A DNA stretch of 64,000 bases. Origin: Callorhinchus milii. Taxonomy: Eukaryota. The translations under genes were made by a program, and so were the position numbers. Positions 1 through 64,000 of this stretch are shown in pieces. The DNA lies in NCBI RefSeq assembly GCF_018977255.1, contig NW_024704892.1:1-64000 (forward strand). Reading direction: 5' to 3'. Position 1 is the first letter of the stretch. The number at the start of each line of letters is the position of its first letter. The notes below the pieces were generated by a model. It did not search any database. It had not been told where the DNA came from and was given only the letters and a program-made list of their open reading frames with translations.

Positions 1-291
1 ACAAGCTGTTGTCACCTGGTTTCCCTCTCTCTGCCTCCCACAAATCTTACGCGATGGAGTGACATTTGCAATTCGCCAATCCAATGGTACAGTTCCCGAA
101 TATAGAGAAGCGTTGGAAAATTATGACTAATGCATCTATCCCAATTTCCTGCACAACTTATTTTCGCACCTTGGGTGGAACTTAACAGGACCGCCAAAAC
201 TTTCATTTTTTAGCCCATCATTTTATCCATTACCTTTTTATTTATAGTAAAACTATCCACTTCCTTCATTTAAGTTACTTCTGGGTACCCG

Positions 292-610
292 AGGAGTCCT
301 GTAACTCTATGGTTAGAGCATTCTCCCGCAAGCGAGAAACCTGGGTTCAATTCCAGGCAGGGCGATAACTTTGGCAAGTTTCCTTGCACCAAACGTCTAA
401 TAATAATCCCTCCAACACAAAACAATAATAAATTGGTCAATTTCAATCCAAGACTGTTTGTGTTAGGCTGCTATGTGCAATTGGCTGCTGTGTTTCCCCC
501 ACAAATATATAGTCAATTGATTTTACAGTGTGTTCTGTGAAGCGCTTTGGGACGTCCTCCCGACGTGAAAAGCGCTATATCAAATGCAAGGATTATTATT
601 ATTATTATTC
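292..610 (+). mobile_element. tRNA-derived SINE (diverged copy)
   Basis: A/B-box-like head (tggttagagc...gggttcaattcc), body tgtgcaattggctgc, L2-like tail gcgctttgggacgtcctcccgacgtgaaaagcgctatatcaaatgcaag ending in (tta)n; many copies in the window. Confidence 0.9.
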
Positions 611-1119
611 TCTGAAGCGCTTTGAGACATCTGGAAGAGGTGATGCTGGCCATATCAAAAGCAAACATTGCTATTATTATTATTTCATTTTTCCGCTGGT
701 AATTTGGCCACTTAACCTTCTATGAAAACCGAAGTAAAGTATTCATTTAAGAGGACTGTCATTTCATTATTTTCCAATATAATCGAACGCTTATCTGTCT
801 CTATCCGGCTCACGTTTCCATGACTGTCTCTCCTTTTTTAATATGAAAAGTTCCTTTTGCTCTTGTTTTCCCGTGTAGCTTTTTTCCTCATACTGCCTTT
901 ATGCATCTCTTATTACATTCAATGTAAGGTTTGTGCAGAGCCGTTTTGATAGCTGTGGAACATGACAGAAGAGATCTAACGAATTTTTTTCAAAATGTAG
1001 AAAAACTGCCAACGAACACGCAATTTGTTATGTTGAAAGATTATTGGATGCACTTAATCTCAACTATGGGCCAGCGCTAAATAAACATCAGCATTATCAA
1101 ATTCGAAATAGAGTTGTTC

Positions 1120-1625
1120 CAAATGCATTATTTCTCAATCCTCCTTGCAAGTCAAGTTTTGAAGAAACTTGTGACAGAGAGGATGACAATCATGATGTCT
1201 CCTTCCTGTTGTCGATTGATAATTTCCGAAAGACAATATCCCAAACCACAGCCCATCAGCTCGGGCCTTGCTCCACTGCTCCCCATAAACGAAAGGATCG
1301 ACTATAGGATCTTCATAAACGTGTTCAAATCCATTCACTCCCTGGCATCTCCTATATCTCCGATCTCCTCACTCCACAATCCACAACTTGGCTCCTCGGC
1401 TCTACTGGTACAAGCTTCATGACGGACCCAAACACCTTCCGTCCCAGCATCAGAGTTCACATTTTCAGTCACTACGCCCATAGATCTGGAACATCCTCCC
1501 ACATTTCATGCCATGCCTGAAAAACTGGAACTCCAACCGTGCTTACGGACACCACTGCACCGAATTCCACGTCTACAAATCAGGCATTGAGACGCCAACA
1601 TGTGTGGAGGGCGATGCATAAGTGT
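1120..1625 (+). mobile_element. Degenerate L2 LINE 3' fragment
   Basis: Remnant peptide LLPINERIDYRIFINVFKSIHSLA resembles HWLPIPQRIDFKIFILTYKAIHGLA in the younger L2 copy at 18217-18969. Confidence 0.65.
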
Positions 1626-1869
1626 AAGTTGTTAATGTTGATGTGTTCATGGACCTAACGTTTCAGGTGGTTTTCATCCAACAGCCACAAAGGGCTCAGA
1701 AAGAGAGTTTGTGATTGCAGTAGGAAGAGGGGACGTGCAGTCCAGAATTCCCATGGAAGTGGCTTACAGAAACCTGTCCAACGTACTGAAAATCGGTCAG
1801 GGTGATGACAACACAGGGGAGAGGAGCCGAAACAAATGGATGCACAGTTGGACACAGAGAAGAGTTTGA

Positions 1870-3560
1870 GTGAAATTGTCATTGGGGACACAACCTTCAA
1901 AGGAATAGACGGATGTTTCTGCAGTGGTCGCAGAAGATGAGGATGCAGCCAATGCCGCAGGAATAGACAAGAGGGAAAAAAATTGGATAGGTCAAGAAAA
2001 ATCAAGTTACTGAAAATCAATCGGCACTCAGAGTAGATAAGTCACTAGGAGGAGACGGGATGAATCCAAGTTGACTGAAAGGAAGAAAGGCTGGAAATAA
2101 CGGAGTCTCTGGGGAAAACCTCTCAATTCTTTTTGTACACCAGTGTGCTACCAGAGGAAGGAAGTTATTCAAATGATAGTTCCCAATACAAAAAGTGGCA
2201 GAAGGATAAATTCGGTAAAAACAGACCAGTCAAAATCACTTCATAGTGTGGCAACTTGAAGAGACTAGAATCTTACAGGGACAAAATACATTGTCACTTG
2301 GAAAAATATGGTTTAATAAAGAACAGCCAACACGGTCCAAAAAATTCGATAAGGTAACGGAAAGGGTGGATGAAGTTTCTGCAATTGGTGTTGTTATTCA
2401 TTTACAAAAGACGTATTAGAAAGTACCACATAAGACACTGGTAAGCAAAATAGAAGGCCACGGTTTTAAAGGAAGGTGTCAGCATGGAAACAGAATTGTC
2501 TGGGATATTGAAAGCAGAAGGTGGTGGTGAACGTTTGATTTCCTGAAAAGACGGAAGTCTGCAGTGCTGTCCACCAATGTTGTTTATTGGGACCACTGCT
2601 GATTTTGAGCTCGAAATATCAAATATTCAATGTTGGACGACAAGCGACAGTGCTTTGCTTGGTGCAGAGTAGGAATTGGATTTGGAGGCTGGCTGTACAC
2701 AAGCAATTGAGAATGTGAACTTGTATATACTTCCCATCAATGGGTGTCGAAATGTCGATATAAAAGTTGACAGTGTACTGGATTTTATAGGTAGAACCAA
2801 AAGGTAAAGAAAGTCAACCTGCAATGGCACGTATGTGCATATCATTCGATAGATTGCACCTGCAGCATTGTTTTCATATGTGCACGTTCTCATACAATGA
2901 AAGATACTTAGCTGTTGGCATGGATGCTGAGGAGATGTACCAGAATGATCCCAGGGATGTGGGCCTGTGTAGTCAATGGCTCATTGTCGTTACCTGCGGT
3001 TCGGTGGCCATCTGTCTGAAGACAGAGAAAATCTCTTGAAGTCCAGGCCAGCCAAAATAGAGTGAGTGATTGGGCCCGGCTGAAGATGACATAGTAAAAA
3101 CTTCAAAGCAGGTCAACGACGGAAACAGCTGGCAAAGAATCCATCCACTGTCCCTCTTGCCAAACCCAAGACGTTTTGGCATTGACATTGCTGGGCACAG
3201 TATAGGAGGCAAAGGATGGACAGCATGTCTACCCACAGGGGAAAGTGTGCTGATGACCCCGGCTATTAGATATAGAGGTTATCAACCAAAATAATTGACT
3301 GACTGAAGGGCCTGGACTATGAGGATTGGCTAAGTATATATTGGCCATGTACAAACGCAAAAAAAGATGATTTCGCGGAGACATGATTTCTGTCTTCACT
3401 AAGCTGAAGTGGCGACATTCAGAATAAATTTACACAAACACTGTTTCAGTTAGCGGATAGTTAATCTGTGGAAAATGCACCCTAGGGAGTCAGAAGCTTC
3501 AAGCAGGGAGTGTTTATTCTTTGAAACACGGAACACATAGTTTTCTCTTATGAAATAATA
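1870..3560 (+). mobile_element. Highly degenerate CR1 LINE fragments
   Basis: Patchy similarity to CR1 ORF1/ORF2 motifs (gtcattggggac, aaacagaccagtc, ggatagttaatctgtggaa); no intact ORF. Confidence 0.55.
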
Positions 3561-4090
3561 TGATATGATTTAGCACAGTGAGAGATTGCACAAAGGTGCA
3601 TCCATTCTCTCACAGTTTGGAAATATTGGTTTCACTCTCACTGGGTAAGAACAATATCTGTGGTGGATTTGGGCCAGTACAAGACCAACCGTTTCTTTTT
3701 ACCCACCCACGAGCCTGGTAATGAAACCCGTCTTATAACAGTGACTTCAGCCGCCATTCATGCGCTCTGATCACAAACCACAATCACAGTCATTTAATGC
3801 AACATGTAACTGGCCTAACTCAGACACAGTCACACCCTGACCACTACACGGTTTAGATTTCATTCCTGCTTTCTGTTGTTGAACACGTCACCTTAAAGCT
3901 GGCTCAGCCCCCATGAGATCCTGCTTACATCCTCCAAGGAATCCAGTCAGCAGTTCGTGCCAGAAGAGAAATATTGGTGTTTCACAATCATTTGTGCAAG
4001 TAGCCTATTCCCAGTGGAGACAGTTCTGGGATATAAAGACTGGCAGCTTTGAGTGTCCAGCACTGACAGCGTATCCGCTGGTGATACAAA

Positions 4091-6385
4091 ATGTTGAGAG
4101 CGTTAGCCTTCTTTCCTTGGCAGTATCTGCCAACACTTTTTCGGATAATGATAGTTTATTATCCTATTCTTGCAGCTATTGGTATTGCAGGTAATTAGTT
4201 AGATACAAATTTTACTTGTATCCCGATGTACCACAAGGTTGCGCATGGCACACACAGCTACTTCTCCAGCTGTGACTTCTCTTCCGCTGATGTCTTTTTT
4301 GATGTCTCTTTAAAGATAAGATATTGTCGTTTGCTGAACCCTCCCTCTCGCTGTGAGACTGATAGTGTGTCTCTTCTTCTTTGAGGGTCTGCTCGTTACT
4401 ATGTGTGTTACAATGGTGACCGTAGGTACAGTCCTAAAAGAATATCTTTCGGTCTGATCTGACTGGCGCTCAAAAGGTGTGAGTTGGAGACATTGAGCCT
4501 CCAGTTTCAGGACACATTGGCTGTAAGAATGTCTGGTGGTGAGGAAGGATTGATCGGATGAGCGACCCAGTTCTGTCAGTAGGTTGAGAGACAGAGGTAT
4601 GCCAGGCAGGAATGGTTTGCAAATATTTTGAGTATCTTTATTTTAATGTGTTTTCTGGAAAGGAGGCAGGGAATCCTGCGAGGACTGGAGTGAAAGTGTG
4701 CGGAGATTGTGTGAGAGTGGACATGTTTGGAATTGTTTTCAATGAGTTGGATGTTGTGAATGGAGGGGGTTGGGGTGACCAGTGAGAAAAATATTGGACA
4801 ATCTCGAAATTTTCGGTGTCTGACTATAAATAGCGCGATTGAGCCCTTCATTTATTTTGACGTTATGGCGAATTATGCTGTGCGTGAGGCAAATTATTTT
4901 CACATTAATACAGTGGAATTTTAAACGCCATCTTCAATTAGTAGAGGTGAATTTACATATTTATGTTCTCAACTGTAGGAGCACATGTTGATACTAAATG
5001 TGTTCCACAAATTCAAACTTATATTCAATGGATATACTTGACAGTATCCTGTCAGAATGTAACATGATTGTAACCAGAGAAGCGCAATACATATTTGAGG
5101 ATACAAACTTTATTTGGTGTATACATGGCCAGGAAATTTGTAGATGATTCACTCTATTTTCTGGTAGTGTCACAGGAGATCTTTCATGTCCAACAGAACA
5201 GGCGACAGACACGGAATTCGGTAGAACTTCTTACAGCTTACCGTTTATCTTCGTCTGTAATTCATTGGTAAAATAATATCTCAGCTCAGTGGTTATCGAT
5301 GTCGACATACCTGTGTTTGATCATGTCAATATTACTTATTAATGCCTTGAACTTTTTTTTGAAGAAAGGATCCATCAATCCATGAGTATTGATGGGAAAC
5401 TGCTGCGTGAATGCACTTCGGGCAAAGTACCATCAACTTACGCAGCGCACAGGTAAATATATTTGTTTGTTGTTCCATTTTCTTACAGCGAATCTGTTGG
5501 CCATTGTGGTCCTGTCCCGGGGAAAGTGTGGGCTCTCAAATTGTATCACCCTCTACATGATGGCCATGGCAGTGGCCGATCTCCTGTTCGCCATCAACGA
5601 TGTGGTTTTGAACCAGATACATTCTCTTTATTTCAATCACACATTTCTGGACATCACTCCCGTGTGTTCAATGAGATTGGTGCTGATGTCGGCGGTGACA
5701 CACATGTCAGTCTGGTTCACAGTGGCTTTCACTTTTGACCGCCTGGTCGCTATACGTTGGCGGAAACTGAAAACAAATTATTGCACCGAGAGAACAGCAG
5801 CCGTGGTTTTAGGGTGATATCTTCTCTGAGCTGTTTCATCAGCATTCCCTGGTACTTCATGGTTGAGCCCAGAGAGACACTGAACAAAGTGCCTTGGTAT
5901 TGCAAGTTTAAAGCGGTTTACTACACCTCTCGGACATGGATTCTATTTCACTGGTTTGTCACAATAATAACCCCGTTTGTTCCATTCTTTCTGATTTTGC
6001 TGATGAACGTGGTGACAGTCAGACACATTTTAGCGGCCAACAGAATCCGCAGAAACCTCCTGCACCAGAAAGGTAATAGTGGCAATGATGCAGAGATGGA
6101 GAACCGAAGAAGATCCATCATCTTACTCTTCGCCATATCAGGCAGCTTCATCCTGTTGTGGCTAATGGAAGTTTTACATTTCGTATTATCACGAACGTTA
6201 AACAATTATTTCTATCAAAGTTACAGAGACCCAGTGTATGTTGTCCAACAAGTGACAGACATTCTTAAAGTTTGAGTTGCTGCACAAACACCGTCATTTA
6301 CGGTTCAACACAATCTAAATTCAGAGAGGATGTGAAATATCTAGCGATCTATCCATTTAAACAGATATTTAAACTATTTAAATAA
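4091..6385 (+). pseudogene. GPR139-like class A GPCR, copy 1 (exon 1 4091-4190, exon 2 5489-6385), frameshifted
   Basis: Exon 1 MLRALAFFPWQYLPTLFRIMIVYYPILAAIGIA with donor g|gtaatt; acceptor ttcttacag|; exon 2 ANLLAIVVLSRGKCGLS...MAVADLL...FTFDRLVAI...RRRSIILLFAISGSF...SCCTNTVIYGSTQSKFRE. Frameshifts near 5812 and 6271. Confidence 0.88.
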
Positions 6386-7589
6386 AGGGAAATATGTGTA
6401 ACTCGCTGTAAATTTTGAAACGTTGACAACGAATCATAATTTAATGAGGCAACTGATAGCCTGGATTTTATTTCAAGCGGTGCGCTGCAATAAAAATAAT
6501 TCTTGTAATCGTCATAGAGCACTACTACGCCATCTCAAAGGGTTTCGCGGATATACTGTCAAGTAGGTTCCAGTTAACGGATGAATGGGGCTCCATGATT
6601 TTGTAAGCATCCTTGTTGCTCTGTGAATGTTCCTCCAGATTCTTTGATATTATTATTATTATTATTTTATTCCAGATTCCTTTGAAACTACTATCACCCA
6701 AAGTCAACAAGCAGCAATTACGTGTTGCAGCTCTACCAGAAAAATGTTTTAAACATAAACTATTCACGTGATCAAACGTCAATAAAAAATAAATGAGGAG
6801 ATTATTCAAATTTGTGTTGATGATGCAAGTTGAATAAACGACAAAAGTTATATGCTAAGAATATTAGAAATGTAACAGAGTGATAGAGAGAGCGAGTGAT
6901 GTGGATCAATGGGGAGGGAGCCATAGATGTGTAGTTCATGTGTGGTTATTGGGTGAGGAGGGGATCGAGGTGGCTTCTAACATATCAGAATTCAATCATG
7001 TATCGGTCTTCGGTTAATTTTCAAGGAAAGAAATTCAAGTGTTCTCTTCAGGTTGGTATTTTTATTTATTGACAGACTCTTCGAGAATTATTGCAAATTT
7101 TGTGGCAAATAAACACGGGAATTTCATCCGGTAAAATACTTGTACCAGTAGCTGAATTGTACACAGTTTCCGTTCTGTCTTTCGTTATTTGCTGAGTTAC
7201 CTTATCAGCCAATAAACAAATTACATAATTTGAACAACGCAACTGTGTGATATTGCATTCGTTTGTTACTCTAAAGTTTGGCAGTTTAATTCGAGTCTGT
7301 AAGTGTGTTGATCCCAGCAATATGGGAGTTTGGAGTGTGGTATTGCTGTTATCAGCCGCGCAATCACTATCTGCATATGGAGGAGTTGGCGGTGGCTAAG
7401 GATGTGATTGATTAGAGAAATGCTCGCCTTCCTGACCCACTGCAGCAATGGCCGATATTATTCCACTCTCCACACTGAGGCCTCCCAACCGCCGTCTCCT
7501 GCTGCTGCCACACGAGGAAGTTCAATAGAAAGGGAGGGGAATGTAGAAGGTTGGAAATGGTGTCCAGCCAAAAACATTCACCAATGGGA

Positions 7590-7626
7590 CACATGCGGCC
7601 CGCGTGCCGCCAGTTGGACACCGCTG
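7590..7626. mobile_element. Probable hAT/Charlie-type DNA transposon terminus
   Basis: catgcggcccgcgtgccgccagttggacaccgctg resembles typical hAT terminal/subterminal sequence; partner end not located. Confidence 0.45.
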
Positions 7627-9037
7627 TTGTAAAGTACCGAGACAGTGTATTATGCAGATGTTTATGGGTGTCAAATTGCAGAGAAATTTGTGTCCAATTT
7701 TGTTTGATGCCGTTGTCAACCAGGACATCAGGAGAAACTCACTTCTATTTTTGATACATATAATTGTGCAGAATATTGTCAAACAAATATGTGTATACAG
7801 ATTTACCCACAAAAAGAAAAACGGCGACACACAGACAAACACACAGCAACACACAAACACAGACAGATAAACACTCACAAACACATTAACAGGTAAGTAA
7901 AGAGGGAATGAAATACTCAGGCACATACGCAAGCAGAGATACACACGTGTTTACTCATAGAACGCAAACACAGCCGCAAACAACAACATGGAAAACTTCA
8001 ACTTGTAGAGTGCTCTCCAAGCCGAGTGTTGTTCCAGTTATATCCGCACAGACAGGCAGAGAGATACACACACACACACAAAAAGATGCATTCCAAAGTT
8101 TGGTACAAGTCATGCCAAACGCCTGCAGGAATGCTGGAAGGCAAACCAGATGGATTTAAGTCTTCTGTACCGTAGGAAACTCCTATATTTTTAAGATCTC
8201 ATGATCGTATCGCAGACAGATGTGAATTAAAATCAAATACCGTTAATATATAATAGTTTTCCTACTCATTAAACTGTCAACGGGAACATTCGCCACGGAT
8301 CAGAGTTGATCCCGCTATCATTTGAACAGGGACTGAACTCAGGATAATATTCTCTGTTCAAATGTGCTTGAAAGCGTACGGATGAGAAATAATATCAATG
8401 GTGCAGAATGCCACCTGTCCACCCTTAGTGTCCAGGTAGACTCCCAGGACCAAGGTCTCTCTCAGGCGGGTACCAGTTGAAGTCAGAGCTTCATATTCAT
8501 ACACAATTCTCAGTCACAATCCAAGATTCAATCTTTTTCTGAACTGTCACACAACGGGACAGGTATGAGCCCTAAAGTTCTTCATTTGATCATCAGCGAG
8601 ACACACTGGTGCTCAGGCAGCAAGACGAACGTACTACGATGTCTTAAAAAAGCTGACGGTTATCACATCAATTAAATTTTTCACAGTACGACACAATAGT
8701 ATCGCAAATTCTTGAAAGACAATTGATTCAAGTTGATTACAAATTTATATTAATATCGTGTGTTGCAATTTCGGAGGCCAAATCCTCACGGTATTGATCA
8801 ACCGGGAGGTCAGAACTAAATGGGGTGATTTGGGGAAAGATGATCCCTGGCGAGGGGAAAGATATAGTGTTTGGGACATGCTTCGATAAGTTAAACCAGG
8901 GTATCAGACAAAACAACTGCGGAATGGAGATATACAGTGAGTCCAGAATAGCTGAAAGAACCATAGTGTTCGCAATGTGAGGTATTTCAAGCAGCCTGGT
9001 AATGTTGGAGGGTAGTAAGTATCTTCTTGTCTGCGTT

Positions 9038-9356
9038 GTCCTATAGCTCAGTGGTTAGAGCACTCGCCTCGCAAGCTAGTCACCTGGGTACAATTCCAGG
9101 CAAAGCGAAACCTTGGCTAAGCTCAGTTACTCCAAGCGCCTCATAAAAATCCATCCGAAAAGAAACAACAATAAATTGGTCATCTTCAATCCACGACAGT
9201 TTGTGGGAAGCTGATGTGCGCAATTGGCTGCCTCGTTTCGACCAAAAGTATACAGGCAATTCGCTTTACAGTCTAATCTGTGAAGCACTTTGAGACGTCG
9301 AGAAGACGTGAACAGCACTATATCAAATGCAAGGATTACTATTTATTATATTATAA
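9038..9356 (+). mobile_element. tRNA-derived SINE
   Basis: tagctcagtggttagagcactcgc head, tgtgcgcaattggctgcc body, atcaaatgcaaggattac tail. Confidence 0.9.
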
Positions 9357-10269
9357 TTGAGATCTGTTTGTGGCAGAAGTAGGGTGCTGGCGAATCTTTG
9401 ACTGTTACTGTTGTCACTCCGATATGTTGTCTACAAGAAAAACATTTTGTAATTAAACAACGCAACTCACGCAGGGAAGCATTATATACCGCCGGACAGT
9501 GGTGCAGCACAACTCTGAGTAAGGAGGAGTGGAAGATGACTTTAAGCACTGTCGAATAGGAAGCTCTTCAGACGAGACCAAAAGATGCGGAAAAAATGGC
9601 CAAGTTTTGGGGAGAGAGGAAGTTTGTTGCAGGGTTCCGGGCGAAGTGACTCAAAAAAGTGGCCAAAGATGGGATTGGCTTTGGGTGGTAAATTGATTAC
9701 AAATGTAGGAAGGCGTTCAGGACATGTAATGAATTGGAAAGGAGTTTGAGGATCTTGAAATTTACCCCATCATTGAAAGGTGATCCCCCTTTCTCAGTCA
9801 GAATTCCAGAGTGAATCTCGCTTTAAACTGTCGAACAACCCGTTGTAGATCTAACTTTCTTCAGTTGAACATCACCACGACACAACTCTGCCCTGGCAGC
9901 AAACGGAGCGCATAAAGACGTCTTCAGAAAATGAAGGATATGATATCAATTTACATTTTTTACTGTATGTTACAAAATTGTGGAAGATATGTTCTGCAAT
10001 TCTTCACAGAACATTGTTTCGCCTTCAACACTAATTTAGCCTAACCTACCGACTTTCAATTTGAGATTTCAAGATAAAACGCTTATCATGCCAGCAATAC
10101 CAAACAGGGGGTTAGAGCTGAATGGGTTGAGAAAGGGAAAGATCATTATCAGGAAAGACAGGGATATATAAATTAAATGCAGACATATACATCAATGTAA
10201 AATCAATATATTTCCTATCCGGTTGTAGATCATAGACAAGGTGTGTGGGAATGGCTTAATAGCCATTTA

Positions 10270-11102
10270 CAAAAACAACAACAAGACTTCGTTTATAGAG
10301 CGACTTTCACGTCCCAAGGCGCAGTAAAGTTTTGTCAGCACCAGAGCAGTGGAGAAACGGTCAGTGCGAGGGGAGGGAAGGGAGGGAGCGAGGAGGGGGC
10401 AGATAGTCGAGAGGGGAGCTGCAGGCGCGGTCAAAAAGAAGGGTCTTGAGACCGGCCTTGCAGGAGGAAAGGGAGGAAGCAAGGCGAAGGCACTGGGGGA
10501 TGGAATTCCAGAGCCTTGGGGCTGAGAGGCTGAAGGCCCGGCCACCGATAGTAGGGCGCTTGGGGCGGGGGATGTGGAGCAGACCGGAGCCAGAGGAACG
10601 GAGGGTACGGGTGGGTAGGTAGGGGGATAGTAGGTCAAAGAGGTAGGAGGGAGCGAGGCCGTGAATGGCCTTGTAGGTGAGGGTGAGGATCTTGAATTCG
10701 ATCCCCTGGGGGATGGGGAGCCAGTGGAGGCGAGCGAGGGTGGGAGTGATGTGGTCCCGAAGCCTGGTGCGGGACAGTACACGAGCTGCAGAGCTGTGGC
10801 GCGGATATGGGGGAGAAAGGACAGCTCAGGATCGAACAGAACCCCGAGGTTCCTGATGGCTTTGAGAGGTTTAGAGTGCAGCCTTGGACACTGATGCTGT
10901 CAGCGTCTTAGGTGTGGAGGCGCTGACGTGAGCCAATCAGGAGGGCCTCAGTTTTTCGTACGTTGAGCTGGAGAAAGTTATCTCTCGTCCAGGACTCGAT
11001 GTCGGACAGACAGGCTGTCAGGACATCGGTGGTCGTGGAGTTGAGGGTAGAGGAGGAAAGGTAGAGTTGGGCGTCATCCGCATACATGTGGAAGTTAACC
11101 CA
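10270..11102 (-). mobile_element. L2 LINE 3' fragment with internal deletion
   Basis: Reverse complement matches the L2 copy at 18217-18969 and includes the RT YADD region (MYADDAQLYL; ggcgtcatccgcatacat on +); internal junction near 10796. Confidence 0.9.
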
Positions 11103-11592
11103 GGCAGAGAGGAAAGGCTTGAAGTTCTACAAAACAGGCGCCTGTCCAGCAGGTGGCGGTGCTGCACTGTAAGTCCTCCCTGCGGTTTGCAGTGCAACAC
11201 CATCGCCCAGTGGCTGCACCCGTTATTACAGCCACAACAAAGGACACGAGAAAAAAATCTTATTTTTCAACAACAGCAAACAAACTGCATTTGTTTCTCC
11301 CCCTTCACGGTGGATCAGGACTCGCAGCTTCTCCTCAGTGTTGGCTTATAACTGAAGAATCCATTTTCATACCTTTCCATGTATTTATGTCAATAACCAG
11401 TTTCCCACTGAATCCCATGACATTGATTTTGTTGCTCAGACCTGGGTCTGGTTATCACCATCTATTGCTGGAGAGCGGTCAGACACAGACAGCGATTCAC
11501 TGCTTCTCCATCTCTCCTGGTGGCTGTTGTGCATTTGAGGAAAATAATCATTTGCTGAAATTTACTCTGGGCTCAAATAAAAATTAAAAACT

Positions 11593-11625
11593 TGCAGTAC
11601 CACTTTACTGCCACCAGAGGGTGGG
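11593..11625 (+). promoter_or_regulatory. Candidate CTCF site with upstream motif
   Basis: tgcagtacc-actttac-tgccaccagagggtg. Confidence 0.45.
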
Positions 11626-12589
11626 GGTGGACTGATGAACTGCCCACAAAGTTCTCCGTAATAATAATAACAATAATAGTTATAATAATGCTGGCATTTG
11701 TTGTTGCGGTGTTCAATTCTTGCAGACGCCGCAAAGCGCTTGTTCAGTCAAATCCCTTCTCCTCCTTGAGGGGAGGTGAACAGCGTCTCCCTGGAACTCA
11801 TCTGGAGATTGGCAACGAATGTGGGAATGGAGCCTGTCCTGTGTGGTGGTCACTCGGGTGTACACTGTCATCGTTGCCTGTCCCGAGCTGTGCATCTATT
11901 TGTGTTTGTGTGTGTGGGTGTGTGTATGTTTCTGCGTGTGTCTGTGCGTGCGTGTGTCTCTGTCTGTGTGGGTGTGTGTGCGCGCGTGTCTCTCTGCATT
12001 TGTCTGTGTGTCTAACCCCCTGAGCTACAAGGACACTTTGCATTGAATACTGCAAAAAACTCAGTCACTACACTATCCTGTGAAGCGCGTTGAGGTGTCT
12101 CAAATCATGATAAGGCGCTGGGTCAAAGACAAGGATAATTATTATAATTACTAGAAGGGTTTTAAATTGCCCTAACAAACTCCTCTCCCCTTTACGAGGA
12201 GGACGGCCTCGCTTTGAATACCGAACACTGTCTGCAGTTCTTTATTAGTTTTTTGATGCAGTTTTTTAATAATGATTCATATTCTAATTATGAATAAATT
12301 TATTGCGCAAATAGGAATGAAATTATTGACAATATAAGTTTGTTTGATTCGAAATCCGTCATTTATTCCATTGGAAAATAAAGATTTTCAAGTTAATATC
12401 TGTCTAAGGCTGAATCAATGTGTTAGTTACAACTTACGGTTGATGAGGTTTGCAAAAGACTTTGCCGAATTATTTTGCTTTCCTTCAAGCATGTGAGTCT
12501 CTCAGAAGAATACAGTTGTTTTATATACTGCTTTTATATTCTTATATTTATATAGTATATTATATCAAAATTATTTACATTTTTATACT

Positions 12590-13165
12590 GTGTGTATACA
12601 GGAGAGACACCGGGAGACGTTGCGTGTATGTGGGAGATATTGGAAGAGGCTGTTTATACGAGAGAAACACTGGGAGATCTGTTTCTGTACATATATGGTA
12701 CTGGGAGAGGCTGTGTATATACGGGAGAGACAGTGGGAGCGGTTGGGCCACACAAAGGGAGACACTGGAAGAGACTGTGTGTAAAGGAGAGACACTGGGA
12801 GCGGCTGTGTGAACACAGGAGAGACACCAGGAATGGCTGTGTGTATACAGGAGAGGCACTGGGAGAGCCTGTGTGTCTACAGGAGAGAAAATGGGAGAGC
12901 CTGTTTGTATACAGGAGAGACACTAGGAGTGGCTGTGTGTATACAGGAGAGACACTAGGAGTGGCTGTGTGTATACAGGAGAGACACTAGGATTGGCTGT
13001 GTGCATACAGGAGAGACACTAGGAGTGGCTGTGTGTATACAGGAGAGACACTAGGAGTGGTTGTGTGTCTACAGGAGAGACAGTGGGAGAGCCTGTGTGT
13101 ATACAGGAAAGACACTGGGAGTGGCTGTGTTTATACAGGAGAGACACTAGGAGCGATTGTGTGAA
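12590..13165. repeat. 32-bp minisatellite
   Basis: Unit acaggagagacactaggagtggctgtgtgtat, about 17-18 copies, most homogeneous at 12910-13060. Confidence 0.95.
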
Positions 13166-13432
13166 CATATGCCTGATAATAATCTCTCAAGAAAATAACA
13201 ATAATGATTTGATCACTCAATCCATGACAGTTTGTGGGTCGCTGCTGTGCGCAATTAGCTGCCGCGTTTCATCCACATATATACAGTCTAATATCTTAAC
13301 AGCATATTCTGTAAAGCGCGTTGAGATGTCTAGAAGGTGTGATAAGGCACTGGATCAAGTGCAAGTATTATATTATTTTTATTATTAATATTGTTACAGA
13401 GTGAAATCCTTTTCTTGCCCCGCCCAAAACCC

Positions 13433-13465
13433 TGCAGCACCACTTTACTGCCACCAGAGGGCGGT
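13433..13465 (+). promoter_or_regulatory. Candidate CTCF site with upstream motif
   Basis: tgcagcacc-actttac-tgccaccagagggcg; paralogous to the site at 11593. Confidence 0.55.
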
Positions 13466-13973
13466 GCTGGACTTCGTAACTGCCCATAGTATTCTCAGCA
13501 AAATAATAACAGTAATATTCTTGTGATTCTATTTTGCGCTGTTCACTTCTTAAAGACGCCTCAAATCGCGTGTTTAGTAAAAAAATCCCTTCTACTCCTT
13601 GAGGGGAGGTGAACAGGGTCTCCCTCGAGTTGATCTGGAGGTTGGCAACCAATGTGGGAATCAAGCCAGTCTTGTGTGATGGACACTCGGGTGGACATTG
13701 CGATTTCTGAATGTCCCGGGATGTGTGTGTGTGTGTCTTTGTGTCTGGGTATGTCTGTATGTCTCTCTGTGTCTGTTTGTCTGTTCGTCTGTGTGTTTGT
13801 GCGTCTCTGTATGAGTGTCTGTGACGGTATGTGTATCGGGGTGTATCATTGTGTGTGCTTGTGTGCGCATGTCTCAATCTGTGTGTGTGTCTGTGTGTGT
13901 CTGTGCACAGAGAGGAAACTTGCACAAGATTTTGCCCCCAATTGGGGATTGACCCCCTGTCTCTGGCTTGCGG

Positions 13974-14306
13974 GTGGAGTCCTGGAGCTCAGTGGTTAGA
14001 GCACTCGCTTTGCAAGTGAGAGACCTGAGTTCAATTCCAGGCAGAGGGCGAAACCTCGGGCAAGTTTCCTTACTCCACACAGAGCCTAATAATAATCCCT
14101 CCAAAAAAAAACCAAAAACAATAATTAAATTGGTCATTTTCAATCTACGACTGTTTGTGGGACATTGCTGTGCGCAATTGGCTGCCGCGTTCGCCCACAA
14201 ATATACAGTCAATTCACTTTACAGTGTGTTCTGTGAAGCGCTTTGGGACGTCCTCCTGACGTGAAAAGCGCTATATCAAATGCAAGGATTATTATTATTA
14301 TTATTA
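13974..14306 (+). mobile_element. Young full-length tRNA(Ala)-derived SINE
   Basis: Head gtggagtcctggagctcagtggttagagcactcgctttgcaagtgag (TGC loop), B box gagttcaattcc, (tta)n tail; nearly identical to 39322-39657. Confidence 0.93.
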
Positions 14307-14539
14307 CTGCGCGGCGAGGGCTCTAATCACTGAGCTACAGGACCTGTTACAGAGACAGTTTACGGTATATACTGTGATGCGCTTCGAGTCGTTCCGAAGA
14401 CGTGATAACACTCTGTGTCAAATATAAGGATTACTATCATTATTATAAAAAGGGCTTTAACCCCAAAAAACCTCCTGTCCCCTTTAAGTGAGGGACGGCC
14501 TCGCTTTAAATTCCAAATATGGTCAACAGATCAAAATCC

Positions 14540-14715
14540 TGCTCTGGCCCCGTGACCGACCCCAGCTCCGGCTCCGCCCCCAACCCAGCCGCGCCCCCAG
14601 CTCCGGCCCCGCCCCCAACCCAGCCCCGCCCCTGTTTGACTCTTGTTTGTAGCAAAGCCTCCAGCGGCTGATTGACGGAGAGAGAGAGAAAGACAGCGAA
14701 AGAGTGAGTGAGTGT
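14540..14715 (+). promoter_or_regulatory. GC-box cluster, possible promoter/first exon
   Basis: Several ccgccc boxes, CpG-rich, followed by ctgattg and a possible gtgagt donor. Confidence 0.4.
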
Positions 14716-15419
14716 GAGAGAGAGGCAGAAAGCTAATGCACAAATATGTTAATATATTTGGGATTAATGCAGAAAGAGGAATATTTTGCACTGATGCACT
14801 TTAAACCCCGAGGATCTGGGGGGAATTTACACCCGTTTCCCGTGTTTGTCCCCGGCTGTGGGATTAAAATAAAAACCCAAAGTTAATGCAAAACCGTATT
14901 TATATCATTGTGATTAATGCAATCATTGGGGTTTATTAAACTATTGCACTTGAAACAACGCGGAAATGGGGGCTTTTAAAACCGTTTCCCGTGTTGTACA
15001 CAGAGAGCGCTTTATTATTTAAACAGAAAGTCAATGATAAATCCCATGGGTATCATTGGGATTAATGCAGATTTAGAAGCCTAGGATGGGCTTTGAGACG
15101 TCTGCCAGAAGTGATGAGAAGCTGTGTGCAATATAGGGATTATTATTGTCGAGATCAGGAGCTGAAATCTCCAGCCTGATGGTCGTTGTGTCACAGATGA
15201 CTTACTTTAGACTTTTCTCTGTGCAAATTAGTTCTATATTCGCTCACAAACACAACCGTCGCTTCATAGTCGATTCCGAGAAAGTATTGAGCCGCGGTCC
15301 CAGTGTGAAAGTTGTCATATAAACTACAATCTTTATTGTAAAACGACACAGATTATAAAAGTTTCAGCCTTGTGGCCATCACACTCAAAGATAGGTCATG
15401 GCTAAGTGTTTCCTCCTCA

Positions 15420-18091
15420 TTAATCTGTCAACCGGCAGATCCTCAGAGGATCACAGATTTTGCCGCCATCATCAACACCGGGAAAGAAGTATGGATAAAG
15501 TTTCTCAGTGAAAGTCTGGGTGAAAGTGTGGAGATGAGACATGTTATCAACGTTGTAAAATGTCAACTCTCCCCCCTTATAGTCCAGGTAAACTCCCAGC
15601 TTCCCGGGTCTCTCTCTCAGCGGCAGGATGGTGGTGCACGGTGTGGTACAAGCTTCATATTCATCCCCGTTTCTCAGACACACAGCCCAGAATCCATCCT
15701 CTGGTGACAGCGTGATCTTTCCTTTCCTGTTGACGGACTCTCGGGCCAATCCCACATCCCACTCTGTCCTGTTGGCCACCTGCACCTCCCAATAATGTCT
15801 CCCTGATGTGAAACCCTCAGACCCCAGGACAATGAGATATTTACTAAACCTCTTCGGGGAGTCAGAGAGCTGCTGCCATGTGTCTCCGGTCCTCACGCTG
15901 GTCAGCTCCTCAGACAGGATGAGGTAGGGATTCGCTGTGTCAGGATCCAGCGTCAGAGAGGCCGGAGCTGAGAGAGAGAAACAACAGAAAGTGGAGTGAA
16001 GGGACGTCAGAGCTCAGACTGTGTTTCAACACATCTACACCTGAGGATACAATCCATCTCAGGCTGTCACAGTCTGTTTGACGGGCGGGTGAGTCGGTGT
16101 GTGAGGGGTGTGTGATTATTGTGTGTGATTTTGGTTGTGTGTGAAGGGTTGTTACGTTGTGTGAGGGATGTGTGTGAGGAGTGTGTGTGAGAGTCTGTGT
16201 GAGGCTGTTTGTGAGGTTGCTTGTGAGTGGGTATCTGTGAGTGTGTGTTTGTGAGGGATGCGTGTGAAGGTGCATGTGTGAGGGCAAGTTTTTCAGCGTG
16301 TGTGTGAGAGTGTATGTGATGATCTGTTTGAGGGGGTGTGAGAGTGGATGTATGGGAGGGGTTTTTAGTACGAGTGTGTGATGTTGTGATTGAGCGGGTG
16401 TATGAGGGTGTGTTTGAGGATGTGTGTGAGGGTCCGTGTGTGGGATTGTGTGTGGGTTATGTGTGAGGAAGTGTGTGAGTGTTTGTGTGAGGGGTTGTGT
16501 GTGCGGTGTGTGGGGGGGAGGTTGTGAGGATTTGTGAGAGGTTATTTGAGCGTGCTTGAGGATAAGTGTGTGTGGGTGTGTGCGAGGGATAAGAGCATTG
16601 ACATTATGACCCTCACTGAAAACTGGCTCACCTCGGGTGAAACCTTCCCCATAACTGAGGCCACACCAACCGCTACACCTAACTCCATGCCCCCCGCCCC
16701 AACCGTCATGGTGTTGGGGTGGCCCTTAGCTTCAGGGCATCACTGGACATGACCACCTATTCCAACGGCTCATTACCCTCTTTCCAACACCTTACCCTCT
16801 GCCATCCTTCCCACCTCTCTCTAAAAATCCTAATTTACTGCCCCGAAAACACTCCCCCACCTTCATCTCAGTCATCTGAACCCTCCTCGCCTGCTCTGCC
16901 TCTGCTGCCATCCCCTCGTTATCCTCGGCCACTTCAAACTCCACTTCATCCCCTCCTGCTCCATCTCCACAGACATCTCCTCTCTCCTCCTGTGTGATGG
17001 GAGTATGTGTGAGTGCTGTGTATATGAGGGTTGTCCTTGTGAGGTGTGTATGTGTGAGCGGTGCATGTTTGTGAGAGAGGCAATAATAATGCTTGCATTT
17101 GACATTGCTCTTTTCATGTCTTAAAAATAATAATAATCCTTGCATTTGATATAGCGCTTTTCACGTCTTCTCGATGTCTCAAAGCGCTTCACAGAATAGA
17201 CTGTAAAGTGAATTGACTGTATATTTGTGGGCGAAACGTGGCAGCCAATTGCGCACATCTGTGTCTCACAAACAGTCGTGGATCGAAAATGACCAACGTT
17301 AAATTTTTTTTGTTTTGGAGGGATAAATATGAGTTGTGTGCAGTAAGGAAATTTGCCCAATGTTTCGCCCTACACCGCATTGAACCCAAGTGTCTCGCTT
17401 GCAAGTTGAATGTTTCAATCACTGAGCTCAAGGACTCCACGGGTTGTGTAGGATGTGTGTGTGAGTGTGCTTGTATGTGAGGTGTGTCAGAGCGGTGTGT
17501 GTGAGTGGGGTGTTTGAGGACTGTGTGTGTGAAGCGTGTATATTTGAGATGTGTGTGAGGTCTGTGAAACAGTTGTGTGTGTGTGGTGTTTGTGTGAGGG
17601 TGTGTGTGAGAGTGTGTGTGTCAGAGGTTGTGCGTGTGTGAGTTGTGTGCGAGAACTGTGTGTGTGTGTTACGGTATGCGTGTCTGAGGGTGTGTGTTTG
17701 TGAGGTTCGTGTGTCTGATGGGTGTGTTTTTGTGTGTGTGTGGGGTGGGGGGGTGGGGGTGGGGGGTGCCTGTAAAGGAAGAGGAATTACGTTTTGAAAT
17801 CCAGGTGAATGTCAGGCTATTGACACGGCATCAGAGTGAAAATGGGAGACATTTACCTGGGCTGATGTTGTCTATAATCTGTCTCCAGACTGTGTTCTTC
17901 ATAGGCCATTTGTACTTGGCCACCGGCAGCTCAGCCTCACACACTGACAGATGAAACCCCTCGTCACTGACCCTGAAATAAGACATCATCACACTGTAAA
18001 GTGAAACTGCACCTTGTGGTTGGTTTGTCGGTTCAATTCTGGGATATTTGGTAAAGATCATTTCATACCTTCTGTTGCCAGCAGCTTCTGC
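15420..18091 (-). CDS. TRIM/zinc-binding protein A33-like gene, 3' exons only (18069-18091, 17857-17972, 15420-15967; B30.2/PRY-SPRY domain)
   Basis: 23-nt exon AEAAGNR, 116-nt exon [38 protein letters not shown] and terminal exon [20 protein letters not shown]...[17 protein letters not shown]...[16 protein letters not shown]...LYPYFFP. All have AG/GT sites and splice in frame. Confidence 0.88.
16080..16590. repeat. Degenerate (TG)n/TGAG low-complexity intron tract
   Basis: Visible gtgtgtgag-rich sequence; a similar tract lies at 17440-17745. Confidence 0.85.
16590..16985 (+). mobile_element. L2-like LINE endonuclease fragment
   Basis: [14 protein letters not shown] and atcctcggccacttcaa (ILGDFN-like) APE motifs, frameshifted. 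Confidence 0.6.
17123..17440 (-). mobile_element. tRNA-derived SINE
   Basis: Reverse complement of the family consensus, from (taa)n tail to head aggactccac. Confidence 0.9.
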
Positions 18092-18216
18092 CTAATGAAG
18101 TCAAACATAGATAAAGTTCAGCTCACAATGCGACACCACCAACAACAAAAAATTACATGTGTACAGAGTCTCTTACGTCCCAATTCAATCTCTGATCTCT
18201 TTATCAATCACAATTA

Positions 18217-18969
18217 GATTCGACCCTGAGCTGTCCTTTCTCCCTCACATCCGCACCACAACTGGCACCGCCTTCCATCACCTCCGGAACATCGCCAGAC
18301 TACGGCATTACCTCACCCCTCACGCTGCTGAAACCCTGGTTCACGCCTTTGTCACCTCAACGCTGGACTACGGGAACTCTCTCCTCGCCGGCGTTCCCGC
18401 CACCTCCCTCCACAAGCTGCAGGTCATTCAGAACTCTGCAGCTCGTGTACTGTCCCGCACCAGGCTTCGGGACCACATCACTCCCACCCTCGCTCACCTC
18501 CACTGGCTCCCTATCCCCCAGAGAATTGATTTCAAGATTTTCATCCTCACGTACAAGGCCATTCACGGCCTTGCTCCCTCCTACCTCTCCAACCTACTAT
18601 CCCCCTACCTACCTGCCCGTACCCTCCGTTCCTCTGGCTCCGATCTGCTCCACGTCCCCCGCCCCAACCTCCCTACCATCGGTGGTCGGGCCTTCAGCCT
18701 CTCAGCCCCGAGGCTCTGGAACTCCATCCCCCAGTGCCTTCGCCGCTTCCTCCCTTTCCTCCTCCAAGGCCGTTCTCAAAACCTTTCTCTTTGACCGTGC
18801 CTTCAGCTCCCCTCTCGACTCTCTTCCCCCTCCTCGCTCCCTCCCTTCCCTCCCCTCAACCTGACCATTTCCCCCCTGCTCGGGTCATGACCCAACTGTG
18901 CAGCGCCTTGGGACGTCCTCCTGACGTGAAAGGCGCTTTATAAATGGAATCTTGTTGTTGTTGTTGTTG
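18217..18969 (+). mobile_element. L2 LINE, 5'-truncated 3' end
   Basis: FDPELSFLPHIR...AETLVHAFVTSTLDYGNSLLAG...LQVIQNSAAR...HWLPIPQRIDFK...GGRAFS...APRLWN, with (ttg)n tail. Confidence 0.93.
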
Positions 18970-19283
18970 AAATGTGAGTGCGGGCGCACAGTGAAGATGA
19001 AGCTTTGTTGCGTCTGCATCAGTGACCTGGGATTGGGGAACCGGAATGTATGGTGAGCCATATTCTCTCTCTTAAGCTGACTTGGGAATTTGGATGCACA
19101 GTGCAGAGCTCTATTCTGATTGTAATCCCAACATGGAAGAGCGGACAGAGAGTGTAGAATAAGATTTAGTCTGTCTTTATCCGTGTCCTGGAAATGCGTA
19201 CGATAGCCTGGAATGAGTTCTAAATTGACTTTAAAAATGATTTGTGAGTGTGGACAGACATTTTAGGGATTTACTGATTTATT

Positions 19284-22200
19284 TTATTCAGGCAGCAGGT
19301 AATCGGCATCGATGGACACGTTGTTAACGAAATTATCTAACGATTATTAGAAATGGAAATGTAAACACGGTTTTCAGCTGCTCTCTGAATTTAGTCTGAG
19401 TAACTGCATATATACACGTGTTTGTACAGGAATTCAACAGCTGCAGCATGGCGCCAGTTTCATACAAAATGTGCAAAAGATCATTGGAGTCTATGTGGTG
19501 ATCTTTTTTCTAAATCCTCCAATATTAGATAACCGATACTTGTGTCACCCACAATAATGTAAAACTGGCGGAAACAGCAAATAGTAAAACGATGGATTTC
19601 CTTCTGTTCTTTATCTCCGGATCTCTGTCACTCGCTCCTCTATTCCTGTACCTAGTGCTGTATCCCCACAATCTACTGCGGGCTCGACTGGCCACCAGTA
19701 TGTGGCTGACCGTCAGGGGGTTCAGCAGAAAAATCAGAACGAATGGTATAATTGGGATTAAAATTATGTCGAGCAGGTCAAAAGCTATCCATGCGGAAGA
19801 AGTGAAAAATTCTATTTTAAATGCACAGCCCCGTGGTGTATTTTTAACTATTTGCACTGATGTGAACACAAAATACCAGGGAATTTTTTGCCCAATTATA
19901 AACATACTGAATACGGCTATAACACCACAAGCAGTTTTTTCGGTGCAATATTTGGTTTTCAATTGTTGGCGACAAATAGCAACATATCGATCAAAAGTAA
20001 AGGACACAGTAAACCAGACAGAAGTTGCCCGTATTGTCGCAAACAGGAAGGAAAGGAGTCCACAGACAGGAGTAATGGACAGAAAACTAATGGGAAAATA
20101 ATGCGAAATAATGCGAGTCAATACCACTTCGGTGAAAATCAGCATCAGATCAGACACTGACATGGCCACCAGATAGCGGGTGATTCACTTGGAGAGACCG
20201 CACTTCCCTCCAGACAGGATCACAATTGACACCAGGTTAGCTGTAGGAAGAGGAAAAAAGAAATGGACAGTTATAATCCTTGTTTGCTACAGTTTGTCTA
20301 GTGCCGACAAAGCGAAGGATGCGGTCTCGATTTAGGCTAAACAGTCGCCTCCTCCAACTCAGTTCTTGTTCCCGAAGAATTTTGCCTCATGGTCCATCAT
20401 CAAAACTGTATGGAATACCGGCTCAGTTAGGTGCCATTGCCTTTAATATAGGTAGCTGCTTGTCGTTAGGTTACCAAAGAGGTAAGATATATTATAGAGT
20501 CGAAAAATGCTGATGTTATACTGACTGACATGAAAGGTTGTTGGTCTGACTGATATGGGTGAACATCAGTCTTATTTACGTGGCTTAATGGATAGATGGA
20601 TGAATGCAATGGATGGATGAATGAATCGAAGTAAGACTAACTGACTGTCGGACTTGAATGCCTTTTAGACTGAAAGACTGGACTATTCTTTATTTCATGC
20701 ACCCTTTCTCCATTTATAAATCGCGCCATGACAATAGCTAGCTGACTGCACACTGACCTACATTTCGCATCGAAGAATTTACAGAAAATTGCAGTCAAAT
20801 TATCTATTATTTCGCACCCTGCCCTGAATACATATGTACGTGTTTACCACCTACATCAAACCGAATATCATTGATTACCTCCTCATCCAGCGTTTGATTA
20901 GCCTATCATCCCTCTTCTCTTCTTCTGGTGCAAAACCTCTCTTTCTGCAGGTTTTTCTACCTTTCCAAACAAGCAAAACATTATCCTTTTTTAAAAGCTC
21001 TGCATTGCGTTTCTCCAAAATCGAAAAATATTGGCTCAGCTCAATTGCGCCTTCTATCTGTGATCAGGGTTTTCACTGCACCTTTATGCTCAAGGTCGAT
21101 TCTGCTGCTCGAGTTCTCTGTTACTCTTCAACCTACTGACTTCTTTCTTATCCATGGATGCCTCCCTGCAATACATCCATGTAGGATCCAACACTCTGGG
21201 TCCAATTCTACTGGAACTAGTGCATGTAGTTTTTCTTCTCTAAACGTTCCTCCTCACATCCTTGCACAGTGGCAGCACATGGAAGGCTACAGAATTACAC
21301 ATGCAGATGTCCATATTCATGAAGAAGACACCAAAAATCTGACTTCATTTTCAAACTCATCAATTGATGAGTCAAATTTTGTCTTTCAGCTCCATTTTCA
21401 TAAATTCTTCATTCGTCTCATTCTGTCATTAACCAGAATCACTTTTATTCAGCTCATCCATACATTACCGAACATTATAACCGCTCTTATTCGCCCTTAT
21501 ACGCTTATATTACACCTTGCTTCTGAACCCACTCCACGATGGAAATACAGTTGTTACCTTTCATCCATTTTCAACCATCCATAAGATGCACCTAATGCAG
21601 AAATCCACTGCTCACATCCACCTCTATAACAAACGCTTTGTGCAATTTTTGAGGTTCCACGGGGTCCCTCTCCAATCTGATTCCAATAATGTTCCTTAGT
21701 GATTCCACATCTTCAAAATCATCATCGAAAAAATATTCTCATCACGCAGATTGTGGTTTCGTACAGTCACATTAGTATCAGAGATAAAGGTGATTTGCCG
21801 TGACAGGAAAGCTATCCTTCGGATAAGACATTGAAACGAGCTCTCATCTGCCTACTCAGTTGGACGTTATGGATCCCGTGGCAGTAAGCTTCATTCATTC
21901 ATTCATTCATCCATCCATCCATCCATCCATGCATCCATGCATCCATTCATTCATTCATTCATTCATTCATTCATTCATATGCCCGTATTTTTACATTCGC
22001 AAAGTATTTAATTTGAACAGCCATTCACATTGCACGCAGAATACTATACGATTGATCCCTATTGGTTTAACTATTGAAATTATTCCGTTCCAATGAGTGT
22101 GCTAATGAATTTGCTGCATCGGCAACATGTAATGATCGCAGTAATTTGATTTAATAGTAAGAATTCTATTCGACAGTTTACATTTAAAATATCTGAGTAC

Positions 22201-22947
22201 AGCAGAATATTTTCCGACAAAGACTGCATTTGTAGGCAAACCAGTCAGCTAATCAGCACATAGCCAGCATTGATGGAATGACCAATTCTACCGTAGAGAC
22301 TTTATGGCAGGAAACCAGGCAAAATCTCTTTTCCTTTTCAGAGAATGCCAAAAGCTTTTCTCACAGCGAATCTTCGAGACCCACAGCAAACACCTCCAGT
22401 TCTCCAAATTCAATTGTTACACTATCCAAAAGCATCCGCCTACGCACAACACGAAAAACTCAAGTAACGCCGTTTCTGATATTGAACAGTCATACACTCC
22501 CAAGAGGCGCAAATGCTGATTAGCAGATACCACGGAGTATAAGGAGCAGATTTGCAAGAATCAAAACTGTGGGACAAAAGATGGAGGCTCATGGCCAANT
22601 TTTTTTGACTAATATATTACAAATATACTGAAAGATCTACATACGTAAATCATTTTAACTACCAGCCTCTTGAGCTTCTCATTTCAGGAAAGCAGCTCCA
22701 AAATTGTAGCCAAGCCGCTAGCCGTCGATTTGAGTGTCAGTCTCCAGTGTGAATGTAGTGACTGAAACAGCGCTGGAAACTCCAGGTGATTGAGATGGTA
22801 AAGAGTGCTCAAAACAGGGTCAGGCTGAACACTTTACTACATATGCATCTAGTTAATCTACTGGTTAAATCACTTGCCAGGAACTCCAACAGCAGCGAGA
22901 ATCGGATAGTAAATGTACTGAATCCTATAAATTAGCGGAGCAGTCAT
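19284..22947 (-). pseudogene. GPR139-like GPCR, copy 2 (exon 1 22878-22947, exon 2 19284-20240), nonsense mutations
   Basis: Exon 1 MTAPLIYRIQYIYYPILAAVGVP with GC donor; exon 2 ANLVSIVILSGGKCGLSK*ITRY...FTFDRYVAI... Stops at 20185-20187, 19525-19527 and 19510-19512. Confidence 0.88.
21890..21978. repeat. (TTCA/TCCA)n microsatellite
   Basis: Direct reading; paralogous tracts of different length at 27290-27373 and 32672-32712. Confidence 0.95.
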
Positions 22948-24249
22948 CCTGGCAAATGATGGGACAACCTCCCGGTACAGGCGGCAGCTCACACTGAGAA
23001 GATGCTGTTCAAGAGCAAAAAGCTGTGTCTTTTTAAAATAAAGGGGGAACGCTTCACTGAACAATTTCAGCACACGTTCACTCACATTTTGCACCCATGG
23101 GAAGAATTATGTAATGCCACAGAGCTGAGCAATACATCTCAATGAATTTTGATCAGCTGCTCGTCTGATTGATGCATAATCTTTTAAACAAACTTGCAAT
23201 AACTCATACTCTATCACGGGTGGTAACCACTGTATATGTTTAATTTGCTTTTGTTTTTAAAATGTCTGACAAAAATCCACATATATATATTACAGATTGA
23301 AAAAAGACAGCCTCTCTATTTCAATGCTCATTCTCTCCCTGGAGGCCGGCAATCCTCTTTATTAATACTGGAGAGTATAAGGCGCAGGTTTGCTACAAGA
23401 ATAGCTTTGGGTCCCCAGAGTAGTTGCTCAGGTGCGTCTTAGCCTGTTTTCGAGTTTAAAAGGATCAAAATGAAACACTTAGCACAGATAAATATGTTCC
23501 ATAGAATTCCAAAATGATTTCAATACATTATATTATCTGCTTTTGCGATATTGCTGTGCAATTGCAGAGACTTGTTTGTTTACAGATGCACAACGTCATT
23601 ACGCAAAGCATTCAAATACTCTTTTGACGTGAAACAACACAGTGCATTAGACCAGAAGATATGCTACACGAGAAAAAAAGGTGGATCCAGTTCGCCTTCG
23701 ACCTTCCTGGCGGTCAAGTGCACATACGTCCGAAACTACCTATGTTTTATATTTCATAATGTTATATTCCGAAAGAAAACTCTCTTATGTGTGTTTGAAA
23801 GAATCAACACTTGCTGCTTCAACCATCTCCCATGGGGGCCTGTTCCACGTGTTCACTAATCGCTCACTGAAATAATATTTTCGTTGAATCATACTGAACA
23901 TAGCCCCTTCATTTGCAGGCCGGGTCCTCAGGTTTTGCTATTCTGGACAAGCTGAGACAGTCTGTAATGATCTGTGTTATATGGCCACGTTAGAATCTTA
24001 ATGACAGCAACCACGTTGCCTCTCAATGTCCTTCTTCCAGTGTGAACACATTTACTTAGTCCCTTCTCTCAGTCCAGTTCCTTTGTTCCCTCAATCATTT
24101 AAGTCGCCCGATTCTGTATCTAACAATTCATCAGCATATCCGTCGCAAGCGATATACATTCTGACTGTATTTTCTCTCCTATCATGTACCCAGTTTCACA
24201 TAATATATATAGGTTAGGTGATGCGACAAGGACAGGCATCTCGATGCTT

Positions 24250-25905
24250 GCCAGCCAGTTCTCTCAGTGACAGACTTTGAAGCTGTTACTGGCGAATCTG
24301 CAGCCGAGCTCAATCGCACAATTTGTTTTGTCTTCTCTGGACTGATCAGACAGATGATCACCAAATATAAGGCAACACACAATCAGATATTTATTAACTG
24401 GCCCTCTTCACTGACATCGTACTTGTCCATCTCCTTTGCATCCATTCCAATACCTTTTAATCTTTCCTAATACGAGAAATCTGAACACAGCGCTGCAGTT
24501 GCAATGTAACCAATGATATGCACAAATATGCCATTGGAAGCTGAAATTTGCATCTATGATTCTACCTATAGAACCAAGAATACTCGCAGCTTTCCACAGA
24601 TATTTTGACATCCAATAATCTGAAGGATATGCTGCTTGCCACTTCCAGTTACAGAGATAAAGCCACCTCTAATGTGCCTTTGCTCCTCTGCTACTCGCAG
24701 GACACTGCCAGTCAGTATGTATAACCTTCCCTCGTCTTTTCTGCCCAAATGTATAATCTTCCATTTTGCTGGATTAAGCTTCAGTTTCCACTGATCTGCC
24801 CTTTCTGCTGATATATTGAATTCTTTGCGCTTGTACACCTTGATATAACATTTAGTGTTCTCCTTAATATTCTGAGATAGACATCTCAAATGAAACTGAA
24901 CCATAATATAGTGACTAAATACAGCAGAGTGATTTTATGTTGAACATAGTTTATTCCACTGCTTGCAGCTGTTAAAAGTATGACAAAGCACTATTTTTAT
25001 GAAAGCGAATCACAAAATTTATGATCAGAAGCCTGTACCGTATTTATGCTACAAATTATATAACACGAAAAGAATTAAACTGTAGAATGTTTTAAAAAGT
25101 CATTGATTAATGAACATGGAAGGTTCATGAACGAAACTTCCTATCTAAAGGCCAGTTTTTCAGTTAGGATCAGTTCAGTTGGTGCTCGGGACTGGATTTT
25201 GTCATTCGGAGAATCATAGGATCACAGCATTATACAGAACAGAAGGAGGCCATTCAGAACACACTCTCTTTGCCGGCTATCTGAAAGCGGCTATCCAAAT
25301 CAACTCTACTCACCTGCACTCTCCCAATAGTTCAGGAAAGTTTCCCTCGACCCACCCTCTCCCCCACATAATTTGTTTGGATTGAATCGGTTTCCAAAAC
25401 CCTTTCACGCAATGCATTCCAGATGGAAACAACTTGCTGTCTTGAAAAGAAATTTCATCTTCTCCCATCTGTTACTTTCAGCAACTATTTTAGGTTGTAC
25501 CCTTGCGTTACCGACCGACAAGCCAGTGGAAAAATTTTCTCCTCATCTACTCTGTTTAAGCCCCTCAAAATTGGGAATATTTCTATTAACTCAACACTTA
25601 AACTTCTTTGCTCCAGGGAGATTAATGCTTCCATAGCCTCTCCTGATAACTGAAGTTGCTATTTCCTGGTACCATCCTGGTCAATCTCATTTGCATCCTG
25701 TGCAATGCCTTGACATCCTTCCTGATGTTTGGAGCCGTGAACCGAAAACAGTACAATAGCTGAGGCTCAACCAATGATTTATATCAGTACGTCATATATT
25801 CCTGACGTTTGTATAATATGCCCCTGTTGATCAAGCTTGGTATCCAGAACCCTTTTTTTGAAAGAGTTTTCTACCTGTCCTACCACCTTCCAAGAGGCCT
25901 GCTTT
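24250..25905 (-). mobile_element. Degenerate CR1 LINE fragments
   Basis: WKLKLNPAKWKIIHLGRK resembles CR1 RT C-terminal WQMxFNxxKCxVxHLG; 3' end ccttctgttctgtataatg on minus; duplicated at ~34980-36720. Confidence 0.6.
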
Positions 25906-25911
25906 CTTTAT

Positions 25912-28790
25912 CTGATGTTATACTGACTGACATGAAAGGTTGTTGGTCTGACTGATATGGGTGAACATCAGTCTTATTTACGTGGCTTAATGGATAGATG
26001 GATGAATGCAATGGATGGATGAATGAATCGAAGTAAGACTAACTGACTGTCGGACTTGAATGCCTTTTAGACTGAAAGACTGGACTATTCTTTATTTCAT
26101 GCACCCTTTCTCCATTTATAAATCGCGCCATGACAATAGCTAGCTGACTGCACACTGACCTACATTTCGCATCGAAGAATTTACAGAAAATTGCAGTCAA
26201 ATTATCTATTATTTCGCACCCTGCCCTGAATACATATGTACGTGTTTACCACCTACATCAAACCGAATATCATTGATTACCTCCTCATCCAGCGTTTGAT
26301 TAGCCTATCATCCCTCTTCTCTTCTTCTGGTGCAAAACCTCTCTTTCTGCAGGTTTTTCTACCTTTCCAAACAAGCAAAACATTATCCTTTTTTAAAAGC
26401 TCTGCATTGCGTTTCTCCAAAATCGAAAAATATTGGCTCAGCTCAATTGCGCCTTCTATCTGTGATCAGGGTTTTCACTGCACCTTTATGCTCAAGGTCG
26501 ATTCTGCTGCTCGAGTTCTCTGTTACTCTTCAACCTACTGACTTCTTTCTTATCCATGGATGCCTCCCTGCAATACATCCATGTAGGATCCAACACTCTG
26601 GGTCCAATTCTACTGGAACTAGTGCATGTAGTTTTTCTTCTCTAAACGTTCCTCCTCACATCCTTGCACAGTGGCAGCACATGGAAGGCTACAGAATTAC
26701 ACATGCAGATGTCCATATTCATGAAGAAGACACCCAAATCTGACTTCATTTTCAAACTCATCAATTGATGAGTCAAATTTTGTCTTTCAGCTCCATTTTC
26801 ATAAATTCTTCATTCGTCTCATTCTGTCATTAACCAGAATCACTTTTATTCAGCTCATCCATACATTACCGAACATTATAACCGCTCTTATTCGCCCTTA
26901 TACGCTTATATTACACCTTGCTTCTGAACCCACTCCACGATGGAAATACAGTTGTTACCTTTCATCCATTTTCAACCATCCATAAGATGCACCTAATGCA
27001 GAAATCCACTGCTCACATCCACCTCTATAACAAACGCTTTGTGCAATTTTTGAGGTTCCACGGGGTCCCTCTCCAATCTGATTCCAATAATGTTCCTTAG
27101 TGATTCCACATCTTCAAAATCATCATCGAAAAAATATTCTCATCACCAGATTGTGGTTTCGTACAGTCACATTAGTATCAGAGATAAAGGTGATTTGCCG
27201 TGACAGGAAAGCTATCCTTCGGATAAGACATTGAAACGAGCTCTCATCTGCCTACTCAGTTGGACGTTATGGATCCCGTGGCAGTAAGCTTCATTCATCA
27301 TTCATTCATTCATTCATTCATCTCATCATCATTCATCATCATTCATTCATTCATTCATTCATTCATTCATTCATATGCCCGTATTTTTACATTCGCAAAG
27401 TATTTAATTTGAACAGCCATTCACATTGCACGCAGAATACTATACGATTGATCCCTATTGGTTTAACTATTGAAATTATTCCGTTCCAATGAGTGTGCTA
27501 ATGAATTTGTTGCATCGGCAACATGTAATGATCGCAGTAATTTGATTTAATAGTAAGAATCCTATTCGACAGTTTACATTTAAAATATCTGAGTACAGCA
27601 GAATATTTTCCGACAAAGACTGCATTTGTAGGCAAACCAGTCAGCTAATCAGTACATAGCCAGCATTGATGGAATGACCAATTCTACCGTAGAGACTTTA
27701 TGGCAGGAAACCAGGCAAAATCTCTTTTCCTTTTCAGAGAATGCCAAAAGCTTTTCTCACAGCGAATCTTCGAGACCCACAGCAAACACCTCCAGTTCTC
27801 CAAATTCAATTGTAACTATCCAAAAGCATCCCCTACCACAACACGAAAAACTCAATAACGCCGTTTCTGATATTGAACAGTCATACACTCCCAAGAGGCG
27901 CAAATGCTGATTAGCAGATACCACGGAGTATAAGGAGCAGATTTGCAAGAATCAAAACTGTGACAAAGATGGAGGCTCATGGCCAATTTTTTTTGACTAA
28001 TATATTACAAATATACTGAAAGATCTACATACGTAAATCATTTTAACACCGCCTCTTGAGCTTCTCATTTCAGGAAAGCAGCTCCAAAATTGTAGCCAAG
28101 CCGCAGCCGTCGATTTGAGTGTCAGTCTCCAGTGTGAATGTAGTGACTGAAACAGCGCTGGAAACTCCAGTGATTGAGAGGTAAAGAGTGCTCAAAACAG
28201 GGTCAGGCTGAACACTTTACTACATATGCATCTAGTTAATCTACTGGTTAAATCACTTGCCAGGAACTCCAACAGCAGCGAGAATCGGATAGTAAATGTA
28301 CTGAATCCTATAAATTAGCGGAGCAGTCATCCTGGCAAATGATGGTACAACCTCCCGGTACAGGCGGCAGCTCACACTGAGAAGATGCTGTTCAAGAGCA
28401 AAAAGCTGTGTCTTTTTAAAATAAAGGGGAACGCTTCACTGAACAATTTCAGCACACGTTCACTCATATTTTGTACCCATGGGAAGAATTATGTAATGCC
28501 ACAGAGCTGAGCAATACATCTCAATGAATTTTGATCAGCTGCTCGTCTGATAGATGCATAATCTTTTATACAAACTTGCAATAACTCATACTCTATCACG
28601 GGTGGAACCACTGTATATGTTTAATTTGCTTTTGTTTTTAAAATGTCTGACAAAATCCACATATGTATATTACAGATTGAAAAAAGACAGCTTCTCTATT
28701 TCAATGCTCATTCTCTCCCTGGAGGCCGGCAATCCTCTTTATTAATACTGGAGAGTATAAGGCGCAGGTTTGCTACAAGAATAGCTTTGG
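25912..28790. repeat. Partial third copy (unit B) of 20510-23410
   Basis: Starts ctgatgttatactgactgac and ends atagctttgg; nearly identical to unit A apart from scattered small indels. Confidence 0.93.
28261..28330 (-). other. Orphan copy of GPCR exon 1
   Basis: Same MTAPLIYRIQYIYYPILAAVGVP exon and GCAAGT donor; unit B has no exon 2. Confidence 0.85.
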
Positions 28791-28995
28791 CTTGTGGTTG
28801 GTTTGTCGGTTCAATTCTGGGATATTTGGTAAAGATCATTTCATACCTTCTGTTGCCAGCAGCTTCTGCCTAATGAAGTCAAACATAGATAAAGTTCAGC
28901 TCACAATGCGACACCACCAACAACAAAAAATTACATGTGTACAGAGTCTCTTACGTCCCAATTCAATCTCTGATCTCTTTATCAATCACAATTAG

Positions 28996-29748
28996 ATTCG
29001 ACCCTGAGCTGTCCTTTCTCCCTCACATCCGCACCACAACTGGCACCGCCTTCCATCACCTCCGGAACATCGCCAGACTACGGCATTACCTCACCCCTCA
29101 CGCTGCTGAAACCCTGGTTCACGCCTTTGTCACCTCAACGCTGGACTACGGGAACTCTCTCCTCGCCGGCCTTCCCGCCACCTCCCTGCACAAGCTGCAG
29201 GTCATTCAGAACTCTGCAGCTCGGTGTACTGTCCCGCACCAGCTTCGGGACCACCATCACTCCCCACCCTCGCTCACCCTCCACTGGCTCCCCTATCCCC
29301 CAGAGAATTGATTTCAAGATTTTCATCCTCACGTACAAGGCCATTCACGGCCTTGCTCCCTCCTACCTCTCCAACCTACTTCCCCCACCTACCTGCCCGT
29401 CACCCTCCGTTCCTCTGGCTCCGACTGCTCCACGTCCCCCGCCCCAACCTCCCTACCATCGGTGGTCGGGCCTTCAGCCTCTCAGCCCCGAGGCTCTGGA
29501 ACTCCATCCCCCAGTGCCTTCGCCGCTTCCTCCCTTTCCTCCTCCAAGGCCGTTCTCAAAACCTTTCTCTTTGACCGTGCCTTCAGCTCCCCTCTCGACT
29601 CTCTTCCCCCCTCCTCGCTCCTCCCTTCCCTCCCCTCAACCTGACCATTTCCCCCTGCTCGGGTCATGACCCAACTGTGCAGCGCCTTGGGACGTCCTCC
29701 TGACGTGAAAGGCGCTTTATAAATGGAATCTTGTTGTTGTTGTTGTTG
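28996..29748 (+). mobile_element. L2 LINE 3' end (duplicate of 18217-18969)
   Basis: Same flanks and tail; several small indels at 29220-29430. Confidence 0.92.
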
Positions 29749-30065
29749 AAATGTGAGTGCGGGCGCACAATGTAGATGAAGCTTTATTGTGTCTGCATCA
29801 GTGACCTGGGTTTGGGGAAACGGAGTGTATAGTGAGCCATATTCTCTCTCTAAAGCTAACTTGGGAATTTGGATGCACAGTGCAGAGGTAGATCTATTCT
29901 GATTGTAACCCCAACATGGAAGAGCGGACAGAGAGTGTAGAGTGAATTTAGTCTGTCTTTTTCCGAGATTTGCAAATGCGTATGATAGCCTGGAATAAGT
30001 TTTACATTGTCTTTAAAAATGACTTGTGAGTGTGGACAGACATTGTAGGAATTAACTGTTCTCTT

Positions 30066-33000
30066 TTATTCAGGCAGAAGGTAATCGGCATCCATGGACA
30101 AGTTGTTAACGAAATAATCTGAAAATATTAGAAATGGAAATGTAATCGCGCTTTTCAGCTGCTCTCTGAATTTAGTCTGAGTAACTGCATATATACACGT
30201 GTTTGTACAGGAATTCAACAGCTGCAGCGTGGCGCCAGTTTCATAGAAAATGTACAAAGGATCATTGGAGTCCATGTGGGGTTCTTTTTTTAAAAATCCT
30301 CCAGTATAAGATAACGGATACTTGTGTCATCTACAATAATATAAAACTGGCTAAAACAGCAAATAGTAAAACGATGGATTTCCTTCTGCTCTTTATCTCC
30401 GGATCTCTGTCACTCGCTCCTCTATTCCAGTCCCCAGTGTTGTATCCCCACAATCTACTGCGCGCTCGACTGGCCACCAGTATGTGGCTGATCGTCAGGG
30501 TGTTGAGCAGAAAAATCAGAACGAATGGTATAATTGGGATTAAAATTATGTCGAGCAGGTCAAAAGCTACCCATGCGGAAGAAGTGAAAAATTCTATTTT
30601 AATTGCGCAGCCCCGTGTTGTATTTTTAACTATTTGCACTGATGTGAACACAAAATACCAGGGAATTTTTTGCCCAATTATAAACATACTGAATACGGCG
30701 ATAACAACACAAGCAGTTTTTTCGGTGCAATATTTGGTTTTCAATTGTTGGCAACAAATAGCCACATATCGATCAAAAGTAAAGGACACAGTAAACCAAA
30801 CTGAAGTTGCCGTTATTGTTGCAAACAGGAAGGAAAGGAGTCCACAGACAGCAGTAATGGACAGAAAACTATTGGGAAAGTAAGGCGAAATAATGCGAGT
30901 CAATACCACTTCGGTGAAAATCAGCATCAGATCAGACACTGACATGGCCACCAGATAGCGGGTGATGCACTTGGAGAGACCGCACTTCCCTCCAGACAGG
31001 ATCACAATTGACACCAGGTTAGCTGTAGGAAGAGGAAAAAAGAAATGGACAGTTATAATCATTGTTTGCTACAGTTTGTCTAGTGCCGACAAAGCGAAGG
31101 ATGCGGTCTCGATTTAGGCTAAACAGTCGCCTCCTCCAACTCAGTTCTTGTTCCCGAAGATTTTTGCCTCATGGTCCATCATCAAAACTGTATGGATTAC
31201 CGGCTCAGTTAGGTGCCATTGCCTTTAATATAGGTAGCTGCTTGTCGTTAGGTTACCAAAGAGGTAAGATATATTATAGAGTCGAAAAATGCTGATGTTA
31301 TACTGACTGACATGAAAGGTTGTTGGTCTGACTGATATGGGTGAACATCAGTCTTATTTACGTAGCTTAATGGATAGATGGATGAATGCAATGGATGGAT
31401 GAATGAATCGAAGTAAGACTAACTGACTGTCGGACTTGAATGCCTTTTAGACTGAAAGACTGGACTATTCTTTATTTCATGCACCCTTTCTCCATTCATA
31501 AATCGCGCCATGACAATAGCTAGCTGACTGCACACTGACCTACATTTCGCATCGAAGAATTTACAGAAAATTCCAGTCAAATTATCTATTAGTTCGCACC
31601 CTGCCCTGAATACATATGTACGTGCTTTACCACCTACATCAAACCGAATATCATTGATTAACTGGTCATCCAGCGTTTGATTAGCCTATCATCCCTCTCT
31701 CTTCTTCTGGTGCAAAACCTCTCTTTCTGCAGGTTTTCCTACCTTTCCAAACAAGCAAAACATTAACTTTTTTTAAAAGCTCTGCATTTTGTTTCTCCAA
31801 AATCAAAAAATATTGGCTCAGCTCAATTGCGCCTTCTATCTGTGATCAGGGTTTTCACTGCACCTTTATGCTCAAGATCGATTCTGCTGCTCGAGCTCTC
31901 TGTTACTCTTTAACCTACTGACTTCTTTCTTATCCATGGATGCCTCCCTACAATACATCCATGTAGGATCCAACACTCTGGGTCCAATTCTACTGGAACT
32001 AGTGCATGTGGTTTTTCTTCTCTAAACGTTCCTCCTCACATCCTTGCACAGTGGCAGCACATGGCAGGCTACAGAATTACACATGCAGATGTCCATATTC
32101 ATGAAGAATACACCCAAATCTGACTTCATTTTCAAACTCATCAATTGATGAGTCAAATTTTGTCTTTCATCTCCATTTTAATAAACTCTTCATTCGTCTC
32201 ATTCTGTCACTAACCAGAATCACTTTTTTTCAGCTCATCCATACATTACCGAACATTATAAACGCTCTTATTCGCCCTTATACGCTTATATTACACCTTG
32301 CTTCTGAACCCACTCCACGATGGAAATACAGTTGTTACCTTTCATCCATTTTCAACCATCCATAAGATACAGCTAATGCAGAAATCCTCTGCTCACATCC
32401 ACCTCTATAACAAACGCTTTGTGCAATTTATTGAGGTTCCACCGGGTCCCTCTCCAAACTGATTCCAACAGTGTTCCTTAGTGATTCCACATCTTCAAAA
32501 TCATCATCGAAAAAATATTCTCATCACCCAAATTTTGGTTTCGTACAGTCAAATTAGTATCAGAGATAAAGGTGATTTGCCGTGACAGGAAAGCTGTCCT
32601 TCGGATAAGACATTGAATCGAGCTCTCATCTGCCTACTCAGTTGGACGTTATGGATCCCGTGGCGGTAAGCTTCATTCATTCATTCATTCATTCATTCAT
32701 TCATTCATTCATATGCCCGTATTTTTACATTCGCAAAGTATTTAATATGAACAGCCATTCACATTGCACGCAGAATACTATACGGTTGAACCCTATTGGT
32801 TTAACTATTCAAATTAGTGTTCCAATGAGTGTGCTAATGAATTTGTTGCATCGGCAACATGTAATGATCGCAGTAATTTGATTAAATAGTAAGAATTCTA
32901 TTCGACCGCTTACATTTAAAATATCTGAGTACAGCAGAATATTTTCCGACAAAGACTGTATTTGTAGGCAAACCAGTCAGCTAATCAGTACATAGCCAGC

Positions 33001-33679
33001 ATTGATGGAATGACCAATTCTACCGTAGAGACTTTATGGCAGGAAACCAGGCAAAATCTCTTTTCCTTTTCAGAGAATGCCAAAAGCTTTTCCCACAGCA
33101 AAGCTTCGAGACCCACAGCAAACACCTCCAGTTCTCCAAATTCAATTGTGAAACGATCCAACAACATCCACCTACCCACAACACGAAAAACTCAAATAAC
33201 CCCGTTTCTGATGTTGAACAGTCATACTCTCCCAAGAGGCGCAAATGCTGATTAGCAGATACCACAGAGTATAAGGAGCAGATTTGCAAGAATCAAACCT
33301 GTTCGACAGAAGAAGGAGGCTCATGGCCAATTTTGTTCTGACTAATATGTTACAAATATACTGAAAGATCTACAGATGTAAATCATTTAAACGACCGGCC
33401 TCTTGAGCTTCTCATTATAAGGAAAGCAGCTCCAAAATTGGAGCCAAGCCGCGAGCAGTCGATTTGAGTGTCAGTCTCCAGTGTGAGCAGTGAGTGACAC
33501 AGCGCAAGAAACTCCAGCTGATTTAGAGGGTAAAGAGTGCTCAAAACAGGGTCAGGCTGAACACTTTACTACATGTGCATCTAGTTAATCTACTGGTTAA
33601 ATCACTTGCCAGGAACTCCAACAGCAGCGAGAATCGGATAGTAAATGTACTGAATCCTATAAATTAGCGGAGCAGTCAT
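30066..33679 (-). pseudogene. GPR139-like GPCR, copy 3 (exon 1 33610-33679, exon 2 30066-31022)
   Basis: Open from TM1 to TM6, then TAG at 30331-30333 (TGG in copy 2) and a frameshift in the homopolymer run near 30285-30296; TM7 LLNSCTNTCIYAVTQTKFRE lies in another frame. Confidence 0.88.
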
Positions 33680-36600
33680 CCTGGCAAATGATGGTACAAC
33701 CTCCCGGTACAGGCGGCAGCTCACACTGAGAAGATGCTGTTCAAGAGCAAAAAGCTGTGTCTTTTTAAAATAAAGGGGGAACGCTTCACTGAACAATTTC
33801 AGCACACGTTCACTCACATTTTGTACCCATGGGAAGAATTATGTAATGCCACAGAGCTGAGCAATACATCTCAATGAATTTTGATCAGCTGCTCGTCTGA
33901 TTGATGCATAATCTTTTATACAAACTTGCAATAACTCATACTCTATCACGGGTGGTAACCACTGTATATGTTTAATTTGCTTTTGTTTTTAAAATGTCTG
34001 ACAAAGATCCACATATGTATATTACAGATTGAAAAAAGACAGCTTCTCTATTTCAATGCTCATTCTCTCCCTGGAGGCCGGCAATCCTCTTTATTAATAC
34101 TGGAGAGTATAAGGCACAGGTTTGCTACAAGAATAGCTTTGGGTCCCCAGAGTAGTTGCTCAGGTGCGTCTTAGCCTGTTTTCGAGTTTAAAAAGATCAA
34201 AATGAAACACTTGGCACAGATAAATATGTTCCATTGAATTCCAAAATGATCTCAATACATTATATTATCTGCTTTTGCGATATTGCTGTGCAATTGCACA
34301 GACGTGTTTGTTTACAGATGCACAACGACATTACGCGAAGCATTCAAATACTCTTTTGACGTGAAACAACACAGTGCATTAGACCAGAAGATATGCTACA
34401 CGAGAAGAAAAGGTGAATCCAGGTCGCCTTCCACCTTCCTGGCGGTCAAGTGCACAAATATCCGAAACTATCTATGTTCTATATTTCATAATGTTATATT
34501 CCGAAAGAAAACTCTCTTATGTGTGTTTGAAAGAATCAACACTTGCTGCTTCAACCATCTCCCATGGGGGCCTGTTCCACGTGTTCACTAATCGCTCACT
34601 GAAATAATATTTTCGTTGAATCATACTGAATTTACCCCCTTCATTTGCAGGCCGTGTCCTCGGGTTTTGCTATTCTGGACAAGTTGAGACAGCCTGTAAT
34701 GATCTGTGTTATATGGCCACGTTAGAATCTTAAGGACAGCAATCACGTTGCCTCTCAATGTCCTTCTTCCAGTGTGAACATATTTACTTAGTCCCTTCTC
34801 TCAGTCCAGTTCCTCTGTTCCCTAAATCATTTAAGTCGCCCTATTCTGTATCTAACAGTTCATCAGCACATCCGCCGCAAGCGATATACATTCTGACTAT
34901 ATTTTCTCTCCTATCATGTACCCAGTTTCACATAATATATATAGGTTAGGTGATGCGACAAGGACAGGCATCTGGATGCTTGCCAGCCAGTTCTCTCAGT
35001 GACAGGCTTTGAAGCTGTTACTGGCGAATCTGCAGCCGAGCTCAATCACACAATTTGTTTTGTCTGCTCTGGACTGATCAGACAGATGATCACCAAATAT
35101 AAGGCAACACACAATCAGATATTTATTAACTGGCCCTCTTCACTGACATCATTCTTTGACTCTCCTTTGCATCCATTGCAATACCTTTTAATCTTTCCTA
35201 ATACGAGAAATCTGAACACAGCGCTGCAGTTGCAATGTAACCAATGATATGCACAAATATGCCATTGACAGCTGAATTTTGTTTTCTATGATTCTACCTA
35301 TAGAACCAAGAATACTGTCAGATTTCCACAGATATTTCGTCATCCAACAATCTGAAGGATATGCTGCTTGTCACTTCCAGTTACAGAGATAAAGCCACCT
35401 CTAATGTGCCTTTGCTCCTCTGCTACTCGCAGGAAACTGCCAGTCAGTATGTAAAACCTTCCCTCGTCCTTTCTGCCCAAATGGTAAACTTACATTTTGC
35501 TTCTTTAAACTTCAGCTTTCACCGATCGGCCCGTTCCACTTATATATTGAATTCCTGCTGCTTGTACACGTTGATATAACATTGAATCTTTTCCTTAAGA
35601 TTGTGAGATAGACATCTTCGAGTTCCGCCTGTTATGTCAAATGAAACTGAGGCACAATATAGTGACTAAATACAGTAGAGTGATTTTATGTGAACATAGT
35701 TTTTGCCACTGTTTGCAGCTGTTAAAAGTTTAACAAAGCACTATTTTTATGAAAGCGAATCACAAAATTTATGATCAGAAGCCTGCACTGTATTTATGCT
35801 ACAAATTATATAACACGAAAGGAATTAAACTGTAGAATTTTTTTAAAAAGTCATTGATTTATGAACATGGAAGCTTCATGAACGAAACTTCCTATCTAAA
35901 GGCCAGTTTTTCAGTTAGGATCAGTTCAGTTGGTGCTCGGGACTGGATTTTGTCATTCGGAGAATCATAGGATCACAGCATTATACAGAACAGAAGGAGG
36001 CCATTCAGACCACACTGTCTTTGCCGGCTATCTGAAAGCGGCTATCCAAATCAACTCTACTCACCTGCACTCTCCCAATAGTTCAGGAAAGTTTCCCTTG
36101 CCCCCCCCCACCCCCACCTCGCCCCACCCTCACCCCCACATAATTAGTTTGGATTGAATCGGTTTCCAAAACCCTTTCACGCAATGCATTCCAGATGGAA
36201 ACAACTTGCTGCTTGAAAAGAAATTTCATCTTCTCCCACCTGTTTCTTTCAGCAACTATTTTAAGTTGTGCCCTTGCGTTACCGACCGACAAGCCAGTGG
36301 CAAAATTTTCTCCTTATCTTCTCTGTTTAAGCCCCTCAAAATTGGGAATACTTCTATTAACTCAACTCTTAACCTTCTTTGCTCCAGAGAGATTAATGCT
36401 TCCATAGCCTCTCCTGATAACTGAAGTTGCTATTTCCTGGTATCATCCTGGTCAATCTCATTTGCATCCTGTGCAATGCCTTGACATCCTTCCTGATGTT
36501 TGGAGCCGTGAACCGAAAACAGTGCAATAGCTGAGGCTCAACCAATGATTTATATCAGTACGTCATATATTCCTGACGTTTGTATAATATTCCCCTGTTG

Positions 36601-36984
36601 ATCAAGCTTGGAATCCAGTACGCTTTTTTTGAAAGAGTTTTCTACCTGTCCTACCACCTTCAAACAGGCCCTGCTTTCTTTATCACATCCTGATCGCTGT
36701 ATAACAGGCCTCGTATAAACATAACAGTCTGATCTGTCATCAAGTCGTGCATATTGTGACCGTTCGTGGCGAGTCTAGTGAGGGAGAGAGATCGAAAATT
36801 GGTAGCAGCACAAAGACACACAGAGAGAGGGAGAGAGAGAAAGAAAGAGTGGGAAATACTTTTCAAAGTGAAGAAATGTTTCCAAAACTCCCAGGTTTTA
36901 CTATTAATATTATTTATTATTTATTGTTTATTATTCACTTTTTATTTTTTAGTGTCTCTTGTTCAAAATCACTAAAAAGCCTGA

Positions 36985-37190
36985 CAATAATCCCTGAAAA
37001 AANCAATCATAAAATTGTTCATTTCAACCCACGACTGTTTGTGGGGACGTTGCTGCGCGCAATTGGCTGCCGCGTTTCGCCCACAATTATTCAGTCACGA
37101 CATCTTATCGTCTATTCTGTGAAGCGCTTTGAGACGTCGAGAAGCTGTGATAAGGCACTGTATCCGATGCAAAGGTTTATTATTATTATT
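36985..37190 (+). mobile_element. SINE 3' half
   Basis: cgactgtttgtggg...gcgcaattggctgccgcg...tgcaaaggtttattattatt. Confidence 0.85.
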
Positions 37191-37199
37191 TTTAAAGAG

Positions 37200-37390
37200 A
37201 GAGGACATGGCGACCACTGGTCAGTCACAGTCTCTCTCTGTCGCTCTCTCTCTCTGTGCCGTCACAATCACAGCCACAACCTGCGGCACTGAGCCGGAAA
37301 CTACAGCTCCCGGCATGCCTCACGGGTCAGAGCCCTCTGGTGACGGGGTCGGCCCGCGCGGGGCACCCTGGGAGCTGTAGTCAGTGTGAG
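37200..37390. promoter_or_regulatory. CpG-rich promoter-like module (YY1, ETS, two inverted ZNF143/SBS motifs, CTCF-like core)
   Basis: acatggcg (~37205), ccggaa followed by actacagctcccggcatgc (37300-37318), gccctctggtgac, inverted gcaccctgggagctgtagt (37363-37381). Confidence 0.6.
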
Positions 37391-37599
37391 AGACAGAGAC
37401 ACAGAGACAGACACATGTCCACACAGTCTCAGTCTCTGTGTCTCTGTGTCTGTCTCTCTTACTGACTGAGTTGGGGAATGAGCCCAGCAGAGAGCGCAGA
37501 GTGAGCTACATCCGGAGTGAGGCGAGGCCAGAATGTGAGGGAATTTGTGAGAGTGGGAATTGGGTGCAGAGGGGAAAGTAAGTGCAGGTTATATATCTA

Positions 37600-38245
37600 G
37601 GGGGAGGAAAGAGGAGCCAGGTAATGGCCTGGCAGGTGATGTGCGAGGAATGTGGTATGTGGGAGTTGATGGAGGGCAACCTGAGCCCACGTGGCTTCAC
37701 TACAGCAAATGTCTGCAACTGAGCAATATCAAACTTAGAACAGCTGAGCTTATGTCCCATTTTCAGACACTGCGCTTCATCAGGGACAGTGAGCGTTTCC
37801 TGGACAGCATGTTGCAGCAGGCCGTCACTCCCCTAGGACTCAGTTATAGCAGCCCATCGCTGCACAGGATCCATGAGAGAGGGTTACTGGAGCTAACAGG
37901 AGGTCAGAGTACAAGAAAAGGAACACTCCCAGAGGAGCCCAACACGCACCGAACCTTCATTCGTGCTAAAAGTGATTGGTGACAGTGCGACGGGGCAAGA
38001 AGACGGCTTGTTCAAGGCAGCGCAACCCGAACAGAGTACCAGTCTCTAATCGTTACTCGAAATTAGTTATCGAGAGCGTGGAAGCCTCTCGTGACGACAG
38101 CAGTTGACATTCTGTCCAACAGGACCAGGGCATGGTCCACAAGGGCAATAGAGTTGTGATAGATGATTCAGCAGTAAGAGGCACTGACAGGATCTTCTGT
38201 AATCAGAATCGTGAGGCACGGTTGGTTTGCTGACTTCCTGGTGCA
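37600..38245 (+). mobile_element. CR1 LINE ORF1 relic
   Basis: MAWQVMCEECGMWE (CxxCxMW zinc-finger start) and a GDS-like esterase remnant (gtgatagatgattcagcagtaagaggcactgacagg). Confidence 0.65.
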
Positions 38246-38254
38246 ATGGCAGTG

Positions 38255-38590
38255 AATGGGAGGAAAGAAAGGAAGCAAGGCGAAGGCACTGGGGGATGCA
38301 GTTCCAGAGCCTAGGGGCTGAGAGGCTGAAGGCCCGGCCACCGATGGTAGGGCGGTTGGGGCGGGGGATGTGGAGCAGACCGGAGCCAGAAGAACGTAAG
38401 GTACGGGCAGGTAAGTAGGGAGTTAGTTGGTCGGAGAGGTAGGAGGCAGCAAGGTCGTGAATGGCCTTGTAGGTGAGGATGAGGATATTGAATTCGATCC
38501 TCTGGGGGATGGGGAGCCAGTGGAGTCAAGCGAGGGTGGGAGTGATGCGGTCCCGAAGTCTGGTGCGGGACAGTACACGAGCTGCAGAAT
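38255..38590 (-). mobile_element. L2 LINE fragment
   Basis: Reverse complement matches the internal part of 18217-18969. Confidence 0.9.
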
Positions 38591-39321
38591 CTGGTTTTGC
38601 ACATTCTTGTCTGGCGGAAAAAAAACACACCGTAAAGAGGTGAGGATAACATCAACTGCGACGACTCTGCCTCTTGGGTGAGGAGAGAATGTTTAAGCTG
38701 GAACTGCCGTGTGGGGATCCCTCGGTAGTTTGGACTTCGAAATTGTTTTATCGCGGTAATGCGTCTCCGCTCTGGTCAAACACTCCAGCCAATACCAGGT
38801 GGTGACACGGAAATAAAATCGAGGGTGTAAAGTATGTTGACAACTGGAGCTGCTACGAATGGTCAAAACACAAAACAGGTTATTGTATGAAATTTTTTCT
38901 CAGCTCGTATAGCTTTTTTATTCACTGGCTCTATGTAATTTGGTGAAGTCGCCGTCTCTGAATAGAGAAAAATTGCTGCCGGGATAATTCCCAGAACATG
39001 AGATCTCAGCACGGTCCCCTCTCGCAAACACCCGGGAATCTGCCTTTAGTGAAAATGTGGGTTCCTGAGGCGGAACTGGCAAGAAGACAGAGTAAACATA
39101 ATCTCACACACTCTCCCTCTGTAAAACTCACACGGTTCAGTTGAGCGTAAAAGTGACCATTTGGTTGTTTCTCGGCCTGGAGGAAGCGGTCATATCAAGT
39201 ATGGGTTGGGATGGGAAAGGGGTTCAGAGACCGGTTCAGGGCAAATCTCAGCTAATGTTCATTTACACAGATGGAAGGGAAACGACGGCTGTGATCCGGG
39301 TGGGTTGTGAGAACGGGGACA

Positions 39322-39657
39322 GTGGAGTCCTGTAGCTCAGTGGTTAGAGCACTCGCTTTGCAAGCGAGAGACCTGAGTTCAATTCCAGGCAGAGGGCGAA
39401 ACCTTGCGCAAGTTTCCTTACTCCACACAGAGCCTAATAATCATCCCTCCAAAACCAAAAACAATAATAAGTTGGTCATTTTCAATCTACGACTGTTTGT
39501 GGGACATTGCTGTGAACAATTGGCTGCCGCGTTCGCCCACAAATGTACAGTCAATTCACTTTACAGTGTGTTCTGTGAAGCAATTTGGGACGTCCTCCCG
39601 ACGTGAAAAGCGCTATATCAAATGCAAGGATCGTTACTGTTATTGCTATTATCATTA
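39322..39657 (+). mobile_element. Young full-length tRNA(Ala)-derived SINE
   Basis: Perfect anticodon stem ctcgc-tttgcaa-gcgag, A and B boxes, L2-like tail. Confidence 0.93.
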
Positions 39658-40359
39658 TAACACACACCTTCAGCCAGGGACGACAGGCGGGGAATTCATT
39701 TTGAATGTGTCGTGTGATCTTCAGGCCCGTTTTTAAGCAACAGAATAAGATCACATCCAGGGTTCAAACAGGCAATTTAGGATTAACGACTTCACGCTGA
39801 AGCGGGGTTTGAGTCAAGTACTGTAATACATTCGAGTGGAAGGGATTTGGTAAGAGAAAGAGGGGAAAAAGGGGAATTGGGAGGGAATCAGGGTCTGCGA
39901 AGTTGTATGTGGGAGTGATGGTGGAACAGATAGTGTGGGAGGATGGGCGTAAAGAGTGATGGTGAGGGCAATGGACTGTGTAGAAGTAATCGAGGAATAC
40001 AGGGCGTAAGATGGAGGGAGAAATAGATGGGAGGATGTGAGGGATAGTGGTTTGGGAGGGAAGAATAGAGTGTGTGGAGGCAGGGTGTTGGGAGTGAGGA
40101 ATGGGGAGCCACTCGTGTCACAGAGTGGATGCAACTGGTGGAAGGATGGGTGGGGGGTGAGGAGCGTCCTGTGACTCCTGTGACTGGATACAAGGGGGAC
40201 GGTCAGTGTCCATTGGTGAGAGCGTCCGGGCTCTCGTTCTTTACTCACACAAACGTTCCGAATCACTTGCTCTCTGGTGATGTGAGCTCTCGTCCATCTA
40301 AGTGTTTGGTACATTTATACAAGTAATTTCCTGCCCTGACCTCCGATGGGAAGAATGAT

Positions 40360-40492
40360 AATAAGAATAATCCTTGGCATTTGATATAGCGCTTTTCACG
40401 TCGGGAGGACTTCCCAAATCGCTTCACAGAATATAACGTATAGTGAATTGACTGTATATTTGTGGGCGAACGCGGCAGCCAATTGCGCACAT
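40360..40492 (-). mobile_element. SINE 3' fragment
   Basis: catttgatatagcgcttttcacgtcgggaggac...gcggcagccaattgcgcac. Confidence 0.85.
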
Positions 40493-40599
40493 CCTCCCTG
40501 TGCTCATCACCACTCCCTGTGCTCACCCCACTCACTACTAGTACTCAGCCCACTCCCTGTGCTTACAAATCCCCCACACTGTTAACAATATCAGTAAGT

Positions 40600-41342
40600 A
40601 AGCTCTGGAACTCCATCCCCCAGTGACTTCGCCTTGCTTCCTCCCTTTCCTCCTTCAAGGCCGGTCTCAAAAGCTTTCAGCTTGTCCGTGCCTTCAGCTC
40701 CCTTCTCGACTGTCTAAGCCCTCCTCGCTCCCTCCCTTCCCTTCCCTTCCCTCACCCTGACCATTTCCCCCTCCTTGCTCCCTCCCTTCCCTTCCCTCCC
40801 CTCACCCTGACCATTTCCCCCCTTCTCGCTCTCTCCCTTCCCTCCCCTCACTCTGACCATCTCCCCCCTCCTCGTTCCCTCCTTTCCCTTCCCTCCCCCT
40901 GACCATTTCCCCCCTTCTCGCTCCCTCCCTTCCCTCCACTCATCCTGACCATTTCCTCCCTCCTCGCTCCCTCTCTCCCCTCTCCTCACCCTGACCATTT
41001 CCCCCCTCCTCGCTCTGTCCCTTCCTCCCCTCACCCTGACCGTTCCCCCTCCTCTCTCCCACTCTGCCCTCCCCTCACTCTGACCATCTCCCCCTTCCTC
41101 GCTCCCTCTCTCCTCTCCCCTCACCCTGACCATTTCCCCCTTCCTCGCTCTCTCCCTTCCTCTCCTCACCCTGACCATTCTCCCCTCCTCGCCCCCTCTC
41201 TCCCTTCCCCTCACCCTGACCATCTTCCCCTCCTCGCTCTCTCCCTTCCCTCCCCTCACCCTGACCATTTCCCCCCTCCTCGCTCTCTCCCGTCTTCCCC
41301 TCACCCTGACCATTGCCCCATCCTCGCTCCCTCTCTCCCCTC
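40600..41342 (+). repeat. L2 3' end with ~40-bp pyrimidine-rich minisatellite expansion
   Basis: L2 sequence gctctggaactccatcccccag runs into about 15 copies of ctcgctccctcccttccctcccctcaccctgaccatttccccc. Confidence 0.9.
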
Positions 41343-41364
41343 CCAATTGAGCCCAATAGCGGGG

Positions 41365-41545
41365 CCCTGACGTCACGGGCAGCGCGATACGTCACTCCGT
41401 CATTGAGTGACGTCACCGGTCAGCGCAGCACGTCACTTGGACATAGCTTGACGTCACCGAGTCACTGGGCAGTGCGACGCGTCACTCAGCCATGGCGTGG
41501 CGTCACCGCGAAGCTCGGCAGCCCACGACGTCACCGCTTCGCGGT
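41365..41545. promoter_or_regulatory. CpG-rich cluster of CRE/ATF-like motifs
   Basis: Three perfect tgacgtca plus about five more cgtcac half-sites at ~20-30 bp spacing; ccaat boxes just upstream. Confidence 0.5.
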
Positions 41546-41547
41546 CA

Positions 41548-41960
41548 GAGACGCAATGAAGCTCCCACTACACTGTGCATCCGTCCAAACTCCCAGGTCA
41601 GGGTTAGAGACATATTAAAGCTCTCTCTACACTGTGCGTCCACACTCACAGGTCGGGGTTAGAGACACAGTAAAGCTCTCTCTACCCTGGGCTTCCACAC
41701 TCTCAGGTGAGGGTTAGAGACAAAGTAAATCTCCCTCTACCCTGGGCGTCCGTCCACACTCCCAGTTCTGGTTTAGAGACACAGTAAAGCTCCCTCTCCA
41801 CTGTGTGTCCACACTCCCAGGTCAGGGTTACAGACACAGTAAAGCTCCCACTTCGCTGTGTGCCCACACTCCCAGGTTAGGGTTACAGACACAGTAAAGC
41901 TCCCTCTCCACTGTGCGTCCACACTTCCAGGTCAGGATCAGTGCAGATTCCCCTCTCCAC
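41548..41960. repeat. ~51-55 bp tandem repeat
   Basis: Unit agacacagtaaagctccctctacactgtgcgtccacactcccaggtcagggtt, about 7-8 copies; related single copy near 57315-57355. Confidence 0.9.
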
Positions 41961-42061
41961 CGTCGGCAACGCCCGGACACAGGGAGCGGAAACCAATCCC
42001 TGACAGCAAAGCTGTCAAAATATGTGCGCTACTATCCCTCCACACTTTGTGTTGAAGAAGC

Positions 42062-42067
42062 TTTATT
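42062..42067 (-). terminator. Candidate polyadenylation signal of the lectin-mucin gene
   Basis: AATAAA on minus (tttatt on +) about 680 nt after the predicted stop. Confidence 0.4.
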
Positions 42068-42740
42068 GGGAATTGAAACGGTTGCAGAAGTGGTGATACA
42101 AAAGCAAACGGTTACAATACGAAATTTCACATATGTATCCCCAGATTATCCACAACTATTGGATTTAAATAAAGAACCGGTGAAATAAACACCCCCCACC
42201 ACCCTCTCCCCACCCCACCTCCCCCCAATACTCTAACCTTTTTCGTCACAACATTGGTGTAAAGTTGACGCGAGAATGTTAACCCATCACCATCGGCTCA
42301 AACAACAAAAAACATACTTCCATCTCCAGCTAATGCCATCACCCGTAATGCCAATCAATCTATTCAAAACACCACGTCAGAGGTGCGTGTGTCTCTAAAC
42401 TACTTATTATAGGAACCACACGACTGGAAGCAAAGCCCGTGTCCGCTCGGGACGTAAAATATAACGTTACTCTTTTCTGAGCCACAAAGTAACACAACGC
42501 ATATAACCACAACTATTCGATTACAATAAATAAGCGGTAAAATATCCCCCTTCGTCACAACATTGGAGCAAAGCTGAGCGCAAGATTGTTAACCCATCAC
42601 TGTTCAAACAACACGGGGCAGAAACACAAGCAATCCTAATACCCTCTGAAGCCAGGGTTAAGGCAGCAACTGCTGAGAAAATAGGACACAAGTTGTGCTG
42701 AGGCATTGCCGGCCTTTCCTTAGCCTGGTCGCCTCATCCG

Positions 42741-44593
42741 TCAGGTATTCTTGCCAGACGAGCGTTCCTTGAGCTTCACTCTCCCGAAAGTCAAGTTGGG
42801 TAATGCTTTTTTCAGCCTCTCGTGTAACTGAATAAAACAATCAATTAACCTGTAGATTAGAGCGGCTCAGAGCACAGACTGTAGTGACTTATCGAAAGCT
42901 GGTGGGTTTGTGAAGGACAAAACTATTTAATATGATCGTCATAAAATTCACTGCGATGGATATCGCGTCTTTCATTCTGTTTGTACATCTCAAAGGGCTT
43001 CACAGGCTATAATGTAAAGTGTGTATGTTTTGTAGGCTGAACGGGGCAGCCAATTTGCACGCAGCAAGTTCCCACAAGGAGTGAGCGAGCAATTTTATTT
43101 GGAGGGTAGCTGGCGAGATCACAGGGAGAAACTCCCTTCTCTTTCCAACTGTCCCATGGGGTCTTTGCCGTCCACCTGAAACAGGAAACAGTGACAAGAG
43201 GAAGGCTACAGGAAGCTGTAGCTCAGTGTGTGGTCAGGGCTGGAGCTCATGTTTTCACGCTGTGAAGCAACATTTCATGTCCAATGACTTACCTGCCCCA
43301 AAATCGACGCCTTCAGTTGCTCAAGTTCTTCCGGAGTCGGAGGATTTCCTCGTACGTGATGCCGAGAGTTAGAGGCACAAAATGGCATTCTAAACAAAAA
43401 AAAGTTTCTTTATCTCACATTGAGGCACCGATTCTTCAATAGCTGACCCACAGCTAGAGTCGTAGACGTAACATTGGACATCGCCATAGAGCCACAGCAA
43501 CAATAACCCCGTTTACACAGCGCCTCTCACACAGGGCAGCGACCCAGAGCGCTTGACAGTGATGGATTATGACGCTGAGGTGGGGGGAGGTGACCGTCGG
43601 GTCGGTCAAAGAGGAAGGTCTTCAGGCACGACCTGAAGGTGGGGCAGGAAGGGACTAGAGGGAGAAGTAGAGGAGGCGTGTCCCAAAGTTTGAGGGCACA
43701 GAGGCTGAAAGCGCGGCCATCGATAGTTTCAAGTGACAAAGAGGAGGACGGAGCCAGTCGAGCGGAGACAGTGGGTAAGGACCGGGGAGCTGGGGTGGGT
43801 GGTGGCCGGGTTGGGGAAGACGGGGACGGGTGACGGTTAAGCAGGTCGGAGAGGTATGGAGGTGCGAGGACATGAAGGGATATGAAAACGAGTGAGAGGG
43901 TTCCCTGCGCCATCCTCCCCACACACACAATGGCTCATTCCCTTGAACCCTGTGGCTCCCGTTGCACTGTCTCCCTGATCAGAGATAGGCATGCGAGCGC
44001 CATTGGTGGGATATCATCTTAACTCAACACCGCAAATGTAAGACAATCATTTGGGAAATAACGGGGTTTGTGGGGAAATGTAGCGAATCTGATCAAAAGA
44101 CCTGCCACAATTCAATCAACTCTCTGAAGAGACTTCCTGGGCTGAACGGTCTACTCCTGTCCCCAGTTTGATTACTCTTGAGAGTTAGGTCCCAGTGAGT
44201 CAAAGTGTAGGTTACCGGGCACGGTGAGGTGAGGTAGGGATCAGGTGAGACAGGTGAAGGGAGTTGTGGAGTTTGGGAGGGGGTTGGTGATGGATGTTGG
44301 GGGTTTGGATGGGGTGTTGATGTGGGATTGGGGGCTTGCTGGGTTGTTGGGGTGGGGTTAGGAATTTGGGTTTCGGGGTTGGGGATTGATTGGAGGCAGT
44401 TGGGGATTGGGGTGCTGCGGGTTGGGGTTTCGTGGGGAGAGTCCAGATGACACAGCAAAGACAATGTAAAGAGGTGTCAACTGGTTGAGAATCGCTGAGA
44501 TACAAAGTGGACTGACCAGGATTGTCATCACAGAATCCCTGATCCTCGATGTTCGATGGCCTCATGGGAGGAGAGACGGTGTTGGTTGTCTAT
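42741..44593 (-). CDS. Putative 3' exons of the lectin-mucin gene (44517-44593, 43293-43389, 42741-42827)
   Basis: Strong splice sites (ctctctccacag| and |gtcagt; tttgtttag| and |gtaagt; ttttattcag|). Reconstructed DRQPTPS/PPMRPSNIEDQGFCDDNP-ECHFVPLTLGITY/GNPPTPEELEQLKASILGQ-LHERLKKALPNLTFGRVKLKERSSGKNT* needs a frameshift in each of the first two exons. Confidence 0.55.
43500..43905 (-). mobile_element. Older L2 3' fragment
   Basis: LAPPYLSDLL...IDGRAFSLCALKLWD...FRSCLKTFLFDR. Confidence 0.8.
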
Positions 44594-44744
44594 CTGTGGA
44601 GAGAGGAGAAGCGTTACCAAGAGCGTCTCTGCTCTAACTCCTAGTTATTACTTCAAGCCTTGAGTCCAGGACACGCACCAGGACACATCATCCTTCGTGT
44701 TGCCCCCAATCAGATCGGGCTCTCTTCATATAATTATAATGATA

Positions 44745-45085
44745 TTATTATTATTAAGCCATGCATCTGATACAGCGCCTTAGAACATCTCAATACGTTT
44801 CACAGAATTTACTGTAAAGTTTAGTGACTGTGGAGTTCATGCGTAAAGTGCGGCAGCCCATTTTGCAGCACCAAGTCACACAAACAGCCGTGGATTGAGT
44901 AATCAAATTATTATTATGATTATTTAAAATTTTTTGGCAGTGTATTATTATCCCTGGAAAAGCAAACCACCAAACAATCAACAACCGGGTTCCTATTTAC
45001 TGCTACGGCGTGTGGAGTAAGGAATCGATCCCAGGTCCTCTCGCTTGCAATGCCAGTGCTCTAACCAAAGAGCTTCATGTCCCCA
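44745..45085 (-). mobile_element. Diverged SINE
   Basis: (tta)n tail, cggcagcccattttgcagca body, ctcgcttgcaatgccagtgctctaacca head. Confidence 0.75.
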
Positions 45086-45290
45086 TACTAACCTGCACAA
45101 CCCCACACAAACCTCCACAACCCCACGCTGACATACAAGTCCCCACACTTACCTTCACAACTCCACACTAACTTACACATTCCCACACTAATGTTCACAA
45201 GCCCACACTGAACTACACAACCCGACACTACCCTGCACAACCCCACATTGTCCTTCACAATCACACATTAACCTGGAGGACCCCAAAATG
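45085..45290. repeat. ~20-bp degenerate minisatellite
   Basis: cacaaccccacactaacctt-like unit, about 10 copies. Confidence 0.8.
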
Positions 45291-45603
45291 ACGTCTATTA
45301 AATTCTGTAAACCAGACCAGACACCTGCTTCACTGCCATTGAACTGTGATGACCTTAGTTCAGTTGTAGAACTGATTGAGCAAAACCCCAGAGTCCAATA
45401 GGAGGCTCCAAGTTGTAAAGTTTTACCGTCAGGAACACGGCCCTAACTGGTAACCCAGGGACACTGACCTGGCTAATGAGCAACATCATCTGGAGTGTCT
45501 GACAAGTTGTGTGGTTTGTATCAACTCCACACCAGGAGCTACTGTCTGACTCACTAAACGGTTGGCGATAAGCAGCAGGACAGACTGGTGAGCACTTAAT
45601 CAC

Positions 45604-48600
45604 TTGTCTCAATGTGGGTCCCGGTAACGGTGCTCTCGGGAGTCGCTGTAGGATCTGCTATGTAGGGATAAGGGGAGCTGGGATTTGGAGGAGGAGAGTC
45701 CGAGATCTGGGGAAGGGCAGGTGGAACTGAAAGATCAGAATTGGGAATGAACGAAAAGGTTTGAATTCACGGATGAACATTGTCAGGAGCCACCCTCAGA
45801 AACAGAGGCCCTAACGGGCAGCCCATGGACCCTGATCTAGCTCTGAGCGAGAGGTGGGCTCGGTTGCTGGGCCCTGTGATGGGGTGAAGAAGTCTCTGGC
45901 GGCTGTGGATGGGGTGGTTTCAGGAGCTGCAGTGGACGGAGCTGTTGGTGTGGTTCCCTGTGTAACTTAACATGTGGGAGTTACTGACCATTACATTATC
46001 TCAGATAAAATTGCACCATCTGAAAGAGTAACCTTGCAGCCACAGCCCAAACTATCGGGTAGGTTGTTCCTAGCTAGACAAGCAATGAGAAAGTTTACCA
46101 AACTGAGCTCTCTGCGGAATGCAGTTTTCACCGTTTAGATTCCAGCAGTTTCCCAAACACAAAGTCTGGTCTCCTCAAGCCTTAGCTCTTGCTAATCTGC
46201 ACCTCCCTTTGGAAATAGGCAAACAGATTTGTCCCTCAAGGGAGAGAGAGAGAGAGAGAGAGAGAGAGGCAGAGAGAGAGATGGAGTAAGAGAGAGGGAG
46301 AGGGATAGTGAGAGAGGAAGAGATAGAGAGAAAGAGAGATTGAGAGATAGTAAGCGCATTCCTATCCAACAATCTATCTCTCGGATTTCCATGTGCAGTT
46401 GGGCTGCATGGAAATGTCAGTTGGATTTGTATACTATAAAATACGATTATGGGTTTCCGCGTGTGTCAGATACCTGGCTGCCCGAAAGAAATATATTTCA
46501 GGACGCCACTGCCTAAACGGTGAGCACTTGGCAACTGAAGACAAAATCGTTACAAATTGATTAAGTATTATTATTAATATTATAATTAATATTATTATCC
46601 TGACTGCTGCGGTAATATTAAAGGCTGATCGGAATTTTCCCACCATTTTCATGTGAGACAACTGCCCGGGCACTTACTGGGAGGATCATCTGAAGCAGAG
46701 CGTTTCGGTGTTGTCCCATGAGATGTATCTGCTGAGTGGAGGCTTGTGGTGTCTGTGTGAGACGCGGGAGTCTCGCTTGGAGTCGCCGATGGCTGTGGAT
46801 CTGTGGAGACACAAGAACGGTTACCATGTGCTGCTCCAAATATTTGTGGAGGCCTATAGCTCAGTGGTTAGAGAACACACCAGACGACATGTGTTCGATT
46901 CAAGGGCGGTTTATGGCCAAACGTTGGGCAAGTTTCCTCACTGAACACACACAGACACACACATCTGTTCACCTTGCAGTAAAGACTGGTGCGCCTTTAC
47001 TTACCTCTCACAATTGGTGTCCCGGTAAAGACTCTGTCGTTAGTTGGTTTAGGTATATCTATGCTGGGAGGAGGAGAGCTGGAAGTTGGAGGAGGAGAGT
47101 CCTTGCTCTGGGGAAGGGCAGCTGGATCTGAAAGACCTGAATTGGGAATCAATTATAGGATTTGAAGTAACAGAAGAACTTTGTTCGGAGCCACCATCAA
47201 AATCACAGGCCCTAACTGGCAGCCCAATGAAACTGACCTGGCTTTGAGCGGGAGGTGGGCTGGGTTGCTGATCTCTGTGATGGGGTGAAGGTGTCTCTGG
47301 CGGCTGTGGATGGGGTGGTTTCTGGAGCGGCAGTGGTCGTAGCTCTTGCTGTAATTTCCTCTGTAACTAAAAATGTGGGAGTTAATGTCCCTCGTAATCT
47401 GTTGGCTAAAAATGCACCCGCTGCAAGATTAACCCTGCAGCCCAAACTCTGTCTAACGGCGAGGGTGGTCCTCGCTGGATAAGCAGTGGGAATGTTTACC
47501 AGACAGCGCTTTCAGCGGCATACTATGCAGTTTTCGCTGCTTTGGCTCCAGCAGTTTCCCCAACAGTAATTTTGGTGTCCTCAAACCTTGGCACTTGCCA
47601 ACTTGCGCCTCTCTCTTGAATTATGTAAGCAGGATGTGTCCCTCGAGGGAGAGAGTGCGAGAGAGTGCTTTCCATTCTCATAATCTATCCCTATGATTTC
47701 CATGTGAAGTTGGGCTCCATGGAAATCTCAGTTGGATTTGGATACACTTAAGCACGGTGTTGGTTTTCGATTTGTGTCAGAAACCCGGTTGATCACGATG
47801 ATGGTTTTCCCTGTGTGTCAGACACACGGCTGGTCAGCGTGATGAGTTTCCACGTGTGTCAGACACCCGGCCTTCCAAAATAAACATATGTGTATATAAA
47901 TATATATATGTGTATATATATATACATATAAGTTTGTACTGCTTAAACGTTGAGCACTTGGCAATTCATGACTAAATCGTTGCTAATTTTAATAATTATT
48001 ATTATTATCATGACACCTTGGGAATTCCTAAGGGCTGCTAGAAATTTTCCCACCATTTTCAAGTGAGACAAATTCCGGCACTTACGAGGAGGATCATCAA
48101 ACTTGGAGGCTTCCTGTGTTGACCAATGGGATATATATGCTGAGTGGAGGCTTGTGGTGTCTGTGTGAGACGCGGGAGTCTGGCTTGGAGTCTCCGATGG
48201 CTGTGGATCTGTGGAGACACAATAACGGTTACCATGTGTGGCTCCAAATATTTGTGGAGGCCTATAGCTCAGTGGTTAGAGAACACGCCAGAGGACATGT
48301 CTTCGTTTCAAGGGCGGGTTATGGCCGAACGTTGGGCAAGTTTCCTCACTGAACACACACAGGCACACACATCTTTGTTCACCTTGCAGTAAAGACTGGT
48401 GCGCCTTTACTTACCTGTCACACTTGGTGTCCAGGTAAAGACTCTGTCGTGAGTTGGTTTAGGTACATCTATGCTGGGAGGAGGAGAGCTAGAAGTTGGA
48501 GGAGGAGAGTCCGTGCTCTGCGGAAGGGCAGCTGGATCTGAAAGACCTGAATTAGGAATCAATTATAGGATTTGAAGTAACAGAAGAACTTTGTTCGGAG

Positions 48601-51600
48601 CCACCATCAAAATCACAGCCCCTAACTGGCAGCCCAATGAAACTGACCTGGCTTTGAGCGGGAGGTGGGCTGGGTTGCTGAGCTCTGTGATGGGGTGAAG
48701 GTGTCTCTGGCGGCTGTGAATGGGGTGGGATCAGGAGCGGCAGTGGGCGTAGCTCTTGCTGTATTTTCCTCTGTAACTAAAAATGTGGGAGTTAATATCC
48801 CTCGTAATCTGTTGGCTAAAAATGCACCCGCTGCAAGATTAACCCTGCAGCCCAAACTCTGTCTAACGGCGAGGGTGGTCCTCGCTGGATAAGCAGTGGG
48901 AATGTTTACCAGACAGCGCTTTCAGCGGCATACTATGCAGGTTTCGCTGCTTAGGCTCCAGCAGTTTCCCCAACAGAAATTTTGGGGTCCTCAAACCTTG
49001 GCACTTGCCAACTTGCGCGTCTCTCTTGAATTATGTAAGCAGGATGTGTCCCTCGAGGGAGAGAGTGCGAGAGAGCGCTTTCCATTCTCATGATCTATCC
49101 CTATGAATTCCATGTTTTGTTGGGCTCCATGGAAATCTCAGTTGGATTTAGATACACTTAAGCACGGTGTTGGGTTTCGATTTGTGTCAGAAACCCGGTT
49201 GATCACGATGATGGTTTCAAGGGCGGGTTATGGCCGAACGTTTGGCAAGTTTCCTCACTGAACACACACAGGCACACACATCTTTGTTCACCTTGCAGTA
49301 AAGACTGGTGCGACTTTACTTACCTGTCACTCTTGGTGTCCCGGTAAAGACTCTGTCGTGAGTTGGTTTAGGTAAATCTATGCTGGGAGGAGGAGAGCTA
49401 GAAGTTGGAGGAGGAGAGTCCGTGCTCTGCGGAAGGGCAGCTGGATCTGAAAGACCTGAATTGGGAATCAATTATAGGATTTGAAGTAACAGAAGAACTT
49501 TGTTCGGAGCCACCATCAAAATCACAGCCCCTAACTGGCAGCCCAATGAAACTGACGTGGCTTTGAGCGGGAGGTGGGCTGGGTTGCTGATCTCTGTGAT
49601 GGGGTGAAGGTGTCTCTGGCGGCTGTGGATGGGGTGGTTTCTGGAGCGGCAGTGGTCGTAGCTCTTGCTGTAATTTCCTCTGTAACTAAAAATGTGGGAG
49701 TTAATGTCCCTCGTAATCTGTTGGCTAAAAATGCACCCGCTGCAAGATTAACCCTGCAGCCCAAACTCTGTCTAACGGCGAGGGTGGTCCTCGCTGGATA
49801 AGCAGTGGGAATGTTTACCAGACAGCGCTTTCAGCGGCATACTATGCAGTTTTCGCTGCTTTGGCTCCAGCAGTTTCCCCAACAGTAATTTTGGTGTCCT
49901 CAAACCTTGGCACTTGCCAACTTGCGCCTCTCTCTTGAATTATGTAAGCAGGATGTGTCCCTCGAGGGAGAGAGTGCGAGAGAGTGCTTTCCATTCTCAT
50001 AATCTATCCCTATGATTTCCATGTGAAGTTGGGCTCCATGGAAATCTCAGTTGGATTTGGATACACTTAAGCACGGTGTTGGTTTTCGATTTGTGTCAGA
50101 AACCCGGTTGATCACGATGATGGTTTTCCCTGTGTGTCAGACACACGGCTGGTCAGCGTGATGAGTTTCCACGTGTGTCAGACACCCGGCCTTCCAAAAT
50201 AAACATATGTGTATATAAATATATATATGTGTATATATATATACATATAAGTTTGTACTGCTTAAACGTTGAGCACTTGGCAATTCATGACTAAATCGTT
50301 GCTAATTTTAATAATTATTATTATTATCATGACACCTTGGGAATTCCTAAGGGCTGCTAGAAATTTTCCCACCATTTTCAAGTGAGACAAATTCCCGGCA
50401 CTTACGAGGAGGATCATCAAACTTGGAGGCTTCCTGTGTTGACCAATGGGATATATATGCTGAGTGGAGGCTTGTGGTGTCTGTGTGAGACGCGGGAGTC
50501 TGGCTTGGAGTCTCCGATGGCTGTGGATCTGTGGAGACACAATAACGGTTACCATGTGTGGCTCCAAATATTTGTGGAGGCCTATAGCTCAGTGGTTAGA
50601 GAACACGCCAGAGGACATGTCTTCGTTTCAAGGGCGGGTTATGGCCGAACGTTGGGCAAGTTTCCTCACTGAACACACACAGGCACACACATCTTTGTTC
50701 ACCTTGCAGTAAAGACTGGTGCGCCTTTACTTACCTGTCACACTTGGTGTCCAGGTAAAGACTCTGTCGTGAGTTGGTTTAGGTACATCTATGCTGGGAG
50801 GAGGAGAGCTAGAAGTTGGAGGAGGAGAGTCCGTGCTCTGCGGAAGGGCAGCTGGATCTGAAAGACCTGAATTAGGAATCAATTATAGGATTTGAAGTAA
50901 CAGAAGAACTTTGTTCGGAGCCACCATCAAAATCACAGCCCCTAACTGGCAGCCCAATGAAACTGACCTGGCTTTGAGCGGGAGGTGGGCTGGGTTGCTG
51001 AGCTCTGTGATGGGGTGAAGGTGTCTCTGGCGGCTGTGGAATGGGGTGGGATCAGGAGCGGCAGTGGGCGTAGCTCTTGCTGTATTTTCCTCTGTAACTA
51101 AAAATGTGGGAGTTAATATCCCTCGTAATCTGTTGGCTAAAAATGCACCCGCTGCAAGATTAACCCTGCAGCCCAAACTCTGTCTAACGGCGAGGGTGGT
51201 CCTCGCTGGATAAGCAGTGGGAATGTTTACCAGACAGCGCTTTCAGCGGCATACTATGCAGGTTTCGCTGCTTAGGCTCCAGCAGTTTCCCCAACAGAAA
51301 TTTTGGGGTCCTCAAACCTTGGCACTTGCCAACTTGCGCGTCTCTCTTGAATTATGTAAGCAGGATGTGTCCCTCGAGGGAGAGAGTGCGAGAGAGCGCT
51401 TTCCATTCTCATGATCTATCCCTATGAATTCCATGTTTTGTTGGGCTCCATGGAAATCTCAGTTGGATTTAGATACACTTAAGCACGGTGTTGGGTTTCG
51501 ATTTGTGTCATAAACCCGGTTGATCACGATGATGGTTTCAAGGGCGGGTTATGGCCGAACGTTTGGCAAGTTTCCTCACTGAACACACACAGGCACACAC

Positions 51601-54600
51601 ATCTTTGTTCACCTTGCAGTAAAGACTGGTGCGACTTTACTTACCTGTCACACTTGGTGTCCCGGTAAAGACTCTGTCGTGAGTTGGTTTAGGTAAATCT
51701 ATGCTGGGAGGAGGAGAGCTAGAAGTTGGAGGAGGAAAGTCCGTGCTCTGCGGAAGGGCAGCTGGATCTGAAAGACCTGAATTGGGAATCAATTATAGGA
51801 TTTGAAGTAACAGAAGAACTTTGTTCGGAGCCACCATCAAAATCACAGCCCCTAACTGGCAGCCCAATGAAACTGACCTGGCTTTGAGCGGGAGGTGGGC
51901 TGGGTTGCTGATCTCTGTGATGGGGTGAAGGTGTCTCTGGCGGCTGTGGATGGGGTGGGTTCAGGAGCGGCAGTGGGCGTAGCTCTTGCTGTATTTTCCT
52001 CTGTAACTAAAAATGTGCGGGTTAATATCCCTCGTAATCTGTTGGCTAAAAATGCACCCGCTGCAAGATTAACCCTGCAGCCCAAACTCTGTCTAACGGC
52101 GAGGGTGGTCCTCGCTGGATAAGCAGTGGGAATGTTTACCAGACAGCGCTTTCAGCGGCATACTATGCAGGTTTCGCTGCTTAGGCTCCAGCAGTTTCCA
52201 CACCAGAAATTTTGGGGTCCTCAAACCTTGGCACTTGCCAACTTGCGCGTCTCTCTTGAATTATGTAAGCAGGATGTGTCCCTCGAGGGAGAGAGTGCGA
52301 GAGAGCGCTTTCCATTCTCATAATCTATCCCTATGAATTCCATGTTTTGTTGGGCTCCATGGAAATCTCAGTTGGATTTAGATACACTTAAGCACGGTGT
52401 TGGGTTTCGATTTGTGTCAGAAACCCGGTTGATCACGATGATGGTTTCAAGGGCGGGTTATGGCCGAACGTTTGGCAAGTTTCCTCACTGAACACACACA
52501 GGCACACACATCTTTGTTCACCTTGCAGTAAAGACTGTTGCGACTTTACTTACCTGTCACTCTTGGTGTCCCGGTAAAGACTCTGTCGTGAGTTGGTTTA
52601 GGTACATCTATGCTGGGAGGAGGAGAGCTAGAAGTTGGAGGAGGAGAGTCCGTGCTCTGCGGAAGGGCAGCTGGATCTGAAAGACCTGAATTGGGAATCA
52701 ATTATAGGATTTGAAGTAACAGAAGAACTTTGTTCGGAGCCACCATCAAAATCACAGCCCCTAACTGGCAGCCCAATGAAACTGACGTGGCTTTGAGCGG
52801 GAGGTGGGCTGGGTTGCTGATCTCTGTGATGGGGTGAAGGTGTCTCTGGCAGCTGTGGATGGGTTGGGTTCAGGAGCGGCAGTGGGCGTAGCTCTTGCTG
52901 TATTTTCCTCTGTAACTAAAAATGTGGGAGTTAATGTCCCTCGTAATCTGTTGGCTAAAAATGCACCCGCTGCAAGATTAACCCTGCAGCCCAAACACTG
53001 TCTAACGGCGAGGGTGGTCCTCGCTGGATAAGCAGTGTGAATGTTTACAAGACAGAGCTTACAGCGGCATACTATGCAGTTTTCGCTGCTTAGGCTCCAG
53101 CAGTTTCGCTACAGAGATTTTGGGGTCCTCAAATCTTGGCACTTGCCAACTTGCGTCTCTCTCTTGAATTATGTAAGCAGGATGTGTCCCTCGAGGGAGA
53201 GATTGCGAGAGAGCGCTTTCCATTCTAATAATCTATCCCTATGATTTCCATGTGTAGTTGGGCTGCATGAAAATCTCAGTTGGATTTCGATACACTTAAG
53301 CACGGTGGTGGGTTTCGATTTGTGTCAGAAACCCGGTTGATTACGATGATGGCTTTCCGTGTGTCAGACACCCGGCTGGTCAGGGTGATGAGTTTCCACG
53401 TGTGTCAGACACCCGGCTGTCCAAAATAAACATATATGTCTGTAAATATATAATTATATATACATATGTATATATATACATATGATTGTAATGCTTAAAC
53501 GTTGAGCACTTGGAAATTCATAACAAAATCGTTGTTATTTTATTAATTATTATTATTATCATGACAGCTGGGGAATTCCTAAGGGCTGCTGGAAATTTTC
53601 CCAGCATTTTCATGTGAGACAAATGCCCGGCACTTACGAGGAGTTTCATCAAACTTGGAGTCTTCCTGTGTTGACCAATGGGATATATCTGCTGAGTGGA
53701 GGCTTGTACTGTCTGTGTGAGACGCGGGAGTCTCGCTTGGAGTCGCCGATGGCTGTGGATCTGTGGAGACAGAAGAACGGTTACCATGTGCGGCTCCAAA
53801 TATTTGTGGTGGCCTATAGCTCAGTGGTTAGAGAACACGCCAGAGGACATGTGTTTGATTCAGGGGCGGGTTATGGCCAAACGTTGGGCAAGTTTCCTCA
53901 CTGAACACACACAGACACACACATCTCTGTTCACCTTGCAATAAAGACTGGTGCGCCTTTACTTACCTGTCACTCTTGGTGTCCCGGTAAAGACTCTGTC
54001 GTGAGTTGGTTTAGGTATATCTATGCTGGGAGGAGGAGAGCTGGTACTTGGAGGAGGAGAGTCCGTGCTCTGGGGAAGGGCAGCTGGATCTGAAAGACCT
54101 GAATTGGGAATCAATTCTAGGATTTGAAGTAACAGAAGAACTTTGTTCGGAGCCACCATCAAAATCACAGGCACTAACTGGCAGCCCAATGAAACTGACC
54201 TGGCTTTGAGCGGGAGGTGGGCTGGGTTGCTGATCTCTGTGATGGGGTGAAGGTGTCTCTGGCGGCTGTGGATGGGGTGGTTTCTGGAGCGGCAGTGGTC
54301 GTAGCTCTTGCTGTAATTTCCTCTGTAACTAAAAATGTGGGAGTTAATGTCCCTCGTAATCTGTTGGCTAAAAATGCACCCGCTGCAAGATTAACCCTGC
54401 AGCCCAAACTCTGTCTAACGGCGAGGGTGGTCCTCGCTGGATAAGCAGTGGGAATGTTTAGCAGACAGCGCTTTCAGCGGCATACTGTGCAGGTTTCGCT
54501 GCTTAGGCTCCAGCAGTTTCCCTACAGAGATTTTGGGGTCCTCAAATCTTGGCACTTGCCAACTTGCGTCTCTCTCTTGAATTATGTAAGCAGGATGTGT

Positions 54601-57146
54601 CCCTCGAGGGAGAGATTGCGAGAGAGCGCTTTCCATTCTAATAATCTATCCCTATGATTTCCATGTGTAGTTGGGCTGCATGAAAATCTCAGTTGGATTT
54701 CGATACACTTAAGCACGGTGGTGGGTTTCGATTTGTGTCAGAAACCCGGTTGATTACGATGATGGCTTTCCGTGTGTCAGACACCCGGCTGGTCAGGGTG
54801 ATGAGTTTCCACGTGTGTCAGACACCCGGCTGTCCAAAATAAACATATATTTCTGTAAATATATAATTATATATACATATGTATATATATACATATGATT
54901 GTAATGCTTAAACGTTGAGCACTTGGAAATTCATAACAAAATCGTTGTTATTTTATTAATTATTATTATTATCATGACAGCTGGGGAATTCCTAAGGGCT
55001 GCTGGAAATTTTCCCAGCATTTTCATGTGAGACAAATGCCCGGCACTTACGAGGAGTTTCATCAAACTTGGAGTCTTCCTGTGTTGACCAATGGGATATA
55101 TCTGCTGAGTGGAGGCTTGTACTGTCTGTGTGAGACGCGGGAGTCTCGCTTGGAGTCGCCGATGGCTGTGGATCTGTGGAGACAGAAGAACGGTTACCAT
55201 GTGCGGCTCCAAATATTTGTGGAGGCCTATAGCTCAGTGGTTAGAGAACACGCCAGAGGACATGTGTTCGATTCAGGGGCGGGTTATGGCCAAACGTTGG
55301 GCAAGTTTCCTCACTGAACACACACAGACACACACATCTCTGTTCACCTTGCAATAAAGACTGGTGCGCCTTTACTTACCTGTCACTCTTGGTGTCCCGG
55401 TAAAGACTCTGTCGTGAGTTGGTTTAGGTATATCTATGCTGGGAGGAGGAGAGCTGGTATTTGGAGGAGGTGAGTCCGTGCTCTGGGGAAGGGCAGCTGG
55501 ATCTGAAAGACCTGAATTGGGAATCAATTATAGGATTTGAAGTAACAGAAGAACTTTGTTCGGAGCCACCATCAAAATCACAGCCCCTAACTGGCAGCCC
55601 AATGAAACTGACCTGGCTTTGAGCGGGAGGTGGGCTGGGTTGCTGATCTCTGTGATGGGGTGAAGGTGTCTCTGGCGGCTGTGGATGGGGTGGTTTCAGG
55701 AGCGGCAGTGGTCGTAGCTCTTGCTGTAATTTCCTCTGTAACTAAAAATGTGGGAGTTAATGTCCCTCGTAATCTGTTGGCTAAAAATGCACCCGCTGCA
55801 AGATTAACCCTGCAGCCCAAACTCTGTCTAACGGCGAGGGTGGTCCTCGCTGGATAAGCAGTGGGAATGTTTACCAGACAGCGCTTTCAGCGGCATACTG
55901 TGCAGGTTTCGCTGCTTAGGCTCCAGCAGTTTCCCTACAGAGATTTTGGGGTCCTCAAATCTTGGCACTTGCCAACTTGCGTCTCTCTCTTGAATTATGT
56001 AAGCAGGATGTGTCCCTCGAGGGAGAGATTGCGAGAGAGCGCTTTCCATTCTAATAATCTATCCCTATGATTTCCATGTGTAGTTGGGCTGCATGGAAAT
56101 CTCAGTTGGATTTCGATACACTTAAGCACGATGGTGGGTTTCGATTTGTGTCAGAAACCCGGTTGATCACGATGATGGCTTTCCGTGTCTCAGACACACG
56201 GCTGGTCAGCGTGATGAGTTTCCACGTGTGTCAGACACCCGGCTGTCCAAAATAAACATATATGTCTGTAAATATATATATATACATATGTATATACATA
56301 CATATGATTGTAATGCTTAAACGTTGAGCACTTGGAAATTCATGACAAAATCGTTGCTAATTTTAATAATTATTATTATTATCATGACAGCTGGGGAATT
56401 CCTAAGGGCTGCTGGAAATTTTCCCAGCATTTTCAAGTGAGACAAATTCCCGGCACTTACGAGGAGTTTCATCAAACTTGGAGGCTTCCTGTGTTGACCA
56501 ATGGGATATATCTGCTGAGTGGAGGCTTGTGGTGTCTGTGTGAGACGCGGGAGTCTCGCTTGGAGTCGCCGATGGCTGTGGATCTGTGGAGACAGAAGAA
56601 CGGTTACCATGTGCGGCTCCAAATATTTGTGGTGGCCTATAGCTCAGTGGTTAGAGAACACGCCAGAGGACATTTGTTCGATTCAGGGGCGGGATATGGC
56701 CAAACGTTGGGCAAGTTTCCTGACTGAACACACACAGACACACACACCTCTGTTCACCTTGCAGTAGAAATTGCTGCGCACTTACTTACCCGTCACACTT
56801 GGGTTCCTAGTAAAGACTCTCTGATGAGTTGCTTTAGGTGCAGCGATGCTGGGAGGAGGATAGCTGGAAAGTGGAGATGGAGTGTCCGTGCTCTGGGGGA
56901 GTGCAGGTGGAACTGAGAGACCAGAATTGGGAATAAAGGAGAGTTTTAAGTCACGGATGAACTATGTTCGGAGCCACCGTCAGAAACACAGCCCCTAAAG
57001 GGTAGCCCATGAACACTGACCTGGCTCTGAGCGGGAGGCGGGCTCGTTTGGTGGGCTCTGTGATGGGGTGAAAGTGCCTCTGGCCGCTTTGGATGGGGTG
57101 ATTTCAGGAGCTGCAGTGGACGGAAATGTTGTTGGTGTTTTTCTCT
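45604..57146 (-). CDS. Tandem array of symmetric mucin-like (P/T/S-rich) exons in 1.41 kb and 0.91 kb repeat units
   Basis: Type A (EEITARATTTAAPETTPSTAARDTFTPSQRSATQPTSRSKP): 57021-57146, 55613-55735, 54200-54322, 52787-52909, 51878-52000, 50968-51091, 49557-49679, 48648-48770, 47238-47360. Type B (DPAALPQSTDSPPPSTSSPPPSIDIPKPTHDRVFTGTPRVT): 56790-56912, 55380-55502, 53967-54089, 52554-52676, 51645-51767, 50735-50857, 49324-49446, 48415-48537, 47005-47127, 45604-45726. Type D (DPQPSATPSETPASHTDTTSLHSADISHWSTQEASKFDETP): 56461-56583, 55051-55173, 53638-53760, 50406-50528, 48086-48208, 46678-46800. All have cag| acceptors and GT donors, phase 1-1. Confidence 0.82.
46241..46345. repeat. (GA)n microsatellite
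   Basis: Direct reading. Confidence 0.95.
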
Positions 57147-57453
57147 CTGGAAATAAGCATGTGGAAGTTACTGGCCCTATACTGGGGCATTTCTAATGTA
57201 TTTCCGCACATTTACACACTGTAGTTACCAGCAATAATAACATACCAGGGTAACCTCTAGATTATCCTGTTGTACGTTATTCCCATCTGATGGACTACGA
57301 ATTTGGTTATAGTGCAGGTTAGAGGCAGAGCGAAGCTTCCTCTCTACACTGTCCTAGAACATCAATGACCCAACCCCACAACAACAGCCACCGCCACCGA
57401 TCCTACAGCTCAGATCACATCTCACTCCGTCATGTCAGCCACAAGCTCATTAC

Positions 57454-57834
57454 CTGCGTAACAGACGAAAGGGCCAGTTTGTTGACATCCAGTGTCATGC
57501 CATAAACCACCAGCACCATATCCACCGTTGATCACACGGACACATACTGAAATCTTTGTATACTCATTCGGCTCCACATATCCCCAGTGTGTATAATTGG
57601 CGTTGTCTCCATTTGACCATTTCCAGCCGGCCTCAGTCTGGTCATTATTGTACAGCCCGATCCAGACGTATTGACTTCCAAGAAACAGAGGATCAATGAG
57701 CCTCTTCTCCTCTGGACTCCGGATGCTGACGAGTTCCATGTAGTGATTGCGGCAGTGATCCCGGGCTTCAGTCCAGGTTCTGTCCTTGTTGATCCTGTGA
57801 TACTCTCTGTCCGGGGATTGGATGGTCTGTACAG
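57454..57834 (-). CDS. C-type lectin domain exon (381 nt, phase 1-1)
   Basis: [43 protein letters not shown]...VWIGL...WKWSNG...[11 protein letters not shown]...CV...LWHDTGC...PFVCYA; four conserved Cys, WIGL, EPN, WHD; ctcttcccag| acceptor and |gtaatg donor. Confidence 0.93.
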
Positions 57835-58164
57835 CTGGGAAGAGGAGAGAATATCAGTCATTTTATTGGTTGGAGCAAATGATAGGAAGGTGAGGATCAG
57901 TGGCAATTGGTCACCAGCTAACCATCCCATCCCCAACCCCTCTTCCTACAGTCCCCACCGCCACACTCTCCCCCCCATTCGCCCCACACGCACCACCTCA
58001 AACATTCCCTCCCCACCTAACCACAGACTTCCTCCCACCCCCGACAAACTTCCCTCAACCCCACATGTGCCCCCACCACAATGCAACCCCCACTCTCCCC
58101 CATCCCACACCCTGCCCCACACATTCCCCTCCATACTCCCCCGCCCCGTATTCCCTTCCACCTG

Positions 58165-59465
58165 TTTGTGTGTGAGTGACTGTGTGGATGAATGGCTGTG
58201 AGAGTGACTATGTGTGTGAGTGACTTTGTCTTTGAATGAGTGAGCGAGTGAGTGGTTGACTGTGCGAATGACTCTGTGAGTGACTGTGTGAGTGAGTCAG
58301 TGACTGTGTGTGTGAGTGATTGCCCCAGGGAGTGAGTGAGTGAGTGAGTCAGCGAGTGAGTGACTATGTGAGTGACAGTGTGAATGAGTGATTCAGTGAA
58401 AGTATGAGTGAGTGAGTGAGTGAGTGAGCGAGTGAGTGAGCAAGCGAGTGAGTGAGTGACTCTATGAGTGACTGTGTGAGTAAATGATTATTTGTTACTG
58501 TCTGTTATTGTGAGTGACGGTGGGTTTGTGAGTGAATATGAATAACTGTATGTGGGACTGTAAGTGACTGTTTGAGTGAGTGAGTGTATGAATGGCTGTT
58601 TGAGTGGCTGTGTGAGTGAATGTGTGAGTCAATTTCTGTGTCAGTGACTGTGCGGGTGAGGGTGAGTGAGTGACATTGCAGTGAGTAAATGTTAGTGAAT
58701 TTCTGTGTGACTGACTGTATTTGTGAGTGACTGTGTGAGTGATGGTGAGTGAGTGACTCTGTAGTGAGTGACTGTGAGTAAGTGTCTGTGTGAATGAGTG
58801 GCTGCGTGAGTAACCGTGTGAGTGAAGGTTAGTGAGTGCCTGTGTGAGAGAGTAACGCTGAGTGAGTGTCTGCAGTGACTGAGTGAGTGAGTGAGTGACT
58901 GTAAGTGAGTGACTGTGTGTTTGAATGACTTTGTGTGAGTTAATTCGTGAGCGAATGACTGTGTGTGTGACTGTGAATAACTTTGTGAGTGACTTTGTGT
59001 CTGACTGTGTGTGAACAACTGTGTGTTGAATACACTGCGCGAGGAGTGAATGTGTGAGTGAGGGTGAGTGATTGAATGTGTGAGTGATTGCGAGACGCTG
59101 AGTGAGTGACTGTAGTAAGTGAGTAAATTTGAGTGAATGTGAGTAAGTGACCATGTGAGTAATTGTGAACGTGTGATTGATTGTGAGTGAGTGAATGTAT
59201 GAGTGACTGAATAAGCGACTGCCTGTGTGTGATGATTTGACTGAGTGAGTCATTGTGTGAGTAAGTGTGTGAGTAAGTGTCTGAGTGACTGTGCGTTTGT
59301 GAGTGATTGCGTGTGTGTGTGAGAGACTGTGTGTGCGATTGATTGAGTGAGTGCATCAGTGTGTCAGTAAGTGCGTGAGTTAGTGTCTGAGTGACTGTGA
59401 GTTTGTGAGTGACTGTGTGTGTGTGAGTGACTGTTTGTGTGAGAGCGACTGCGTGTTTGTGAGTT
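58165..59465. repeat. Degenerate (GAGT/GACT/GT)n simple-sequence tract
   Basis: Direct reading; source of the spurious His/Thr/Ser-rich ORFs. Confidence 0.92.
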
Positions 59466-59497
59466 ACTGGGTGAGGGTCAGAAATGTCAGGACCAGA

Positions 59498-59790
59498 CCT
59501 GGGGACAGATGTTCTGTGCATGTGGGTGGGGCAGATATGATAAGTGTGTGGGGAATGCGGACAGATGTGCTGTCGTGGGTTGTGGACAGATGTGCTGTGT
59601 GTTAGGATGGGGAGAGATGTGCTGTTTGGGTGTTGGAGACAGATTTTCTCTGTGTGGGGGTGGGGACAGATGTGCTGTGTGGAGGGTTTGGGACCAATGT
59701 GCTGCGTGTGAGTGTGTGGACAGAAGCGCTGTGTGTGGAGGTGGGGACAGCTGTGCGGTGCTGTTGTTGTGGGGATAAATGTAGTGTGTG
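59498..59790. repeat. Degenerate ~25-30 bp repeat
   Basis: Recurring gggacagatgtgctgtgtg core. Confidence 0.8.
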
Positions 59791-59832
59791 CGGTTTAAAT
59801 ATGGAATGTCAGTGAGCAGGGAATTGAAGGAC

Positions 59833-59872
59833 CTGGAAATAGCAGCAACAGCAGAAGGAACAGGTCCTTCAT
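59833..59872 (-). CDS. Signal-peptide exon of the lectin-mucin gene (exon 59833-59906)
   Basis: acaATG context, MKDLFLLLLLLFP, ends in phase 1 and joins the CTLD exon in frame; acceptor gtgttacag|; donor |gtcctt is weak. Confidence 0.75.
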
Positions 59873-59954
59873 TGTGACTTGGGTGTTCGACACCAAAAAA
59901 CAGCATCTGTAACACAGGAGGCAATATTACTGAGCACAGAGACTGGGAGAGTGA

Positions 59955-60153
59955 CTCGACTCTCTTCCCCCTCCTCGCTCCCTCCCTTCCCTCACCCTGA
60001 CCATTTCTCCCCTCCTTGCTCCCTCCCTTCCCCCCCCTCACCCTGACCATTTCCCCCCTGCTCGGGTCATGACCCAACTGTGCAGCGACTTGGGACGTCC
60101 TCCTGACGTGAAAGGCGCTTTATAAATGGAATCTTGTTGTTGTTGTTGTTGTT
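59955..60153 (+). mobile_element. Short L2 3' terminus
   Basis: Same 3' UTR and (ttg)n tail as 18820-18969, with two copies of the 40-bp motif. Confidence 0.9.
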
Positions 60154-61149
60154 GAGTGGCAGCGAGAGAGAGAAAGAGAGAGAGCGAAAGGGAGAGAGAG
60201 GAAAACAGAGATAGAGAGAAGAGTGAGTGACAGACAGGGTGACAAAGGGTGAGAAAGGGAGAGTGTGAGTGACATAGACGGAGAGTGTAAGACAGTGTGG
60301 GAGACAAGGAGAGAAAGAGAAAGAGAGAGAACGTGGCAGTGAATGAAAGAGAGATGACAGAATGTGGGCAATGAGGTTTGCCTTGAGATGGGTTTGTAAT
60401 TGCAGGTGTAAATAAATTGCCTCAGAACTATTTTCAGTTTTTACTATCAAGGGCATTGACTTGAGACAAACACAACATCAAGTTGTACACAGCAACAACA
60501 ACAACACATTGCCTACGTAAAGCGCCTTTCATGTGGGGAGGACGTGTTAAGGCGGTGGATACAATAAAATCCCCACACACACAAATACGAGGTAAATTAG
60601 CAATTGATTTGGAGGATTGTTGGCTTGGAAATTTTATTGAAATTATCTTTCCCAATTGGGCTGCAGGATGTTCAGTGTCCACCTGAACAGACAGACAGCA
60701 GCTCCGTCTAACTCCACACGTGAAGGACAGGATCATTATCAATGCCGCCCTCACCGCATACCATCACTTGAATGGCAGCAAGACTGGGAGCTCAAAGCCT
60801 CCCATAGAGGGCTTGAACTCACATCCCTGTCTGTCTCTCTCAATCTAACACCAGAGCCATTTGACTTGTTTCTCTGGTAAGTATCCCAAACCGGAGGCAT
60901 GAACAACAACACCAGCAGCAGATCAGACTGAGGGAGACGAGTGGTAAAACATTTGTTTTTACACAGAGGGATATCAGGACAATATCAGAACACACTGTGC
61001 AGTGAATTGATTGTATATTTTATGGGCGTCACCTCACAGACTCACCCTCTAGACGTCCCGTGGCTCCTCCGTCCTGAGGCCAGTGTGGCTGCTCCTGCGG
61101 AAGAGGTGAGATACCCGGCAACGACAGCTCTCCGGCTATAAACACGGAC

Positions 61150-61515
61150 TCCAACAGTCTGTTTCCTCTTAACCAAATCATCAGCAGTTGTTTCCTGGAG
61201 CGACACTCAGAGCCTTTGTTCTTGTTCGGCCCGCCCCACATTAGATAAGCATCGGCGGTGATGCCTTCAGCCTTTCTGCCCCCAGCCTCTGGAATTCCAT
61301 CCCATAGTCCATCGGCCTCACTTACTCGCTCTGCGGCCTGTTTCGATGCGCGAAACAAGACCATCCTCTTCGTCCAAGCCTTCGGTCACCCTCTTACCTA
61401 CTCCCTCCTCGCCATCCACGCCCTCCTGATGCCAAAGCCCAGCTGAGTTCCGAATCCTTGACTACCTAGAGCATTCGGACGTCCTCCAGACGAGAAAGTC
61501 TCTTTGTAAACTGAC
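61150..61515 (+). mobile_element. Degenerate L2 3' fragment
   Basis: atcggcggtgatgccttcagcctttctgccccagcctctggaattccatccc and tail ggacgtcctccagacgagaaag. Confidence 0.7.
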
Positions 61516-61709
61516 TGTAAGAGAAAATCTTGCAAATAGTGACCATAATATCATTCAATTTCATAGAGAATTTGAGAGGGAGGAGAGTCGCAATCCGGGA
61601 TTTAAAAATTCTGTTAAACTTCGAAGGGATGAGAAATAAACGAGCAACAACAACAACAAGATTACATTGGTATAGCGCCTTTCACTTCGGGAGGACTGCA
61701 GTAACCTTG

Positions 61710-63955
61710 CCTGAACTGTTAATGGGTAAACGCACAGACCCACAGTGGGAAGCATTCAAATAAGAATTTGATACAATATCAACCCAGTCCATCCTCTAAA
61801 CGCAAGCGCTCCGTTGGTGCAGTTCAACAACCGTGGTGGACAAATGAGGTGAGAGACAGCAACAAACTAAAAGAAAAGGCTGACACGAATAAAGAGAAAG
61901 TGTCAATACAACGGACTGCGAAACTTCAAAATAACACCAAAGAAACAAAGAAAGTAATAAAAGGGACGATGCGAAACAGCCTGCAAGCGATATCATGGGC
62001 ATCAGTAGCCCTTTTTCACAATATATCAAGAGAAGAGTGTAGTAAAGGGCAATGTGGACACATTAATGGCTGATGTTTATGACATTAAATGAACATTGAG
62101 GATGTGGCAGGCTTGTTGAATGAATAATTTGGTTGCATTTTCAGAGTCGGGGCAGATGACAGAATGCATAGGCTGCAAGGCAACATAAAGTAAGCGAAAG
62201 AGAAGTCTCAATCTATTTAATATGAATAAAAACGATAATGGAGAAAATAATGGGACTAAAGATAAACGGATCTACAGCACCTGCGAGATTCCACCTCAGG
62301 GTATTAACACAAATTGGGGAAGGAATTGTAGTTGCGTTCATCATAATCTTCCAAATCTCCATATTCAGGAATTGTGACCTTGGATTGGAAAAATCCAAAT
62401 GTGACTCCATTATATTAGATGGGATTGCAGGACGTAACGAAGAAGTGATGTACGGTGGGAAGATGAAGGGTAGGATGGTGGGAGGGAAACCAGGTAACTA
62501 CAGACCCGTCAGCCTCACTTCAGTTGTGGGGAAGTGACTGTAATCTCTCATCAGGGACAGAGTGACTGAGCACCTTGGACACGTATGAGATAGTCAAAGA
62601 GAATCAGCGAGGATGTCTGACGAATCTGATTGAATTTTAGACGGAGGTCACTAACATGGTGGGTAAGAAGTCTCTATGGACGTCGTCTACGTGGACTTCC
62701 AGAGGCATTTGATCAGCTTCGGCACAAGAGGTTAAGCGCATGGAATCAGAGGTAACCTTGCGACATGACTTGGGAATTGGTTGGGAGGCAGGAAACATAG
62801 AGTAGGGAAAAACGAAAGTTCTGTGATTGGTGGGATGTGACAGGTATCCCCACGGGTCTGTACTCTGGCCTCGCTGTTCACTAGATAAAAGTAAAATAAT
62901 ATTCCTTGTATTTGGTATTGTGTTTTCACATCTTTGAGACGTCTCAAATCGCTTCTCTGTATACTGTGAAGTGGAATGACTGCACATTTGTGGGCAAAAT
63001 GCACAGCCAGTTGCGAAGATTGATGCCTTACAAACAAACTTGGGTAGAACGACTTAACTGTTACTCCATTTTTTTTCTTGAGGGATTATTATCGGGCGTT
63101 TGGAATAACGAAAATTGGCCAAGGTTTCGCCCTGCCGGTGTTCTAGGTCTCTCGCTTGCGAGGCGTGTGCTCTGACCAAAATGATATAGATCTCCAATGG
63201 ATACATACATGTCTGAGATGAAGGAACAGAGAGATATATATCAAAATTTGCAGGTGACACTAATTTAGGATGTACACTCATTGTGCAGATTAGTACAGGA
63301 AAAAAGGGGACTTAGATAAATTACGTGGATGGGCAAGATTGTGGCAGATGAAATTCGAAGCGGAGAATTCCGTGGTCATCCAATGCGCATTCAAAAATAA
63401 CACAACAAAATATTTTCTAAATTGTGAATAATAAGAATAGAGGACGATCAAAGGTATTTGAGTGTTCAAGTCCACAATGGCTAAACACAAGCACACAGCC
63501 AGACCAAGCTATTGAAAAGCCTGATGGGATGTTGGCCTTTATCACATGGCGCTGGAACAGAAAGGAAAGGAAATGATGCTTCAACAGTATGGAGACTTGG
63601 TCAGGCCGCATCTGGAGACTGCGTTGAGTTCAGATCCTCGCACCTCAGGAAGGATATATTAGCGCTGGAGGAGGGGCTGCAGCACAGAATCATCAGAATG
63701 ATAACAGTGTTTAAACTTCGAGGCCGGGTTACAACTTGGTCTCTATTCCCTTGAGTTTAGAAGGCTGAGTGAGGGCTATATCTGATGGAGTTGTTTAAAG
63801 TAACAAAGGGATTCGAGAGCGTAGCGACAGGGAATCTATTTCCTCTTGTGGGTGGTGGGGGGTTGGAATGCAGAACAAGGATCAACATCTTAAAATCAGA
63901 GCTAGGCCATTTAGGATTGAACTCGGGGCAGCTTCTGATCCTCGTTCCAGTGGGA
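61710..63955 (+). mobile_element. Degenerate CR1 LINE ORF2 fragments
   Basis: PGNYRPVSLTSVVGK, ggatgggcaagattgtggcagatgaaattc (W..WQM.F), HLRKDILALE; interrupted by a SINE. Confidence 0.85.
62895..63180 (-). mobile_element. Diverged SINE inside CR1
   Basis: ggtctctcgcttgcgaggcgtgtgctctgacca head and family body on minus. Confidence 0.8.
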
Positions 63956-63962
63956 ATCTCTG

Positions 63963-64000
<38 letters not shown>

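Follow-up and report, generated by a model that had tools for sequence, protein, structure and literature searches.

What is encoded by the apparent satellite that lies behind a lectin exon in Callorhinchus milii, and does it belong to the same gene? The window, that is, the whole stretch of 64,000 nucleotides that was analysed, holds on its minus strand a signal-peptide exon, one exon for a C-type lectin domain (CTLD), 26 candidate P/T/S-rich stalk exons and three tail exons. Judged from its sequence, the locus is probably a C. milii gene of a secreted-CTLD family with an amplified exon-cassette array, a statement about the gene and not about its expression or function. Proteins of this family would begin with a signal peptide and one CTLD, continue with a P/T/S-rich linker encoded by exons that are phase 1-1 and 41 codons long, and end in a short tail that is conserved. 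In sum, the lectin gene is lineage-specific and possibly decaying, and its exon-cassette array is young.

Head, stalk and tail exons

The head of the gene agrees with the original prediction. The signal-peptide exon runs from an ATG to a GT donor (Table 1), and 11 of its 13 residues are the same as in the N-terminus of the RefSeq paralogue P0155. Intron 1 is crossed by contigs from DNA runs. The CTLD is encoded by a single exon, as proposed, with a cag acceptor and a gtaatg donor; Pfam Lectin_C (PF00059) matches it with an E value of 1.8e-19 (70.9 bits, cut-off 22.6) over profile positions 3-106 of 107. Four conserved cysteines and a WIGL motif are the hallmark of CTLDs, and both are present in the translation (DHC, SVCV, DTGC, FVCY and WIGLYNN). 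Elsewhere in the window, the 7tm_1 ORFs that neighbour the lectin locus are split or truncated as well.

About 25 short P/T/S-rich exons, each of phase 1-1 and sharing one reading frame, had been expected after the CTLD. The 26 candidates comprise ten A, ten B and six D exons, spaced 104-728 nt apart; 24 of them are clean, and the description fails for A6 and A10. Their length is exactly 123 nt (41 codons) in 23 cases, and a polypyrimidine tract with AG, together with a GTAAGT/GTCAGT or similar donor, is present in 25, the exception being A10. The phase-1 frame is free of stops in all exons except the irregular A10, and the other two frames contain 18 and 35 stops. This openness does not represent 26 independent observations, because the exons are copies of one another; independent support comes from their homology to spliced paralogue models. 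If A10 is taken to start at 45957, as its homologous acceptor would imply, its frame is closed, and the donor of its homologues is gone; it is open solely as a 135-nt exon that uses a weak AAG acceptor (45965) and a new donor. The 24 clean exons (961 residues) contain 20% P, 34% S+T, 0.9% Gly and no Cys. The expected lack of a transmembrane segment was borne out, with a highest 19-residue Kyte-Doolittle mean in any exon of at most 0.71.

The three predicted terminal exons were recovered in part. Their sequence matches the paralogues and T3 is intact, but a single base is missing from each of T1 and T2, and both are frameshifted relative to three paralogues, in lengths that are those of the assembly sequence and not of raw reads. 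In phase 1, T1 reads RQPTPSLLP followed by TGA, and stops occur in all three of its frames. Because of the two missing bases, the predicted protein would end ten codons into T1, and the product as drawn to 42741 is unreadable. A stop codon with two introns downstream normally invites nonsense-mediated decay, and the T1 stop, placed in this way, would be expected to do so. The tail exons are 82-86% identical in protein to P0155, which is above the approximately 70% of the CTLD, indicating that any loss of constraint would be very recent.

Table 1. Positions in the window of the exons and of intron 1 of the lectin locus.
Feature	Position	Strand	Description
Signal-peptide exon	59833..59872	minus	40 nt; ATG at 59872, MKDLFLLLLLLFP plus 1 base, donor GT
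Intron 1	57835..59832	minus	mostly (TGAG/TGAC)-type microsatellite
CTLD exon	57454..57834	minus	381 nt, phase 1-1; EPN, WHD, WIGL, 4 Cys
A1	57021..57146	minus	126 nt; 80% identity to P0155 A segment
B1	56790..56912	minus	123 nt
D1	56461..56583	minus	123 nt; matches P0156 D segment
A2	55613..55735	minus	
B2	55380..55502	minus	
D2	55051..55173	minus	
A3	54200..54322	minus	
B3	53967..54089	minus	
D3	53638..53760	minus	
A4	52787..52909	minus	
B4	52554..52676	minus	unit without D
A5	51878..52000	minus	
B5	51645..51767	minus	unit without D
A6	50968..51091	minus	124 nt; one extra base in short homopolymer, frame broken
B6	50735..50857	minus	
D6	50406..50528	minus	
A7	49557..49679	minus	
B7	49324..49446	minus	unit without D
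A8	48648..48770	minus	
B8	48415..48537	minus	
D8	48086..48208	minus	
A9	47238..47360	minus	
B9	47005..47127	minus	
D9	46678..46800	minus	3' third diverged
A10	45831..45965	minus	degenerate
B10	45604..45726	minus	diverged; 69-73% identity to other B exons, no indel
T1	44517..44593	minus	77 nt (78 in paralogues)
T2	43293..43389	minus	97 nt (98 in paralogues); frameshift after ...ITY
T3	42741..42827	minus	intact; LHERLKK...GKNT then stop; 86% identity to P0155

Paralogues within Callorhinchus milii

Six predicted C. milii paralogues (five distinct RefSeq models) were found, with a signal peptide and with a CTLD that is 68-71% identical to that of the window. The window ORF P0043 shares a cluster with a UniRef entry of C. 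milii, which establishes the species. On the homology that had been suggested as a check for the CTLD and the A/B/D peptides, the models share such segments and their junction codons. The closest single-domain relatives are P0070 (69%) and P0078 (68%), and the further paralogues are P0151, P0154, P0155 and P0156. They are named layilin-like (XP_007882718.1; the name on P0078), C-type lectin-like (XP_007910672.1), extensin-like (XP_042202341.1 and XP_042201927.1), macrophage mannose receptor 1-like (XP_042201874.1; the mannose receptor name is that on P0155) and cell surface glycoprotein 1-like, partial (XP_042202678.1), where the RefSeq names are automatic annotation, the models are automatic predictions and the traits that define the named families are absent. 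The contigs that carry the paralogues are small (11-111 kb) and unplaced. In the paralogues themselves, Pfam found Lectin_C and no other family.

After the CTLD, the paralogues carry the segments A, A-B, A-B-A-B or A-B-D-A-B. Their sequences hold the CTLD-A, A-B, B-D, D-A and B-T1-T2-T3 junctions, with the frame and junction codons of the window model. In tblastn searches of paralogue segments onto the window exons, the identities were 57-88% for A, 50-63% for B, about 50-65% for D and 79-86% for T3. By this homology to spliced models, the stalk exons can be regarded as genuine. The window gene thus has the signal peptide, CTLD, A/B/D exons, junction codons and T1-T3 tail sequence of the C. 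milii CTLD-linker-tail family. It differs in its tail, which is in frame in the paralogues and has no in-frame T1-T2-T3 in the window, and in its 26 linker segments as against one to five, which would make the window copy the extreme of the family. The secreted lectin head on a long stalk that was originally proposed is supported by homology insofar as the paralogue models splice CTLD-A-B-D in frame, but not for the frameshifted tail. Members of this family outside C. milii were not found in the database searches made; the nearest database relatives other than those of chimaeras come from sharks and rays, namely 'mannose receptor-like' proteins with several CTLDs that are 40-43% identical.

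Expansion of the array and state of the window copy

The array consists of 10 tandem copies, whose starts lie 1401-1413 or 909-910 nt apart. Distinguishable subtypes of the unit occur in a consistent order, with EIT- or ENT-type A exons, with or without D, and with diverged first and last units. The block at 47600-49189 has no substitutions relative to the copy 2.32 kb away and differs from it by two indels of one base, both in homopolymers; the A6 'frameshift' is one of the two. The extra base in A6 is probably an assembly error, and the absence of substitutions in this 1.6-kb block pair suggests that part of the amplification is extremely recent. Four runs of DNA from other samples gave array contigs approximately 4-6 times as deep as the unique-flank contigs (in the example X1, 98-109 in the array versus 17 in the flanks), a depth that is not a copy number.

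The A-B(-D) cassette would have been amplified together with its introns into about ten tandem units, likely through unequal crossing-over in a 0.9-kb (A-B), 1.4-kb (A-B-D) or 2.3-kb (both together) register. Because the cassettes are phase-symmetric, gain, loss or skipping of a unit would keep the reading frame and leave the stalk length free to change. With paralogue-like splicing, a product of about 1,200 residues would result, with a lectin-type head and a long non-membrane stalk, for which O-glycosylation is probable. We infer that the window gene may be transcribed, spliced and glycosylated, and that its product may bind a ligand. It is conceivable, though we lean against it, that the window copy is intact and its frameshifts are assembly errors; a copy that is tail-less and yet working appears rather unlikely.

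Words of the CTLD exon were present in four of the 12 listed sequencing runs, and all four proved to be genomic DNA, with contigs that cross exon-intron borders and with none of the 15 joints listed, out of 27, at a predicted junction. In all eight listed probable RNA runs of C. milii, 0.00 of the CTLD exon words were found. Spliced reads of the lectin gene were thus not seen among the 12 listed runs, the only holders of the CTLD exon being genomic.

This result is also what would be expected of a young pseudogene, a lectin duplicate that lost its tail and part of its stalk and in which the array expands neutrally, like a satellite, with inherited open frames and splice sites. This alternative deserves serious, if tentative, consideration. 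It accounts for the three one-base lesions (T1, T2 and A6) and the degenerate A10, and it agrees with the damaged state of the adjacent 7tm_1 ORFs. The pooled pN/pS of 0.96-1.64 across the stalk exons is expected of a neutral array, and in comparisons of array copies the exons are not better conserved than the introns (A2 vs A8: exon 95.1% and neighbouring intron 99.1% identity; D9 vs D8: exon 84.6% and intron 95.1%). However, functional PTS linkers too commonly evolve with a pN/pS near 1, the A6 lesion resembles an assembly error, and the tail is better conserved than the CTLD. In addition, the exact 123 nt is kept in the B exons (10/10) and D exons (6/6) even at 69-79% identity, whereas the A-to-B intron (104-110 nt) shows 2-8 gap columns in all three diverged comparisons.

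The database models of the window gene (P0043 and P0153) read through the end of the CTLD exon, at 57453 and beyond, and stop shortly afterwards. Together with a stalk that has no RNA support among the 12 listed runs, this would fit a short lectin of signal peptide plus CTLD, made from transcripts that terminate within the intron following the CTLD exon, the array never being spliced in. Such a short product is improbable, since both splice sites involved, the donor at 57453 and the acceptor of A1, are good, and since the paralogue model P0152 ends alike, yet the RefSeq models P0070 and P0151 of that paralogue splice to A and B. This contrast makes the read-through look like a habit of gene prediction, and annotations of the window gene should be used with caution, as they stop after the lectin exon and leave out the likely coding cassettes in the 11 kb that follow. 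There is very little to suggest that a short A-B(-D) linker, like that of paralogues with one or two units, was mis-assembled so that the unit number, or part of the array, is inflated: the two 1.6-kb blocks carry a consensus-error signature and one is possibly a false duplicate, and the small contigs of the paralogues indicate a family that is hard to assemble, but the array is several-fold deeper than its unique flanks in four independent DNA samples and the unit subtypes stand in a consistent order.

Sugar site and comparison with known systems

In MBP-A-type lectins, the mannose-type site 2 comprises three elements, namely EPN, WND and, directly in front of the strand beta-3 Cys, an acidic residue. 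EPN had been associated with mannose/GlcNAc-type binding; on comparison with this motif, the window CTLD has His for the Asn of WND (WHD) and no acidic residue before the Cys. The canonical calcium/sugar site thus appears incomplete, and EPN alone is insufficient for assignment as a mannose-type Ca2+-dependent lectin. The paralogues differ at these positions, with DPN/WFD, DPN/WID, EPN/WID and DPN/WND. The tissue and role originally suggested for the lectin (mucosa, skin or egg coat) are pure conjecture.

The best solved-structure matches of the window CTLD are CTLDs of the mannose receptor family (PLA2R, DEC-205, FcRY and MRC1/MRC2), at about 30 bits per domain. Members of this family have ricin-type and FNII domains, 8-10 CTLDs and a transmembrane anchor; the window gene encodes just one CTLD and lacks the ricin and FNII domains as well as any hydrophobic segment. 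Layilin, with its transmembrane segment and cytoplasmic tail, is set aside on the same hydropathy maximum of 0.71, and the collectins, which have a collagen Gly-X-Y stalk, on the low Gly content of the window stalk. The P/T/S-rich composition resembles that of mucins, with O-glycosylation putative. Gel-forming mucins contain VWD/C8/TIL and cystine-knot domains and one large PTS exon; VWD, cystine-knot and SEA domains were not found by Pfam in the paralogues, and the window stalk is split into 41-codon exons.

A likeness is also seen in DMBT1 (salivary agglutinin, gp-340), which, according to PMC5435793, is a secreted mucosal defence glycoprotein with a repeat region that is likewise assembled from separate exons: SRCR exons take turns with short SID exons rich in Ser/Thr/Pro. 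Germline variants with 8 or 13 SRCR domains are described there, with altered protein size and bacterial binding (PMC5435793). In DMBT1, the amplified unit includes the binding domain, whereas the window amplifies linker cassettes alone, behind a single lectin head. The two genes have no sequence relationship.

In the LPA kringle IV-2 repeat and the titin PEVK exons, phase-symmetric exons are amplified with their introns, and the unit number sets the protein length in frame. The window array resembles these whole-exon tandem arrays, although the proteins and functions are different and copy-number variation in the window is putative. A rather speculative reading would take the array for a whole-exon repeat that is still live and varies in copy number. 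Unequal crossing-over among its phase-symmetric cassettes would tune the length of an O-glycosylated stalk between paralogues (1-26 cassettes) and perhaps between individuals; defective cassettes such as A6 and A10 would then simply be skipped with the frame kept. A secreted defence lectin would in that case show its own, chimaera-specific form of the length polymorphism of DMBT1 or LPA. Otherwise, the locus would be an ordinary fast-evolving, lineage-specific lectin locus that is possibly becoming a pseudogene. If expressed, the gene would provide a glycoprotein stalk that is built and resized by amplification of whole symmetric exons and not by repeats within an exon.

Lectin exon and stalk exon array

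Both parts that the original prediction placed at the start of the gene, a signal-peptide exon and a single-exon C-type lectin-like domain (CTLD) with EPN and WHD motifs, are found on the minus strand (see table). The two exons are separated by an intron of approximately 2 kb, which consists largely of TGAG/TGAC-type microsatellite. The CTLD exon matches the Pfam Lectin_C profile over nearly its full length (E 1.8e-19, 70.9 bits, cut-off 22.6) and encodes the motifs WIGLYNN, EPN and WHD as well as four cysteines. EPN was put forward as a mark of mannose- or GlcNAc-type binding; the motif is indeed present, but by the C-type lectin motif the set of site-2 calcium ligands is incomplete. Two of the five deviate from the canonical residues: WHD has His in place of the Asn of WND, and the residue before the relevant cysteine is not acidic. 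The CTLDs of the paralogues vary at these positions. The best relatives with solved structures are the CTLDs of the mannose receptor family, many of which are not known to bind sugar.

A repeat search of the window revealed ten unit copies between 45.5 and 57.1 kb, with a spacing of either 1401-1413 or 909-910 nt. The central copies are 94-100% alike, and the first and last copies 64-84%. This period is beyond the 500-nt limit of Tandem Repeats Finder and was therefore not reported by that program. Stalk exons were searched for as AG...GT segments that are open in phase 1-1 and encode more than 40% P/T/S, after which their flanks were tabulated. This resulted in 26 candidate exons, which fall into three types unrelated to each other (ten A, ten B and six D), in the order A-B-D, A-B-D, A-B-D, A-B, A-B, A-B-D, A-B, A-B-D, A-B-D, A-B. 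Exactly 123 nt are present in 23 of the 26, and A1 has 126 nt. The introns measure 104-110 nt from A to B, 204-206 nt from B to D, 720-728 nt from D to A and 553 nt from B to A; the last is equivalent to the 3' portion of the D-to-A intron. The shorter, 0.9-kb unit thus equals the 1.4-kb unit without approximately 500 nt that contain D. The stalk consists of 20% Pro and 34% Ser and Thr, without Cys, a composition typical of extended, O-glycosylated mucin-like regions. Inside each long intron preceding an A exon, a 39-41-nt minisatellite (TGTGTCAGACACCCGGCTGATCAC...) and an AT-rich microsatellite are observed. Downstream of B10, the last B exon, a stretch reading ...ccag followed by gtcagtgtccctggg resembles, by eye, an A exon at its 3' end and donor, and is possibly left over from an eleventh unit.

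If the gene is expressed, its product would be a secreted protein with one lectin-type head on a P/T/S-rich stalk, since a signal peptide is present and a hydrophobic segment is not. The highest Kyte-Doolittle mean is 0.71, confirming the earlier claim that no transmembrane segment is visible. A transmembrane anchor, a GPI-type hydrophobic tail and a collagen stalk were considered as well, and none was found in the predicted exons.

Features of the gene and its surroundings in the window
Feature	Position	Strand	Details
Signal-peptide exon	59872-59833	minus	40 nt; ATG at 59872; reads MKDLFLLLLLLFP plus 1 base; GT donor
CTLD exon	57834-57454	minus	381 nt; good acceptor ttctctcctcttcccag; donor gtaatg; phase 1 in and out
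Minisatellite/AT-rich microsatellite in long introns	47757-47871, 50076-50190, 53321-53419, 54734-54832, 56147-56245		repeat search
Possible A-exon remnant	45440-45500	minus	downstream of B10
Tail exon T1	44593-44517	minus	
Tail exon T2	43389-43293	minus	
Candidate alternative last exon	43120-43176	minus	good acceptor; VDGKDPMGQLEREGSFSL then stop; phase 0
Tail exon T3	42827-42741	minus	
46-nt minisatellite	40719-41344		13.7 copies; ~1.4 kb beyond T3 stop
46-nt minisatellite	59967-60064		2.3 copies; ~100 nt upstream of ATG
Rhodopsin-type receptor ORFs (Pfam 7tm_1)	5389-6275 (+), 19525-20169 (-), 30331-31062 (-)		
PRY/SPRY (B30.2) domain ORF	15420-15896	minus	SPRY E 1.1e-26
ORFs sharing ...LDYGNSLLAG... 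and ...IGGRAFS...	18159-18794 (+), 28937-29311 (+), 10267-10782 (-), 43527-43928 (-)		

Paralogues and gene models

A HMMER search with the CTLD exon among 1.84 billion representatives resulted in 9,186 proteins at E <= 0.001, with multi-CTLD proteins at the top of the ranking. The closest single-domain matches are P0043 (100%), which is the window's own 105-aa ORF and clusters with UniRef A0A4W3I6A7 (Callorhinchus milii), placing the window in the elephant shark, P0070 (69%) and the layilin-like P0078 (68%), and cluster look-ups assign all three to C. milii. Besides P0043, no 100%-identical CTLD is present in the best 150 of the 9,186 matches. The word-based protein search covers sequences of up to 1.75 times the length of the query, so that the locus may have a long RefSeq model outside this range. 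The stalk and tail of P0078 gave five matches among 337 candidates, and the B-D-A-B part of P0156 gave four among 8,000 scored candidates; all are from C. milii, a result of word-based, length-limited searches that is not proof of absence elsewhere.

The predicted C. milii paralogues read signal-CTLD-A-B (P0070), signal-CTLD-A-B-A-B (P0151), CTLD-A-B-T1-T2-T3 (P0078), A-B-T1-T2-T3 (P0154), signal-CTLD-CTLD-A-T1-T2-T3 (P0155, named macrophage mannose receptor 1-like) and, as a partial protein, CTLD-A-B-D-A-B (P0156). When these automatic predictions are laid on the window by tblastn, every segment falls on a predicted exon and in the frame expected for it. The junction residues (Y-A/T-E-R-K, EP-D-P, VT-D-PQP and D-to-A) are the same in the paralogues as those resulting from the window's splice sites, and the P0155 signal peptide MKDLFLLLLVLVP, with the residues after it, agrees with the signal exon of the window and the beginning of the CTLD exon. 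This mapping is the main independent evidence, at the level of predicted sequences, pointing to A, B and D as exons of the lectin's transcription unit. The possibility that A, B and D arose purely as satellite or transposon sequence was rejected, because the paralogue models carry them in the same frame. In addition, identities as a mannose receptor, layilin, collectin or gel-forming mucin were rejected on tests of their defining features.

The gene belongs to a family that is already in RefSeq as automatic predictions with misleading names. New are the amplification of the window copy, which is both extreme and very recent, and the finding that both models of this gene, P0043 and P0153, halt after the lectin exon. 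In literature searches on elephant-shark C-type lectins with mucins or tandem sequences, no description of this CTLD-linker-tail family was found. Symmetric exons amplified together with their introns are a design similar to that of the LPA kringle IV-2 and titin PEVK exons. The SRCR/SID region of DMBT1 is like the window gene in this respect, and its germline variants differ in unit number (PMC5435793).

Irregular stalk exons and the broken tail

Most of the stalk exons agree with the expectation of about 25 P/T/S-rich exons, all in phase 1-1 and mutually in frame; the exceptions are A6, with 124 nt, and the degenerate A10. Between the 1.6-kb block containing A6 (49919-51510) and its counterpart at a distance of 2.32 kb (47600-49189), there are 0 substitutions and two homopolymer indels of one base each; the extra base of A6 accounts for one of them. 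An indel-only difference matches the look of consensus errors in a repeat, and from this block comparison we infer that A6 is probably intact in the animal's DNA. When A10 is read from the acceptor homologous to that of the other A exons, its frame closes, and the homologous donor GT is gone; it is open, as a 135-nt exon, only from a weak AAG acceptor.

The three predicted terminal exons are homologous to the tails of the paralogues and T3 is intact, but T1 and T2 are each one base short, in both cases within a short homopolymer run. T1 has 77 nt compared to 78 in the paralogues, reads RQPTPSLLP-stop in phase 1 and contains stops in all three frames, with the conserved continuation MRPSNIEDQGFCDDNP in another frame. 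T2 has 97 nt compared to 98, and its frame shifts after ...ITY. Rescue of T1 by an internal AG acceptor was rejected, since a different entry phase is needed and all three frames contain stops. Assembly error appears less likely here than for A6, because contigs of four other DNA samples, aligned to 53950-59900, differ consistently from the window by no more than one indel in approximately 2.7 kb of unique sequence. If real, the lesions would be recent, as the tail exons are 82-86% identical in protein to P0155, exceeding the approximately 70% of the CTLD.

The tail of the family has no Pfam match above the cut-off (DUF7736 at E 0.16). AlphaFold2 with a 6-sequence alignment resulted in a mean pLDDT of 50.7, one helix and no confident fold, and the best ESM Atlas score, 0.83, is within noise. 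Between T2 and T3, a candidate alternative last exon is followed after approximately 20 nt by AATAAA at 43099; this exon is absent from every paralogue protein examined.

Constraint, read evidence and neighboring sequences

Over the 26 stalk exons, the coding phase contains no stops except in the irregular A10, and the other two frames contain 18 and 35, counts equal to roughly three independent observations because the exons derive from one another by copying. A length of exactly 123 nt, without a gap, is retained by diverged B and D exons; the A-to-B intron has 2-8 gap columns in all three diverged comparisons. Exons are not better conserved than introns when array copies are compared, and pooled pN/pS is 1.64 for A, 0.96 for B and 1.17 for D, and neither measure can tell a functional PTS linker apart from drift without selection. 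The constraint data are in line with a linker whose composition and length alone are under selection, and neutral drift fits them equally well.

The words of the CTLD exon have a share of 0.00 in eight of eight probable RNA runs of C. milii, which speaks weakly against high expression in the sampled tissues. They are present in four runs (X1-X4), all from one study. The contigs of these runs, aligned to 53950-59900, run straight over exon-intron borders (e.g., 56967-57642), and none of the 15 joints listed (15 of 27) matches a predicted splice junction, indicating that X1-X4 are genomic DNA. In all four DNA samples, array contigs are several times deeper than unique-flank contigs, as expected for a real multi-copy array, a depth that is not readable as copy number.

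A 46-nt C-rich minisatellite (consensus CCCCCTCCTCGCTCCC...CACCCTGACCATTT) flanks the gene on both sides and possibly delimits the duplicated unit through which the gene family spread. The ORFs sharing LDYGNSLLAG and IGGRAFS, one of which sits between T1 and T2, look like copies of an interspersed repeat, because they recur on both strands and have no Pfam match (first ORF, 18159-18794, tested only). Among the three 7tm_1 ORFs, the first is interrupted near 5757-5817, where it continues in a second, overlapping frame, and the other two, approximately 10.8 kb apart in an apparent duplicated block, end before the last helices; they are either pseudogenes or the result of further one-base assembly errors. 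The PRY/SPRY ORF probably represents the terminal exon of a gene of the TRIM or butyrophilin type.

What the first reader, a model, noticed from the sequence alone, without database searches (positions are those of the whole stretch)
45604..57146. Three dissimilar exon types share the same 123-nt length and symmetric phase
Types A, B and D differ strongly in sequence, yet by my counting 23 of 25 copies are exactly 123 nt (first A is 126, one A is 124), all phase 1-1. This suggests an old triplication of one ancestral exon followed by recent amplification of the multi-exon block. Any exon can be skipped without changing frame, so stalk length and composition could vary combinatorially by alternative splicing (inference).
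Basis: partly seen in the sequence, partly recalled or inferred. Interest (0 to 1): 0.7.

Follow-up and report, generated by a model that had tools for sequence, protein, structure and literature searches.

The report
Elephant shark lectin-mucin with repeated exons
The repeats are real exons of an elephant shark gene for a predicted secreted lectin with a long, likely sugar-coated middle region that was recently multiplied; a spliced transcript gives the three exon types as 129, 132 and 123 bases and their sequences show no kinship, so the matching length is likely a coincidence.

Summary
The array (10 A, 10 B, 6 D exons, minus strand) is the Pro/Thr/Ser-rich middle of a transcribed gene: signal peptide, one C-type lectin exon, the array, three C-terminal exons, no membrane anchor found. 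A spliced contig from one RNA-type run instead uses upstream AGs: A 129, B 132, D 123, period 384 nt. First-position A exons of paralogues are 126 nt; 123 arose by a one-codon deletion. A, B and D show no homology beyond composition, and D shares its acceptor flank with the 78-nt exon E, so an old triplication is not supported. Phase 1-1 is forced by the flanking exons. Recent amplification is confirmed (units 2-9 are 95-100% alike), and three units lost D by a genomic deletion, so composition varies at DNA level. Exon skipping is possible but was not seen. Multi-exon mucin domains are known (chicken Muc13, Xenopus Otogl), and this scan noted similar arrays on other shark or ray DNA. Verdict: ordinary, a new member of a known kind.

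The parts
59833..59906 (-). Signal-peptide exon (ATG at 59872; 40 coding nt, ends in phase 1)
   Evidence: conserved in paralogues at 83-85%
57454..57834 (-). Single-exon C-type lectin domain, 381 nt, phase 1-1 (P0001); EPN motif present, WHD where WND is usual
   Evidence: PF00059 E 1.8e-19; coordinates; translation
57021..57146 (-). A1, first-position A exon, 126 nt
   Evidence: same length as the first A of the intact paralogues
56790..56912 (-). B1, 123 nt (no upstream AG)
56461..56583 (-). D1, 123 nt, both ends seen spliced
   Evidence: joints 55741/56461 and 56583/55380
55613..55741 (-). A2, 129 nt as spliced (123 by the downstream AG at 55735)
   Evidence: intron 55742-56460 CT..AC
55380..55511 (-). 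B2, 132 nt as spliced (123 by the downstream AG at 55502)
   Evidence: 101-nt intron CT..AC at cut +3; same joint on unit 9
55051..55173 (-). D2, 123 nt
46678..54328 (-). Units 3-9: seven A, seven B, four D. Unit lengths 1413, 909, 909, 1412, 909, 1410, 1401; the 909-bp units 4, 5, 7 lack D through a 505-bp genomic deletion with a GTTT microhomology
45837..45959 (-). A10, diverged terminal copy with homologous acceptor and donor both mutated; likely dead in this assembly
45604..45726 (-). B10, diverged terminal copy, 123 nt, weak donor
45420..45480 (-). Fossil copy of the A donor and its intron flank (psiC), also present after B in short paralogues
   Evidence: E 6e-11
44517..44593 (-). Exon E, 77 nt as assembled, 78 in paralogues and in DNA contigs; phase 1-1; acceptor flank related to D's
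   Evidence: (one base put in behind 44564 in 3 of 3 DNA runs)
43293..43389 (-). Exon F of the C-terminal domain, 97 nt as assembled, 98 in contigs
   Evidence: one base put in behind 43347 in 4 of 4 runs; spliced to G in X1
42741..42827 (-). Last coding exon G with stop codon

Best explanation
The array is the Pro/Thr/Ser-rich middle of a transcribed elephant shark gene for a predicted secreted C-type lectin, in which a three-exon block was recently multiplied, likely by unequal crossing-over, and the shared 123-nt length is likely a coincidence of three unrelated exons plus the choice of acceptor. Steps. (1) Shown: short paralogues read signal - lectin - A(126) - B(123) - E(78) - F - G. (2) Shown: a longer layout adds D(123) and a second A with a one-codon deletion (123), shared by this gene and paralogue C1543; D's acceptor flank is related to E's, so D likely arose by local copying of that splice site (inferred). 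(3) Shown: in this gene the block gained in-frame AGs upstream of A and B and was amplified to eight near-identical internal units; three lost D by genomic deletion. (4) Shown in one contig: splicing gives 129-132-123 in order. (5) Inferred: because the lectin exon ends and exon F starts in phase 1, only phase 1-1 exons of length 3n survive here; selection keeps frame and composition, not sequence. (6) Predicted function: about 1,070 residues of O-glycosylated extended chain between a lectin head and a small C-terminal domain, a mucus-type recognition protein whose length likely varies between alleles and paralogues.
For: Architecture and paralogues. Spliced lengths and 384-nt period. No A/B/D homology. 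D-E acceptor link: 73% over 25 nt against 29% shuffled, z 5.6, E 3e-7 to 8e-7. The 3-nt deletion is in all 10 second-position A copies examined and in none of the 8 first-position ones. Units 2-9 form one clade, 100/100 support. dN/dS about 1 in the array (A 1.09, B 0.97, D 1.26; pooled, non-independent pairs); P+T+S 51-55%, no stops in 24 of 24 exons translated (A6 and A10 left out). Indels: 1 exonic against 14 intronic events in units 2-9 (binomial p 0.067; 0.014 if A6 is an assembly error). Frameshifts in E and F absent from independent contigs. No hydrophobic segment after the signal in 3 of 3 paralogue models (max KD19 0.82).
Against: The RNA evidence is one collapsed contig from one run whose RNA status is the tool's guess; contigs drop rare forms, so the downstream (123-nt) acceptors may also be used. 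At the stage seen in paralogue C1543 the second A, B and D are all 123 nt by genome sequence; under an assumed exon-length distribution three of four equal has p about 0.001-0.002 and any equal pair about 0.08-0.12, so chance is adequate for B = D but the near-match 126/123/123 keeps some surprise. The indel contrast is weak and many intronic events lie in simple repeats. Glycosylation, secretion and sugar binding are untested.
Confidence: 0.8

Rival explanations
1. A, B and D descend from one ancestral 123-nt exon by an old triplication and have since diverged beyond recognition.
For: B and D are both 123 nt and second-position A is 123 nt at the homologous acceptors. Local copying of exon parts did happen in this gene (psiC from A, D acceptor from E). 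Mucin exons change fast (dN/dS about 1).
Against: In-register identity B-D is 29.4% against 31.1% shuffled; A-B and A-D are likewise at chance. Within about 0.2 changes per site the family already shows in-frame indels of 3, 12 and 15 nt, so length would not be expected to outlast sequence. Ancestral A is 126. D's acceptor flank is still 73% like E's, too young for its body to have saturated against B (inference).
Confidence: 0.07
2. Whatever their origin, the symmetric exons are spliced combinatorially, so one allele makes many mucin lengths.
For: All exons are phase 1-1 and 3n long. Weak sites exist: C at donor -1 in A4 and A7, tandem acceptors in A and B, a dead A10 that must be skipped or handled otherwise. 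Precedents: proposed for chicken Muc13 (PMC1552070), stated for FIM-C.1 (PMC7177656) and SmPoMuc (PMC2576457).
Against: The one array contig runs unbroken through A-B, B-D and D-A. Variation in block composition is already written in the DNA (units 4, 5, 7 lack D), so a B-A junction alone would not prove skipping.
Confidence: 0.2
3. The locus is a pseudogene or the array is an assembly artefact.
For: As assembled, E and F are frameshifted, A6 has an extra base and A10 has lost its splice sites. Units 6-7 and 8-9 are 98.6% alike.
Against: The E and F frameshifts are absent from independent contigs; F-G and A-B-D are seen spliced. Units differ by up to 5%. Contigs of the internal unit are several times deeper than single-copy flank in 3 of 3 DNA runs (98-109 vs 17; 77-111 vs 18-24; 42-60 vs 10-11), a hint only, since the tool says depth is no copy number.
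Confidence: 0.05

Closest known systems
Chicken Muc13 multi-exon PTS domain (PMC1552070; passages read)
   Same: PTS domain written as tandem exons; the authors propose length variation by recombination or by alternative splicing and note a multi-exon PTS in zebrafish Muc13.
   Different: There one exon is one 20-aa repeat in a transmembrane SEA mucin. Here the repeat is a block of two or three unrelated exons (128 aa for A-B-D) in a predicted secreted lectin.
Xenopus Otogl (PMC5789918; passages read) and FIM-C.1 (PMC7177656; passages read)
   Same: Secreted mucins; Otogl has a multi-exon mucin domain; FIM-C.1 is described as polymorphic through alternative splicing and carries lectin-like TFF modules.
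   Different: Gel-forming or TFF mucins with other domains; no C-type lectin head; splicing variation is reported for FIM-C.1 and not shown here.
Callorhinchus milii automatic models 'macrophage mannose receptor 1-like' (P0002), 'cell surface glycoprotein 1-like' (P0005), 'C-type lectin-like' (P0007), 'layilin-like' (P0008), 'extensin-like' (P0015)
   Same: Direct paralogues: 67-70% identical lectin domain, same A, B, D, E, F, G exons; P0002, P0005, P0007 and P0008 map to G000 loci with segments at 95-100% identity.
   Different: They carry one to five PTS exons; this gene carries 25-26. The names are similarity labels: no membrane anchor or mannose-receptor architecture was found.
Fugu group F1 soluble dual-CTLD proteins (PMC514892; passages read)
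   Same: Soluble fish proteins with C-type lectin domains resembling the mannose receptor; fast evolving; paralogue P0002 has two lectin domains.
   Different: This gene has one lectin domain and a mucin array; no phylogenetic test of membership was run.
Schistosoma mansoni SmPoMuc (PMC2576457; abstract and section list only)
   Same: Multi-gene mucin family with recombination and repeat polymorphism.
   Different: Multiple splice variants are demonstrated there; unrelated lineage and sequence.

Membership tests
Mucin with multi-exon PTS domain (Muc13-type gene layout) | P/T/S-rich repeats encoded by tandem exons that are spliced together | tested here: met
   P+T+S 51-55%; spliced A-B-D-A contig
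Mucin with multi-exon PTS domain (Muc13-type gene layout) | One exon equals one repeat unit | tested here: not met
   The repeat unit is A-B-D or A-B
Mucin with multi-exon PTS domain (Muc13-type gene layout) | Dense O-glycosylation | not testable with these tools
   Inferred from composition only
MUC13 / SEA transmembrane mucins | Transmembrane segment | tested here: not met
   Max 19-residue hydropathy 0.18-0.82 after residue 25 in 3 of 3 paralogue models; stop in exon G
MUC13 / SEA transmembrane mucins | SEA domain | tested here: inconclusive
   No Pfam SEA hit at E<=1 in P0002 or P0008; single-sequence model of P0015 is low confidence (pLDDT 51.5) and best Z was 5.1
C-type lectin domain superfamily | PF00059 above the curated cut-off | tested here: met
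   70.9 bits against 22.6; best solved relatives are mannose-receptor family domains
Calcium-dependent sugar-binding C-type lectins | Complete calcium site 2 (EPN or QPD, a following Glu, WND); motif definition recalled, from no call | tested here: inconclusive
   EPN present, WHD for WND, Ser where the Glu is usual (read); binding not tested
Fugu group F1 soluble dual-CTLD proteins | Two or three CTLDs, no transmembrane domain | tested here: not met
   One CTLD exon in this gene; paralogue P0002 has two
Fugu group F1 soluble dual-CTLD proteins | Groups with F1 in a CTLD tree | not tested
   No tree of lectin domains was built
Exon family from one ancestral exon (A, B, D) | Detectable homology of exon bodies or flanks among A, B and D | tested here: not met
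Combinatorially spliced cassette array | Skipping isoforms in RNA | tested here: inconclusive
   Only contigs of one RNA-type run; in-order junctions seen

The most novel reading that the evidence does not exclude
Three unrelated exons were pushed by selection to modules of about 41-44 residues, and the amplified cassette, with its in-frame tandem acceptors, is spliced combinatorially to give a secreted lectin with a tunable mucin reach: a splice-diversified innate recognition protein specific to chimaeras.
Probability: 0.07. Interest if true: 0.55.

Novelty: new member of a known kind. Interest (0 to 1): 0.24.

Why it matters
Modestly. It is a clear case of a lectin gene turning into a mucin-like protein by exon-block amplification, with the short ancestral layouts still present as paralogues in the same genome, so the order of steps can be read. 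It also shows that exon lengths counted from genome sequence alone can mislead: new upstream AGs changed two of three lengths. If combinatorial splicing were shown, it would test an idea proposed for chicken Muc13 in 2006 (PMC1552070).

Tried and rejected
In X1, A1, B1, B10, E and most of the lectin exon had no or only partial cover: no conclusion drawn. No skipping joint of this gene and no D-less genomic joint appeared among the joints shown (15 of 172, 15 of 26); contigs drop rare forms, so this is no evidence of absence. No extra base at the position matching A6 was listed or 28: not proof. Whether the A10 donor is intact in other animals could not be read; neighbouring variants were listed but 71 rows were hidden. 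A-B downstream-flank score (z 4.2 against mononucleotide shuffles) was not confirmed by nhmmer or by in-register identity. Weak A-D 21-nt match (E 0.02-0.13 in a tiny database, at most 2.5 bits) rejected as compositional. Lectin dN/dS control was out of frame and discarded; redone for one pair only (0.74; 1 of 4 loci matched the motif); the exon F values used wrong coordinates and are discarded. C-terminal domain: no match to teleost C-terminal tails by hhalign on shallow alignments (probability 0.1%), no informative fold match, no relative outside this species by sequence (3 hits of 9 candidates; 5 hits, of which P0016 and P0017 are unrelated repeats). Literature searches for this gene family found nothing specific: 1 paper, listing only; 0 papers; the library lacks most subscription journals. 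PMC4948705 and PMC2592719 (passages) gave only background; the latter reports frame-preserving bias in young exons. No supplements were read.
Full report
What is there. The window's self-comparison shows a tandem array at about 45.6-57.2 kb. On the minus strand it lies between a 381-nt exon encoding a C-type lectin domain (57834-57454; PF00059, 70.9 bits) and three further exons E, F, G ending in a stop at 42741. A signal-peptide exon lies at 59906-59833. A search of the own genome found close copies of the lectin exon on contigs C206, C167, C1543, C47, C721 and C1162. Database proteins named for Callorhinchus milii map to those loci with segments at 95-100% identity, so the organism is the elephant shark.

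The count. With acceptors homologous to those of the paralogues, the array holds A1 126 nt, seven A of 123, A6 of 124, ten B of 123 and six D of 123: 23 of 25, as reported. All are phase 1-1. A 26th copy, A10, has lost both that acceptor and its donor. The units are 1411, 1413, 1413, 909, 909, 1412, 909, 1410 and 1401 bp; units 4, 5 and 7 lack D through one 505-bp deletion. Units 2-9 are 94.9-100% identical over A-intron-B and form one clade (100/100), while units 1 and 10 are 77-79% identical to them. The 25 copies therefore stand for three lengths.

What the RNA uses. Units 2-9 have gained AG dinucleotides 6 nt upstream of A and 9 nt upstream of B. Run X1, which the tool only guesses to be RNA, holds contigs with four exact intron removals: F-G, A-B, B-D and D-A. 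The 414-nt array contig matches A2, B2 and D1 with one mismatch; its joints are 55741/56461 (719-nt intron, CT..AC on the plus strand), a 101-nt A-B intron that starts B at 55511, and 56583/55380. Its ends overlap by 30 nt (55692-55721), so the mRNA period is 384 = 129 + 132 + 123 nt. Laid on unit 9 it gave the same joints. Use of the first AG after the branch point is the usual scanning rule (own knowledge). If all internal copies behave so, 8 of 25 copies are 123 nt. Limits: one collapsed contig, one run; minor use of the downstream AGs cannot be excluded. Two deeper X1 contigs of paralogue type support the ancestral acceptors: one joins a B end to the 126-type A start (loose end at 45947), another starts B at the 123-type site (9 letters between 47118 and 47238).

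History of the lengths. First-position A is 126 nt in the window, C206, C167, C47a, C721 (two copies) and C1543; C47b is 124 and the broken C30 copy 121, both with frameshifts. In an alignment of 18 A-B segments (C721's second copy, B 122 nt, left out) a single 3-nt deletion marks all 10 second-position copies (window units 2-10, second A of C1543) and none of the 8 first-position ones, including the most distant, C30. So A went 126 to 123 to 129. B is 123 in most paralogues, 96 in the second B of C1543, lost in C167. D was found only in the window and C1543 among the loci fetched.

Common ancestry test. Eight A, eight B, four D and three E sequences were compared. In-register identity and local scores for A-B, A-D and B-D lie at chance against codon shuffles (z -0.7 to 0.8; B-D 29.4% vs 31.1%), while within-type identity is 73-86%. 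Profiles of each type found no other type above 2.5 bits on exon bodies. The same methods do detect two real links: D's acceptor flank with E's (73% over 25 nt, z 5.6; E 3e-7 to 8e-7) and A's donor flank with a fossil copy after B (E 6e-11). E is 78 nt. The region was thus built by local copying of splice-site pieces, and D's traceable relative is not a 123-nt exon. An assumed log-normal exon-length distribution gives 0.014-0.020 for two named exons being equal, 0.08-0.12 for any pair among four, and 0.001-0.002 for three of four (the distribution is an assumption). B = D is an unremarkable coincidence; the passing stage with three 123s is the residue of surprise.

Symmetric phase. The signal exon, lectin exon and E all end in phase 1 and F starts in phase 1, so any exon added here must be 1-1 and 3n to keep the frame (inference from established exon-shuffling logic). 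Both new acceptors are in frame, which fits selection on frame.

Is it a working gene? As assembled, E and F each lack one base. Independent contigs put the base in: F in 4 of 4 runs, E in 3 of 3 DNA runs, X1 not covering it. A6 differs from A8 only by one base in a run. In units 2-9 there is 1 exonic against 14 intronic indel events (369 vs 1044 bases; p 0.067, or 0.014 without A6; many intronic events sit in simple repeats). Exonic indels in intact paralogues are 3, 12 and 15 nt; frameshifting ones occur in C30, C47b, C721's second B and A6. dN/dS is about 1 within the array and 0.54-2.3 against paralogues, 0.74 for the lectin exon (one pair) and 0.46 for G (one pair). The exons are 51-55% P+T+S with no stop in 24 of 24 translated; the array would add about 1,070 residues.

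How it likely works. Shown: signal peptide, lectin domain, spliced PTS array, short C-terminal domain, no hydrophobic anchor in three paralogue models. Inferred: secretion, O-glycosylation and an extended chain that holds the lectin head far from the C-terminal domain, as a mucus-type recognition protein. Sugar binding is uncertain: EPN is present, WND reads WHD (motif recalled). The C-terminal domain is predicted weakly as strand-helix and has no assigned family. Length and composition vary in DNA: between paralogues, and between units through loss of D. Unequal crossing-over is the likely driver, given 1413-bp and 2320-bp higher-order periods and diverged end units. Skipping would be in frame but is not shown.

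Comparison with what is known. Multi-exon PTS domains are described for chicken and zebrafish Muc13, with the alternative-splicing idea already proposed (PMC1552070, passages), and for Xenopus Otogl (PMC5789918, passages); splice polymorphism is stated for FIM-C.1 (PMC7177656, passages) and SmPoMuc (PMC2576457, abstract). Soluble mannose-receptor-like fish lectins are described as group F1 (PMC514892, passages); membership is not met on domain number and not tested by tree. Searches found no paper on this family. The scan's own notes list several shark or ray mucins built from tandem symmetric exons on other DNA (unchecked), and nothing near this place.

Verdict. Observation partly confirmed; amplification and symmetry right, triplication unsupported, combinatorial splicing unshown. 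New member of a known kind; interest 0.24.

Noticed in passing
window 18013-36684: Segmental tandem duplication of about 5.4-kb period (94-99% identical) holding a rhodopsin-family receptor ORF (19525-20184, minus; PF00001 E 2e-16) and LINE-like fragments.
   Followed up: partly
window 45420-45480 and after B in C206, C47, C721, C30: Fossil copy of exon A's donor and intron flank, 135 nt after B10; too close to B to be a separate exon.
   Followed up: partly
L013:8806-8448 and 2443-2086 (G000:C721): Independent 6.4-kb duplication of an A-B unit with a partial lectin exon between; an X1 contig of this paralogue type joins a B end to an A start.
   Followed up: partly
window 52787 and 49557: A4 and A7 have C instead of G at the last exon base, a weaker donor; B3 has a further in-frame AG giving 150 nt.
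   Followed up: no
L017 and L018 (G000:C30 about 721000 and 730400): Two inverted, broken copies of lectin-A-B, and clusters of more distant lectin exons on C30, C124 and C463.
   Followed up: partly
G000:C1:15560409-15560548: A 140-bp piece 79% like the A end, A-B intron and B start, on another contig.
   Followed up: no
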